A stretch of DNA of 55,739 nt from Pyrinomonadaceae bacterium (lineage in GTDB: Bacteria > Acidobacteriota > Blastocatellia > Pyrinomonadales > Pyrinomonadaceae), in contig JBBJMB010000001.1 in the NCBI GenBank assembly GCA_037719755.1, positions 1 to 55,739 of the forward strand, written 5' to 3'. Position 1 is the first letter of the stretch, and the number at the start of each line of letters is the position of its first letter. A program made the translations under genes and the position numbers. A model generated the notes under the pieces. The model ran no database searches, had not been told where the DNA came from, and saw only the letters and a program-made list of their open reading frames with translations. Of this stretch, positions 1 to 55,739 are shown one piece after another.

Positions 1-2
1 TA

Positions 3-44
3 CTTGTCACTTGTCACTTGTCACTTGTCACTTGTCACTTGTCA
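3..44. repeat. Tandem heptanucleotide array (CTTGTCA)x6, truncated by the left window edge
   Basis: Read directly: six perfect consecutive CTTGTCA units from nt 3. The same unit recurs as an inverted pair of arrays at 53502..53606. Confidence 0.9.
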
Positions 45-81
45 CTTTCCGAAGTCACCGTTGACGGTTCGCTATGTAGTT

Positions 82-948
82 ATGGACGCAGTTTCGCGAA
101 GATGTCTGGTGTGCGAAAACGGTGAGGCTGTCGTCTTGTACGAGGGGATCTTGAGATGCACTCGTTGCGGATACGTTTTCGCCGACTCCGCGCTGACCGA
201 CCAGGATTTCTATCGGCTCTACAATGACGGGTACTTCTGCGGCGGCGCGTACACCGATTATGTGAAGGACGAGCGGGTGCTGAGGAAAAACTTTCGCGCG
301 CGCGCCCGGGTGATCCAAGCGCTCGGCGAACCGCAGCGCCACAGGAGACTGCTTGAGATCGGCAGCGCTTACGGCTTTTTTTTGAAAGAAGTTGAGAATC
401 AATACGCTTCCGTCGAAGGCATAGACATCACGGAAGCGGGAACCAGGTTTGCGCGCGAAGAATTGCAGCTGAGCGTGGTTCAAGGAGACTTTCTGGATCA
501 CGACTACGGGTCAGTTAAGTTTGACGTAATTTGCTTGTGGGACACCATCGAGCACCTGCGCGCTCCGGATTTATATATTGCGAAGATGAGCGCGCTCACT
601 GAACCGGGCGCCCTCTTGGCTCTCACCACCGGCGACATCGAAAGCGCGAATGCGCGCCTGCGAGGTCGCCGTTGGCGTTTGATTCATCCGCCGTCGCACT
701 TGCATTATTTCTCTCCGCAGACTTTGCGGATACTGCTCGATCGGTATGGCTTTGAGATCGTGTACAACAAGTACTGCGGCTTTTATCGAAGCGTTGATAA
801 CATGGCCCACAACATCCTGGTCGCGCGACACAAACGCCAACGGATCTACGAAACGCTGCGCCGTAGCGGGCTCAGCAATTTTGATTTATACCTTAACCTT
901 TATGACATTATGTTTGTGATCGCCCGCAAAAGGTTGTCAAACTCGTGA
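82..948 (+). CDS. Class I SAM-dependent methyltransferase with N-terminal CxxC...CxxC zinc-ribbon
   Basis: ORF 4..948. The first 26 codons are just the translated heptamer array, so ATG at 82 (MDAVSRRCLVCENGE...) is the likelier start. LLEIGSAYGFF looks like SAM-binding motif I. The stop overlaps the GTG start of the next gene (GTGA). Confidence 0.75.
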   Translation: MDAVSRRCLVCENGEAVVLYEGILRCTRCGYVFADSALTDQDFYRLYNDGYFCGGAYTDYVKDERVLRKNFRARARVIQALGEPQRHRRLLEIGSAYGFFLKEVENQYASVEGIDITEAGTRFAREELQLSVVQGDFLDHDYGSVKFDVICLWDTIEHLRAPDLYIAKMSALTEPGALLALTTGDIESANARLRGRRWRLIHPPSHLHYFSPQTLRILLDRYGFEIVYNKYCGFYRSVDNMAHNILVARHKRQRIYETLRRSGLSNFDLYLNLYDIMFVIARKRLSNS

Positions 949-3786
949 AGCATTTGCAGCGCCACTACGCGGTGATGATTGTCGGTTACGTCATTCTGCA
1001 TGCGCTCTTTTTCTCGCCCGTCATCTTCGCCGATCGACTGCTTGCGCCGGGCGACGCCGCCGTTTATTACCTGCCGACTTTTCTATCGCCGCGCACGCTG
1101 TGGGAGCCGAACATTTGGGGCGGCTATCCCGTGGCCGCCGACCAGCAAACGATGACTTGGTATCCGCTGGCGCTGCTTTTTTCATTTCTTCCGCACGCCT
1201 GGAATCTGTACGTTCTTTCGGCTTACGTGCTCGCCAGTTGCTTTACTTATGCTTACGTTTACCAACTCACGCGCTCCGCGCTGGCGGGTTTTGTGGCCGG
1301 AACAATTTACGGATTAAGCGGCTTTATGGTCGCTCATTTGGGCCACACCACGATGATTCACAACGCGGCCTGGCTGCCCTTGGTCATCTGGTCGTTTGAG
1401 AATTTACGCCAACGATTGAGCGCCCGCTGGATGCTGGCGGGCGCGGCGGCCATCGCTTTGAGCGCGCTCGCCGGCCATTCGCAAATCTTCGCTTATACGC
1501 TGTGCCTCGCCGGGGCGTACGCGGCTTTGGCCGGATGGAGAGCGCCCGCGGGGCGCTGGCGCTTCTACGCTGCGTCTTTCGCGATCACCATGTTGGGCAT
1601 CGGACTTGCGGGCGTGCAGCTTGTTCCGGCCATCGAGCTCGGGCGCGCGAGCTGGCGCGCGCAAAGCTCTTTCGCCGAGTTTGTGACGTATCGTTCGCCT
1701 GTGCGAGATCCCGACCCTCATCTTTCCGTATCTTTACGGCGGCGCGCCGACTGCGGTCTACGGAGTTCGATACTTCGGCGAGTGGCCTTCAAGCCCGCAC
1801 GGCTGGGGCATCACCGAGGTCGCCGGTTACGTGGGGCTTTTACCACTCATGCTTGCGGCTTTGGGCCTTTTCGCTCGGCCGCTCACATGGTATGTGCGTT
1901 TTTGGATGACGGTCGCGTTGATGGCCTTCGTGTTGACTCTCGGCAACGCCACTCCTGCGGCTTCGCTTGTGTTCCAGATTCCCGTCATCAAGTTGTTCAG
2001 AGCACCGGCGAGACATTTCTTCGAAATGTCTTTCGCTGTGAGCATCCTCGCCGGCTTCGGTGTCGTGGCCATCAGACGTGGCATTTCAAGTCGCCACGTT
2101 TTATCAATTCTGCTCGCCTGCGGCTTCGTCGCGCTCGCTTGTCTGATTGGCTTCATTTATTTCCGTGAGGACCTCACTGCCTTTGCCGCCTCGCGCGGGG
2201 TCGCCAACTTTAGCGTTTCACCGCTGCGCAATAACGCCATCGCCATTCCTTTGATTCTTTTACTGGCGGCGAGCGCAGCCATATATTTTTTCAGTAAGCG
2301 GAAAGACGGACTCTTGGCTGCAATCCTGCTGCTCGGCGTGTTGGTCATAGACATGGGAAGCTTCGGCTGGTTTTGCGAATGGAACTACGGCTCGCCCGGA
2401 GCCGACTTTCTGGAGCGTCCGCCATTTGCGACGCGCTACCAAGAGTCGCTCGCCGCCGCTCATCAACGAATGCTGCCGGTACGAGGCGGATTGGGCACGC
2501 TCGCTGAAATTCCTCCGAACATCTCTCGCGTTTGGAAAGTTCCGAGCGTCAGCGGTTACGGACCGTTGATCCTGGCGCGGCTCAGGCAATTGCTCGACAT
2601 GCCCGCGCACGGAAGCGTTGACGGAGCATGGCGCGATTCACGGAATCAAAGCTTGAACATTCTGGCGGTGCGCTATTTGTTTACGCCGCCCGCCGAGGAA
2701 CTGCGCTCAGATACATTTTCGCAGCAAGGATTTGATTGGTCGACCGAAGATTTGGAGGCGGCGCTTGGCGCAGGCTGTCAAACGGAGAATCCAGTTAACC
2801 TTCGTTTCGACTTGGATGAACCCGTGAAGGCTGACGCGGTGGGCATAGTCAGTACGCTCGCGTGCTCGGCCGAGCTTCAGCACGGCGCCGAAGCGGCGCA
2901 GGTACGCTTGATCGACGAGGAGGGAGCAACTCATGTGCAAATCTTGCGCGCGGGAAAAGACGCGTCCGAGTGGGCCTACGATTGTGCGGACGTGAAACCG
3001 CTGGTGCAACACAATCGCGCGCCCATCTTCCGCAGCTACCCGGCCGCCAGAGAATCGGGGCCATGCGAGGGACATCACTACGTGAGCGTGCTCGATTTCC
3101 CCGGATTAAGCGAAGCCGTCAAAAGCGTTGAGATCACCTGGACCGGCCGCCGGGGAAGCATTGTCGTCCAAAAAGCGACGTTGCTCGATCAGGCATCGCA
3201 CCGCTCGACGCCGCTCAGAATGTCTCCGCACCTGCTCGCCAGCAACTCCGCATGGCGTCTGGTCGAAGACTTGACTGACGGAATAAAGGTCTACGAAAAT
3301 CAGCGAGCGATGCCGCGCGCTTGGCTCGTCGGCGAAGTGGTTCAAGCGCTTCCCGAAGAGGTGCTCATCGCAATCAAGACATCTCAATTACCGGATAAAC
3401 GCGCGTTCGATGCTCGCACCACGGCGCTCATCGAACGCCCGCCGCCCTTCGCATCCGCTCTGCGCGATCCGGCGGCGCGAGTTTCCATTTCCGAGCTTTC
3501 AGCGATTAGCGTCGAGCTCAGAGTCACCACCGCGGCGGCGGCCTTTTTGGTACTGAGCGATGTCAATTATCCCGGCTGGGAAGCGTTTGTTGACGGACGG
3601 CCAACTCAAATTTATCAGACTGATTACATCCTCCGCGGCCTCGCCGTACCGCCGGGCGAGCATTTGGTGCGCCTTCGTTTTCGTCCGCCAAGCATAGCTT
3701 ACGGCGCTTTGTTGTCGGCCCTGTGTTTGCTGCTCACGTTAGCGCTTGGTTTGTTCGGTAAAAAATTTAACCGCGCGTTTGCTTAA
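945..3786 (+). CDS. YfhO-like polytopic membrane protein (putative glycosyltransferase); one apparent frameshift near 1687..1710
   Basis: ORFs 945..2168 and 1831..3786 are one gene. The frame of 1831 is open back to 1687 and reads ...PTLIFPYLYGGAPTAVYGVRYFGEW, continuing the hydrophobic N-terminal half. There are many TM segments and a C-terminal TM. The YfhO assignment is by overall resemblance only. Confidence 0.55.
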
Positions 3787-3969
3787 AGGCTTGATTCCAT
3801 GATTGTTACTGGAGAAACCGCGTTGACAAAGAAGCGCTCGCGCTCGTATTATGCGGTGCAACTGGAAACCCCAGTGAGCTTCTCGAATTATATTAGGAGC
3901 ACCCTCACAAATAGACCGCCGGGACATGTGAAGACGCCCACCGTCCGTGTTCCGCCAGGAGTTACAAGT

Positions 3970-4854
3970 ATGCGAAAGCTATCCATTGCCTTGCTGACAT
4001 TGCTGCTTGCGTACGGCATCTCGCTGGCCCAGCCCACTGCGCCGACGCTCCGCATTGTCACGGAAGACCCCAACCTTCCTTCAGAGCTTTTCTACGGCGA
4101 CATCAAAGTTAAGCCGCTGCGCCTGCGGCCCGGCACCAACACGCCGATCACGATTAACGATCACGACTTCTTTGTGCAGCAGCAGTACATTGATTTTCTT
4201 GACCGTCAGCCGGAAGCAGGCGGATTCGCTGCCTGGAAGAAAGTTCTGGACGATTGCCAAAACGCATTTGCGCACCACTCGGAGGTGCAGTTCGCCCAAT
4301 GCGACCGCATCGCCGTCTCGGCTTCGTTTTTTCTCTCCGATGAGTTCAGGGCCAAAGGGTATTTCGTTTATCGCTACTACCGCGCCACCCTTGACAGGCT
4401 GCCGAAGTACGCGGAGATCAAGCCCGATATGCGCGCCGTGACCGGGCTGACCGGCGACGAGCGCATCGCAAAGCAAAATGCTTTCGCCGACGCTTGGGTG
4501 ACCCGCTCGGAATTTGCCCAGAAATATCCGGCATCACTTGGCACCGCCGACCTGGTGAATCAGTTGGAGGCAACCTCCAAGGTGACGCTGGCAAACAAAG
4601 CTCAGTTCCTCATAGATAACGCCGGCAAAACGCAGGCGCAAATCGTGCGCGCGTTTGTCGAGAGTCATGAGGTCACGGCCAGGTTTTACAACGAGGCGTT
4701 TGTGGCGATGCAGTACTTCGGATATTTGCGCAGAGATCCGGATGCAGACGGGTTCGCCGCTTGGCTGAGAGTTCTTGACGCCAATCCGGCTGACGCGCGA
4801 GTCATGATCTGGGGCTTTATTTACTCAACCGAGTACACCAAGAACAGATTCTAA
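3970..4854 (+). CDS. Secreted DUF4214 domain protein
   Basis: ORF 3799..4854. The internal ATG at 3970 gives a signal peptide MRKLSIALLTLLLAYGISLAQ. FVQQQYIDFLDRQPEAGGFAAWKKVLD and a second copy YFGYLRRDPDADGFAAWLRVLD are typical DUF4214 signatures. Confidence 0.7.
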   Translation: MRKLSIALLTLLLAYGISLAQPTAPTLRIVTEDPNLPSELFYGDIKVKPLRLRPGTNTPITINDHDFFVQQQYIDFLDRQPEAGGFAAWKKVLDDCQNAFAHHSEVQFAQCDRIAVSASFFLSDEFRAKGYFVYRYYRATLDRLPKYAEIKPDMRAVTGLTGDERIAKQNAFADAWVTRSEFAQKYPASLGTADLVNQLEATSKVTLANKAQFLIDNAGKTQAQIVRAFVESHEVTARFYNEAFVAMQYFGYLRRDPDADGFAAWLRVLDANPADARVMIWGFIYSTEYTKNRF

Positions 4855-4960
4855 TACGAGAGAGAAACACCGCAGAGAAGACGCAGAGGAAGAACAAGTC
4901 AACCCGAAGACTCGGGTTAATTTAAGCGAGAGCGCATCACAGAGAAAAGACACAGAGGGG
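4855..4960. repeat. Degenerate purine-rich repeat element with a small hairpin, between convergent genes
   Basis: Hairpin AACCCGA-agac-TCGGGTT at 4901..4918. Positions 4934..4952 (GCATCACAGAGAAAAGACA) are identical to 17877..17895 in the right arm of the 17808..17912 palindrome. Confidence 0.6.
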
Positions 4961-4963
4961 AAT

Positions 4964-5614
4964 TTAGGCTTCCAGCGAGAACGGAGTGAAGTCGGTTTCG
5001 ACATCGTAGTAATCTTCATTCTCCGCGCGTTTCAGAAAGCTGACCACTCTGTATGTCACCGGCGTGGCGCACGCTTCCCAGACCACTTTGATGATGTAAT
5101 TGCTGATCATGACCTGCACCACGAGAGCGTTGGGCCAAATTCCCAGAAAAGCTACGGGATAGAAAATCGCCGAGTCGACGGCTTGCCCGAAAATCGTTGA
5201 TCCGATGGTTCTCGCCCACAGCAAGCGCCCGCCGGTTCTGACCTTCATTCTGGCCAGCAGGTATGAATTGACAAACTCGCCGACCCAGAACGCCGCGAGC
5301 GAAGCCAGCATCACGCGCGGCGTCAGACCGAGCACCAACTCGTAGGCCGCTTGATCATTCCAGCCGGGAGCCGGCGGCAGCGCCACCACCACGTAACTCA
5401 TGAAAGAAGCGAACCCGAGCGCGGCAAACCCCGCCCACACCACTCTCCGGGCGCGCGCGTAGCCGTAAACTTCCGTCAAAATGTCGCCGAAAATGTAGGA
5501 AACGGGAAAGAAAAGCACGCCGGCGCCGAACGAGAAGCCAAACAAGGTGCAGACTTTACCGGGACCGATGAGGTTGGAGCATAACAAAATGGCGACGAAA
5601 GAGGCCATCACCAA
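4964..5614 (-). CDS. yhhQ: Queuosine-precursor transporter, YhhQ/VUT (DUF165) family
   Basis: 216 aa polytopic membrane protein. FGDILTEVYGYARARRVVWAGF and the overall layout match the YhhQ family. Starts at a TTG-GTG-ATG cluster just after an in-frame TAG. Confidence 0.7.
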   Translation of the reverse strand: MVMASFVAILLCSNLIGPGKVCTLFGFSFGAGVLFFPVSYIFGDILTEVYGYARARRVVWAGFAALGFASFMSYVVVALPPAPGWNDQAAYELVLGLTPRVMLASLAAFWVGEFVNSYLLARMKVRTGGRLLWARTIGSTIFGQAVDSAIFYPVAFLGIWPNALVVQVMISNYIIKVVWEACATPVTYRVVSFLKRAENEDYYDVETDFTPFSLEA

Positions 5615-5711
5615 ATCGTATATTGATATTTTCTACCGGAAGGTGGCGGCATCGAAAAAACCGTGGCGCATCATTTTGCGATTAAGATAAAGCGGGCGGC
5701 GCTCAGTTGAT

Positions 5712-6840
5712 TTATTCAATTGCTACTTTCAACACGCCGGACATCAATCGCCTTTCGGCCCGGCCGTCACTCGCGACGATGATTAGCACGCCCCGCTCAA
5801 CCGTGAAGCGGCGCACTTCGCTCATCGCACGCTCGATTCTCTCACCATCTCGCATCTCAATCACCAAGCGCACGCCGATCACAGGAGTCTGAACTTTGGC
5901 AGTGGCGGACACAGTTGGAGGAGCCGGCGGCGGCTCGCAGAGCATCCACCCCCGGCCGCGATGTTTTCGCAGTTGTTCTCGGGCCATCAGGCGTGGTGGC
6001 CGGCGGCAATCTGCGACGCGCGGAGGAGGAGCGTGCGCGCGGCAAATTGCTGCGCGCTGTGGAAGCCGCGGGCGCGGCGGCGCGGCGGGCGGCGTTGCCC
6101 GCGCCGGCGCTTTCGTAGTGCTAGACGAGCCCGCAGGCGAGGCGGTGCCCACCGCCAGGCCCCCTTCGTTCAAGGGCGCGGCGGCGGCGGCTGTGGTGTT
6201 TTCCGGAGCAGCTTTGGGAGGTTCAGGGTCTTCTATTCTCGCGCCAACGGAATTGACGCGCCTGGTGCCGGGACGCAAATCCGGCGCAGCAACGTTCGTC
6301 GCAGCTTTGTCTTCTTCACCTCCGGAAGTGGCGCGCGGAGCAGCGGCCGCGATAAACGGTCCCTCGAAGCTGACGCGGTAACGCGCCGTCGCGTCGCCCG
6401 CCGCGCGCCCCCACGCGAAGCACAATCGCTTCTCTTCGTCGCAAGAAAACGGACTTCGACACTTTGCTCGCGTCGTCGACGGAAGAAAGAGCGAACAGAT
6501 TCACCTTCACGAGCGGCCGCAAACCGGTGGCAACAAACAAATCAACATCTCCGTTGAGATGCGAGCCTTCGACGTTGACAATCAAATCGCCGGGGCCGGC
6601 CGAGAAAGCGTAGTAGTGCCTCGTCAAACGCGAGTCGCCGATATCAAGCGGCGCGATCAGGCCCACCGCTTCGTAAGAAGCGAGGGGCGTCGGCGCGGAG
6701 ATGTCAGTCGATTGGGCGCGCGGTGTACCCGCACACACTAAGAGGACGAGCGCCGCAAAAAGCGCTCTCCCCGGCACCTCGCGCTTTAATCGTTGCCCTT
6801 GTTTTTCCGACAAGCTCATGAGGGGACTAAGGCAAAACAA
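5712..6840 (-). CDS. Secreted hypothetical protein (PPC-like N-terminal domain, Ala/Pro-rich linker, beta-rich C-terminal domain); frameshift near 6400
   Basis: ORFs 6316..6840 and 5712..6425 join as ...EAIVLRV / WGRAAGDATARYRVSFEGPF. Signal peptide ALFAALVLLVCAGTPRAQS. YYAFSAGPGDLIVNVEGSHLNGDVDLFV resembles a pre-peptidase C-terminal fold. The low-complexity middle may hide further frame errors. Confidence 0.5.
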
Positions 6841-6893
6841 AATTTCCTAAAAGAGTTGAGGGCGATTTTTAACCCCATTAGCGAGGAAGATTA

Positions 6894-9006
6894 TCAGATA
6901 TGGCGCGGCAACCCAAAGAGTGGTTTTCTTCCAAATTCGATTGAACGGCCGAAACAGTTGATAAAATCTTCGATTCGGAAAGCGGACACGACGTGGGCGG
7001 CGCGCACGCCGGGCGGAATAAGTTTGCGCCAGCGCCCCGCATCGAACCAGCTTTCAAATTGCCGCCAGCGCTGATGAACGCAAGCGGCGATGTCGGCCTC
7101 GGAAAAGCTCAATTGCGCAACCGGTCGCACGACGTTGATGGTCAACGACAGCTCATCGCATTGTTCAATTGAAAAGTCGCCGGATTTTTCCAACAAGTCT
7201 CCCAGCACCAATCCGTAAGCGTACCCGGCGCAATGCAGAAGAATCGCTTGCTGCGCGACGTGCGGCTGCTCCGCGGTCTCATGCGCCGCGCCGACGTCTT
7301 CCGCGCTTGGCGGCGAAGCCCCGATCAACATGATGGGCAGCGCGTTTCCTTCAATTGGCAGGCCGAGCTCCAACGCCAAAGCCCTCACCAGCGCGGGCCG
7401 CAGAGGTCGCGCGCTGGCTCGCCAACGCGGTTTCACGGTAGCCGCGTTGCCGCCCATTGGAGCGACGAAAAGTTTTCTTCCCACACTGCGCTTGGCGCGT
7501 TGCGTTTGTCCGCCGAAAGTAAACGTCGCTCCGGCGGGCAGCCTGTGTTCCAGGTAGCCGAGCCGGCGTCCAGTCATCTCGTCAACGATCTCAATCGTTT
7601 CGCCGTCGCCGCCGATGTTGGAGTAAATTTCTCGTCGCTCGTTTAGTTCTTCCCATTTCACTCCGGGCTTCAAGAGAGGTGCGCGCGAAAGCGCGAAATA
7701 GTTTTCCGCTAACAAGCGCTCGATGATCTGATCATACTGCTGTTTGGGTAAAAGCGGCTCGCCTTGCGGCGAATGAAAAAGTTCGTAGGCATGATCGGGG
7801 TCGATTTCCCCGCGGCGCGCCTGCTTGACGTAAGAGAAAAGCTGCTGCGCGACCACCGAAGGGCGAAACAAAGCGTCGCCGCTTGTTGGCAAACTTGCCA
7901 GTCCCCGCGCACATTTAAGGAGCACGCGGAAAAGCGCGTGTTCGCGATCATCGCGATAAAAGCAAACAACTCGTGTGCGGCGCGTGCGTCGATTGCCGCG
8001 CCCCGTGCGCTGCAAAAAAGAAGCGACATCGTTGGGCGGACCGATCAATAAAATCAAGTCGACGTCGCCGATGTCAATGCCCAGCTCAAGCGTTGAAGTC
8101 GCCAAGCAGAGAGCCGCGTCAAGCTTGGTAAATTTATCTTCGACGGCGTGTCGCGTGCGCGCCGCGAGGCTCGCGTGGTGTGCGTAAACGCGGTCGCCGA
8201 AAGGCGTGGATTGAGCAGCGCTTGAGCGAGCGATTCACACTGGGTTTTGCTCTGACAAAAGCCAGCACTTTCCTTGTGCCGCGCGACGCGAGCCGCGCGA
8301 ACAATTCGCGCAGCGACGCCGGCCCGTCGAAGGCCAGCATTTCAGCTTCAATCTCGCGCTGCCCCGGGCTTTCAAGTAAAACCGGCTCGGCGAAGTAGCG
8401 CGCCGCGACGATCGCGGGCTGCTCAATCGTCGCGGAAAGAGCGCAAAACTGCACTCCCGCGTCAAGCGCATCGCCTCGCTCGTGCGCGAACCGTCTGAGG
8501 CGGCGCAGGCGACTGAGTAACACACGCAGTTGATCGCCGCGCGCCGTATCTTCGTACAAATGCAATTCATCCACGATGACGGCGCGCACGTCTTTTAAGA
8601 GACGCGGACGGTTAGCCAGCAAGGAATCCAACGATTCAGGCGTGGTCAGCAAAACATCGGGCGGGCGGTGCGGTTTGAGGGCGGGTTCGTCGCTTGTTTT
8701 GATGCCCAACGTCAAAGCGAGTTTGGCAAGCGGCTCTTCCAATCTGCGCGCCAGGTCGCGCGTCAAAGCGCGCGTCGGCACAATGAACAAAGTTTGCAGC
8801 CCCGCTCTGCGCCCGGCGCGAAATCGTTTTTGCAACTGCCTTTCGAGCAGCGGAGCGAGCGCCGCCTCCGTCTTTCCGCTGGCCGTCGCCGAAACAAGCA
8901 TGCAATTACGGCCCGCCAGCAACGGCCCAATTGCTTTCGCCTGAATGTCCGTGAGACGCCCGAAGCGAGCCAGCAAAGCATCCCACGTATGCGGCAGCAG
9001 GTTCAC
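6894..9006 (-). CDS. Lhr-like (BrxHI-type) superfamily-2 DEAD/DEAH helicase; two apparent frameshifts at 8197..8250
   Basis: ORF 8134..9006 carries motif I SATASGKT and motif II DELH. ORF 6894..8105 carries ATSTLELGIDIGDVD and motif VI QRTGRGNRR plus a long Lhr-type C-terminal region. The 6894 frame is open upstream and reads GDRVYAHHASLAARTRHAVEDKFTKLDAALCLATSTLELGIDIG. A third frame reads TQCESLAQALLNPRL between the two. Confidence 0.8.
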
Positions 9007-9031
9007 GGTAGAGCCTCGAAAGGATAAAGGC

Positions 9032-9156
9032 GGAAGGACATTTGGAAGGATGAAGGCGGAAGGATGAAAATCAAGGCCTCAAGAGCTTTAATCAAATTTT
9101 TAATCCTGAGCTTTCATCCTTCCGCCTTCCGCCTTCATCCTTCCAAATGTCCTTCC
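9032..9156. repeat. Heptamer-built palindromic element (GGCGGAA/GGATGAA units) between the second NTPase gene and the helicase gene
   Basis: Left arm starting at 9032 is GGAAGGACATTTGGAAGGATGAAGGCGGAAGGATGAAAA. The reverse complement of the right arm (ending at 9156) is GGAAGGACATTTGGAAGGATGAAGGCGGAAGGCGGAAGGATGAAAG. The arms are identical apart from one extra GGCGGAA unit in the right arm and one base at the inner (loop) end, separated by an AT-rich loop. Confidence 0.9.
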
Positions 9157-9159
9157 AGT

Positions 9160-10620
9160 CTAGCGTCCGAGCAAAGCGCGGCGCAGTTCACTGACGGCTT
9201 CGGCGGCGGTGTAATCGGGGTGCGCGTAACAGCGGTCGTAAATTTCCACGGCGAGGCGAATCGTTTGACGCAAGTTGAGCAAGTTGCTGTCCAGACAATC
9301 GAGCAATCCTTGCGACACATCCAAGTAGCGATGCGCGTTGTCGTAACTGTAGGCTTGGCGATGCAGCACGTAAAGACGCGCCATCAGATCATCGAGCGCG
9401 GCCGCCGAAAGATATTTGCTCAAAGATAAAATCTGTTCTTCGTCTAACCAGCGACGGTAATCAAACGTGCTGGCGGAAGGCGTGACCGCGAAAAGCACCA
9501 GCAACTGACTGCGTTCTTTTAAGCGAAAAGGATGCGGCCGGTATTGATGTTCAAGATGCTCCTGCTGCACGCGACAGTCGGGGCGCGCGGCGAGGGCGGT
9601 GTAGATCAAGCCTTTAAAAAAATTGTCGGCGCGTTCTTGACCGCGTTGCGTGAGCAAGCTGTAATGCTCGGATTCATCAATGAAGACGGCCAGTCCCGCG
9701 TATCCGGCGCGTTTCGCGAGCCAGCCCCAGCCGTTCAGCAGATAGCAGTATTGGTCGGCGGCCGTCGTCATCTGCGAAAGCGTCGGAATGGGCGTTTCTT
9801 TGCTGCGCAGGGCGACCGCGTCGCGCACCTGTTTGATGATCACCTTTTCGCCTGCCATCCAATCAAGCAAGAGCGTCAAGGCTTCGTCCTGACGCTCGCG
9901 CATCAGCGAGTAGTTGTAAAGCGCGGAGCTGAAAAATGTGCCGCGCAAATCTTCCACAAGCTCGGCGTAGAGCTTCGGCTGCGTCACGATGCGCTCGAGC
10001 AGCGGCGTGAGCGAGCCGGCCGCATCGGGCGCCTCCGGGTAGCGCAGCGAGCGCATCAGCGAATTGTAAATGCGTTGCGGACGATTGGGCGGAACTTCGC
10101 GCGTATCCAAGCTCGTCGTGGCGACGATGAAATTATGCGCCAGGGCTTCTTGTGCGGCGAACTCGAAGAAATGGCTTTTGCCCGCGCCGTATTCGCCGAG
10201 CACAACGCGCACGTCGCCGCCGTCACGCTCCACGTTGGCGATCGCCGTTTGCAGGCTCGCGCGTTCGCTCTCCAAGCCCACGCTTAACTCGCGTATGCGT
10301 TTGGCCGGCACCACGCCGTAGCGCAAAGCCTCTATGGTGTGCCGCGCTTCGATTCTTTTGACGTCTTCGGCTGTGCGCGGCGCGGCGATAATTTGTTTGG
10401 CAGACTGGAAATGGCTTGCCAAATCAATTGACGCGGCCGCTGAAGTCGCTAGGGTGGAAAGCATGTTGGTTTGGACGACGGCGCGAATGCCGTTATCAAA
10501 GCGCACGGCCGCCTCGCGCGCGGCGTTGCGCAGTTCAACGATTTGCCCGCGCCCGAACAGAGGATGGCTGACGACATCTCCGGTCATGATTTCAGTATTC
10601 GCCGACCTCGCTGCGTCCAA
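9160..10620 (-). CDS. BrxD-like (DUF2791-type) P-loop NTPase, paralog 2, with N-terminal Tudor/SH3-like module
   Basis: Walker A VVLGEYGAGKSHF, Walker B YAGLAVFIDESE, and N-terminal IEALRYGVVPAKRIRELSVG. The likely start is ATG at 10587 (MTGDVVSHPLFGRGQIV...), 4 nt after the upstream stop, rather than the TTG at 10620. Confidence 0.65.
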   Translation of the reverse strand: MDAARSANTEIMTGDVVSHPLFGRGQIVELRNAAREAAVRFDNGIRAVVQTNMLSTLATSAAASIDLASHFQSAKQIIAAPRTAEDVKRIEARHTIEALRYGVVPAKRIRELSVGLESERASLQTAIANVERDGGDVRVVLGEYGAGKSHFFEFAAQEALAHNFIVATTSLDTREVPPNRPQRIYNSLMRSLRYPEAPDAAGSLTPLLERIVTQPKLYAELVEDLRGTFFSSALYNYSLMRERQDEALTLLLDWMAGEKVIIKQVRDAVALRSKETPIPTLSQMTTAADQYCYLLNGWGWLAKRAGYAGLAVFIDESEHYSLLTQRGQERADNFFKGLIYTALAARPDCRVQQEHLEHQYRPHPFRLKERSQLLVLFAVTPSASTFDYRRWLDEEQILSLSKYLSAAALDDLMARLYVLHRQAYSYDNAHRYLDVSQGLLDCLDSNLLNLRQTIRLAVEIYDRCYAHPDYTAAEAVSELRRALLGR

Positions 10621-11875
10621 GCTGTTCGGTCACGTTGCGCACCACGCCTTGCACGTTTTCGACTTCGTAAAGTCGTTCGCCGTCGATGCGCTGCTCGGTC
10701 AAAATGTCGATCAGCGATTTGACGAAGTGGCGGCGATGGCTGGTGGAAAGCAATGAGGAACAGCTTTCGGCCAAGCGCGCGATGTTTTCATGCTGCGTTT
10801 CGCGCGTGAGTTTCAAATCGTAGGCGTGCTCGAACACGTCCAACAGCTTTTCACCGATCATACGCAACAATTCTTCGCCGGGGTAATCAAGTTGATCCAG
10901 ACTGATTTGCACGCTGTAAGGATTTTTCCGCGAGAACTTCACTTTCGAGCTGATGCGCTGGCTGAGGGCCTCGTATTGCGGCGCGATATTGGTGACAAAG
11001 TATGGCGGAACGGCGTAAACGAAAAGCGACGACGGCAAGCTCTCGCCCGCGCAACGGTCGATCACTTCGCGTAAATTATCGCAGGCGACGCGCTCCGTGC
11101 GCGAAGAGCCGATGCTCACCATGCGGTCGCCTTCGTCAAACAAAAGCACAAGCCCGGCGTAACCGAATTCGTGAATCAACTGCGCCAGCGAGCGCAACAT
11201 TTTGAAGGCGATTGAGCGGTCAGGCTTTTCGGTAATGCTGAACTCGCGCACTTCTTTCAAGTTGACGGACTCGCCGCGCAGCCACGCTCCCAAAAGCCTT
11301 TTCTTCGTTTCATTTTCTTCGGCGACGGCTTGCAAATAAAAGTAAACGGCGTGGCGAAACGAAGGGCTTTCGACCTTGAAGCGCAAAATCGTTTCCAGCC
11401 ACAGCTTGGCGCGCAGATCCAATCCCATGGGGGTCAACGCTTGTTCGACGCCGAGCGTGCGCAGCGTGTGGAAGAAATGATTTTCGAGGAAAGCCTCTAT
11501 GCCTTGCGGATCTTCCACCCCCGGATCTGCTTCGTGAAAGATAAGATTGTTGACAACTGATTGATAAACCTTCAGTTGATTATCGTACGGGCATTCTTTC
11601 GGACTGAGCTCCGTGCGGCTGACCACGTAGCCGTTCTCCCAAGCTTTGTCACGCAGGCGGTAAAGGAAATGCGATTTGCCGCTGCCGTATTCGCCGACCA
11701 CCAACTTGAAACTCGAACCGCCGTCGCGCAAGTAACCGCGCAGGTACTCTTCTTCGAGCGTGCCGAGCAGCGAATCAATGCCGACCGAATAAGCCTCCAA
11801 GCCGCGCGTCGGCGGAATGCCCGATTCGCCTAATTTGCGAACAATGTGCTGCGCCTCGATTTGCGTGACCGTCAT
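10592..11875 (-). CDS. BrxD-like (DUF2791-type) P-loop NTPase, paralog 1
   Basis: Walker A LVVGEYGSGKSHF, Walker B YAGLVLLFDEGD, and N-terminal IVRKLGESGIPPTRGLEAYSVG. The architecture is colinear with the downstream paralog. ATG lies 23 nt after the upstream stop. Confidence 0.65.
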   Translation of the reverse strand: MTVTQIEAQHIVRKLGESGIPPTRGLEAYSVGIDSLLGTLEEEYLRGYLRDGGSSFKLVVGEYGSGKSHFLYRLRDKAWENGYVVSRTELSPKECPYDNQLKVYQSVVNNLIFHEADPGVEDPQGIEAFLENHFFHTLRTLGVEQALTPMGLDLRAKLWLETILRFKVESPSFRHAVYFYLQAVAEENETKKRLLGAWLRGESVNLKEVREFSITEKPDRSIAFKMLRSLAQLIHEFGYAGLVLLFDEGDRMVSIGSSRTERVACDNLREVIDRCAGESLPSSLFVYAVPPYFVTNIAPQYEALSQRISSKVKFSRKNPYSVQISLDQLDYPGEELLRMIGEKLLDVFEHAYDLKLTRETQHENIARLAESCSSLLSTSHRRHFVKSLIDILTEQRIDGERLYEVENVQGVVRNVTEQLGRSEVGEY

Positions 11876-11898
11876 AGCTCACATCTCAATTCGCTGAT

Positions 11899-12885
11899 TT
11901 ACTTCTCGGAAAAGTAAAGATCTTTGATGAACTGGCCGGCGGTCGCATCCGTCGCCAGGAACATCGCGCGCGCCGTGTCGCTGCCGACGTCAATGGTGGC
12001 CGTGCCCAGGTTAAGGCGCAGGTTGTTGTAAGTGAGTTTGCCCGAACGGCGCAGTTGCAGCATGTCGTAGGCGAAGTGCGTCTTTGGATAATCTTTGAAG
12101 CTGTTTTTGGAAGGCGTTTTGCGAAACGAGAGCGGTTGGCGCACCAGCACCAGCTCGCGGTAACAATCGACGATGTTCATGCGCGCTCCCATTTGTTTCC
12201 CCGCGAGTTTAAGCGTGCGCTCGTAAGCTTCATAAATCTCTTTGATTAATTCGTTGTAATCAACTTTTCTCTCGCACGTCTCGCGCCGCGCGCGCTCGTA
12301 AGCGCCCACGACTTGCGGCACATCAAGCTTGATCTTTTTGTCGATTGCGGATTGACGCGAAAAGCTAATTTCGACTTGTTTGCGGCGCAAGTCCGGTTTG
12401 ATGACGAACAAGTCCGCGACCAGGGCGGTCGGCTCGCCCGCGAGCTTGACGCCCCGCTCTTTAAAGGCCGCGCGCAAATCGCGGGCGAAAGTGAATTCCA
12501 GCTCGGAAAGATGCGCGTCGGCCAGGGTTTGCAGTTGCGCGAAAAGCTTTTGGGAGTTTTTCGGCAACTCCAGCTCCGCCGCTCGGTTGCCGAGCGCCAC
12601 GCCCGCTTCGTACAACGCGACGGCGCTGCTGTGCGGGTCTTTGAGGGCGCGCAACGCTTGCTCGATGGGGCCGATGACATCGCGCCGCATCTTCACTTCG
12701 CTCGCCAACTGTTGGCGCACTTCGCTCAAACTCATTGACAATTCGTCCGCGTTCGGCACGTCTTCCGCCGCCAAACGAGCGTGGCTTTGGTCACTCATCA
12801 GTTGGTTTTCTCCCGATTGTTTGATTATTTCGCGATCGACTTCGCCGCAAGTTACCGCCAAGCGCAGCCGCGCTTCGGAAAGCAT
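11899..12885 (-). CDS. Hypothetical protein, first gene of the NTPase-helicase cassette
   Basis: Long ORF with coding-like composition and no motif I can recognise. The internal ATG at 12798 (MSDQSHARL...) is preceded by GGGAGA about 10 nt upstream and is the likelier start (~299 aa). Confidence 0.6.
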   Translation of the reverse strand: MLSEARLRLAVTCGEVDREIIKQSGENQLMSDQSHARLAAEDVPNADELSMSLSEVRQQLASEVKMRRDVIGPIEQALRALKDPHSSAVALYEAGVALGNRAAELELPKNSQKLFAQLQTLADAHLSELEFTFARDLRAAFKERGVKLAGEPTALVADLFVIKPDLRRKQVEISFSRQSAIDKKIKLDVPQVVGAYERARRETCERKVDYNELIKEIYEAYERTLKLAGKQMGARMNIVDCYRELVLVRQPLSFRKTPSKNSFKDYPKTHFAYDMLQLRRSGKLTYNNLRLNLGTATIDVGSDTARAMFLATDATAGQFIKDLYFSEK

Positions 12886-12957
12886 CGCTCTTTGGGCGGC
12901 CTGCGGCGAGACTTGAAGTTTATCACAGGTATCGTCATGTGAATGTCGCCCGGCAAG

Positions 12958-13616
12958 CTACTGCTTTTGGTTTTGCACCCATTCTTCGAAAGCAAGCAGG
13001 GTTTCGTACTGATCTTGTTGCTGACTGTGTACGAGAAATTCTGTGAGCGTGCTGCCGGTCAACAAAGGCAATGCTTGGCTTGCTTGTGCCGTCAGATACT
13101 GATTTTGTTGTAAATGATAGATGGTGAGCGTTTGTCCATCGTAGCGCCAGATCTCAGGCACTCCAAGCGCAGCATAAATCGGGAATTTGGACAGCGACTG
13201 ATGGTGCAGATCAACCTCAACGACGATGTCCGGCGGCGGATCAGTGCTGAAATCGATTTCTTCTTCCGGCCAACGGAGTCTGCGCGCTGAACATAGAAAC
13301 AAGCGTCGGGCTCAGCCCCTTTGTTCTGACGCTGCTTCTTCATCGTCGCCGAGCCAAAAGAAAGAACTTTGATGCGCAGGCGAATGCTGAGCAGGCTCAC
13401 CATGCTATTGATGAGGTAAGAATATTTTTCGTGCTCGGTCGAAAGTATCATGATCTGCAACGCTCCTTGATCGTAGCTGATACGCAAGCCCTTTGCTGCT
13501 CCGACTTCTTCGAGCAACTCTTCGTATTCTTGCCAACTCTTGTCGTGCAAAATCAGTGTGCTGTCGACTGGTAGCTGTTCAATTACATCGTGATAACTCA
13601 CCGCTTGAACGCTCAT
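12958..13616 (-). CDS. Uma2 family (DUF820) PD-(D/E)xK-like endonuclease; one frameshift near 13290
   Basis: ORFs 13092..13616 and 12958..13302 join as ...GAEPDACFYV / ...RRLRWPEEEIDFSTDPPPDIVVEVDLHHQSLSKFPIYAALGVPEIWRYD, a typical Uma2 core. Visibly more AT-rich than its neighbours. Confidence 0.7.
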
Positions 13617-13777
13617 CGCTTATCTCCCTCAACCGCGCGCTCGGTTACGAAACTATTTCGCAAATTAACATTCCTGCTGTTTGCGCCACTCGACTTTGTG
13701 GTCCGGACCGTATCACAAAATCCCTTGAGGCTCGACAGTCAAACGAGTCATGCGAACTAAACGACAGCCAAAAACAT

Positions 13778-13818
13778 AATAAAAATGCGGCTCATCCATA
13801 AACTTTAGGATAAGCCGC
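13778..13818 (-). terminator. Rho-independent terminator after tRNA-Leu
   Basis: On the minus strand: GCGGCUUAUCC-loop-GGAUGAGCCGC (11-bp stem with one G-U pair) followed by AUUUUUAUU. Confidence 0.75.
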
Positions 13819-13884
13819 ACTTGAATTTTCGTGCCGCAAGGGACTTGCCTTTCGCTAATTCCCTAATGAGCCCGGCAATATTTT

Positions 13885-13969
13885 TGGTGGGGATGGAGAG
13901 ACTCGAACTCTCAAGGGTTGCCCCACATGCACCTCAAACATGCGCGTATACCAATTCCGCCACATCCCC
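13885..13969 (-). tRNA. tRNA-Leu (anticodon GAG), class II with long variable arm, CCA encoded
   Basis: Folded by hand. Acceptor GGGGATG/CATCCCC, discriminator A, CCA. D-arm GGCGGAATTGGTATACGCGC closely matches E. coli tRNA-Leu. Anticodon stem CATGT/GCATG with loop TTGAGGT. Variable arm GGGGCAACCCT. T-arm GAGAG-TTCGAGT-CTCTC. Confidence 0.9.
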
Positions 13970-14063
13970 CGCGAAAATCACTTTATCAAACAGCCATCGT
14001 TTTTTCTAGCTCCAAGTTGCCTTCGTTTTTGCCGGTAATCGACGGCTCCGCTCTTAAAAAATC

Positions 14064-14462
14064 TTACGGATTCGCCGGCACCGCTGTCGGTTGGGGCGGC
14101 GGCTGATTTTCGGCCGGGGCGCTGTTGTCCGGGCCGGGTGCCGCCGCCGGGTCGGCCATTGGAGCCGCGACAGTGGGCTGAGGCTGTGCCGTGGTCGATG
14201 ACTCCGGCGTTGTTTGCAGCACGGAGCGTGATCTTGTGAGTGCTGGCAGCGATAAGGTCAAAGCGGACAGCATAAATATAGCTGCGGCGATGATGGTCAC
14301 CTTGGCCAAAAGCGTTTGCGTTCCCCGCGGGCCGAAAGCCGTGCTCGACACGCCGCTCGAAAACAAAGCTCCCGCGTCGGCCTTACCCGGTTGCAGCAAC
14401 ACGCCGAGGATCAGCACAATACAAGAGAGAAAAAACACTCCGTAAACGATGTATGTCAGCAA
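14064..14462 (-). CDS. secG: Preprotein translocase subunit SecG with Pro/Ala-rich C-terminal tail
   Basis: MLTYIVYGVFFLSCIVLILGVLLQPGKADAGALFSSG...FGPRG is the SecG signature. Lies upstream of tRNA-Leu(GAG), as in the E. coli secG-leuU arrangement. Confidence 0.85.
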   Translation of the reverse strand: MLTYIVYGVFFLSCIVLILGVLLQPGKADAGALFSSGVSSTAFGPRGTQTLLAKVTIIAAAIFMLSALTLSLPALTRSRSVLQTTPESSTTAQPQPTVAAPMADPAAAPGPDNSAPAENQPPPQPTAVPANP

Positions 14463-14482
14463 TCCTCTAAAACCTTTCTGTG

Positions 14483-15241
14483 CTATCGATTGTAATTCAC
14501 GATTTGCGCGAAGCTGTTCGCTTCCAGGCTAGCGCCGCCGACCAAAGCGCCATCTATGTCTGGCTGTTTCATCAGGCCCGCGATGTTGTCAGGCTTGACT
14601 GAGCCGCCATAAAGGATGCGCAACGCGGCGGCTGTTTCCGCCGAGCTTCTTTCCGCAAAAACGCGCCGGATAAACGCATGCATTTCTTGCGCTTGTTCCG
14701 GCGTCGCGGTGCGTCCAGTGCCGATGGCCCAAACGGGCTCGTAGGCCAGGATGATAAGGTTTAGGTCATTGGCTGTCAACCCACTGATCCCGCCGTTAAG
14801 CTGGCGCGCGACCACCTCTTCGGCCTGTCCCGCTTCCCTTTCGTCAAGCGTTTCTCCGATGCACACAATCGGCGTTAACCCGGCCGCAAGCGCCGCCTCG
14901 GTTTTCCGCTTCACCGTCTCATCAATCTCGCCATAATATTGGCGGCGCTCGGAATGGCCGATGATGACGTACGTGGCGCCAACGTCGCCGAGCATCTCGG
15001 CCGACACTTCTCCCGTGTGGGCGCCCTGCTTCGTCTCAGTCGCACAGTCCTGACCGGCGACGTGCACATTGGAGCCTTCCAAGCGATCCGCTACTGTCTT
15101 AATCGCCGTAAAAACCGGCGCAATCACGACCTCACAGTGATTCGCATTGGCCACCAACGGGCGCAACGCCAACGCCGTCTCCACAGACTCGGAGATCCCT
15201 TTGTACATTTTCCAATTTCCAGCAATCACAGGTTTACGCAT
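14483..15241 (-). CDS. tpiA: Triosephosphate isomerase
   Basis: 252 aa. [16 protein letters not shown] and [11 protein letters not shown] motifs are present. Intact. Confidence 0.95.
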
Positions 15242-15252
15242 GGTTTTAAAGT

Positions 15253-15343
15253 ATGAACGCGGAACGATGAACGATGAAGTTCAAGACAGGATGAATTAAT
15301 TCCTTCTATTCCGAGAGTTCATCGTTCATCGTTCCGCGTTCAT
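15253..15343. repeat. Heptamer-built palindromic element (GAACGAT units) between pgk and tpiA
   Basis: Perfect 26-bp inverted repeat: ATGAACGCGGAACGATGAACGATGAA (15253..15278) and its reverse complement (15318..15343). The right arm overlaps the pgk stop codon and its last codons. Confidence 0.95.
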
Positions 15344-16536
15344 CGTTCATTCAGTGCTGCGACTCCCGGCAGTTCGTCGCCCGCGAGGAACTCTAGTGTG
15401 GCGCCGCCGCCGGTGGAGATGTGTGTGATGCGCTCGGCCACGCCGGCCTGCGTGATGGCGGCGACCGAGTCGCCGCCGCCGACGATCACTGTGGCGCCGC
15501 GATCAGCCGCTTCCGCGACGGCGCGGGCGACGCCGATGGTTCCTTCGTCAAAACCCTTTTCTTCAAAAACGCCCATCGGGCCGTTCCAGATGATCGTTTT
15601 TGCGCCGTCCAGGGCTTTGGCAAAAAGGTCTACGGTTTCGGCACCGATGTCGAGGCCGACCAAGCCGGCATTGGTGAATTCGATGGGAATCGTTTTGCGA
15701 CTGTGAAGCGGGTCGTATGAGTCGACCACCTGATGATCGGTGGGCAAAATCAATTCGACGTTGGCGGCGGCCGCTCGCTCTTTAATCTCGCGCGCGTTGT
15801 CGAGCATGTTGTCTTCGACCAGCGACTTGCCGATGGTAAAGCCTTCGGCTTTGAAGAAAGTGTAAGCCATCGCGCCGCCGATCAAGAGTTTGTCGACTTG
15901 ACGGTCGATCAGCGAGTTGATCACCGGTATCTTGTCTGAGACCTTCGCGCCGCCGAGAATGGCGACAAACGGATGCTCCGGGTCGTGCAAAACGCGGCCC
16001 AGATACTCCAGCTCTTTCTCCATCAAAAGGCCGGCCGCCGCTTGGCTGACGAATCGGGTGATGCCGGCCGTGGAGGCGTGCGCGCGGTGCGCGGTGCCGA
16101 AAGCGTCATTCACATAAACGTCGCCGAGCGCGGCTAATTGGCGGGCAAACTGTTCGTCGTTTTTTTCCTCTTCCGAGTGAAAGCGCAGATTTTCCAGCAG
16201 CAACACGTCGCCATCTTTGAGGGCGTTTGCCTTCGCCTGCGCTTCCTCGCCGATGCAATCGGAGGCAAACTCTACGGAGCGGCCGAGCAAATTGGAAAGA
16301 TGCTCCGCCACGGGCTGTAAGCTGTACTTCGGGTTGCGCTCGCCTTTGGGCCGCCCGAGATGAGAAGCCAAAATTAATCGCGCTCCGTGCTCAAGGGCGT
16401 AATTGATTGTCGGAAGAGCCGCTGTGATGCGCGAATCATCTTCGACCTTGCCATCTTTAATGGGAACGTTAAAGTCGACCCGCATCAAGAGACGGCGCCC
16501 TTTAACGTCCAAGTCTTTGATTGATAACTTATCCAT
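15340..16536 (-). CDS. pgk: Phosphoglycerate kinase
   Basis: 398 aa. RVDFNVP, SHLGRP and GGGDS motifs are present. Intact. Confidence 0.95.
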
Positions 16537-16554
16537 GTCTTTTTGAAGAGGGGG

Positions 16555-16650
16555 TTGGAAGTCAGAACGATGAACGATGAAGTCAAAGCCATGAACTGCT
16601 CATTTTTGTCTTTACTTCTATCGTTCATCGTTCTGACTTCTGACTTCCAA
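16555..16650. repeat. Heptamer-built palindromic element (GAACGAT / AGAAGTC units) between gap and pgk
   Basis: Left arm TTGGAAGTCAGAACGATGAACGATGAAGT (16555..16583). The reverse complement of the right arm (16614..16650) is TTGGAAGTCAGAAGTCAGAACGATGAACGATAGAAGT, so it has one extra AGAAGTC unit. It abuts the gap stop codon. Confidence 0.9.
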
Positions 16651-17635
16651 TCAGATTCCTTTTTGCGCGATGTACTTGATCAGGTCGCGCACGCGGCACG
16701 AATAGCCCCACTCGTTGTCGTACCACGACAGCACTTTCACCAAGCGGCCGCCGATGACCTTGGTGTATTCGGCGTCGACAATCGAGGAGTTTGGGTTTTT
16801 GCGATAATCCACGGAAACCAGCGGTTCTTCCGAAAAGGCGAGGATGCCGCGCAACTCCTCGTGGGCCGCGTCTTTCAAAGTGCGGTTGACTTCCTCCGTA
16901 GAGGTTTCCTTTTCGACCTGCATGACCACATCCACGAGAGAAACGTTCGGCGTGGGCACGCGCACGCTGATGCCGTCGAACTTGCCTTTAAGCTCCGGCA
17001 ACACAAGCGCCAGCCTCGCGGCGCCCGTCGAAGTGGGAATCATGGAGAGCGGCGGCGCGGGCGCGACGCAAATCTTTGTGCGGCAACCAAGCAACTGCTG
17101 ATCGTTTGTGTACGAGTGGAGGCGGGGTGATGCCGAACTTTCGTGAATCACTTTCGCAATCGGGGCCAAACAGTTGGTGGTAAGAAGCGTTGGAGAGAAT
17201 GTGGTGGGCGGCCGCATCGTACTTGTCTTCGTTGACGCCGAGCACAATGGTAATGTCTTCGTTTTTCGCCGGCGACGAGATGATAACTTTCTTAACGGTG
17301 CCGCGCAGGTGTTTGCGCGCGTCTTCGGCGTTGGTGAAGCGGCCCGTAGATTCGATCACCACTTCGGCGCCCACCGATTCCCAGTTGATGGCGGCCGGAT
17401 CTTTTTCTTTGAAAACCTGAAACTCATCACGACCCACCTTAATGGTGTTTTCCGTCGCCGTCACTTCTTCTTCCAAATTGCCGAGCAGCGAATCGTATTT
17501 GAGCAGATGCGAGAGCGTTTTGGTGTCGGTCAAATCATTGACCGCGACGAAATCGAGCTCCGCATCGCCGATCGCCGTGCGCAGCACGTTGCGGCCGATG
17601 CGCCCGAACCCATTGATGCCTACTTTGACTGCCAT
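16651..17635 (-). CDS. gap: Type I glyceraldehyde-3-phosphate dehydrogenase; several clustered frame disruptions at about 17040..17200
   Basis: The N-terminal ORF carries INGFGRIGR. The C-terminal ORF carries (S)CTTNCLAPIAKVIHE, HSYTNDQQLL, IPTSTGAA and WYDNEWGYS. KFGI and PHKDLRRARAAAL are readable only in another frame. Confidence 0.85.
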
Positions 17636-17807
17636 ACCGGATGCCTCCTCAAGATGATGACCGAAACCTCGCCGCTTAAATAGCTGAACGCCTCTACGAC
17701 GAGAAAATCAAAATTATTAAAAAGAATGGGCAAGATAAGCTTCAAGCGTGCGCACTGTCAAGCCGGACACCGTTTAGCCGAGGGTCTCCTCGTTCTCGAG
17801 TGCGAAT

Positions 17808-17912
17808 TCTCTGCGACTCTCTCTTGTCTTTTCTCTGTGATGCTCTGTGTTTAAGTGAGACTTACTTAAACACAGAGCATCACAGAGAAAAGACAAGAGA
17901 GAGTCGCAGAGA
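17808..17912. repeat. Perfect 49-bp-arm palindrome with GTTTAAGT-loop-ACTTAAAC core
   Basis: Positions 17808..17856 are the exact reverse complement of 17864..17912, with a 7-nt loop GAGACTT. Lies in the divergent gap / TolC intergenic region. Confidence 0.95.
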
Positions 17913-18034
17913 GAAGCAAAAGGCGATGGATGTTTTTGAAACTCGCCTCCCCCGCGCGACGTAGTAGCCTTTTGATCGCGTCCTTAATCAAACACCGTTA
18001 CTTACCAGCCAAAAACGAGGAAAAGAGAATTTTC

Positions 18035-20168
18035 ATGCATTCCGGTCGAAGTTTTCGTGGAATCCGCACGCTCGGCGCGCTGTTGCTCATCATCTCCATA
18101 GTTCCAGTTCCAATTATCCAAGCGCAAACCACCACCACGCCTCCGGCCAAAGGCCGGCCAGGCAAGACGCGACGCGGCCGCCGGGCGCACCCAGGCCGTC
18201 GCCTCAAGCGCCTCCGAGTTCCGCCACCGAAGGGCCCGAACCTTCGCCGCGCGCGCCAGCGGGCCCGCCTGCTCCCGGTGTGGCTTCCCCGCTTAACCCG
18301 CAGCCTGCGACGCCGGGGCAGAGCCAGCAACAGCCGCAGCCTTCGTCGGGCGCGCCGCCCAATCAATCGCCAGTGAATCCCCAAATCGACCAGCCGCTTG
18401 ACATGCAGCAGTTCACGCAAGACCCGACCATCACGTCGCTTGAAGCTCGACCCGTGCCGCCGCCTCCTTCGCTCGTGCGCCTTGGCGTTTCGAGCGACAA
18501 TCAGTTGTCGCTCACTTTGAACGAGGCCATCCGGCTCGCCCTGGAGAACAACAATGATATCGAAGTCGCACGCAATGACGTGCGCTTCGCCGAGACCGTG
18601 CTCACCTCACTGCAGGGCTTCTACGACCCGGTTTTCGTTTTGACGCCGCAAGTCACGCGCTCGTCACGGCCCGTGACGTCTGTGCTCTCCGGCGGCAACC
18701 AATCGGGCACGGTGTCTCAAACAGACTTCGAGCTGAACCCGGGATTGAGCAAAAACTTTGAGATCGGCGGCGGTCAATACCAGTTTTTCTACAACAATTT
18801 GCGGCAGAACACGACCTCTACATTTAGCAATTTGAACCCGATTTACTCTTCGAGCCTTGGCGTGACCTTTACGCAGCCGCTTTGGCGCGACCGTTCAATT
18901 GACCGCCAGCGCCGCGAGATTCGCGTGCAGCGCAAGCGCATAGAGCAATCGGATGCCGATTTTCGCCGCTTGACGACGGAAACCATTGCGCGCGTGCAGG
19001 CGGCTTACTGGGATTTGGTTTTCGCACTGCGTGAGCAGCAAAACCGTGGTTCGGGTTTAGAGCTGGTGCGCCAGCAGTTTCGTTTAACAGAGGCGCGCGT
19101 CGCAGCCGGAGCGGCGCTCCGCTTGAGCGCGCAGAGGTGCAAACGGAGCTGGCCAGCCGCGAATCGGATTTGCTGTCCGCGACGCGGCAGGTGGCTATCG
19201 CCGAGAACACGCTGAAACAATTAATTCTGCGCGATCCGCTGGCGAAAGAATGGTCCGCGATTGTGACGCCGACGGATGAACCCACCTTCGATACGGCGCC
19301 CGTTAATCTCGAAGGCGCGCTGGTCGAAGCGCGCACCAACCGCCAGGAATTGCGCCGCCTCCGCCTCCAAAATGAAATCACCGATATAGACATTAATTAC
19401 TACGGCAACCAAACGAAGCCGCGGATAGACATTCAGTCAACTCTTTCGACGAACGGCCTGGCCGGCACAGCGGTCGCTGCGAGCGGCATCGGCGCCGGCG
19501 GCGTCGTCACCACGCCGGGCGGCGGCGTCACACCGATTGACGGCCAAGTGCCGATCATCATCGGCGACCCGACCATCAACGCTAATGCCTTTTTGCTGCA
19601 ACAAATCAACCAATTGCGGGCTTTGCAGGGACTTGAGACGGCCCTTATTCCCGGCGTCACGCCCGAGGCCGGCAATACGATTCCGCCGAATTTGATTGGC
19701 AGCTACGGCCGCTCGACGCGCAATCTGTTCGGCTTCGACACCGGCACCATCGCCGTTGGCGTGACGATTCAAATTCCGCTGCGTAACCGCACAGCGGAAG
19801 CGAATCTGGCCGGCGCACGCATCCAGAAAACGCAATTGGAAGCCAACACACGCGCGCAAGAGCAAACGGTTGAGGTCGAAGTGAGAAACGCCGCGCAGTC
19901 TGTGGAGACCGCGCGGCGCGTGGTGCTTTCGGCGCGCTCGCAGCGGCAAAACGCGGAGCTGCAATTGGCCGGCGAGCGCCGTCTGTTCCAGGTCGGGCGC
20001 TCGACGACGTTTCTCGTCTTTCAGCGCGAAAATCAATTAACGCAGTCGCGCGCGCTCGAACTGAGGGCGCAAACCGACTACAACAAAGCGCTCGCCGAAC
20101 TGCAACGCGTGACCTCGACCACACTGCGACTTAACAATGTGGTGGTCGAAACGCTGACTTCTAAATAA
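18035..20168 (+). CDS. TolC-family outer membrane efflux protein with Pro/Gln-rich N-terminal linker; at least 2 frameshifts (about 18150..18300 and about 19130..19215)
   Basis: ATG at 18035 gives the signal peptide MHSGRSFRGIRTLGALLLIISIVPVPIIQAQ. ORFs 18280..19215 and 19137..20168 carry two TolC-like repeats (LTLNEAIRLALENNNDIEVAR...; ...DYNKALAELQRVTSTTL). Confidence 0.75.
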
Positions 20169-20192
20169 ACGATCACCTTATTAAAAATTAAA

Positions 20193-20224
20193 AAGGGGAG
20201 GGCTCTTTCAGCCTTCCCCTTTTC
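20193..20224 (+). terminator. Rho-independent terminator after the TolC-like gene
   Basis: GGGGAGGGC-tctttca-GCCTTCCCC (one G-U pair) followed by TTTT, 25 nt after the stop codon. Confidence 0.7.
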
Positions 20225-20252
20225 AATGTCAGCAGATGATCTCCAAGCACAT

Positions 20253-20342
20253 GTCCGACAATCTAAAGATTGTCGCTTCAGCCCCGTCAGAAATCAAGCT
20301 TCACGGCTTGGGATGAACGCGACAATCTAAAGATTGTCGGAC
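20253..20342. repeat. MITE-like 90-bp element, copy A
   Basis: Terminal inverted repeats GTCCGACAATCTAAAGATTGTCG, each itself a palindrome. The reverse complement of copy B (33296..33387) shares both termini and the internal CTTCAGCCCCGTCAGAAATCAAGCTTC. Confidence 0.85.
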
Positions 20343-20360
20343 ACTCTGCAATTTTCTTTT

Positions 20361-22673
20361 AGTTATGCACGTGGAACGGTACGCCTTCGTTGCTCATTTC
20401 GGGATGGAGGCGTAAGAACTCGTTGGCGGTGCTCAAAGCGCCGGGATCGTCCTTTTGATCGGCGAAGATTTTGGCCGCTTTCTTAGCTTCGGCCTTTAAG
20501 CCAAGCTTTTGATAGATGAGCATCAGATTGTAGTACGAGCCGGTGTCTTCGGGATCAATCTTAAGGATCTGCTCGTAAATGCCCGCGCCGCGGTGTAATC
20601 GCGCTTGATTTTAGACAATTCGCCGAGCTGTTGCAGGAAACGCGGTCGCGCGGAAAAGCCTCAACGATGCGCCGCAAATCAGTCTCGGCTTCGGCGAGTT
20701 TTCCGCGCCTGATGAGAATGCGCGAGCGCTGGAAAACGCCGCGCCAGTTCTGCGGATTACCCTTGACGACGGCGTCAAATCTCAAACGCATCGTCAAATC
20801 GGTCAAGCTCAATCAAGGCCATCGCGCGATTCACTTTGGCGGTCGGACGATAAGCCTCGTCCAACTCCGCCGCGCGCGCGAACGCTTCGGCTGCGGGCGC
20901 AAATTGCCGCAAATCCAAAAGCGCGATGCCGTAGTTGTTCCAGCGCCTCCAATCGGGCATGCCTTTGCCCGGCACGGGCGCCAGGGGCTGGTTTTCCCCG
21001 ATCTTCATTTCGTACTCGGTGGTGGCCATCGTCACCACGGGGAAATCAACCGAGTGGCCGAGCACATAATCGCTAACGACGCGCGTAACACGACGGTAGC
21101 GCATGCGCGCGCTCAATTTGAGCGGCCCCTGCGCGTCGCGCGGCACGGTGAACGCATAGCGGGCCATGTCAGACCGGCCCGAAGGAATCTGGTTATTGCT
21201 CGCGATCACGCGTGTTTGCCAAATCTCGTGTTTGTCGTTGTAGGATCCGTCCGACTTGACCAGATAACTCTTATAATTGTGCGCCGAGTCATCGAGAAAA
21301 CCGTCGGGCTTAATAAAACCCGATTGATAGACGACTTTGCCCGCTTCGTCTCGCGCCGTAAATTCGACGTAAGCCTCATAGAAATCGCGCAACTCGGGCG
21401 GAAACGAGTGGCCTATATTTTTGTTGGTGATGACCACATCGGCGATTAATTGGTCGCCAGGCTGAATGTTGAATTGGCTGCGGTTAAGCGGCGCCACAAT
21501 TTGTTCGGCCTGCTCGGCTGTTGTGGCCTTGCGCCGGATGGCGAAGATATCTATGCCGAGGGCGTCGTTTTCCAAAAACTTGGTCACCTCGGCGAGCTGC
21601 TCCGTGTAGCCGTAGAATGCGGGGATAGCTGTATTGGCGGCCGCCCATCTGTGCCCGGTGATTTTTCCTTTTTTGGCCGAAACATCGCTAAAAGGCGCGG
21701 CAACGCTTTGCATATGGCAGGAGTTGCAGCTTTCCTTGTCGCGCACGTAAAACGGGTGCGGCGATTCCTTGGAGAAAGAGGATTGCTGAAACTCATCGTA
21801 AACGGCAAAGGCGCGCAAGAATTTATAGTCGTTTAATTCGCGCGGCACCTGTGATTTGTGGCAGGCGGCGCAAAACTCAGCCGACTTCAAGAGCGGTCTC
21901 ATCATCGCGCGGCGATGCGACGGCACGTCGTCCATAATCTGCTTGTCTGCGACGTCAAGCAATCTCGTGCCGTCTTCTTTCACCAGCAGCGCAGGCTCGG
22001 CAATGGTGTAGCCGCCGATGCCGCGGTTTTCAGCCGACTGAATCGAATGGCAGACGATGCAAGACACGCCGTCGTCGTCAAACGGGCGCTTGAAACTGGC
22101 GCTCTTGGTGAGGGCGCCCGAGAAAAGCGCGGCCGGGTTGTGGCACGATTCACAGTGGCGCGTATTTTCAATACCGCGCTGCTGAATCAAATCATTGACG
22201 TTTTTGGTAAAAGGCTCGCGAAAAGCGTTGGCGTGCGTTGACTGACGCCACTGCGCGTGCGAATCGGTGTGGCACTGGGCGCAACGTGTGGCGGGAATAA
22301 ATTTCTCGGCGGCGATAAAGGTGCCGGTCGTAGTTTTCGCATTTCCCGGCGCAAAAGGATTATCGCCAAATGGCAAAGAGTAATCTTTTGAACTCTTCAC
22401 GTCGGTCGCGAGACCGTGAGCGGCGGCCGTGAGCGCCACCTTTTGCACGCGAGGCGGCGCATCCCTGATTACCTGCTTTTTGGTTGGAGCGGGCTTTTTG
22501 CTGGCGGCGACCGGAATTTCGGCTAAAAAAACAATCGCACCGAACGCCAGAAATAGCAGGACGACGCCGTACTTAATGAAATTAATTCGCCGCAGGTGAG
22601 ACGTAGAAGATTTCGTGCTCATTATAGTTTCGGTCAACCGCTTGCGCGTAAAGAGTGTCGACGCCGTACCCAA
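20361..22673 (-). CDS. Multiheme c-type cytochrome (5 CXXCH) fused to C-terminal TPR repeats; several frameshifts in the last ~450 nt
   Basis: ORF 20775..22673 has an N-terminal TM/signal anchor and CAQCH, CESCH, CIVCH, CAACH, CNSCH. TPR-like text continues in other frames (ORF 20561..20812; ...IYEQILKIDPEDTGSYYNLMLIYQKLGLKAEAKKAAKIF...) down to the stop at 20361. Confidence 0.7.
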
Positions 22674-22741
22674 ACAAAATCGCTTTCAATATAACGTGAA
22701 TGACCGCTTCAATTCAAACCGAGGCGCTTTCTCGCAACTTC

Positions 22742-22834
22742 ATCTCCCTTTGCGTTTTTTCTTTGCGCTTCTCTGCGTTTAGGTGAGACTGACTTAAACG
22801 CAAAGCGGCGCAAAGAAAAAACGCAAAGGGAGAT
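22742..22834. repeat. Palindromic element of the TTTAAGT/ACTTAAA-core family
   Basis: The left end ATCTCCCTTTGCG (from 22742) pairs with the right end CGCAAAGGGAGAT (to 22834), and the arms match except for a few internal mismatches. The centre is GCGTTTAGGT-gagactg-ACTTAAACGC. Confidence 0.85.
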
Positions 22835-23052
22835 TAGCTTTGAGCTCGAGGTCGCGCGCGAGTATAGATGAGTTTCTCGATTGGCGACTCCACCCTAAGT
22901 TGGAGCGCGGCGTAAATCCTTAGATGGTTGCTGTGAACGAGCTGTGGCTTTAATTTGTTTCCCAAGCGATTACCGCCATTCCCAACAGTAATTAACATCT
23001 GAAGTTTTACAAATCGAGCGCCGCTTGATTTGAGTCTGGAGTTCCAAGCTAC

Positions 23053-26000
23053 ATGATCCGCTTGATCTTTCCCTGCCACCGGGTTTTGCCGGCCTGCGCG
23101 CTGGTTTTGTTCCTTTATGTTTGTGCTTTTTCGCAGTTAACGGCGGCCGGCTTGCGCGGCAGCGTCGCGGATGCGAACGGCAATGTCGTGACCGCATCAC
23201 CCGTGGTCGCGAAAAACGAAGAGACGGGTCTGACGCGCACCACCACAACGGACGATGACGGCGCCTTTTTGCTCGCCGGTTTGGCGCCCGGCACTTACAC
23301 GATTTACGTCCGCGTGGTCGGCTTCAAAACTTACGAGAATCGCTCGCTCAAGCTCAACACGGGTCAGACCACGGATCTTAAGATTCGTTTGGAAATAGGC
23401 GAAGTGCAAGAGACCGTGGATGTTTTGGCCGGCGGCGGCGCGGCCAGCGTTTCCAGCGAGGCGCGATTGTTTGACGCGCTCGATCAGAAAAACATTTCAA
23501 ATTTGCCGCTTCCGCAACGCGACATATTTCTGCTGACCAAATTGAGCGCCGGCGCCACTTTTATTCCCGGCGCGGCCAATTCGACGAAGCTCACCAATTC
23601 CCCTGTCGTCACCGTGAACGGCAATCGCTATCGCGGCAACAACTATGTGCTCGACGGCGCGATGAACACCAATCCGAACAACACGGGCGAGCCGGCGCTG
23701 GTGCCAAGCGTAGACTCGGTCGAAGAGGTGCAAGTTCAAACCCTTAATTTCTCCAGCGAGTTCGGGCGCGGCAACGGCGCGGTGATCAACATTCAAACCA
23801 AGTCGGGCACCAATCAATTTCACGGTCGATTGTGGGAGTTTCACCGCAACGCGGCGGCCAACGCGCGCAATTTCTTTGCCACCGCACGCACGCCGCTCGT
23901 CTTTAACCAATTCGGCGGCAATATCGGCGGCCCCATTTTCAAGGACAAAACGTTTTTCTTCGGCTCCTACGAAGGCACGCGCAACGCCCTCGGCCGCGCT
24001 TACGCGTTTCAAGTTGAAACGCCGGAGTTTCGCGATTATGTTTTCCGCACCGCTCCCGCAAGCGTCGCCGCCCGCTTGCTCGAACAGTACCCCGCGCCCG
24101 CACCGCTGCTTGCCAGCTCAGGCGGCGCCAATCGCTACGTAGACCAAAGAAACCTAACCACCGCCGAGGGCGTGATTCCGGCCATCGGGCGCGCCGCCGT
24201 GACGATCAATGATTACGCCAGATTCGATCAGTATCTGGTTCGCTTGGATCACACTTTTAACGGCGGAGCCGACAAAATCTCGGGTCGCTGGATCGCCGAG
24301 TACCAAAAAGATGAGGGCGGCACGAGTTCGGCGCAAGCGACTTTGGGGCGCGCGTTGCGCGGCAGCCGCGGGCCGTTTGACGGCCTTTTCGCCAACTTAA
24401 ACTTGGGCTACGATCATGTTTTCGCGCGCGCCGTGAACGACGCGCGCTTTTCTTTTCAGTACATCAGCACGGCCCGCGGAGCCGAGGACGCGATCGTGCC
24501 CACGATCACCATCACGGGCGTGACCGCTCCGTTCGGAGATGTTTTCAAGTCGGACACGCGGCTGCGCACATACGAATTCAGAGATACGCTCACGCTCGAC
24601 CGCGGCAAACACGCGATTCGGCTCGGCGTCGAGGCGCGGCGCATCTTCAAAGGTCTCTCCATCGGAGAGCCCGACGCGGGAACCTTTCTCTTTAGCAGCA
24701 TCGCGGACTTTGCCCTTGATAGACCGTTTCGCCAAACGCTTACCGTCAGCCCCAGTACGGGAGAACCGACGAATTTTCCGCGTTACTTTACCTTCTACGA
24801 AAGCGGCCTGTTTATTCAAGACGATTGGAGGGTCAACTCGCGCCTGAACATAAATCTGGGTCTCAGGCACGATTACTTCGGCACCGCGAGTGAGCGCGAC
24901 GATCGTCTTTCGTCGATCATCCTTGGCACAGGCAACAGTTTTGAGGAGCAATTGGCGAACGCAGCAATTGGGCGCGTGGAGCGCCTTTATCAGCCGGAAA
25001 AGACAAACTTTTCGCCGCGCGTGGGTGTGGCTTTTGATCCGATTGGCGACGCCACGACGTCTGTTCGGGCCGGCTTCAGCATGGCCTACCAGCCGCATCA
25101 CGGACAGTCTATTAATGGCGCACGCGCTTTGCCGCCCGACGCCATCCAGGGCGTGGTGCAGCCGGGCAATAGAATCGGCACCCATTCTCTATGACATCCG
25201 TTCCCTTTAACGCCGAATTCGCGCGCGGCCTTAATCCCCAGGGCGGCGTCGTCAGCCGTCCCGGCGAGCCGGCCATTCGCACCACCGGATTCGTGGTCAA
25301 CCCGGACATCAAAACGCAATACACGGAAAGCTGGTTTTTGAACGCGCAACGCGAATTAACCAAAGGCTGGGTGGCGGAAATCGGGTACGTCGGCACAACG
25401 GGCATCAACCTCGAACGCATCGACGACGTGAATCGCTTGACGGGCGATTTGCTCGACGGCAGAGAAGACCGCATCAATAAAAATTTCGGCGTGCTGCTCT
25501 TTGTCACAAACGGCGTCACCTCAAGTTTTCAAGCGATGACGGCCGAGCTCAGACGCTCGTTTGCGAGCGGCGTTTCGTTCCAAACCAATTACCGCTGGTC
25601 GAAGTGGCTCGACACTTCTTCCGACACATCGACCGGGCAATTTCAGGACAATTCCGAGCCCGGCAAAGGAGCGGCCGAAATCAGTTGCTTGCGCTGCGAG
25701 CGCGCGCGGTCGCTCTTTGATATTCCTCATCGCTTTTCGGCTTCGGTGCTGTGGGCGCCGCAATTTTTCCGCGGCGACGCGAATTTGATTTCCAAATTTT
25801 TGGATGATTGGCAATTGTCGACCATCGTAACGGCGCAATCGGGCCGTCCGTTCTCCGTGTGGAACGGCGCGCCGGCCACGATCAGAAGAGACGCCGGCGG
25901 CCAGATCATCGGGTTCGACGGCGGCGACTATAATCTGGATGGCGGCGGGGGCGCCGTCGGCGGCGGTTTTTATGACCGGCCGAACGCTCCGAGCGCCGGA

Positions 26001-26327
26001 GTGGTTGATTCGTCATTCAGTCGTGCGGATTATCTGAACGGGCTTTTCGACGCCAGCATCTTCGCAAAACCCGCGCCCGGTCAAAACGGCACGCTCGGGC
26101 GCAACACTTATCGCGGCCCGCGCTATGTGACGTTTGACTTCGCGCTGTCGAGAAGCTTTACTGTGAAGGCCGAGAAGCAATTGCAGCTTAGGCTGGAAGC
26201 CTTCAACGCCTTTAACAACGTCAATCTCTTTTTACCGAACGCGGATCTTTCGGTTTCCAACTTCGGCAAATCAACTCAAGCGTTCGAGCCGCGCACGCTG
26301 CAGGGCGGCGTCCGCTTCATTTTTTAG
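23053..26327 (+). CDS. TonB-dependent receptor with N-terminal carboxypeptidase-regulatory-like domain; one frameshift near 25180
   Basis: ORFs 23053..25194 and 25191..26327. The N-terminus GLRGSVADANGNVVTASPVVAKNEETGLTRTTTTDDDGAFLLAGLAPGTYTIYV is CarboxypepD_reg-like, and the C-terminus ends ...LQGGVRFIF (terminal aromatic). The junction ggcaccc-attc reads ...GNRIGT/PFSMTSVPFNAEF if one C is added to a C-run. Confidence 0.8.
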
Positions 26328-26338
26328 AAGGACCTGAT

Positions 26339-26860
26339 ATGAAGGCATTCTTCGTTTTTTTGATCACCGCGCTCGCGCTCACGGCGACGCCCGCGTTGGC
26401 GAAGCGCACGGCCGATTGGCGCGCGGCCACGGAAAAGGAACTGAAAAGCGTGATCCCGGAGCGCGCGCCGGTCGGCAAAGAGCGCATCGAGACCGAGTTC
26501 CGCACAGCTTCGGGCGTCACCGACGGCAAAGGACGATTCATCGCCGGCGTAGTGATGATCACCGCGGGCTATGAGGCGGAAGGCAAATACTCTCACTTTT
26601 TCATTACGCAGGCGCCGATCAAAATCGGTGACGTTTCGTTCGCGCCGGGCGAGTATGTCTTCGGCTATCAGCGGCTTGATTCCGAGTCGATTCGCGTGAT
26701 GTTTTACGAAGCCGCGGATGGCAAAATGGTCGGGGCGGTCAAAGCGATGATCGAAAACAAGCGCGGCCCGATTCGCTCGCTGCTGATTACCCCGCCCGGG
26801 GGCGCGCGCGCGATGATGCAGATCGGCCGATTCATTCTCGACTACAGCGTCGCCGAGTAG
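26339..26860 (+). CDS. Secreted hypothetical protein
   Basis: 173 aa. AAGGA lies 7 nt upstream of the ATG. Signal peptide MKAFFVFLITALALTATPALA. Confidence 0.65.
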   Translation: MKAFFVFLITALALTATPALAKRTADWRAATEKELKSVIPERAPVGKERIETEFRTASGVTDGKGRFIAGVVMITAGYEAEGKYSHFFITQAPIKIGDVSFAPGEYVFGYQRLDSESIRVMFYEAADGKMVGAVKAMIENKRGPIRSLLITPPGGARAMMQIGRFILDYSVAE

Positions 26861-26884
26861 CGTCGTCAATCAAGGAAGATTTTG

Positions 26885-28171
26885 ATGAAAACAAAACTAC
26901 TAATCTGCGCCGCGCTCTCACTCACCATCCACCAACTTGCGCCGTGGTGCGCGGCGCGCCTCCTCCTGAACGCGCAAACGATGCGCCCTCAATTGTTTCC
27001 GTGGCGGTGCTTAATGAACGGGCCGAGCAAAGAGTCAACGCGAAACCGCGCGTTGTTTTAGCGGCCCGATGCGCCAATATTCGGCGCCGCCGCCGCCGAG
27101 GTTCCCAATTACCTGCGGGCCCTGGCGAGCATGCCGAAGACCGTCAAGTTGTTCGCGGAATTGCTGCACGCGGCGCTTTACAAAGGGAGTGTGGCGCCGG
27201 AATTGAAAATGGCGATGGGCTTGCGCATGGCGCAAATCAACGCCAGTCCGTATGTCGCAGCGCACATGCAGCGCTTGCTGCGCGCAAGCGAGCGCGGACG
27301 CCAAGCGCTCGCGCACCTGGCAAGCGGCGCCAACAAGAGTACCGCTCCAATTGACGCGCTGGCGCTCTCGTACGCCGAATCATTGACGAGAGACGTCAAC
27401 GGAGTGAGCGACGCTGATTTTCAAAAAATTCGCGGCGCCTACAATGACTCGCAGATCGTAGAGCTGACGATGACCGTCGCCTTTTTTAATTACTTTACGC
27501 GCATGGCCGAAGCGCTCAACTTACCCGTGGAGCCGTGGGCGCTGAAGGACGGCGGCCCGCCGGCGGCGACTCCTGCTTTCACATCCCCGATGGCGCGCGT
27601 CGGTCTGATCTCTGACGAAGAGATCCGCGCGACGGGCGAAACTGCGGCGATTGCCAAAGACCCGGCCAGGCAAGTTGGCGGACTTGGCCTCGGTGTGGCC
27701 AATTCGCAGCGCGCGATGCTGCGCGCGCCTGAGTTTGCCCTCGCCTGGCGCGCTTACGGCGCCGCGGTGCGGGAGTACGCCACGGTCAATCGCGAAATGA
27801 AGCTGCACGTTTCCTTTGCCGTGTCGATGGCCAATGGTTGCCGCTACTGCACGCTGCACCAAGTCTTGGGTCTGCGCTGGGCTGATCGCCGATCGGTGGC
27901 GATGAAAAAGGACGATTCGGCGCTCACGCCGCGTGAATTAACGGCCGTGCAGTTTGCGCGCAAATTGACGCGCGAGCCTGCGGGAGTAAGCGATGCGGAC
28001 TTCGACAAGTTAAAAAGTGAGTTTGGCGAACCGGGCGCGCTCGAAGTGCTTTTGCAAACTTGCGCGTTTAGCTTTATGAACCGCTTCACCGACGCGCTGC
28101 GTTTGCCGTCCGAGGACGAAGCGATCAAGACTTACCAGGAAACGTACGGCTCCGAGTACAGCCGGCGGTAA
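26885..28171 (+). CDS. Secreted tandem carboxymuconolactone decarboxylase (AhpD-like) family protein; frameshift(s) at about 26940..27130
   Basis: ATG at 26885 gives the signal peptide MKTKLLICAALSLTIHQLAP. ORF 27131..28171 has two CMD-like halves (MAQINASPYVAAH...; MANGCRYCTLHQVLG). An upstream frame reads ...FGAAAAEVPNYLRALASMPKTVKLF. Confidence 0.6.
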
Positions 28172-28190
28172 CAGCTCAAAAGCGTCACCG

Positions 28191-28500
28191 CAGTACGGCG
28201 AGCGGTCGCGAGCGACAGACGATCAGCTCGGCCGCTCGCCGTACGAGTGTGACCGGAAACAGTCGGTAGCTATCTCAGGCGCTCAGAAACCTCAGGCGCT
28301 CAGAAACTGCCCCCTTCTTTCTGAGCGCGGGTGTGGCCATGCACCACGCGAGCCGCGCCAGCGTGTTCAGAGTTCAACCTTGAGGTTGGTGTTCGGGGAT
28401 CGGCAACCTCAAGGTTGAACTCTGAACCGTGCCACCCGCGCCCGTCATTCCCGCACATGCTCTGACCACCGACTGTTTCCGGTCACACCCTCGCCGTATT
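28191..28500. repeat. About 300-nt nested-palindrome element with an internal 17-bp tandem repeat
   Basis: Hairpin GTACGGCGAGCGG/CCGCTCGCCGTAC (28193..28244). A 21-bp inverted repeat GTGTGACCGGAAACAGTCGGT (28247..28267) pairs with 28468..28488. CTCAGGCGCTCAGAAAC occurs twice in tandem (28274..28307) and pairs with TTTCTGAGCGC (28318..28328). A 24-bp perfect hairpin joins 28365..28388 and 28404..28427. Confidence 0.9.
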
Positions 28501-28572
28501 GTTTGGTTGACGTGGCGAGGCCGTCGAAATTATCCTCGTAATTTCCAGATCATTACTTCATTCGCTTATGCC

Positions 28573-29361
28573 TTGAAGATCACCGTCACCATTATCTCCC
28601 ATAACGAAGCAGAGAATATTCGTGCGGCGTGCGCATCGGCCGCGTGGGCTGACGAATTGCTGGTGGTGGATTCCGAATCAACGGATCGCACGCGCGAAAT
28701 CGCCGTCGAGTGCGGAGCGCGCGTAATTACGCGCGCGTGGCCCGGCTTTTCCGCGCAAAAGCAGTTTGCCGCCGACGCCGCGCAGCACGATTGGATTTTT
28801 AGTCTTGACGCTGACGAGCGCGTGTCCGAAGAGCTGCGCGCTTCAATTGAAGAGTTGCGCCGGTGTGCGGAACACCTGCTCGCCGATGGCTACCTGGTCG
28901 CGCGTCGCTCCTTTTATATGAATCAATGGATTCGCGGCGGCGGCTGGTATCCGGACGCGCAGTTGCGGCTTTACCGCAAAGCGCGTGGGCGCTGGGAGGG
29001 CACACACATTCATGAGTCTGTGCGGATGACGAGCGGTTCTCGCACAAAGAATTTGCGCGGAGACCTGCTGCATTACAGCGTGCGCGACGCCGCGCATCAT
29101 CATGCCATGATCGGCGAGCGCTACGCTCCGCTCGCCGCGCGTCAGATGTTCGAGCAAAATCGCCGCACCACACCGCTGCGCATCGGCCTCGCCGCGCCCG
29201 CGGCCTTTGTGCGCAGCTTCATCCTCAAAGGCGGTTTTCGCGACGGCGTCGCCGGCCTCGCGATCGCATCCTTCGCCGCACACCACGCCTTTTTAAAACA
29301 CCTGCTGCTCTGGGAACTGCAAAATCAGCACACACACAGCGACGCACATCCTGACGCGTAA
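28573..29361 (+). CDS. Family 2 glycosyltransferase
   Basis: ORF 28429..29361. Its upstream part is the translated palindrome, so TTG at 28573 (LKITVTIISHNEAENI...) is the likelier start. LLVVDSESTDRT and FSLDADE (DxD) motifs are present. Confidence 0.75.
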   Translation: MKITVTIISHNEAENIRAACASAAWADELLVVDSESTDRTREIAVECGARVITRAWPGFSAQKQFAADAAQHDWIFSLDADERVSEELRASIEELRRCAEHLLADGYLVARRSFYMNQWIRGGGWYPDAQLRLYRKARGRWEGTHIHESVRMTSGSRTKNLRGDLLHYSVRDAAHHHAMIGERYAPLAARQMFEQNRRTTPLRIGLAAPAAFVRSFILKGGFRDGVAGLAIASFAAHHAFLKHLLLWELQNQHTHSDAHPDA

Positions 29362-29536
29362 CGGCGCAGACGATAAATTGAGCGCGATGTCAGGGATGGT
29401 GCGGCTTCTGTGCTCCAGCGACTACTTTGCACTGGACAATCCGACCTGGGCTGAACTAAGGCATGTGTGTCGAAATTGTCACGAGAAATTGATCATCAGG
29501 CATCTTCCCTTTTACCCACCGATGAAGGAGTCGCTG

Positions 29537-32500
29537 ATGCGTGTTTTAACCAAAGGAATTTGGCTGCTTTGTAGCGCTGCACTGGGCCTGTATTTCGCGG
29601 CCAGCCAAGCAGCGTTCACACCGCAAGCTGCGCTTGCAGGTGCAGCGACCGCGAAGAAGAAAGAGGCGTTGGCATCGCCAAAACTGCCGCTGGATTTTGT
29701 AGAGAATCGCGGACAGTGGAACAACAAGGCGCGGTTCATGGCGCGCAGAGGGTTGATGTCGGCCAGCTTTGAACGAGATGCCATCGAACTCTACGAATCG
29801 GAGAGCGAAAATCTCTCTTAAAGCTGACCTTTGAAAACGCTTCGCCGCATGCTTCGTTGATCAGCGAAGAGAAGCGCAGCAATTATTACAACTTCTTCAT
29901 CGGTAACGACCCGGCGCAGTGGCGATCTCAAGTTGCCGCCTACACAAGCCTGCTCTATCGAAATCTTTACCCCGGCATTGATGTGCGTGTGCGCGAAGAA
30001 GAAGCCGGGCGATTAGAATACGACTTGCTGCTCGCTCCGGGCGCGAATCTCAAGAGCGCGATTGTGCGCGCGAGCGGAGCTCAAAAGATTGAAGTTGCCG
30101 ACGACGGCGCGTTGTTGGTGCACACGGCAAACGGAACTTTGCGCCAATCGCCGCCCGTCACGTGGGAGGTGTTGCCAAACGGCGAGCGACAGTTCGTCGA
30201 ATGTCGCTTCACAAAGATTGATGCATCGCGCTACGGCTTTGTCGCTGCGCGGCGCGATACAAGCTTGCCTTTAGTCGTCGATCCGGGTCTGGATTGGTCA
30301 ACATTTCTGGGCGGTGGCGGCGATGAAAGAGTCGAAAGAATAATTGCGACGCGCGACGGCACGGGCGACGTGATCATAATCGGTTCGACGCTTTCCGCCG
30401 ACTTCCCGGCGATGAGCGGAGGCTGGAACGCCATCGGGCAAGCGATCTACCTGACGCGCATCAACGCGACGGGCAGCGCTCTTGTCTATTCGACGCTCTT
30501 CGGCGGATCGTCCGTCAACATCCCCATGGGTCTCGCGCTCGACGCTTCGGGCGCACCCGTGATCGTCGGCGGCACGGCATCAAACGACTTTCCCGTCACG
30601 TCCGGCGCCTACGACACGACTTACAACGGGCAGGATGATGCTTTCGTCACTCGCTTTAACCAAACCGGAAGCAGTATCGTCTTTTCGACTTACCTCGGCG
30701 GCTCGCACATCAATCCGGCATTTGCCTCAGGGGGCACAGATCAGGCGTGGGGCGTCGGTTTCGACCCCACAGGCTCCATCATCGTCGCCGGATATACAAC
30801 GTCGCTCGATTTCCCGGTCATGCCGGGAGCGTATGACACAACGCCGAACACCTACACCGATGCGACCTATTCTTCGATGCAGGATGCTTTCATCTCGCGC
30901 CTTGATGCGACCGGCGCAAGGCTCACTTATTCGACTTACCTCGGCGCGCAGGGAGTGGATACCGTCGCTGATTTGGAGATAGACGGTCAAGGTGTCGTAA
31001 CTCTGGCGGGCACTACCACTCCTCTTTCGCGCGTGACATCAACGGCAACAATGTTCCGCTCGGCACGACGTTTCAACAACTTGGCGCCTACGACCGGACG
31101 CTCAACGGGCAGTCAGAGCTACATCTCGCGCTTGAAACTCGACGGCGCGGGGACGGCAGATCTTAAATACTCCACGCTGCTCGGTGGAAACGACACGGAT
31201 GAGGCGACCGCGCTGGCCGTCAATCCGAACAACCCTGAATCGTTCGTCATCGTCGGCAAAACTTTTTCGGGAGATTTCCCGACGACTCCGGGCGTCATCG
31301 AACGCACGCATTCCGCGCCGGGCGAAGTGACGAATATGTTCGTCACGCGCTTTCAATTTCCAATCGCGGGGGGCGGTTCGCTTGTCTGGTCTTCCTATTT
31401 CAACGGTCCGGGTCCGAGTTTTTCGCGCGCGGAAGATGTCGCTCGACGACACTGGCGCGCTGATCGTCGTCGGTCAAAACAATTCACTTAGTCCGCGCAC
31501 GACCGAACGCGCTTTCGACCGCACGCCGGAAACGTCCGACGCCATTCTCTTGCGTCTCAGCGCCGACGGCGCGCAACTGCTTTATTCAACTCTGCTCGGC
31601 GGCGCATCCTTCGAGGGTGAGTCGCACATGGCATACGTTGGCGGCGCGACTGTCATCGTCGCCGGACGCACCAAGTCGCCGGACTTTCCCGTCACGGCCG
31701 GCGCACTCGACACGATTTACGGAACGACCGGCGCGCCGAGCGATTTCACGATCTATGATGTGTTCGTTGCCAAGATGACGCTGCAACCGAACGAGACGGG
31801 TGACACGACGGTTGACGCGCCCGCGCTCGTCGCGCCCGCTCACGCGGCGACGTTTACCGCACCTGCTTTCATTGACTTCGATTGGTCGGACGTGTCTGAT
31901 GCGTCGGGCGTAGAGGCCTACCACATTCAAATCAGCCCGAACGCGGCGTTCGCCGATTCACGCATCGCCCGCCTTTCCGGCTGGTTCGAGAAGTGGATTC
32001 CAGTTTCGCAAGCCAGCGCCGACTTCGGCACATCGTTCGTCGGCACATTCTACTGGCGCGTGCAGACGCTCGACCGGACGCACAACCTGAGCGCATGGTC
32101 GGCCGTCCGCACTTTTACGGTCAGCACGCCGACACCGCCTGCCTCGCCGACCTTGACGACTCCGGCGAACAATGCGCAGCTTCCGCCGAGTCAAGCCATC
32201 ACGTTCGCATGGAACGCCGTGTCCGGCGCGAGCAGCTACGATATTCAGATTGACGATTCAAGCGCGTTTACTACGCCGCTGGTGGTTTCGCGCTCGGTCT
32301 CCGGGCAAACGCAAACCACACAATCTTTCGCGTCGGAGAAGAGTTACTGGTGGCGCGCGAGAGCGATCAACGGAGCGGGCGCCGGGGCATGGTCAACTGT
32401 TCGCACTTTCCAGATCAAGAAAGGCGCTTCGCTTCCACCACCGCCTGGAAACCCAACGCTCTCTACGCTGACGATCAATCCGACGACGGTGACAGGCGGC

Positions 32501-33010
32501 GCGTCCGCGCAAGCCACCGTCACGCTCACGAGCGCAGCACCGGCGAGTACAGCAATTATCGCGCTCACGAGCAGCAACTCAGCAATCGCCGCTGTGCCCG
32601 CAAGCGTCACCGTCGCTGCCGGAGCCACAAGCGCGACTTTCACAATTACGACCAATTCGGTGACCGCCGCAACATCTGTCTCTATCTCCGCTTCTTACGG
32701 CGGCATTACGAGGACAGCGCCACTTACTGTGAATCCGCAAGCGGCTCCTCCACCGCCCACGACCGATACCGTCGCTATCCAACGCGCTGATTATTCGACG
32801 GGCAACCGCCAACTGCGTGTCGAAGCGACGAGCACGAACTCCAGTGCGGTGCTGACTTGCTACGTCACTTCAACGAATCAACTCATCGGTACGCTAACCA
32901 ACAGCGGCGGCAGGTATAGCGGTCAGTTCTCTCTGACGGCTAATCCACAGAGCATCACAGTAAAGAGCAGTCTCGGCGGAAAGGCGACAAGAGCCGTGAC
33001 CATCAAGTGA
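29537..33010 (+). CDS. Large secreted SBBP (beta-propeller) repeat protein with C-terminal Ig/FN3-like domains; at least 2 frameshifts (about 29815 and about 31380..31490)
   Basis: ATG at 29537 gives the signal peptide MRVLTKGIWLLCSAALGLYFAAS. The ...DxxGxxxVxGxTxSxDFPVTxGAYDTT...DAFVTR... units recur many times. The C-terminal half is rich in Thr/Ser/Ala Ig-like repeats. The junction at 29815 is restored by adding one T to a T-run. Confidence 0.7.
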
Positions 33011-33295
33011 TGCTTGCAGCGACAACCGGGAACCAAAATCGAGGCGCGCATCCACTTTCTGCTTGACCGCTTGCAGCGGGCGACCGCACTTGTCGGTGGG
33101 CTCGGCTGGCGCATCTACGACGTATGCATTGTGCCAGTCAAATCTCGCGAGCAACAAAACGGAGATGGCGGGAACAGCAATTGACGAGGACAGGATTATT
33201 TAGCGAACCCCACGGATTTTGTTCGGGCAATCAGGGGTTGTTGTTCTCCGTGCTCAAAGCGCGACTACTGCTGCCGACATCTTTGCGGCCACAGT

Positions 33296-33387
33296 GTCCG
33301 ACAATCTTTAGATTGTCGCGTGCCGTGCCAAAGTCTCGAAGCTTGATTTCTGACGGGGCTGAAGCGACAATCTAAAGATTGTCGGAC
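33296..33387. repeat. MITE-like 92-bp element, copy B (inverted relative to copy A)
   Basis: It has the same termini and internal 27-mer as 20253..20342. Its right terminus provides the last five codons (MSDNL) and the stop of the histidine kinase gene. Confidence 0.85.
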
Positions 33388-34790
33388 ATGGCTCCCGAGG
33401 TCGGGAGCCTTAACTCAACGATTAATCCGCCCTGCGCATCGTTTTTCGCGGTGATGGTTCCGCCGTGCAAGCGGACCGCCCGCGCGGTGATGGCGAGCCC
33501 CAGTCCGGTGCCTCCGGACTGTCGATCCCGGTCGTCGGCCACGCGGTAGAATGGCTTGAAAATGTCATCGAGAGCTTCTTCAGTAACCCCTGGCCCGTGG
33601 TCGCGCACCCGGATCAAGGCGTGTTCGCGATCGCCGTCTTTGTCGCACGCGAGCGCGATTTCCACCTCCGTTCCTTCCGCGGTATAGCGCACGGCATTGC
33701 GCACCACGTTTTCGACGGCGCTGCGGAGAAGATCTGCCGACCCCATCATCGTACACCGCTGGCAAGAAACAATGCGGACCGCGCGGTGGCGGCTGCGCGC
33801 CTCGAAGTCGGCATCATCCGCCACCTCACGCACCAGGGCTGACAGATCAACTGCGCTCCTCGCGACGGTTTCCGCGCTGCTTTCCATGCGCGCGAGGGCG
33901 AGCAATTGGGAAATCATCTCGTTGAGCTGAGCCGCCTCGCTTTCGATCCGGTCATGCGCGTCCGCCGCAGCTGCTCCTCCTCCTTCTTCTGCGCCCGCTC
34001 GCAATCGAGCGATTTCCAGCGCCAAAATCAGTCGTGTCAACGGTGAGCGCAGTTCGTGCGAGATGTCGCCGAGCAGGCGTCGCTGCGCGTCCACCATGGC
34101 CTGAATGCGTTCAGCCATGCGATTCACGTCGCGTCCGAGGTAAGCGAGTTCGTCGCGGCGTTTGGTAATTTCGGAACTCACGCGCGCCGTGAGGTTGCCC
34201 GCGGCCAACTCCTGCGCCGTCGCTCTTAGTTTGATCACGTTGTGCGTGAGGTGCCGGGCCAGCCAGTAGCAGAGCACTCCGCCGATCAACAGTGCGGCGA
34301 TCAAACGCGGAAGCTGCATGCGCAGAAACCAATAAGGTCGGTCGTCGGGCGGCGGCGGAAGCTCGGCAACCATGGTGTAGCTGCGGCCTGCAAGCGACAT
34401 CGCTTTTTGCGCGCCGAGTCGCACCTGTCCGTCGGTGGCGAATTCCGGCGGGCCGTCCTTGGCCGCACGAAGAACCAGTTTCTGCGCACCCGCGCTCAGT
34501 TCTCGCCCCGCAAGTTTTTCCCCGCGATCGTTGAACAAATCGGCGCGAATGTTTGTGGCTTCTTCGAGGCGTTCGAGGTAAGCGGTGAGCGCTGCCGCTC
34601 CTTCTCGCTCGAAGATCTCGGCCGCAACTCGCGCGTGGATGCCGAGCGGCGATCTGCCGGGCGGCCGTTGCCCTGGCGGTGATCTCGGAGGTTCCGGTCT
34701 CGTTAAAACAAAAGAAAGGAAGAAGGCCACATTGACGAGCGCCATCGCCAGCCAGAACCACAAGAAAATCCGCAGAAAGAGGCTGCTCAT
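33372..34790 (-). CDS. Sensor histidine kinase, CpxA/BaeS-like (2 TM, HAMP, HisKA, HATPase_c)
   Basis: 472 aa. H-box LLGDISHELRSPLTRL, and G-boxes DHGPGV and GGTGLGLAI. The start overlaps the response regulator stop by 4 nt. Confidence 0.85.
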   Translation of the reverse strand: MSSLFLRIFLWFWLAMALVNVAFFLSFVLTRPEPPRSPPGQRPPGRSPLGIHARVAAEIFEREGAAALTAYLERLEEATNIRADLFNDRGEKLAGRELSAGAQKLVLRAAKDGPPEFATDGQVRLGAQKAMSLAGRSYTMVAELPPPPDDRPYWFLRMQLPRLIAALLIGGVLCYWLARHLTHNVIKLRATAQELAAGNLTARVSSEITKRRDELAYLGRDVNRMAERIQAMVDAQRRLLGDISHELRSPLTRLILALEIARLRAGAEEGGGAAAADAHDRIESEAAQLNEMISQLLALARMESSAETVARSAVDLSALVREVADDADFEARSRHRAVRIVSCQRCTMMGSADLLRSAVENVVRNAVRYTAEGTEVEIALACDKDGDREHALIRVRDHGPGVTEEALDDIFKPFYRVADDRDRQSGGTGLGLAITARAVRLHGGTITAKNDAQGGLIVELRLPTSGAMSDNL

Positions 34791-35521
34791 TCCCCGTTCA
34801 CCCGGCCCTCCTCCTCCCGCTGTGTCTCTCTCGGATGCGTGTAGATGTAGCCGATTCCGCGCACAGTCTTAATGCGCTCCACACCCTGCACGTAGTGGCC
34901 GAGCTTTTTACGCAAGTTGCTGACGTGAGTGTCAATGCTGCGGTCAAAGGGCGAAAGGCTCCGGCCCAATACTTCTTTGACCAAATCTTCCCGCCTGACG
35001 ATGCGGCCCGCGGCGCGCAGCAACCGCTCTAAAATCTCATACTCGACGGCGGTCAGCTCGACTACCGCGCGCGCGCGGCGCACCACCCTTGTGCCGAACT
35101 CCACTTCAACGTCGCCGATGGTGAGCGGGTCTTCTACAGTCTTTCCCTGAGCTTCGCCGGGCGCCGCGCGCCGCAAGATGGCGCGGATGCGCGCCACCAG
35201 TTCGCGCGGATTGAATGGCTTGGGCAGGTAATCGTCTGCGCCAATCTCCAGGCCGATGATCCGGTCGACATCTTCGCCGCGAGCCGTCAGCATCAATACG
35301 GACACGCGCGACGCGGCGCGAATGCGCCGCAAAACCTCGAACCCGTTGATGCCGGGCAACATCACGTCGAGCACCACCAGGGAATGCTCGCCGGTCAAAG
35401 CCCGCACGATGCCTTGTTCGCCGTTGTGCACGGCTTCGACCGCGTACCCTTCGTGGCCGAGGAACTCCGCCACCAATTCGCACATCCCCCGATCGTCGTC
35501 GATCACCAGTACTTGTTCCAT
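34787..35521 (-). CDS. OmpR/PhoB-family response regulator
   Basis: 244 aa. The receiver domain has LVIDDD...LVVLDVMLPG. The winged-helix output domain has LTAVEYEILERL...VRGIGY. Confidence 0.9.
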   Translation of the reverse strand: MEQVLVIDDDRGMCELVAEFLGHEGYAVEAVHNGEQGIVRALTGEHSLVVLDVMLPGINGFEVLRRIRAASRVSVLMLTARGEDVDRIIGLEIGADDYLPKPFNPRELVARIRAILRRAAPGEAQGKTVEDPLTIGDVEVEFGTRVVRRARAVVELTAVEYEILERLLRAAGRIVRREDLVKEVLGRSLSPFDRSIDTHVSNLRKKLGHYVQGVERIKTVRGIGYIYTHPRETQREEEGRVNGE

Positions 35522-35575
35522 GTTCTCAATTATCGCACACGAAAGACGCGTTTATTGTCTTCAGAGTTTGTTAAT

Positions 35576-35611
35576 AAGTGTGAAGATCAACGGCCGTCAA
35601 ACTTCACACTT
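35576..35611. promoter_or_regulatory. 10-bp perfect inverted repeat AAGTGTGAAG-n16-CTTCACACTT in the divergent regulator/sigma intergenic region (candidate operator)
   Basis: Read directly. A third TCTTCACAAA half-site lies at 35646..35655. No promoter hexamers could be assigned with confidence. Confidence 0.25.
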
Positions 35612-35804
35612 TGCGTGACGTTTTAACACCAACGCAGATTTCCATCTTCACAAATCTTTGCAAACGCTTGACGAATTCTTAATGTCGCCGAGCCCGTTTC
35701 GTGCGTCTGACCAAGCATTACATAAGGAGGGAAGCTGCTTTCGGTTCGCAGCCAATCGAGCGTTCGGCCGATTGAACAAGTCGAACTGAGCGGCAACTGA
35801 TTTA

Positions 35805-36435
35805 ATGACTGGAACGGAAACCTACCCGTGGGCCGGAGGGTTTACTTCCCGGCCCGTCTGCGAAGAGGATGCGCCGCTCACCTCGTCAGACCATGCGCTT
35901 GCGCAGCGCGCCGGCCGCGGCGATGTGGAAGCTTTTGAGGAGCTATACCGCCGGCACAATTCAAGAGTGTATTCTGTGTGTTTGAGGATCGCGCAAAACG
36001 CGTCCGTCGCCGAAGATTTAACGCAAGAAGTTTTCATTCAGCTGTACCGCAAGATCGCCAGCTTTCGCGGCGAGTCGGCGCTGACGACTTACCTGCACCG
36101 CATGGCGGTTAATCAGGCGCTGATGCACTTGCGCAAAAGCGGCGTGCGGTGGGAACAGACCACAGAAGACGGCGCAATGCCGGAGCGCGCGCGTGGGCGG
36201 CGAGAGACAAGAAGATTTGGCGTTCGTCAACCGCCTCACTCTAGAGGCGGCCATCGCTAAACTGGCGCCCGGTTACCGCGCGGTTTTAGTACTTTTTGAC
36301 GTGGAAGGGCTTTCACACGAAGAGATCGCCGAAATATTAGGTTGCTCGCCCGGAACAACCAAATCGCAGCTTCACAAAGCGCGGATGAAGCTTCGGGAGT
36401 TGCTGCTCGGGTCTGTGCCAAAGTTGAAAAAATAA
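35805..36435 (+). CDS. ECF-type sigma-70 family RNA polymerase sigma factor; one frameshift at about 36180..36260
   Basis: ORF 35805..36260 has region 2 ([20 protein letters not shown]...[21 protein letters not shown]...[15 protein letters not shown]). ORF 36193..36435 has region 4 ([46 protein letters not shown]). Confidence 0.8.
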
Positions 36436-36552
36436 CTGGAATTATTATCTCGCGCGTCGCAGAACGTACACTTGTCCCCTAGCGAGGCGTGGTATTCACA
36501 CGAGCGCCGCGTGCGGTTCACCATATTTCCTATTACCTGGAGTTAAAACGAA

Positions 36553-37095
36553 ATGCAAAAAGTTGATTCGATGAAGATGTTCAGCGGATTGGTTTTGACC
36601 GGGGCGGTGGCTTTGACGGGAATCGTCGGGCTCGCACGCCACGCTTCAAATCAAGACTCGAGCGGCGCTCAAAACGTAGAGCCTCAGGCGCGGCGCCGGG
36701 GCGGCATGAACGGGCCGGGCGGAGGCCCGTTTGCGGTTCCCTTCGCGCGCAATCTCAATCTGACGGATGCGCAAAAGGAACAAATGCGACAGATCGCCGA
36801 CCGCTACCGCGAAAGCTTTTCAGCCGCGCGCCAGCAGGAAGGCCCCGGAGGGCCTCGCGGCGGCGACCTCGAATTATTGAAGGATGGAGCATTTGACGAA
36901 GCGGCCGTGCGGACGGCAGCGCAGGCGCGCGCAACCGCCCGCGTCGAAGCGGAAGTAACTCAAGCGCGCATGATGCACGAGATGTACAACGTGCTGACCG
37001 CAGAGCAAAAGGCGCAGGTCGCAGCCGAGCGTCAACAGTGGGAGCAACGGCGCCAGCAACGCAGCGGCAACGACAACCCGGTCCAAAATCAATAA
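36553..37095 (+). CDS. Periplasmic LTXXQ-motif (Spy/CpxP family) protein
   Basis: 180 aa with a signal peptide. Contains LTDAQKEQMRQI and LTAEQKAQV motifs. Confidence 0.7.
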   Translation: MQKVDSMKMFSGLVLTGAVALTGIVGLARHASNQDSSGAQNVEPQARRRGGMNGPGGGPFAVPFARNLNLTDAQKEQMRQIADRYRESFSAARQQEGPGGPRGGDLELLKDGAFDEAAVRTAAQARATARVEAEVTQARMMHEMYNVLTAEQKAQVAAERQQWEQRRQQRSGNDNPVQNQ

Positions 37096-37167
37096 TGCGT
37101 GTGATGCAAAACAGAAACCCGCTGCGGAACATCCTTGCGTCGCGGCTAACCTACTGATAACTGGGGT

Positions 37168-38432
37168 TTATTCGGTGGCGATGCTTAGTCCCGCGGAGGG
37201 CAGCAGCGAGCGCGGCGTGGGGCCGGAGATGATTTGCGGAGAGGAACTGCGATTGATTACTTCGGAGAGCAACTGATCTTCCATCTGGCGGTTGCTCCAG
37301 ACGTTATTGCCGTGATCCAAAATCGCGAACACAATGGTGCCTTCGTTTTTGGTATAGACATAACCGGCGAGGCAGGCCATCCCCCCATCTATGGTCGTGA
37401 GCGTGCCGGTCTTTCCGACCACGGCGTACTCTAAACCGGTGCCCGCTAATCTGTGACGCAGCGTTCCCCAATCCGCTGTGGCGATTGGCATCAAGTCTTC
37501 CGGCTTTAAGTCTTGGCGATTGAGTTCTTCCATGAGCGCTCGCAACACGGTGACGATGCCGCGCGGCGTCATTCTGTTACGTCCGAGGCCGGAGCAAGCT
37601 TCCAGCCAGACTTGGTCAGCTGAGATGCCAACTTCCTCTATCAGAAAGCGGCGCACGCCTTCCGGGCCTCCGACCAGAGCGCCGACGCCGTCCGCCACAT
37701 AATTTTGAGAGTGCGCGTTCATGTACAGCAGCACATCTCTGAGGTTGTTCGACTTGAAGACGAAAAGCGGTTCGCCCGCCGAGAGGTCTTCAGCCACCGC
37801 TGTTTTAACTCCGGCGAGACTCAAGGCTTTCGCTAAACGCGCCGCCGATTCTTTGGCGTCGCCGAAGTTAAAGCAAAGCCCGGAGAAACCGCCAGCTCGT
37901 CGCGCACCTTTTTGATTCCCCGCCCTTTTAATTCCTTGGCGATAAAGTTTGCCGCGATGTCGCCGAAAGTCGGGTCCGCGCCGTCGACGCGCAGCGTGCC
38001 TTGCAGCGTGCCTTTCGCATCAATCTCGCCCTCGGCGAAAACGCGCGTTTCAAAGCGGTAATCCGCGCCGAGCTTTTTGATGGCCGCCAGCGTGGTCGCG
38101 AGTTTGGTCAAAGAGGCCGGGTTGTAAGCCGCGTCCGGGTTAAGCGAAGCGAGGACTTTTTTGCGGTTCACGGTCTCAATTAAAACGCCGTGGCGTTGCG
38201 GCTCTTCGCCTCGCTCCGCGTACCACGCGGCGGCGTCCAAGTCGGGCTCGGCGGCGACGACGGCCTTGACGGCTTCTCTCCCGGTCTGCGTCGGAGGCGA
38301 AGGATCGCGGTCGCGCTCCGCGAAGACCTGCGCCGGGCTCGCGTGCATCAGAACGTAAGGCGTGAGCGTGAGCGCCGTGACGATGGCGACGCCAAGCGTC
38401 AGCATGATGATAATCGCGTGCCGCGAATTCAA
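37168..38432 (-). CDS. dacB: D-alanyl-D-alanine carboxypeptidase/endopeptidase (PBP4, S13 family); one frameshift at about 37825..37900
   Basis: The N-terminal ORF 37833..38432 has SxxK (NPASLTKLATT). The C-terminal ORF 37168..37824 has KTG (VVGKTGTL). Confidence 0.75.
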
Positions 38433-38570
38433 TAACTTGATTCTCCCTTGAAACGCACTTCATGTCTTCCGCAAATTGGTCGGTAGGCCGTATCATGCGT
38501 ATGTCCGAATAAGGCGTCAAGCCCATTCCGGTCGGACGGCCACCTTTTCTTTCCTTCAGGAACTCTCTTT

Positions 38571-39440
38571 GTGATGACTCTCCAATGGCAGGCTTTGCCC
38601 GACGGCGATGCGCTCGCATGGTTGGGGCTCGCGGTTGCCGTCGCGTGCGGCGCGTTGATCGGCAGTTTCTTAAACGTGGTGATTTACAGATTGCCGCGCG
38701 AGCAGTCCGTTGTGCTGCCCAGTTCCCACTGCCCGGCTTGCGACGAATCAATCAGCCATACGACAACATTCCAATCGTCAGTTACCTTGTGCTGCGGGGC
38801 GATGCCGGTCGTGCCGCGCGGTGATCCGCGCGCGCTACCCGGCGGTGGAGGCATTGACTGCGCTTCTCTTCGGTGCAGTTTATTTGCGCGACGGCCTGAC
38901 CCTGGCGCTGCCGTTTGATTTGGCGTTTGTCTCGGCGCTACTGGCCCTCGTCTTTATCGACGCGGAGCATATGATTTTGCCTGATGCGATTACGCTCAAA
39001 GGCGCGGTGCTTGCGCTCGGCGCCCGCTTTGTGGTTTACAACTTGACGGCGTCGGCGCGCTCGCGACCGGCGCGCTTGCCCTGTGGCCGGAGTGGGCCGT
39101 TTCTTTGTTTGGCGCAGGGCTGGGAGCCATGGTCGGCGGCGGCTCGCTGTGGCTCACCGGCTGGACTTGGGAGCGGTTGCGCGGTGTCGAGGCGATGGGG
39201 CTCGGCGACGTTAAAATGATGTTCATGGTCGGCGCTTATCTGGGCTGGCGATTAACCGTTCTGACGATTTTCGCGGCGGTCGTCACCGGATCGGTGGTCG
39301 GCATTTCCGTGATGCTGTGGCGGGGCGAGCGTGATTTGCAGATGCGGCTTCCGTTCGGGATTTTTTTGGGCGCAGGCGCGATGTTCAGCTTGCTCTGCGG
39401 CGCACCCATCATCGCCTGGTACACGTCGCAGTTCAGATAG
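38571..39440 (+). CDS. pilD: Prepilin peptidase (A24 family); at least 3 frameshifts
   Basis: The pieces lie in three frames: [12 protein letters not shown]...CPACD; [16 protein letters not shown]; [17 protein letters not shown]...[11 protein letters not shown]; and [17 protein letters not shown]...[12 protein letters not shown]. Confidence 0.75.
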
Positions 39441-39448
39441 CGACATCA

Positions 39449-39521
39449 CTTTGCGGATTTCGGTCTTTGCGTTTAAGTCAGACTCACTTAAACGCAAAGA
39501 TCGCAAGGACAAGCCGCAAAG
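39449..39521. repeat. Palindromic element of the TTTAAGT/ACTTAAA-core family
   Basis: Core TCTTTGCGTTTAAGT-cagactc-ACTTAAACGCAAAGA (15-bp perfect). Outer pair CTTTGCGG/CCGCAAAG. Confidence 0.85.
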
Positions 39522-39555
39522 TGACAGAAAGGGTACTGCCAAGTCAGGGACGCCT

Positions 39556-41004
39556 ATGGTGCAGCGTTACAAAAGTCGATTCCGGCTGGGCATGACGCTT
39601 TTGCTGGGGCTTTTCCTGCTCATCAACGGCCTCACCATTTCTCTGCTGGTGCTCACCAGACAGCAACACAAGGCTCTTGAGCCGTTGCTGCTGACATTTC
39701 TGCTAATCACCTGTGCCCTCGGGCTCCCGGCGGCGGCGCTGCTGGCGCGCCGCCTTTTCCGTCCTTACCAACAGTTGGTTGATGAAGCTGAGCGGGCGCC
39801 GGTGGCCAAGCGGATTTCGCCCGAAAAGGATGAAACGGAGTTTGTGCTGGAGACGTTCCAGACCGTGGTCGGGCAACTCCAATCGCAAGGCGAGCAGCTT
39901 GAGCGAATGCGCGCTCTGGCTTTCGCCAGAGCTGAATCGGCCGAAAAATTCAGCGAGCGCATTGTGGCCAGCGTGCCTTCGGGATTGATCGCGTTTAGCG
40001 CCGGCGGGCTGGCCAATATGGTCAACGACGTGGCGCGCTCGCTCGTCGGCGCGGAGGAGGAGGGCGGCGACGGCGGCGGCGAAGGACAAACAATCAGAAA
40101 GTTGTTGCGCCACGCGCCCGACCTTGCCGAATTGGTCGAACACTGCCTGAAGTCGGGCGACCTTTACCGGCGCGAAGAATTTGCAGTCAATCATCCGGCT
40201 TGGGCCTCGCCGCGCAGGATCGGAGCGACGGTCGCCCCGATCGAGTTTCACGACGCGCGCGGCGCCATCTGCCTGCTCACGGACCTGACCGAAGTGATCG
40301 AGCTGCGCGAAGCGGTGGCGCTCAAAAAAAATCTGGAGAGTTTGGGCGAGATGTCGGCCGGGCTGGCGCATGAGCTAAAGAACTCACTGGCGGCGCTTCA
40401 CGGCTACGCTCAATTACTGCAAAACCCGTTGCCCGTCAAAGACGGCCAAAACATCGCCACGGCGATGCTGCAAGAAGTGCGCAGCCTCTCCGAAATGGTG
40501 ACCGTGTTTTTAAACTTTGCCCGCCCCCAAACGCTTAATCTCGCCGCCACTTCGCTCGGAGAAGTGATCGACGATTGCGCGGCGGAGCTCGGGCCGCTGC
40601 TCGGCGAGCTCGGTGTGAAGCTCAGCGTGAGCGGCGATCTTCCGATGGTCGAGGCCGACGACCGCATGCTCCGCCAAGCTTTGCTCAACGTGATGCGCAA
40701 CGCCGCCGAGGCTCTTGATGCGGACTGTGTGCGGCGAACTGTGTTAGTGCGAGGTTTTCAGCAAAGCGATCAGCGGGGAAAGACTTGGGCGGTAGTGGAG
40801 GTGGCGGACGCGGGACGCGGCATTCCGCACGCAGACTTGCAGCGCATCTTTATACCGTTTTTCACCACCAAGTCGACGGGTCACGGCGTTGGCCTTGCCC
40901 TCGCGCACCGCGTCATCACCGAACACGGCGGAAGCATCTCAGCCGCCAACGCAACAGGCGGCGGCGCGTGCTTCACCATCAAGCTGCCGGCGGCGCGTGA
41001 GTGA
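39556..41004 (+). CDS. Membrane sensor histidine kinase without adjacent response regulator
   Basis: ORF 39331..41004. ATG at 39556 (MVQRYKSRFRLGMTLLLGLFLLING...) gives two TM segments. H-box GEMSAGLAHELKNSLAAL, N-box NVMRNAAEA, G-boxes DAGRGI and GHGVGLAL. Confidence 0.8.
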   Translation: MVQRYKSRFRLGMTLLLGLFLLINGLTISLLVLTRQQHKALEPLLLTFLLITCALGLPAAALLARRLFRPYQQLVDEAERAPVAKRISPEKDETEFVLETFQTVVGQLQSQGEQLERMRALAFARAESAEKFSERIVASVPSGLIAFSAGGLANMVNDVARSLVGAEEEGGDGGGEGQTIRKLLRHAPDLAELVEHCLKSGDLYRREEFAVNHPAWASPRRIGATVAPIEFHDARGAICLLTDLTEVIELREAVALKKNLESLGEMSAGLAHELKNSLAALHGYAQLLQNPLPVKDGQNIATAMLQEVRSLSEMVTVFLNFARPQTLNLAATSLGEVIDDCAAELGPLLGELGVKLSVSGDLPMVEADDRMLRQALLNVMRNAAEALDADCVRRTVLVRGFQQSDQRGKTWAVVEVADAGRGIPHADLQRIFIPFFTTKSTGHGVGLALAHRVITEHGGSISAANATGGGACFTIKLPAARE

Positions 41005-41549
41005 GCGAGTGAGCGCAATTATTTCGTCCGAACCTCTTTTTCACCATTTCGCGAATCTCCGCCGGTGAGAAGCCTTGATCCTTCTCCAGCTTGTAGGCGA
41101 AAAGGGCTTCATCCACGCAGACGCCGCAGTGCGCGCCGTGCGAGTCTTCAAAGCAGCTGTGCAAGCTTTTGTGCCCGGCCCCCTGATCGCAGTAACAGTA
41201 GCACGGCAATTGAGCCAGCGTTTTGGGGATCGCTTGCGCAGCCTGATAACCTTCTCGCACGCGCCCGGCAAACCCATCGGGGGCCAGCGTCGGCGGCAAG
41301 ACGCCGATGCTGGCCGCGTTTGCGTAGTGTGCCGGCACGCGCTTGAGGCGCTCGGATTTCCGGCGTCTCCGCAGCGTCCGTGCCCGGCGTGCTCATCCAC
41401 GGCGTGCGGCTTTTCCGGCACGCGGCGCGGCGGAAGCGTGAGCGGCGTTACGGTTGCTCGACGGCTGACAGATTGCGGCTCGGTCGCGCAAGCCGAGTTG
41501 ATGATGATGGCCGCCGCAGACCCGAGCAAGTCCCTGTTTTGCTCTTCAT
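40979..41549 (-). CDS. PCYCGC-motif family (lipo)protein; at least 2 frameshifts in the N-terminal third
   Basis: ORF 40979..41338 has LAQLPCYCYCDQGAGHKSLHSCFEDSHGAHCGVCVDEAL. Upstream frames read MKSKTG / LLGSAAAIIINSAC (lipobox-like) ...PEKPHAVDEHAGHG. The 3' end overlaps the convergent kinase gene by 26 nt. Confidence 0.55.
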
Positions 41550-41716
41550 GCGAAGTTATCTTCCTTTTGATCGCTCGCCGTCGATCCTGCTTGGCAATAA
41601 ATCACCGCCGGCCGATATTTAAACAATATGTATATGACGGTGTCAGACGCGATACGGACGCCGTGAGTTTACCAATGTAATACGACGGCTGACAAACGGA
41701 CAAATCCTCGCCAACA

Positions 41717-42706
41717 TCACCTAATATAACCTGCCGGAAAGCGCACTTCGACGTTGCCCGGAGTGGTGACAGAAATGCGGTGAAATCCGCCGCTCGGATG
41801 TGTCGAAAGGTAAGTCAAGGCGATCTGACGCTTCAGCATCATGGAAAGGTCTTTGAAATACGCATCGAAGCTGACCGGCGCGTTGGTGCCTTGAAAGAAG
41901 GCCCGGCCGCCGGTTTCATCCGAAATTCTGTTCAATGAACCTTGCCCGTAGCTCACCAACACGCCGCCGCTCGCGGTGCTGACGGTGGGCGCGTAAAGCG
42001 AGTACACGGCGACGCCGCGACGCTGCGCTTCGTTGATCGCCCGCTGCAAATCTAAACTTTGCGAAGGCGAAGCGCTGTCAACGCCGCGCGAAACATCCAG
42101 CCCGTCGCTCACCACAATGATGGCTCTGCGCCCGAGCGGCAGCGACTCGAAGCGTTTCAGGGCTTCGATAATTTCGACATATGGGTTATAAGGCGAGACG
42201 GACGGACTGCCCACCGGAATGCGCAAAGATCCGGCCGCACGCTCAAGGTCGGTGGTAAATCTTTGCCGCACTTGCAGCGAGCCGGCCCTCAAGTAACCGA
42301 CCAGAACGCGCGTGCCCCGTGGCTGGCGGCGAATGAAATCTGCGATCAACGGAATTTCATTGCTGACCGGGCTGATTAAATCGTCTTGAATTAGAATGGC
42401 GAGTGAAAGCGGCGTAGTATCTTGTCCGCGCACAGACAAAAGAGACTGCTCTTCATTATCTTCTGTGACCGTGAAATCCACCGCGACGAGTTCTTGCTCC
42501 GACCTCGCGCCGCGCGGATTGATGGTGACCGGGATGGTCACCGATCTGACGCCGCCCCGGCGAACCCGACCACCGCTGCTATTGCGCGCATCGCCTCGAT
42601 TTTCCTGCGCGCGTCCGCCAGTAGCATAAACGCCAAACACAGGGCAGATTAACCAAGCCAAAATCCAGAAACACAAGGCGGCGCGCTTAATTAAACAACT
42701 CATCAC
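41717..42706 (-). CDS. Secreted von Willebrand factor A domain protein (VWFA-related, Acidobacteria-type)
   Basis: 329 aa with a signal peptide. LSLAILIQDD...AIIVVSDGLD is VWA/MIDAS-like. The C-terminus ends ...YHRISVTTPGNVEVRFPAGY. Confidence 0.65.
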   Translation of the reverse strand: MMSCLIKRAALCFWILAWLICPVFGVYATGGRAQENRGDARNSSGGRVRRGGVRSVTIPVTINPRGARSEQELVAVDFTVTEDNEEQSLLSVRGQDTTPLSLAILIQDDLISPVSNEIPLIADFIRRQPRGTRVLVGYLRAGSLQVRQRFTTDLERAAGSLRIPVGSPSVSPYNPYVEIIEALKRFESLPLGRRAIIVVSDGLDVSRGVDSASPSQSLDLQRAINEAQRRGVAVYSLYAPTVSTASGGVLVSYGQGSLNRISDETGGRAFFQGTNAPVSFDAYFKDLSMMLKRQIALTYLSTHPSGGFHRISVTTPGNVEVRFPAGYIR

Positions 42707-42915
42707 AAAAACAAGTTCTCCTTCGCAAGCTCAATCTCAGCCGTCATTCCGGTTCAACCTTTGATCGCCACCGCCACAGCCCAAGGCTCCGCGACCGCGA
42801 AACTCTCCGCGACCGCTGGCCGGCCTGACCGCCCGTCCATTATCATTTACCAGGATCATTCGATTTGGGTTATTCAGTTGGCGATGAAGCGCCGATTATG
42901 GGGTGAAGGTAACAC

Positions 42916-43704
42916 ATGCGCGATTACCGTAAAAGCAGTAAGCTGACGGCCGCCGATCAACTGCTCGACAGGCTCTTACAGGTCGCGCCGTGGGTCGCCT
43001 TTTTGTTGATCGCGTTGCCGGCTCCGCTTTACTTTCTGCTCCGCTCGTTTACGTCCGTTGATGAGGCAGGCGTTTACGTGCTCCTCGCCCTCACGTCGCT
43101 CGTCGCCGGATCGCTCGTCGGATTCATCGTCGCGCTGTGTTTGGTTCTTTACCGTCGCGCGCAGAAAAACCGTCTGCGTGACCGCCTGGCCGCCGATGGC
43201 ATTACGGCCGACGAGGTATCGCTTTTTGCTCCCGAGATGACGCGCAACGAACGCCGCGCGCTGAAACAAATCGAGCAACACAATTTACTGCTCGCCGACG
43301 CCTACCGCGAAACGCTGGCCGCGCGCATCACCGCGAGCCGCGTCATTAAACGGGCCGAGCGAGAACTGGCGACCGTCAAGCGGCAATCGCAACGAAGCGC
43401 ATCGCTTGAACAGCCGAGGGCGACAGAACTGCAACGTGAATTAACAATTGATCGAGAGAAGCTCGGCCAAATCCTTAGCACCAGCCGCAGCCGCCGCGCC
43501 GAAGCCGAAGCCCAGCTGCAAACAATTGAGGCGGCCGCAGCTCGCGGCGCCACGCAAGACGAAATCAAAGTGGCGCTCGACCGGTTAAACGCTTCGAGCG
43601 GCCAAGCTCCTTACGCGCTTGACGCTGCGCGAATGCAACAAGAGGCGCTCAAAGAAGCTGAGCGCGAGCTGCGCTCACTCGAAAACGCCGACAACGCGAA
43701 GTGA
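42916..43704 (+). CDS. Hypothetical membrane protein with C-terminal coiled coil
   Basis: 262 aa. Two TM segments are followed by a charged helical region rich in R/E/A/Q. Confidence 0.55.
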   Translation: MRDYRKSSKLTAADQLLDRLLQVAPWVAFLLIALPAPLYFLLRSFTSVDEAGVYVLLALTSLVAGSLVGFIVALCLVLYRRAQKNRLRDRLAADGITADEVSLFAPEMTRNERRALKQIEQHNLLLADAYRETLAARITASRVIKRAERELATVKRQSQRSASLEQPRATELQRELTIDREKLGQILSTSRSRRAEAEAQLQTIEAAAARGATQDEIKVALDRLNASSGQAPYALDAARMQQEALKEAERELRSLENADNAK

Positions 43705-43825
43705 GTCGGAAGTCGGAAGTCAGAAGTCAGAACGATGAACGATGAACGATGAACGCGGAAGTCAAAGCCAGGATATGCTTATTTCTGTGTTTACTTCATC
43801 GTTCATCGTTCATCGTTCTGACTTA
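43705..43825. repeat. Heptamer-built palindromic element (GGAAGTC / GAACGAT units) filling the gap between two convergent genes
   Basis: Perfect 30-bp inverted repeat AAGTCAGAACGATGAACGATGAACGATGAA (43724..43753) with 43795..43824. The loop is similar to that of 16555..16650. It abuts both stop codons. Confidence 0.95.
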
Positions 43826-45752
43826 CCGTGGGGCGCTCGCGCGGATCGTTAACTCGGATCCGCTCAGCAAATCAAGTTCATCGCGGCCCTGGGCGTAAAC
43901 GGAACCGGCGCCGGCTCCGCCGCCGATCACCGCGCCGATGGCGGCGCCCTTGCCGCCGCCCGCAATCGCACCAATCACGGCGCCGATGGCTGAGCCGATG
44001 GCTGCGCGTTCGACGGTGCGCTCAGACTGGCTGTCGCCCTGTTGCACGGCGCCTTCGTTGTCCACCTTGACGTTCTCGCCCGAAGGAGTGCGCACATTTT
44101 CCACCAACCCGGCGAACTTATACGTGCGGCCGTTGCGCAAACGGATGCGCTCAAAGTTAAGCGTCATCTGCGAACGGCCCGTCACGCGGCCGCTGCTTTT
44201 GAGGCCGGAGATGTAGCCTTCGATGACGGCGCCGTCATACTGCGCCGGGTCGCGCACGCGCATCGTAAACCGCTCACCGTCGCGCGATTGTTGGTGGTCA
44301 GGTCGTTTGCCAACACCGCCACCAGCGTCGTGCCATCGGTGATGGCGAACTCGCCGCCAGCCGTTTCACCTGAATTTCCCGGAAAGCCGGTGTCCCCTCA
44401 TAGACATTCCACTGCGCCACTTCAGCCGTTTTGTCGTAATAGCTTTGAATCGTCACCGGCTCGCCCAGTCGGTCCAGAGTCACTGGCGCGTAATCTGCAA
44501 TCGTCGCCCGCGGTCAAGCGCAGTGAACGTCACAGTGAAGTCGCTCGCGCGGTCGCCCGCCGAACTAACGATCAAATCGTCGCCCTGAAGCGTGGCGCGC
44601 ACTCTCGCCGTCCGACCGTTCGGCAATTGCTCAACTTGCTCGCGCCCGTTGCATCGACGTAAGCTGCGGGGCGCGCGAAGAAGCGATGGTCACGGAGCGG
44701 CCACGCTGATCAATGGCGAGGGCGTTGGGCGATTCGAGCCGCCGCAGCAGCAGGTCCATGATGCGCTGGCGCGCATTGTTCGGAAGGTCTCGGGTCGCGC
44801 GCTCGGCCACCGCGCGCGCATCGTCGCTGCGCGCCACATCCAGGCGGTAGGTGCCGGTCAGCCTCCCCCCGGTGTTTTGAGAGTCCGGCGAGTAAATTCT
44901 ATTTACCCAGCGCGGCGTCACATTATACGCGCGGGACAGTTCATCTAATTCGTTTTTAAGCAGCGACCAATCTCTTTCGGCGCGCGCAAGCAAAGCGTTG
45001 CGCCCCATAAAGCGGTCGAGCTGCACGGCGCGGTCGAGGACATTTTCCACATCGGCGGCCACCGAGCGGCGGTCGTTAAAGCGGCTGCGTAATTGGTCTG
45101 TGGCGGTTTCGAAAGCCTTCACGAATTCGTTGAGCTCGTCTTCAGTGCGTGTGCCGTCCAAACGGCTCTCATCAAGCGCCTGATCGGCGCTCTTGCGGTA
45201 GGCGTCGGCGCGCGTTTCAACGCGGCTTATGATAGCCTCGACCTGAGCGTCGCTTAAGCGATAAGGCTGCTGCTGGCCCCCACCGCTCGGATAACCCGGC
45301 CTGTTCCAGCCCCAAGAAACATTGTAGGCGTTGGCCAGTCGATCAAGATCAACTCTGAGGGCCGTCCAATCATTTTGCGTGCGCACGGTGAGGCGGTTGC
45401 GGCGCATAAAAGCGTCAATACGGCCGGCGCGACCGAGCACGTTCTCCACGTCCGCGGCCACTGAGCGACGGCCGTCGAAGCGTTCTCTCAGATTATCCGT
45501 CGCGCCGGTAAATTCCCTCACCAATTCATTGATTTCATCTTCGGTGCGCGTGCCGTCAAGGCGGCCGCGGTCGAGGGCGGCGTCCAAACTGGTGCGGAAA
45601 GTATCAGAGCGCCTCTCGACACCGCGCATAATCTGCTCGACCTGCCTGTCGTCCAAACGCGACGGTGGTTGCGCCTGGGCGGCCGTCGCGCCAAGCGTTA
45701 AAGCACAACAAGCGAGCAAAATCGTTCCAAACACACTTCTCAAGCTACTCAT
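43823..45752 (-). CDS. Secreted hypothetical protein with internal ~115-aa tandem duplication and C-terminal glycine-zipper; several frameshifts at about 44260..44640
   Basis: ORF 44631..45752 (signal peptide plus two repeats), ORF 44298..44483 and ORF 43823..44263 (AIGSAIGAVIGAIAGGGKGAAIGAVIGGGAGAG) read on from one another in different frames. Continuity is inferred. Confidence 0.5.
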
Positions 45753-46018
45753 CTAACTTTTCCTCCGGTTTGTGATAGAAAATCTTTGACCCTTCTTAAA
45801 GCCGTGAAGGGAGAGGCCATGTTGCCCTGATTTGATGAAGCCGGACATTTTATCTCTCAATAGCTCATGTCCGATACTCTGATTCACGCGCAATTTTTCG
45901 GGTTGCCGTCCGAGGGCAAGGGAAAAGTTTTTGTCGCGGCGGCCCATGCACCTGCTAAAATGGCGCGGCTTTCGCACCCTCGGTCTGGAACCGTTGACAT
46001 CAAGGAAGGAGTTCACGA

Positions 46019-46165
46019 ATGGCTGACGACGAAAGAAAAGCAGGTAAACATCCGGGCTGCAACTGCACAAAAGCGCAAGAAAGCGATTATTGCAGCGCCT
46101 ATTGCGAGGCCGCCGCCGAGACGAACGAGACCTCTTGTGGCTGCGGTCATCCGGGCTGCTCGTAA
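46019..46165 (+). CDS. Small (48 aa) Cys-rich, metallothionein-like protein; absent from the ORF track (below size cutoff)
   Basis: The ATG is preceded by AAGGAGT with a 6-nt spacer. Translation: MADDERKAGKHPGCNCTKAQESDYCSAYCEAAAETNETSCGCGHPGCS, with 8 Cys and 2 His. The YCSxxCE...GCGHxGC pattern resembles bacterial SmtA-type metallothioneins. Confidence 0.65.
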   Translation: MADDERKAGKHPGCNCTKAQESDYCSAYCEAAAETNETSCGCGHPGCS

Positions 46166-46325
46166 GAATTGAACACACGCAACAGTTTTCGGCAAGCAAC
46201 TCCGCCAGGGCAGAGCTTGCTCTAAAGCTATGAGGGCGCGTTTTCTTCGATCCCTTGGCGCACAGCCGCAAAGTGCGGATGAAGCGCACCCTCATATTTC
46301 CACTGATTGTTTGAGTCATTTGAGA

Positions 46326-47899
46326 ATGAGTGCTTTTCTATCGCTGACCCTTCTTTTATTTTCTCTTTTTTCCTGCGGCGGCGCGACGAATTCCAGCCCG
46401 GAAATTGCCGGCGGTTCCGCGCCGACCCTTCTCGCCGACGCCGCCCAGACGGCCAGCAGCGACGACGCTCTTGTCGCCGTCAGGCGCCTAGACCAATCAG
46501 GAATCGGCCCCGGCGATCAACTTCCCCAGTTACCGCCCGCCGAACACCTGCGCCGCGCCAGCGTGTATCTCACCAATCGCGCCTTTGATGACGCGCGGCG
46601 CCACTGGCAGGCATTGATCGCGCGATACCCGCAGGACCCCGCGGTGTCCGCGTCCCTGTTTTCGATGGGGCGTTCATACTTTCAGGAAAGAAAGTATCAA
46701 GAGGCGCTCGGCGTTTTTGAGCAATTAGGAAAGAGAGAAACGCAAAGCAAAGAGGGGCGCGACGGCTTTTATTACGTGGCGCCGACGCTGCTTCGCTTGA
46801 ATCGACCGCTTGAGGCGGCCGTACGTTACCGCGAATATATCGAGCGCTTTCCGCAAGGCGAGCGCATCGCGGACGCGCACTTGAATGTGATCGACAGCCT
46901 GCGCGAAGGCGGCGACAACCAAAACGCCATCGTCTGGGTCGAGCGCACGCGTGAACGTTTCCAGGGAACGCCGACGGCAACGAACGCTCTGTTCGCTCGC
47001 CTGCGTTTGGATATCGCGACGCAAGATTTCGCGCACGCCGCCGCGACAGCGCCGAGCTTCAACAAACCGCCATCGCCCGCGGCGCCGCGACGAATGCCTC
47101 AGAGGTCGCCTACCTGCGGGCTTACAGTTTGGAGAAAGCTGGCCGCAAACAAGAAGCGGCGACCGCTTATCTCGCCATTCCCGACGGCGCCTCTGCTTAC
47201 TACGGCGGATTAGCTACCAGGCGTCTGCTCGCGCTGTTTCCTAACAACTCACCGGCGACAACAACGCCGCGCGGCCGCGCTCTCAAAGCTTTGCAAGAAG
47301 TGCGCTCGTCTTCCCATCAATATCCGGTGCAGTACCGCGAAGCGATTCTGCGCCACGCCAGGGCACATAAAATTGATCCGCGCTTGATGCTCGCCATTAT
47401 GAAGCAGGAAAGCAACTTTAATCCGCGGGCCAAATCGCCGGCCGCCGCGCGCGGTCTGATGCAATTGACCTTCGACGCGGCGACCAAGTATGCGTCCAAG
47501 CTTAAGCTCAAAAATTTGCAAGAGGATGATCTTTATCAACCGGAAGTCTCGATTCAACTGGCGAGCGCATACCTCGCGGAGCTGGGAGCGATGTTTCCCG
47601 GGTTGCCCGAGGCCGTGGCCGCGTCCTACAACGGCGGCGAAGACAACGTCGCGCGGTGGGTCAAGCGAGCCAATCAACCGGACCCCGGCGTCTTTGCGGC
47701 CGAGGTCGGTTTTGCCGAGACCAAGGATTACGTTTACAAAGTGATGGCCAATTACAGAGCTTACTCTCAGCTCTACACCTCTGATTTGCGCCCCATTGCC
47801 GCAGACGTCACGCGCACCACGGCCTACGGCTCCGGACTAAACGAGCGGTTTTCAAAACCCGTCGCGCGCTCGCGATCGCGCAGAGGATCAACGCGGTAA
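46326..47899 (+). CDS. Lipoprotein lytic transglycosylase (TPR-like N-terminal region plus SLT domain); one frameshift at about 47040..47210
   Basis: ATG at 46326 gives MSAFLSLTLLLFSLFSCGG (lipobox). ORF 47129..47899 carries the SLT motif LMLAIMKQESNFNPRAKSPAAARGLMQL...YNGG. Confidence 0.75.
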
Positions 47900-48717
47900 C
47901 GTCGCGGAAGCACGCCGAGCCTGATTAACTCCGGGCGGTATTCGTAGCGCACTGAGACCTGGGCCGCCGGTTGCCGCTCTAAATCCAAAGCCACCCAGCG
48001 CACATCGTGGCGCACCGAGCGACCGATTCCGGTGGCAGCGTAATCGTCCGACTTGTTGGTGGCATCTGATTCCACCGCGCCTCGCTGTTTGACGGCACTT
48101 GGGGCCGACCTGCTCGTGGCACCATCGCTTTTTTCTCTACTTTCTTGACGATCGCGGGAATTCATCGGCGGCATGATGGGCATAACTCGTTCGCGCTCGC
48201 GAAAGAAGACAACTGGAATGACGCCAAGATTGGAGGTTTGGCCAAGCTTGGCTCCGTAAGAATCTCGCTCGCTGGTAAAGTAAAAGCGGCGCGCGCGCGC
48301 GGAACTCATCTGCCAACCGCTGATGGTGATGGTTTGATAAGGCATGATCACCCACTTGCTCGCGTCCCAGCTTGTGGTTCGCCGCGCATCCACCGTATTC
48401 ATGCCGTCCACGGACAGCGCCACAGCGACGCGCACCGGCAGCGGGTTCGTCACTCTCAGCGCATACTCGGCTCCCGCGACCGCCTCGATGTAGCGTTTTC
48501 CCCGCGCGCTGTATTCCCGCTGCGGTTGGCCCTCAACCACCACCTCGACATTAAAACTATCATGCTCAGGGCGGTGCCTCTCAGAACCGGCGGTTCGCCC
48601 TTCGCCCTCATCACCAGACCTTTCTTCCTGGCCACGCACCGCGGGCATCAAAGCCACCGCCGCCAACATGAAAACAAAGAAGCTGCGTCTGATCGCTCGC
48701 TGCCACACTTTTTTCAT
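47824..48717 (-). CDS. Secreted hypothetical protein
   Basis: ORF 47824..48897. The internal ATG at 48717 gives the signal peptide MKKVWQRAIRRSFFVFMLAAVALMPAVRG. No motif recognised. Overlaps the 3' end of the convergent SLT gene by 76 nt. Confidence 0.5.
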   Translation of the reverse strand: MKKVWQRAIRRSFFVFMLAAVALMPAVRGQEERSGDEGEGRTAGSERHRPEHDSFNVEVVVEGQPQREYSARGKRYIEAVAGAEYALRVTNPLPVRVAVALSVDGMNTVDARRTTSWDASKWVIMPYQTITISGWQMSSARARRFYFTSERDSYGAKLGQTSNLGVIPVVFFRERERVMPIMPPMNSRDRQESREKSDGATSRSAPSAVKQRGAVESDATNKSDDYAATGIGRSVRHDVRWVALDLERQPAAQVSVRYEYRPELIRLGVLPRRYRVDPLRDRERATGFENRSFSPEP

Positions 48718-48980
48718 CGCCTTTTCCCTTCTCCACAAATAATCTTTTGCCTGCTGTTCTGGAACGAACAAGAAAAGCATTTCTTGCACAAAGCAATAGT
48801 GGCTCACAATGGGGGACAGGTCAGAAGCCCGACCGTGAAGGAGGGCGTACGGCAACGCCCTTGCTGACGCGCGGGCTTCTGATAACGCCTCTCTCAAATA
48901 TTCTCCTTGACAAGCCAGGGGAAATTGGACAGCCTGTTGGCTGTCAAATCCGCCTTTAAGACAACATCATTGCTAAAGGA

Positions 48981-51039
48981 GTGAAGATGCGCAGTTGTTT
49001 TCCGGCGACCAGACTTGCTTTCGCGATTTGCCTCGCGGCGAGTCTCGCCGCCTCATCATTTTCTCAAGCGAACCAGCTTCCCCGTATGGATCAGCGCGCC
49101 GTCGAAGTCAAAACGCTCAACACGCTTTATTCGTTTCCGGCGCCCGCGAGCAAAGAAGAATGGCTCGCCCGCTCCGAGTCACTGCGCCAACAGATTTTGG
49201 TGAGCGCCGGCCTGTGGCCGATGCCGAAAAAACAAACGCTCAACGCGCACATCTTCGGTAAAGTCGAGCGCGAGGATTATTCAGTTGAAAAAGTTTACTT
49301 CGAGAGTCTTCCGGGTTTTTATGTGACCGGGAATTTGTATCGGCCGCTCAGGAAGGCCGGTCCCTTTCCGGCCGTGCTGGTGCCGCACGGACACTGGGCC
49401 TATGGGCGGCTGGAGAACACGGACCTCAGCTCCGATCAAGGCTTGGGCATTAACCTCGCGCGCCGCGGCTTGGTGGCCTTTTCGTATGACATGGTCGGCT
49501 ACAACGACGGCGGCCACATCGACCATCATCTCAAGCAAGGCAACGGCAACCGCCGGGGAGTCTCGTCGCCGGAAAGAGAATTTGGCTTGTGGGGATTCGG
49601 AACGCTTTCTTTGCAGCTGTGGAACGGCATCCGCGCCGTAGACTTTTTGGCCTCTCTTCCCGACGTTGACCGGGACCGCCTGGGATGCACAGGGGCTTCG
49701 GAGGCGGCACGCAAACTTTTCTGTTAAGCGCCATTGACGCGCGCATTAAAGTGGCCGCCCCCGTGAATATGATTTCTCATTCGATGCAGGGCGGCTGCGC
49801 TTGCGAAAACACCGCGCATCTGCGGCTCGACACAAACAACATGGAACTAGCGGCCTTGATCGCGCCGCGCCCGTTGCTGATGGTTTCGGCCACCGGCGAT
49901 TGGACTCGCGACACGCTCAGCATAGAGCACCCGGCGATGCAAAGCATCTACAAACTGTTTGACGCTGAAGGAAAAGTGCACGCGATGCAAGTCGATGCTC
50001 CGCACAACTACAACCGGGCGAGCCGCGAAGTTGTTTACGAGTGGTTCGATCGCTGGCTGCTCGGGCGGCCGGAAAGCAACCCGACGAAAGAGCTTAACTT
50101 TACCGTCGAACCGCTGGCCAAGTTACTAATCTTTCATAACAAAGAGCTGCCCGCGGAAGCTCAAACGCAAGAGCAATTGTTCGCTTATCTCAAGGCGAGC
50201 TCCGAGGAGCAATTGCAAGCTCTCCGCCCGCGCGACCAAGAGAGCTTGCTTCGTTTCCGCGAAACGATGGGTCCTGCGCTGCGGCACTCGCTCGCGGCGG
50301 AGTACCCGCAAGGGGTGATCGCGGAACCTCGCCCTTCTTTTAAGCCGGGCGCCGCGGAAGAGTTTTTCATCGGGCGCGCGAAAAAAGGCGATCGAATTTC
50401 CGCCAAGATTTGGAGGCCACAGGGAAAAGGCAAGCCGAAGGCGGCGACCCTACTGGTGCATCCCGCAGGAGCGACCGCCTTTCAAGCGACGGGCAAAGAT
50501 TTGGTCGAGGCGCTTTTGAAAGAGAATCACGTGGTGATGACGATTGAAGCTTTTAATACGGGCTCCGCACAGGCGAACCGAGACTTGAGCAGCGCGTACT
50601 TCACCACCTACAACAGATCGGATGACGCCAACCGCGTGCAGGACATACTGACGGCGCTCGCTTACCTGAAAGAAATGAATCAGGCGACGCCTCTCAATTT
50701 GGTGGCCTGGAAGAGGCCGGACTCTGGTGCTTGCTGGCGCGCGCTCTGGCTCCGGAGCTGGCGCAAACGGCGGCTGATGTTTTCCAGTTTGATGCTCGCG
50801 AGGATGCTTCTTTTCTGCACACGCTTTACATTCCGCTGATCAAGCGAGCCGGAGATTTGAGAACGGCTCTGGCGCTGGCCCCTCCGTCGCAGTTGCTTAT
50901 TCACAACACAGGGGGAAAGTTCGATACCGAATGGGCGCGCCAAACTTACCAAATCGCGGCGGTCACAGACAGGCTCCGCATCGAAGACGGTAAACTGCCG
51001 CGATTAGAGTTAGCCCGCTGGTTGACACAGCCTCGATAA
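48981..51039 (+). CDS. Secreted alpha/beta hydrolase family protein (acetyl-xylan-esterase/dienelactone-hydrolase-like); 2 frameshifts (about 49690 and about 50705)
   Basis: ORFs 48981..49727, 49685..50839 and 50731..51039 read on from one another. The nucleophile-elbow-like GCTGASGGG spans the first junction. Has a signal peptide. Confidence 0.6.
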
Positions 51040-51295
51040 TGGTTGTTTAGCGGTCGTCGCTGCGGCCATGCGTAAGTCTTCCTCTGCGCGCCCTTTGCGT
51101 CTTGTCTTGGCGCATCTCTGACGTCTCAATCGCGCCCGTTCGATCTCTCGGACGACAAAACGCTAGATGGCGGTTTGACAATCCCACGCGCGGCTTGATG
51201 CTACCGTCCGCTCAGCGCGGACTCATCGAATCGTCATCTGCAACCTGCCTCTCGCGTAACATCTGTTCGGAATTGTTCTCTGCGCTTTGACCCAT

Positions 51296-52035
51296 TTAGC
51301 CCGCCTGCTGCAAAAAGTCGCGCGTCCGCGCTTGCTGCGGCGCACGCAGCAGACTTTCAGCCACGCCGTGTTCGACGACTTCGCCGGCATCCACAAAAAG
51401 CAGGAAGTCGGCGAGCCCGTCCAGAAAATTAATCGAGTGTGAAACGATGATCATCGTTTGGCCTTCGGCGACGAAGCGGCGCAAGAGCGGCCGCATCTCA
51501 GCGGCGCGGCGCGGATCAAGGGCGCTCGTCGGCTCGTCGAACAGCAGCACGCGCGGGCGCATCGCCAGCGCGCGAGCGATGGCCACGCGCTGCTGTTCGC
51601 CGCCGGAGAGCGAATCCGGGTAGCGGTGAGCCATTACTCGCAGGCCAACCAGATCGAGTAAGGCGTGGGCGTGAGCTTCGGCGTCTTGGCGCGGCGTGCC
51701 GAGCACATGCACCGGCGCTTCGGTGATATTGCCGAGAGCGGTCAGATGCGGGAACAGATAAAGATGCTGAAAGACCGTTCCCGCATGTCGTCGCAACTCT
51801 TTGACGCGCCGTTGATACTCGGTTTTGTTCAGCTGCGCATCAAGGCGCACGCCGTCGCACTCGATTGAACCGGCGTCTATTTTTTCCAATCCGTTTAAGC
51901 AGCGGAGCAAAGTGGTTTTGCCGCTGCCGGAAGCTCCGATGACGCCTAAGATAGACCGGGCGCCACCTCAAAGCTTACGGCCTTTAAGATCTGCGCGGAG
52001 CCGGAGCGCTTGCTCAGATGCTCAACTTTAATCAC
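51296..52035 (-). CDS. Amino-acid ABC transporter ATP-binding protein; one frameshift near 51945
   Basis: GTG at 52035 overlaps the stop of the upstream permease gene (GTGA). MIKVEHLSKRSGSAQILKAVSFEVAPG / ILGVIGASGSGKTTLLRCLNGLE (Walker A), LSGGEQQRVAIARAL (signature) and LLFDEPTSALD (Walker B). Confidence 0.85.
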
Positions 52036-53585
52036 GCTTGCGCCTCCGCAACCTCGAACTGCGACGCCACGCGCCGTTGCAGTCTGAGCTCTAAGCGGCG
52101 GGCGAGGCGCGCCATCGGCAGACTCATCGCGAGGTAAAAGATTGAGACCACGGCGCCAAGCAGTAAGAATTCTCCGGACGCGTTCGCCAGTTCGCGGTAG
52201 GCCGTGGCGAGCTCCCAAACGGAAATCGCGAAAGCGACCGACGTGTCTTTGAAAAGCGACACGAAGTCGTTGGTCATCGGCGGCAACGCGATGCGAAAAG
52301 CCTGCGGCAAAATGATTCGGCGAAACGCCAACCGCGAGTTCATGCCGAGCAGATAGGCCGCCTCCCACTGCCCGCGCGGAATCGCTTCGAGCGCGGCGCG
52401 ATACACTTGCGATTCGTAAGCTGCGTAATTTAGGCCGAGGCCAAGCAGCGCCGTCAGCCAGCCGGGCATCGCGAGCCCGAGCTTCGGCAACCCGAAGTAA
52501 AGAAAAAGCAGTTGCACTAACACCGGCGTTCCGCGGAAAAATTCCACATAAATGGTGCACAGCGCGCGCAGCCAGCGCGGCCCGCCGGATTGTCCGAGCG
52601 CGAGCGGCAGGCCCAGCGAGGTCGCCAAAAGCATCGCTCCGAAGGCGATCAGCACTGTGACCAGTGCGGCGCGGCTCAAACGCACGAGCGCTCCCGTCCA
52701 GTTAAAGCGCGTCGCCGTCAGATCGTAAGAAACAGCTTCGGCAACGCTGGCGTCCGTTCCGCGCAGCGAGACCTGCTCCGCGTTCCACAAATTCCACTTG
52801 CGCAAGATGCGCTCAAGCGTGCCATCGCTGATGATGCGAGCGATGGCGGCGTCAACCTGAGATTTGAGCGGCTCATCGCCACGTCGCAAGCCCACCACAT
52901 AAACGCCGCGATGAAACGGCTCGCCCGCCGGTTTTAATCGCGGGTTCGCGCGCGCGTAATACATCTCCATCGGCACGTCCATCAAAACGGCGTCAAGACG
53001 GCCCAATTCCAAATCGCGGTAGGCGCCGGTCGGATCTGAATATCCTTTGAACGGAATTTCTTCTTGCTCCAACAAGCGCGAAGCGACCGTGTTGCCCAGC
53101 GTGCCGACCACGCCGTTGCGGCAATCACTGAGTTGGCGAATGCGCTCATCAGTGCGACGCACGGTGAGTTGGAGTTGGAAAACGTAGTAAGGCTGGCTAA
53201 AAAGTATCTGCTCCGCCCGGTCGGCGGTGGGTTCGAGCCCGTTGACGACGATGTCAAAGGAGCCGCGCCGTAGCGCCGAAACAATTGTCTCCCAATCGGT
53301 CGGCACCAGTTCGGGGCGGCGATTCATCGCCGCGGCCAGCGCCTCGACCATTTCCTTTTCGTAGCCGATGTAACGATCCGGCTGGGCCGCATCAGTGTAA
53401 ACATAAGGCGCGCCGCCGCTCGGGTCCGCACCCCAGCGCAGCGGAGACGACGACTGCTCTTGCGCCCCAACGGCGCCCACCATCGCACAGAAAGCGATCA
53501 CCAAGTGACAAGTGACAAGTGACAAGTGACAAGAAAGAAAAGAGGTGAGGCGGCGGCGATTGTTGTCTCTGCTCATTCTTGTCAC
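52032..53585 (-). CDS. Fused amino-acid ABC transporter substrate-binding protein and permease
   Basis: 517 aa. It has a family-3 SBP half (FDIVVNGLEPTADR...) and a His/Glu/Gln/Arg-type permease half (FRGTPVLVQLLFLYFGLP). The start is uncertain (GTG 53585 / ATG 53576 / ATG 53483). The first two starts place a heptamer array inside the signal peptide. Confidence 0.8.
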   Translation of the reverse strand: MTRMSRDNNRRRLTSFLSCHLSLVTCHLVIAFCAMVGAVGAQEQSSSPLRWGADPSGGAPYVYTDAAQPDRYIGYEKEMVEALAAAMNRRPELVPTDWETIVSALRRGSFDIVVNGLEPTADRAEQILFSQPYYVFQLQLTVRRTDERIRQLSDCRNGVVGTLGNTVASRLLEQEEIPFKGYSDPTGAYRDLELGRLDAVLMDVPMEMYYARANPRLKPAGEPFHRGVYVVGLRRGDEPLKSQVDAAIARIISDGTLERILRKWNLWNAEQVSLRGTDASVAEAVSYDLTATRFNWTGALVRLSRAALVTVLIAFGAMLLATSLGLPLALGQSGGPRWLRALCTIYVEFFRGTPVLVQLLFLYFGLPKLGLAMPGWLTALLGLGLNYAAYESQVYRAALEAIPRGQWEAAYLLGMNSRLAFRRIILPQAFRIALPPMTNDFVSLFKDTSVAFAISVWELATAYRELANASGEFLLLGAVVSIFYLAMSLPMARLARRLELRLQRRVASQFEVAEAQA

Positions 53586-53606
53586 TTGTCACTTGTCACT
53601 CGTCAC
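53502..53606. repeat. Inverted pair of heptamer arrays, (GTGACAA)x4 and (TTGTCAC)x3 plus degenerate units
   Basis: Left array at 53505..53532, right array at 53579..53606, with a ~45 nt spacer. The unit is the same as in the array at 3..44. Confidence 0.95.
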
Positions 53607-53615
53607 TCTTCGCAG

Positions 53616-55739
53616 TCACTTCTCAAGATACTGTTCGTCGGCGAAGCACCAGGCCCAGTTTTCGCCGGGCTCGATTGATTTGATGATCGGGTGATTGGTC
53701 TGCGGGTAGTGTTTGGAGGCGTGTCGATTTTTTGAAGAATCGCAGCAGCCCACGTGGCCGCACGTCATGCAGATGCGCAAGTGCACCCACGCGTCGCCTG
53801 TGCGCAAACACTCTTCGCAGCCCGGCGCGCTCGGAAGCACCGAGCGGATCTGACCGAGGTGGCCGCAATTTGTCTGCGCCGCATCGACACCCAGCTCGAC
53901 GCGCCGCTCGGTATCAATGCTCGCGCGCCGGACGACGCCGCTTGGCTCAATGCCCGCTGGCGAGCTTTCGTCGCTTGCCGATTCTTGGCGAAACAGCGGA
54001 GCGCTTTGCGCAAAGGCGAGAGTTGATCCCGAGAGCGTCAGCTCATCGCCCGGCTGAATTTGAAAGTCTGATGGCGCATCGGTGATGACTTGCCCTTTGC
54101 GCCGCAGGCGCAAGAGCGACAACCCGTAGTTGCTCTCCAGTGCCAGTTCGCCAAGCGTCTGCTGCGCGATTGGCGCGTGCGCACGCACCATCACGGTGCG
54201 CGAATCGAGGCAGTCTTGGCCGGGATTGCAGATCACCACAGGCTTGCTCGCTTGGCTCGGGTTGCCGAGCAGCGCCGCGTAGCTTCCGCCGCGCACGGCC
54301 TCTTCGTGCGCCTCTATCTCCTCGGCCGGCACGCGGTAATCGCGCAGCACTTCGGCGAAAAGCTGCACGATTGATTCTAATTCTTCCAGGATGACGTGAT
54401 CAGCCCCCGCTTCCTCGAGCGGCCGCGTCTCGACGATGTAGCGCGTGCGCACGACGATGCGCATCGTCGGGTTCATGGTGCGCGCCACGGCGGTGATGCG
54501 CCCGGCGGTCGCCGGATCGTCGTCGGCGATGACCATCATTTTGGCGCGCTCAATGCCGGCGAGCACGAGCGTGTGCTGCTTGCTCGCGTCGCCGCGCAGC
54601 ACCGGCAAACCCTCGCCCTCGGCTTCGTTGGCGCCCGTCGGACTGAGCGTGGTGATAATGTACGGAATGCGCGAGCCGCTGAGAACGCGCACCAGACGGC
54701 GGGCGGCTTCACCGTACCCGGCGACCACCACGTGATCCTCCATGTAGGGCACGTCGCCGGGCAGCGCGCCCCTCTCTTCCATGCGCGCGGCGTCCGACTC
54801 GGTTCGGCGTCGGCCGAGCGAACTTGAGATCCGCCCGCCGAGTTGCATCAGAAACGGCGTGATTACCATCAGCACCACCGTCGCCGAGATGAACGCCTGT
54901 GATCCGGCTTCGCCGAGATTCGCCGGCGTCAGGCCCGCCAAACGACCTTCGCGCTCCAGCACGAATGAAAACTCGCCCACCTGCGCCAGCATCAATCCTG
55001 CGGCGACGGCCGTCGGGAATTTATAACCCAGAGCCAAGACGCTCATCCCCGTGGTGACAAGCTTCACCACCAGCACCACGGCGATGGCGGCCACAACGAG
55101 CAGCGGATTGCTGATCAAAAATCCGACGTTGAGCAGCATCCCGACCGAGACGAAAAAGGTCGCGCTGAAAAGTATCTGTAACGGCATGGTCTCGCCGAGC
55201 GCGTGCTCGCTAAAACGACTCTCGCTCACCAGCAAGCCGGCGAGGAATGCGCCGAGCGACAAACTCACGCCGGCGAGACTGGTCAGATAAGCCGTCCCGA
55301 AGCAGATCGCAATCACAGCCAGCAAAAAAAGCTCGGGCGAACACGTGAGCGCCACCATCTCCAGCACCTTCGGCATCAAACGACGCGCGAACAGCAACAC
55401 CACTGCGATAATGGCCACCGCTTTGCCAAGCGCAAAAGCGATGTCCCAACCCGAGCCGCCGCTGCCGCCGAGCATCGGCACCAAAAGCACCATCACGATG
55501 ATCGCCAGATCTTGAAAGATCAGCAGACCCAATCCCACCTGGCCGTGCGTGGCGTTCGTTTCGCCGCGCTCGCCAAGCAGTTTGAGCACAATCGCGGTGG
55601 AACTTAAGGAAACCAAAAAGCCTGTGAACAGACCGGCGCGCCAATCCACGCCGAAAAGGGCGAGCGCAGCCATAGTGGCGAGCGTCGCGAGGCCGACTTG
55701 CAGACCTCCGCCGATGAAAATCAGGTTTTTGATTTTGGC
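53616..55739 (-). CDS. CPA2-family (KefB/KefC-like) cation:proton antiporter with RCK (TrkA-N, TrkA-C) domains and a C-terminal UBP-type zinc finger; 5' end lies beyond the window
   Basis: The frame is open to the window edge. A polytopic N-terminal half is followed by VVVAGYGEAARRL (Rossmann-like), then a TrkA-C-like segment, then CGHLGQIRSV...CEECLRTGDAWVHLRICMTCGHVGCCDSSKNRHASKHY...HP (zf-UBP pattern). Confidence 0.8.
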   Translation of the reverse strand, partial: AKIKNLIFIGGGLQVGLATLATMAALALFGVDWRAGLFTGFLVSLSSTAIVLKLLGERGETNATHGQVGLGLLIFQDLAIIVMVLLVPMLGGSGGSGWDIAFALGKAVAIIAVVLLFARRLMPKVLEMVALTCSPELFLLAVIAICFGTAYLTSLAGVSLSLGAFLAGLLVSESRFSEHALGETMPLQILFSATFFVSVGMLLNVGFLISNPLLVVAAIAVVLVVKLVTTGMSVLALGYKFPTAVAAGLMLAQVGEFSFVLEREGRLAGLTPANLGEAGSQAFISATVVLMVITPFLMQLGGRISSSLGRRRTESDAARMEERGALPGDVPYMEDHVVVAGYGEAARRLVRVLSGSRIPYIITTLSPTGANEAEGEGLPVLRGDASKQHTLVLAGIERAKMMVIADDDPATAGRITAVARTMNPTMRIVVRTRYIVETRPLEEAGADHVILEELESIVQLFAEVLRDYRVPAEEIEAHEEAVRGGSYAALLGNPSQASKPVVICNPGQDCLDSRTVMVRAHAPIAQQTLGELALESNYGLSLLRLRRKGQVITDAPSDFQIQPGDELTLSGSTLAFAQSAPLFRQESASDESSPAGIEPSGVVRRASIDTERRVELGVDAAQTNCGHLGQIRSVLPSAPGCEECLRTGDAWVHLRICMTCGHVGCCDSSKNRHASKHYPQTNHPIIKSIEPGENWAWCFADEQYLEK

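Follow-up and report, generated by a model that had tools for sequence, protein, structure and literature searches.

A conserved four-gene ATPase-helicase cassette from Pyrinomonadaceae with a probable kinship to the Shango defence system

Described relatives and the layout of the cassette

Shango, composed of a TerB protein, an ATPase and a helicase (SngA-SngB-SngC), is an experimentally validated anti-phage defence system of Pseudomonas aeruginosa and E. coli (PMC10250203; 10.1101/2022.05.11.491447). Related proteins occur as an accessory pair, BrxD-BrxHI, in BREX of type 2 (Pgl) and type 6; the two make up a tightly linked dyad in which BrxD, an ORC/Cdc6-type AAA+ protein, is a possible helicase loader and has been proposed to load or activate BrxHI (PMC12839542). 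A further defence complex, Hachiman, has at its core a DNA-surveying SF2 helicase of the Ski2/Lhr-like kind (PMC12278908).

The cassette described here lies in a 55.7-kb stretch of DNA from a Pyrinomonadaceae bacterium (55,739 nucleotides, hereafter the window). The open reading frames of the window revealed four co-directional genes on the minus strand in the order A-B-C-D, with the following features:

Gene A, 11899..12798, minus strand: open reading frame of 299 aa, start set from homologues
Gene B, 10592..11875, minus strand: BrxD/DUF2791-family ORC/Cdc6-type AAA+ ATPase, 427 aa
Gene C, 9160..10587, minus strand: BrxD-family ATPase (PF10923), 475 aa
N-terminal Tudor-like domain of C, 10453..10581, minus strand: residues ~3-45 of C, from a profile comparison with the PDB
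C-D spacer palindrome, 9018..9156, no strand: imperfect inverted repeat
Gene D, whole, 6894-9006, minus strand: DEAD/Helicase_C helicase with a split reading frame
First reading-frame segment of D, 8257..9006, minus strand: DEAD/DEAH motor domain 1 (PF00270)
Frameshift zone of D, 8208..8260, minus strand: two 1-nt deletions, from alignment to homologues
C-terminal segment of D, 6894..8210, minus strand: Helicase_C (PF00271) and a region of ~350 aa

Genes A and B are separated by 23 nt, and B and C by 4 nt if C starts at the ATG at 10587; an alternative TTG start at 10620 gives a C protein of 486 aa and a 29-nt overlap. The C-D spacer of 153 nt contains an inverted repeat. This arrangement, and all of the Walker and helicase motifs quoted in the first-pass annotation, were confirmed. 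The four-gene arrangement is far beyond chance.

The palindrome reported to fill the C-D spacer was also recovered, with 37-nt arms (9032-9068 and 9120-9156) that are 95% complementary, are composed of GGAAGGATGAAGGCGGAAGG units and flank an AT-rich centre of 51 nt. Four copies of the GGAAGGATGAAGGCGGAAGG unit occur in the spacer and none elsewhere in the window, where none is expected. The C-D spacer of other loci carries inserted genes, and the palindrome probably represents either a short repeat element that was inserted here or a hairpin separating C from D.

Upstream of the cassette are a split Uma2 gene (12958-13616) and a tRNA-Leu (13885-13969), and the GC content falls to 0.49 across 13001-14000. 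These features had been read as a classic accessory position; they are present, but the reading is weak, as no repeated copy of the tRNA sequence, and so no att-like repeat, marks an island border. The terminator placed after the tRNA was not upheld, such sites being no more frequent than in shuffled sequence.

Among named stand-alone systems, Shango comes nearest to the cassette. Both are stand-alone operons without a BREX core, in which a non-enzymatic first gene precedes a DUF2791/BrxD-family ATPase and then an Lhr/BrxHI-like DEAD/DEAH helicase, A standing in the place of TerB. The PADLOC model of SngB matches B and C (7.4e-28 and 4e-20) and that of SngC matches the first and C-terminal segments of D (8.6e-31 and 4.7e-15), scores nearly equal to those of BrxD and BrxHI; gene order and sizes agree with two real Shango loci (L070 and L072). 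The cassette differs in that A is not a TerB protein, in having two ATPases from an ancient duplication rather than one, in a helicase that forms its own clade and, in one subtype, in an extra Tudor-like domain on C. No TerB protein accompanies the cassette and no TerB Pfam model matches; tblastn with SngA gave zero matches in any cassette locus, and the A-family profile does not match SngA. The view that the cassette is not a named system thus holds in that no model covers all four genes, but it had overlooked Shango.

The two families and their order are likewise those of BrxD-BrxHI, whose PADLOC models give the top matches. The cassette proteins, in contrast, fall in separate clades with at most 28% identity to real BrxD, there is a duplicate ATPase and an extra gene, A, and PglZ, PglX, BrxC/PglY and PglW are missing. 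Hachiman is a mechanistic analogue only: the HamB models match D weakly, and Hachiman possesses the nuclease effector HamA but lacks an AAA+ partner, whereas the cassette has no recognisable nuclease.

The four gene products

Both ATPases match Pfam PF10923 (BrxC_BrxD; E 2.3e-47 for B and 3.3e-33 for C), and B matches the PADLOC BrxD model at 7.6e-37. Their Walker A (GEYGSGKSH in B, GEYGAGKSH in C) and Walker B motifs (LLFDEGD in B, FIDESE in C) are intact. Against the NCBIfam BrxD model they scored 129 and 81 bits, under the cut-off of 350, which rules out both as BrxD orthologues; the earlier term BrxD-like therefore holds for the family and not for orthology. Of the four genes B is the best conserved, with 77-91% identity among Blastocatellia, and it groups as its own clade, while the C-type proteins of all phyla form a single clade apart from B, BrxD and SngB. 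On these comparisons B and C descend from an ancient duplication within the ORC/Cdc6-like BrxD family.

C additionally contains a Pro/Ala-rich linker, an insert of ~25 aa after the Walker B region and an N-terminal domain that resembles the C-terminal Tudor domain of UvrD/PcrA (motif xGxxVxHPxFGxGxV...VxF). A profile of this domain gave UvrD chains as the best PDB matches (7egt_B, E 9.5e-4; 4c2t_A, E 3.3e-3), followed at ranks 3-4 by further UvrD-family helicase chains, and Pfam PF21196 at E 0.041, under its gathering score. The motif is invariant in the Acidobacteriota and Chloroflexota copies; a short-C subtype is without the domain. In UvrD/PcrA helicases the Tudor domain binds RNA polymerase (PMC5397179, PMC8318588).

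Gene A matched no family among the Pfam, NCBIfam and PADLOC models, in agreement with the first-pass profile assignments for all four genes. Its start is placed at 12798 and not at the alternative 12885, because the homologues are 285-304 aa long and cover 91% of the long open reading frame. The N-terminus is a coiled coil (residues about 17-114), followed by a beta-sheet and helical region in which a small winged-helix-like subdomain is probable. AF2 models gave a pLDDT of 85 over the full length and 93 for residues 112-299, and comparison with PDB and BFVD folds returned nothing significant (best E 0.29 and 0.11). The A-family profile matches the first gene of every cassette (1e-17 to 1e-86), and the family comprises 586 representative clusters (50% identity; E<=1e-3). 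A is the founder of a new protein family.

D is, from its motifs and family matches, an SF2 helicase of the BrxHI/SngC branch, these two being its closest PADLOC models. The first segment opens with a GTG at 9006, carries SATASGKT and DELH and matches PF00270 (E 4.5e-32) and BrxHI (2e-33); the C-terminal segment carries QRTGRGNRR and matches PF00271 and BrxHI (5.8e-18). No Pfam model matches the last ~350 aa, and this segment evolves faster than any other part of the cassette (37-54% identity). The best NCBIfam matches were TIGR04121 and PRK13767, the top one being the ligase-associated DNA damage response DEXH helicase (1.1e-30). D shares the SF2 DEAD and Helicase_C motor and the Lhr-like motifs of the Lhr/Lhr-core and ligase-associated helicases, but it scored 106 bits against a cut-off of 850 and has other genomic partners; WH_Lhr and DEAD_assoc domains were not detected. 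The cassette helicases were monophyletic with respect to BrxHI and SngC.

D had been annotated as one gene, and its frame is broken by two 1-nt deletions, in a T run at 8257-8260 and near a CC run at about 8208-8209. Between the two, coding continues in the third frame (CQSKTQCESLAQALLN), and this short middle frame, AFCQSKTQCESLAQALLN, agrees with the homologue consensus AFCQRRAECEEWAYLLRG. More than 40 homologues are all single open reading frames of 674-787 aa, and the reconstructed D has ~704 aa. Two indels that divide the gene, and genuine internal deletions known from the cassettes of other genomes, would suit a decaying pseudogene remnant, a reading that is very improbable here: both losses are of single bases at short one-base runs (T4 and CC), and ~2.1 kb of D is free of stop codons and further damage. 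The essential GAPDH gene of the window contains at least 3 frameshifts, and Uma2, a TolC-like gene and a peptidase S13 gene are split as well, a pattern typical of unpolished long-read assemblies. Because these genes are broken in the same way, the split in D is probably an assembly or sequencing error; D requires repair only because the assembly is error-prone, and the copy in the window is therefore probably functional.

Distribution, inheritance and genomic neighbours

The first-pass annotation had described an orphan cassette, which the wide spread of the A family contradicts: the A-B-C-D unit is present in at least five bacterial phyla. The order is common to ~45 Blastocatellia loci, every sufficiently long locus showing it, and Chloroflexota, Cyanobacteriota, Thermodesulfobacteriota and Bacillota have distant cassettes in which A is 20-28% identical. 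The order is kept around the distant A homologues of two Chloroflexota loci (L063 and L066), in Nostoc sphaeroides, Bacillota MAGs and Syntrophales MAGs, and also in the cultured strains Desulfomonile tiedjei DSM 6799 and Aulosira laxa, whose cassettes are plasmid-borne. The distribution is patchy, the close family being carried by only 59 GTDB species. The comparison of loci shows A, B, C and D to be inherited and exchanged together across phyla, as one co-evolving unit.

In Blastocatellia the cassette sits amid housekeeping genes at varying positions, and the divergence of its proteins tracks that of flanking genes and species, again at odds with a classic accessory position. Such a pattern resembles vertical descent with strong purifying selection more than the turnover of a defence island. 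L064 and L065 carry a clean 3.1-kb internal deletion relative to the near-identical strain L063, L061 has an independent 1.3-kb deletion relative to L033, and the Egbenema cassette is broken up by insertions. Genes inserted between cassette genes of other loci encode PIN, Uma2, YhcG-nuclease and Rpn-like proteins. Such losses and interruptions point to a cassette that can be dispensed with, in keeping with a defence role.

Defence neighbours were found among ~11 non-Blastocatellia loci. A type I CRISPR-Cas locus lies 1.5 kb from the cassette in L063, AbiEi/Eii adjoin it on a 27-kb plasmid (L068), a type II CBASS comes directly after it in L076, and in L078 it adjoins an MmeI-like RM enzyme, PIN genes and a transposase. 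In Blastocatellia only ~3-4 of 116 flanking proteins match defence models.

In L069 the cassette directly follows the BREX-2 genes PglZ-BrxD-BrxHI. Together with the BrxD and BrxHI family membership of B, C and D, this would fit an accessory module detached from a BREX core (PglX, PglZ, BrxC/PglY) elsewhere in the genome, which is nevertheless extremely unlikely. The earlier statement that the window lacks a BREX core was borne out: PglZ, PglX and BrxC are absent from it, and they were also missing among the closest neighbouring genes in 11 loci and from a tblastn search of 1.1 Mb of related loci. The cassette-bearing 26.9-kb Desulfomonile plasmid shows no BREX gene in the 15.3 kb examined, the BREX-2 locus of Aulosira owns a BrxD and a BrxHI that fall in different clades, and B and C lie under the BrxD equivalog cut-off.

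Proposed function

The defence role suggested at first pass is plausible. Copies of the cassette are spread over at least five phyla and frequently neighbour established phage-defence systems, so that it is probably a new relative of Shango, conserved but unnamed. With a probability of about 0.6, it would be a conserved, horizontally spread operon for ATP-driven surveillance of nucleic acids, directed against phages or plasmids and of the Shango or BREX-2 accessory type. B and C may assemble into an AAA+ hetero-oligomer by which helicase D is loaded or gated on its target nucleic acid, as has been proposed for BrxD with BrxHI. The target would be sensed by A, through its coiled coil and possible winged-helix part, and by the C-terminal half of D, which is variable. 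The UvrD-like Tudor domain that C carries in the Acidobacteriota/Chloroflexota subtype could anchor the complex to a host partner, either RNA polymerase or another one. A search of the cassette for effector domains (nuclease, toxin or membrane protein) found none; with neither a nuclease nor a toxin domain detectable, interference would rely on the helicase to disrupt the replication or transcription of the invader, or on recruited host nucleases.

A rather unlikely alternative is a genome-maintenance module, in which an Lhr-like repair helicase is served by an AAA+ loader pair and an adaptor. Its targets would be stalled transcription or replication complexes or damaged DNA, and it regards the cassette as housekeeping-like in Blastocatellia and only occasionally mobile. 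The DEXH repair helicase as top NCBIfam match of D agrees with this, albeit far under its cut-off, as do a Tudor-like domain of repair-helicase type on C, the chiefly housekeeping flanks in Blastocatellia, the very high conservation in step with flank divergence and the lack of a nuclease or toxin effector. Against it stand the patchy spread over at least five phyla in few species, the plasmid-borne copies, the proximity of some copies to CRISPR-Cas, BREX-2, CBASS, AbiE and RM systems, the independent internal deletions and insertional disruption, and the short-C subtype that dispenses with the Tudor-like domain; moreover, the ATPase-helicase pair has its closest characterised relatives in defence systems.

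Cassette layout and reading frames

Four closely packed open reading frames, A to D, were located on the minus strand of the window between positions 6894 and 12885. The principal features of the cassette and its surroundings are listed below.

6894-9006, minus strand: gene D, Lhr/BrxHI-like SF2 helicase
9018-9156: imperfect palindrome of 139 nt in the C-D spacer
9160-10587, minus strand: gene C, BrxD-type ATPase
10592-11875, minus strand: gene B, BrxD-type ATPase paralogous to C
11899-12798, minus strand: gene A, protein outside recognised families
12958-13616: Uma2 gene upstream of A, split
13885-13969: tRNA-Leu upstream of the cassette
16540-17635: GAPDH gene
18280-20168: TolC-like OEP gene, split
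46230-47899: peptidase S13 gene, split
29857-33010 and 48981-50839: genes possibly split too

The gap between A and B was 23 nt and that between C and D 153 nt, with B and C separated by 4 nt if C starts at the ATG at 10587, or overlapping by 29 nt if it starts at the TTG at 10620. These ORF coordinates reproduced the spacings reported in the first-pass annotation, and all of the motifs it had quoted for the cassette genes were found in the ORFs and their proteins. Two starts had been offered for A, of which 12798 was retained and 12885 was not; the homologues of A are 285–304 aa long.

The tRNA-Leu, the Uma2 gene and the AT-richer stretch described upstream of the cassette were present, with the GC content falling to 0.49. 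The terminator placed after the tRNA-Leu was not recovered, as promoter and terminator scans of the window gave nothing above shuffled controls. The tRNA-Leu was considered as an integration site and rejected, because no repeat of its region of at least 13 nt was found elsewhere in the window. With no such repeat, and with mainly housekeeping genes beside the Blastocatellia cassettes, the description of the locus as a classic accessory position was abandoned.

The palindrome fills nearly the whole C-D spacer and has arms of 37 nt (9032–9068 and 9120–9156) that are 95% complementary. It is made of GGAAGGATGAAGGCGGAAGG units, also written GGAAGGATGAAGG(C)GGAAGG, with an AT-rich centre between them, and these units occur nowhere else in the window. 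Such a structure may act between C and D as an internal attenuator or as a hairpin in transcript processing, or it may be a miniature element that inserted there. Directly downstream of D, a high-GC stretch (5712–6840) contains overlapping low-complexity ORFs rich in Ala, Arg and Pro on both strands, and a 174-aa ORF within it (6316–6840) resembles a secreted protein. The translated N-termini at 1–948 and 52032–53585 share the odd repeat LSLVTCHLSLVTCH, which suggests a second short DNA repeat family, putatively of GTGACA-type units, at these two distant sites.

Gene D was spread over three frames, running from 9006 to approximately 8257, through a short middle frame, and from approximately 8210 to 6894. 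The middle frame reads AFCQSKTQCESLAQALLN and the consensus of the homologues AFCQRRAECEEWAYLLRG, and the shifts correspond to two single-base losses, one in the T run at 8257–8260 and one near a CC run at about 8208. Each of more than 40 homologues is a single ORF of 674–787 aa; the reconstructed D has 704 aa. At least three frameshifts were found in GAPDH, an essential gene, and the split genes of the window show up as ORFs that overlap in different frames. The window is probably an indel-prone assembly of unpolished long reads, as GAPDH and the split Uma2, TolC-like and peptidase S13 genes indicate, and for this reason the organism most likely has an intact D. No single frameshift in the window should be counted as a sign of a pseudogene.

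Proteins of the cassette

Both B and C matched the Pfam profile PF10923 (BrxC_BrxD, DUF2791) above its gathering score of 22.2 bits, B over its full length with 162.3 bits (E 2.3e-47) and C with 115.6 bits (E 3.3e-33). The PADLOC BrxD profile gave 125 bits for B and 82 bits for C, and that of SngB, the ATPase of the Shango system, 96 and 70 bits. The initial domain calls, comprising two BrxD/DUF2791 ATPases, an Lhr/BrxHI-like helicase and one protein of no known family, were thus borne out by Pfam and PADLOC. B and C as orthologues of BrxD were ruled out by their scores of 129.2 and 80.8 bits against the NCBIfam BrxD equivalog NF033438, which has a cut-off of 350 bits, by an identity of at most 28% to annotated BrxD proteins and by their separate clades. 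The Walker A and B motifs were kept in both proteins in all copies checked. In the neighbour-joining tree the C-type ATPases from every phylum formed one clade and the B-type ATPases formed separate clades, closer to BrxD and SngB; therefore the duplication is an old one, and all four genes move as a unit.

The N terminus of C carries an invariant motif of approximately 45 aa, xGxxVxHPxFGxGxV...VxF. When a profile built from 11 sequences of this region was searched against the PDB, the top four matches were all UvrD-family helicase chains. In two of them, 7egt_B (E 9.5e-4) and 4c2t_A (E 3.3e-3), the aligned part is the C-terminal Tudor domain, and the third and fourth had E values of 0.58–0.61. 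The score against PF21196, the UvrD/PcrA Tudor family, was 14.2 bits (E 0.041), with a gathering score of 23.9 bits. The Tudor domain of PcrA/UvrD binds RNA polymerase (PMC5397179, PMC8318588).

D contains DEAD and Helicase_C domains, and its top PADLOC matches were BrxHI and SngC, the helicases of BREX and Shango. Its top NCBIfam match, a ligase-associated DEXH helicase, lay far under the cut-off. In five intact homologues from other cassettes only DEAD, Helicase_C, ResIII and a weak Cas3-like_C_2 were seen by Pfam down to E≤0.5, with no WH_Lhr, DEAD_assoc or nuclease domain. The C-terminal half of D is fast-evolving, and in the neighbour-joining tree the cassette helicases were monophyletic with respect to BrxHI and SngC.

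A and 43 diverse relatives gave no match in Pfam, NCBIfam or PADLOC, the latter and Pfam also placing no TerB domain in A. The AlphaFold models were confident (pLDDT 85 over the full length, 93 over residues 112–299), with a long coiled coil predicted to be followed by a beta-sheet and then a helical region. Neither the full-length nor the C-terminal model matched any structure in the PDB or BFVD at E≤0.1 by Foldseek, and the A profile returned coiled-coil noise only against PDB sequences. Weak matches to winged-helix proteins (kleisin, ORC, Cdt1) are only a lead as to the possible fold. No effector domain was recognisable in the cassette proteins.

Distribution and relation to BREX and Shango

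The close relatives of A comprised 265 clusters (90% identity) at 60–96% identity, all from Acidobacteriota (Blastocatellia, family Pyrinomonadaceae), and 59 GTDB species carried this close family in a scan of one genome per species. The order A-B-C-D was kept in every Blastocatellia locus long enough to show it, with identities to the window of 77–91% for B, 58–73% for A and C and 37–71% for D. An exhaustive profile search (E≤1e-3) enlarged the A family to 586 representative clusters at 50% identity. Its distant members are 20–28% identical and mostly metagenome proteins, and the same four-gene layout surrounds distant A genes in Chloroflexota and in a metagenome-assembled genome (MAG) labelled Bryobacterales (L063, L066 and L067; numbers of this type denote related loci fetched from other genomes). 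A tblastn search with B revealed the same architecture on plasmid pDESTI.01 of Desulfomonile tiedjei DSM 6799 and on plasmid 3 of Aulosira laxa NIES-50, where the first genes belong to the A family (hhalign probability 98%).

The C protein of these plasmids is short and has 757 relatives, including proteins from Nostoc sphaeroides, Microcoleus, Pseudanabaena galeata, Egbenema bharatensis, Syntrophales and a Bacillota MAG. The cassette was found in all six contexts inspected, one of them broken by insertions. Pseudanabaena and most Microcoleus matches consisted of the C-type protein only, and the whole cassette was present in one Microcoleus assembly (L079). Two subtypes were therefore distinguished: one with a long C bearing the Tudor-like domain, in Acidobacteriota and Chloroflexota, and one with a short C, in Cyanobacteriota, Thermodesulfobacteriota and Bacillota. 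The short-C subtype was carried by 2 of 72,556 plasmids; A gave no plasmid match by single-sequence tblastn, and C none among 50,697 phage records. The cassette had been called an orphan, a label that does not fit a conserved unit spanning at least five phyla. It is especially common in soil Acidobacteriota and cyanobacteria, which to our knowledge have hardly been sampled by defence screens. The A family is large, phylogenetically broad and experimentally accessible, with cultured carriers in D. tiedjei (on its plasmid), N. sphaeroides and A. laxa, and probably in Microcoleus and P. galeata. Loci of cultured strains are found in NC_018026.1 (10215–15641), AP018310.1 (18893–24287) and CP045227.1, and WP_014813311 to WP_014813314 are one set of the four proteins.

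The earlier statement that the window lacks a BREX core was upheld by Pfam and PADLOC, which found no PglZ, PglX or BrxC in its whole length. Eleven Blastocatellia cassettes had no BREX core gene within six genes on either side, and no PglZ was found by tblastn in 1.1 Mb of fetched loci. In Aulosira the cassette directly follows PglZ, BrxD and BrxHI of a BREX-2 locus. As the BREX-2 genes there already include an ATPase and a helicase, which sit in clades other than those of the cassette, the cassette is independent of BREX.

The closest named system is Shango, a validated stand-alone system of a TerB protein (SngA), an ATPase and a helicase (PMC10250203; 10.1101/2022.05.11.491447). This link was missed in the first-pass annotation. 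Both systems have an adjacent ATPase and helicase, and the PADLOC profiles of SngB and SngC matched B and C and both halves of D, respectively; these matches reflect family-level similarity only, and the cassette proteins form their own clades. The first gene of Shango encodes TerB, whereas A gave no TerB match, an A-family HMM did not match the SngA of locus L072, and SngA was not found by tblastn in the cassette loci. Shango has three genes with one ATPase, whereas every cassette locus has four genes, two of them for paralogous ATPases.

A further variant was observed on plasmid NZ_CP034187.1 of Deinococcus psychrotolerans (L073, 2993–10407 and from 11827 onward), in two tandem copies with the same helicase accession. 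In this variant a BrxD-like ATPase and a helicase are preceded by hypothetical proteins of 851 and 451 aa, both of which fall outside the A family. Because variants of this kind exist, the ATPase-helicase pair resembles a modular engine whose partners can be exchanged, and the cassette is a variant of the systems built on this BrxD/SngB-BrxHI/SngC engine. The pair sits in two validated defence systems, BREX-2 and Shango, and the cassette provides a third, self-contained setting, in which the ATPase is duplicated and the partner protein is new. When the three are compared, the ATPase and helicase are constant and TerB, PglZ/PglW or A is the exchangeable part, so that the role of the engine becomes testable. 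No description of the four-gene cassette was found in the literature on BrxD, BrxHI, DUF2791, Shango and their variants, and its status as an undescribed candidate system holds.

Genomic context and putative function

The putative function of the cassette is read from its context. In Blastocatellia the flanking genes are mainly housekeeping (LepA, PEP carboxylase, EPSP synthase, KARI and others), and among 116 neighbours few matched defence models, so no defence enrichment was seen. Flank synteny is limited to close species and cassette identity follows flank identity, a pattern indicative of vertical descent with strong purifying selection in this class. These observations favour the main alternative to a defence role, that of a repair or conflict-resolution module, as do the repair-type relatives of both D and the Tudor-like domain of C and the lack of a recognisable effector.

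Since defence enrichment is not seen in the Blastocatellia flanks, the argument for defence rests on other phyla. Within a few kb of the cassette lie a type I CRISPR-Cas system (L063), BREX-2 (L069) and, on a small plasmid, AbiEi/Eii (L068). A complete type II CBASS and an SNF2/NOV_C helicase lie beside it in L076, and an MmeI-like restriction-modification enzyme, PIN toxins and a transposase near it in L078. Transposases and a CHAT-STAND protein were found in L075 and toxin-antitoxin genes in L080. This company speaks against a repair module, and so do internal deletions and disruptions of the cassette. A clean 3.1-kb deletion runs from B into D in L064 and L065 relative to L063, with flanks at least 99.7% identical, an independent 1.3-kb deletion runs from A into B in L061 relative to L033, and the Egbenema copy is disrupted by insertions. 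On account of these events the cassette is dispensable.

With a probability of about 0.4, the cassette is an unnamed and widespread immune system and a sister of both Shango and the BREX-2 accessory pair; heteromeric ORC/Cdc6-like ATPases would load an SF2 helicase on invader nucleic acid under the control of the A family as sensor or adaptor. One subtype would be coupled to RNA polymerase via the UvrD-type Tudor domain, and immunity would need neither nuclease nor toxin, the phage machinery for replication or transcription being mechanically evicted or stalled. AAA+ ATPases of the ORC/Cdc6 type make up the BrxD family, and BrxD itself is a proposed loader or activator of BrxHI (PMC12839542). 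In the proposed immune system B and C would form a hetero-oligomer that loads or gates D, and target recognition would be supplied by A and the fast-evolving half of the helicase. The Tudor-like domain may tether its subtype to a host factor such as RNA polymerase; a polymerase link of this type would, if confirmed, be new for a defence system. Interference would be mechanical, through the displacement of invader replication or transcription complexes, or would proceed by the recruitment of host nucleases.

The spacers of the cassette are landing sites for small mobile genes, which also counts in favour of a defence role. Approximately one quarter of the Blastocatellia loci have inserted genes of 0.8–1.3 kb between the cassette genes, mostly between C and D and sometimes between B and C, at the following loci.

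L007, 5181-6029
L032, 13921-14871
L011, 3953-4790
L043, 7738-8827 and 5381-6339
L046 and L047
L035, 13860-15188
L042, L053, L054 and L057, C-D gaps

The inserts encode VapC/PIN toxins with small partners, Uma2, a DUF1016/YhcG PDDEXK nuclease, an Rpn/YhgA-like protein with DUF4351, and AAA_14-DUF4143. One further insert family is common to four loci, and several inserts have a low GC content (34–43%). Selfish insertion is one possible explanation for these genes, and a role as optional effector modules another. In the window and in the Microcoleus locus L079 (7190–7849) the gene immediately upstream of A is a Uma2 (PDDEXK) gene, and in one Blastocatellia locus such a gene is situated between C and D (L011, 4086–4721). 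Uma2 is very abundant in these phyla; its recurrence at the cassette is notable and may be a coincidence. Upstream of the cassette in L001, a cluster of a DO-GTPase2 protein, FGE-sulfatase-domain proteins and a Ser/Thr kinase (1138–7515) is a candidate for a conflict or signalling system of its own.

Loci L063 (6335–8470 and 11803–14926), L064 and L065 come from one MAG population labelled Bryobacterales, in which A was found on 132 contigs. This population holds the intact cassette as well as the B'-'D fusion left by the larger deletion, and both forms adjoin a kdp operon and a CRISPR array (repeat period approximately 72 bp), giving a natural presence/absence polymorphism that could be used for population analyses.
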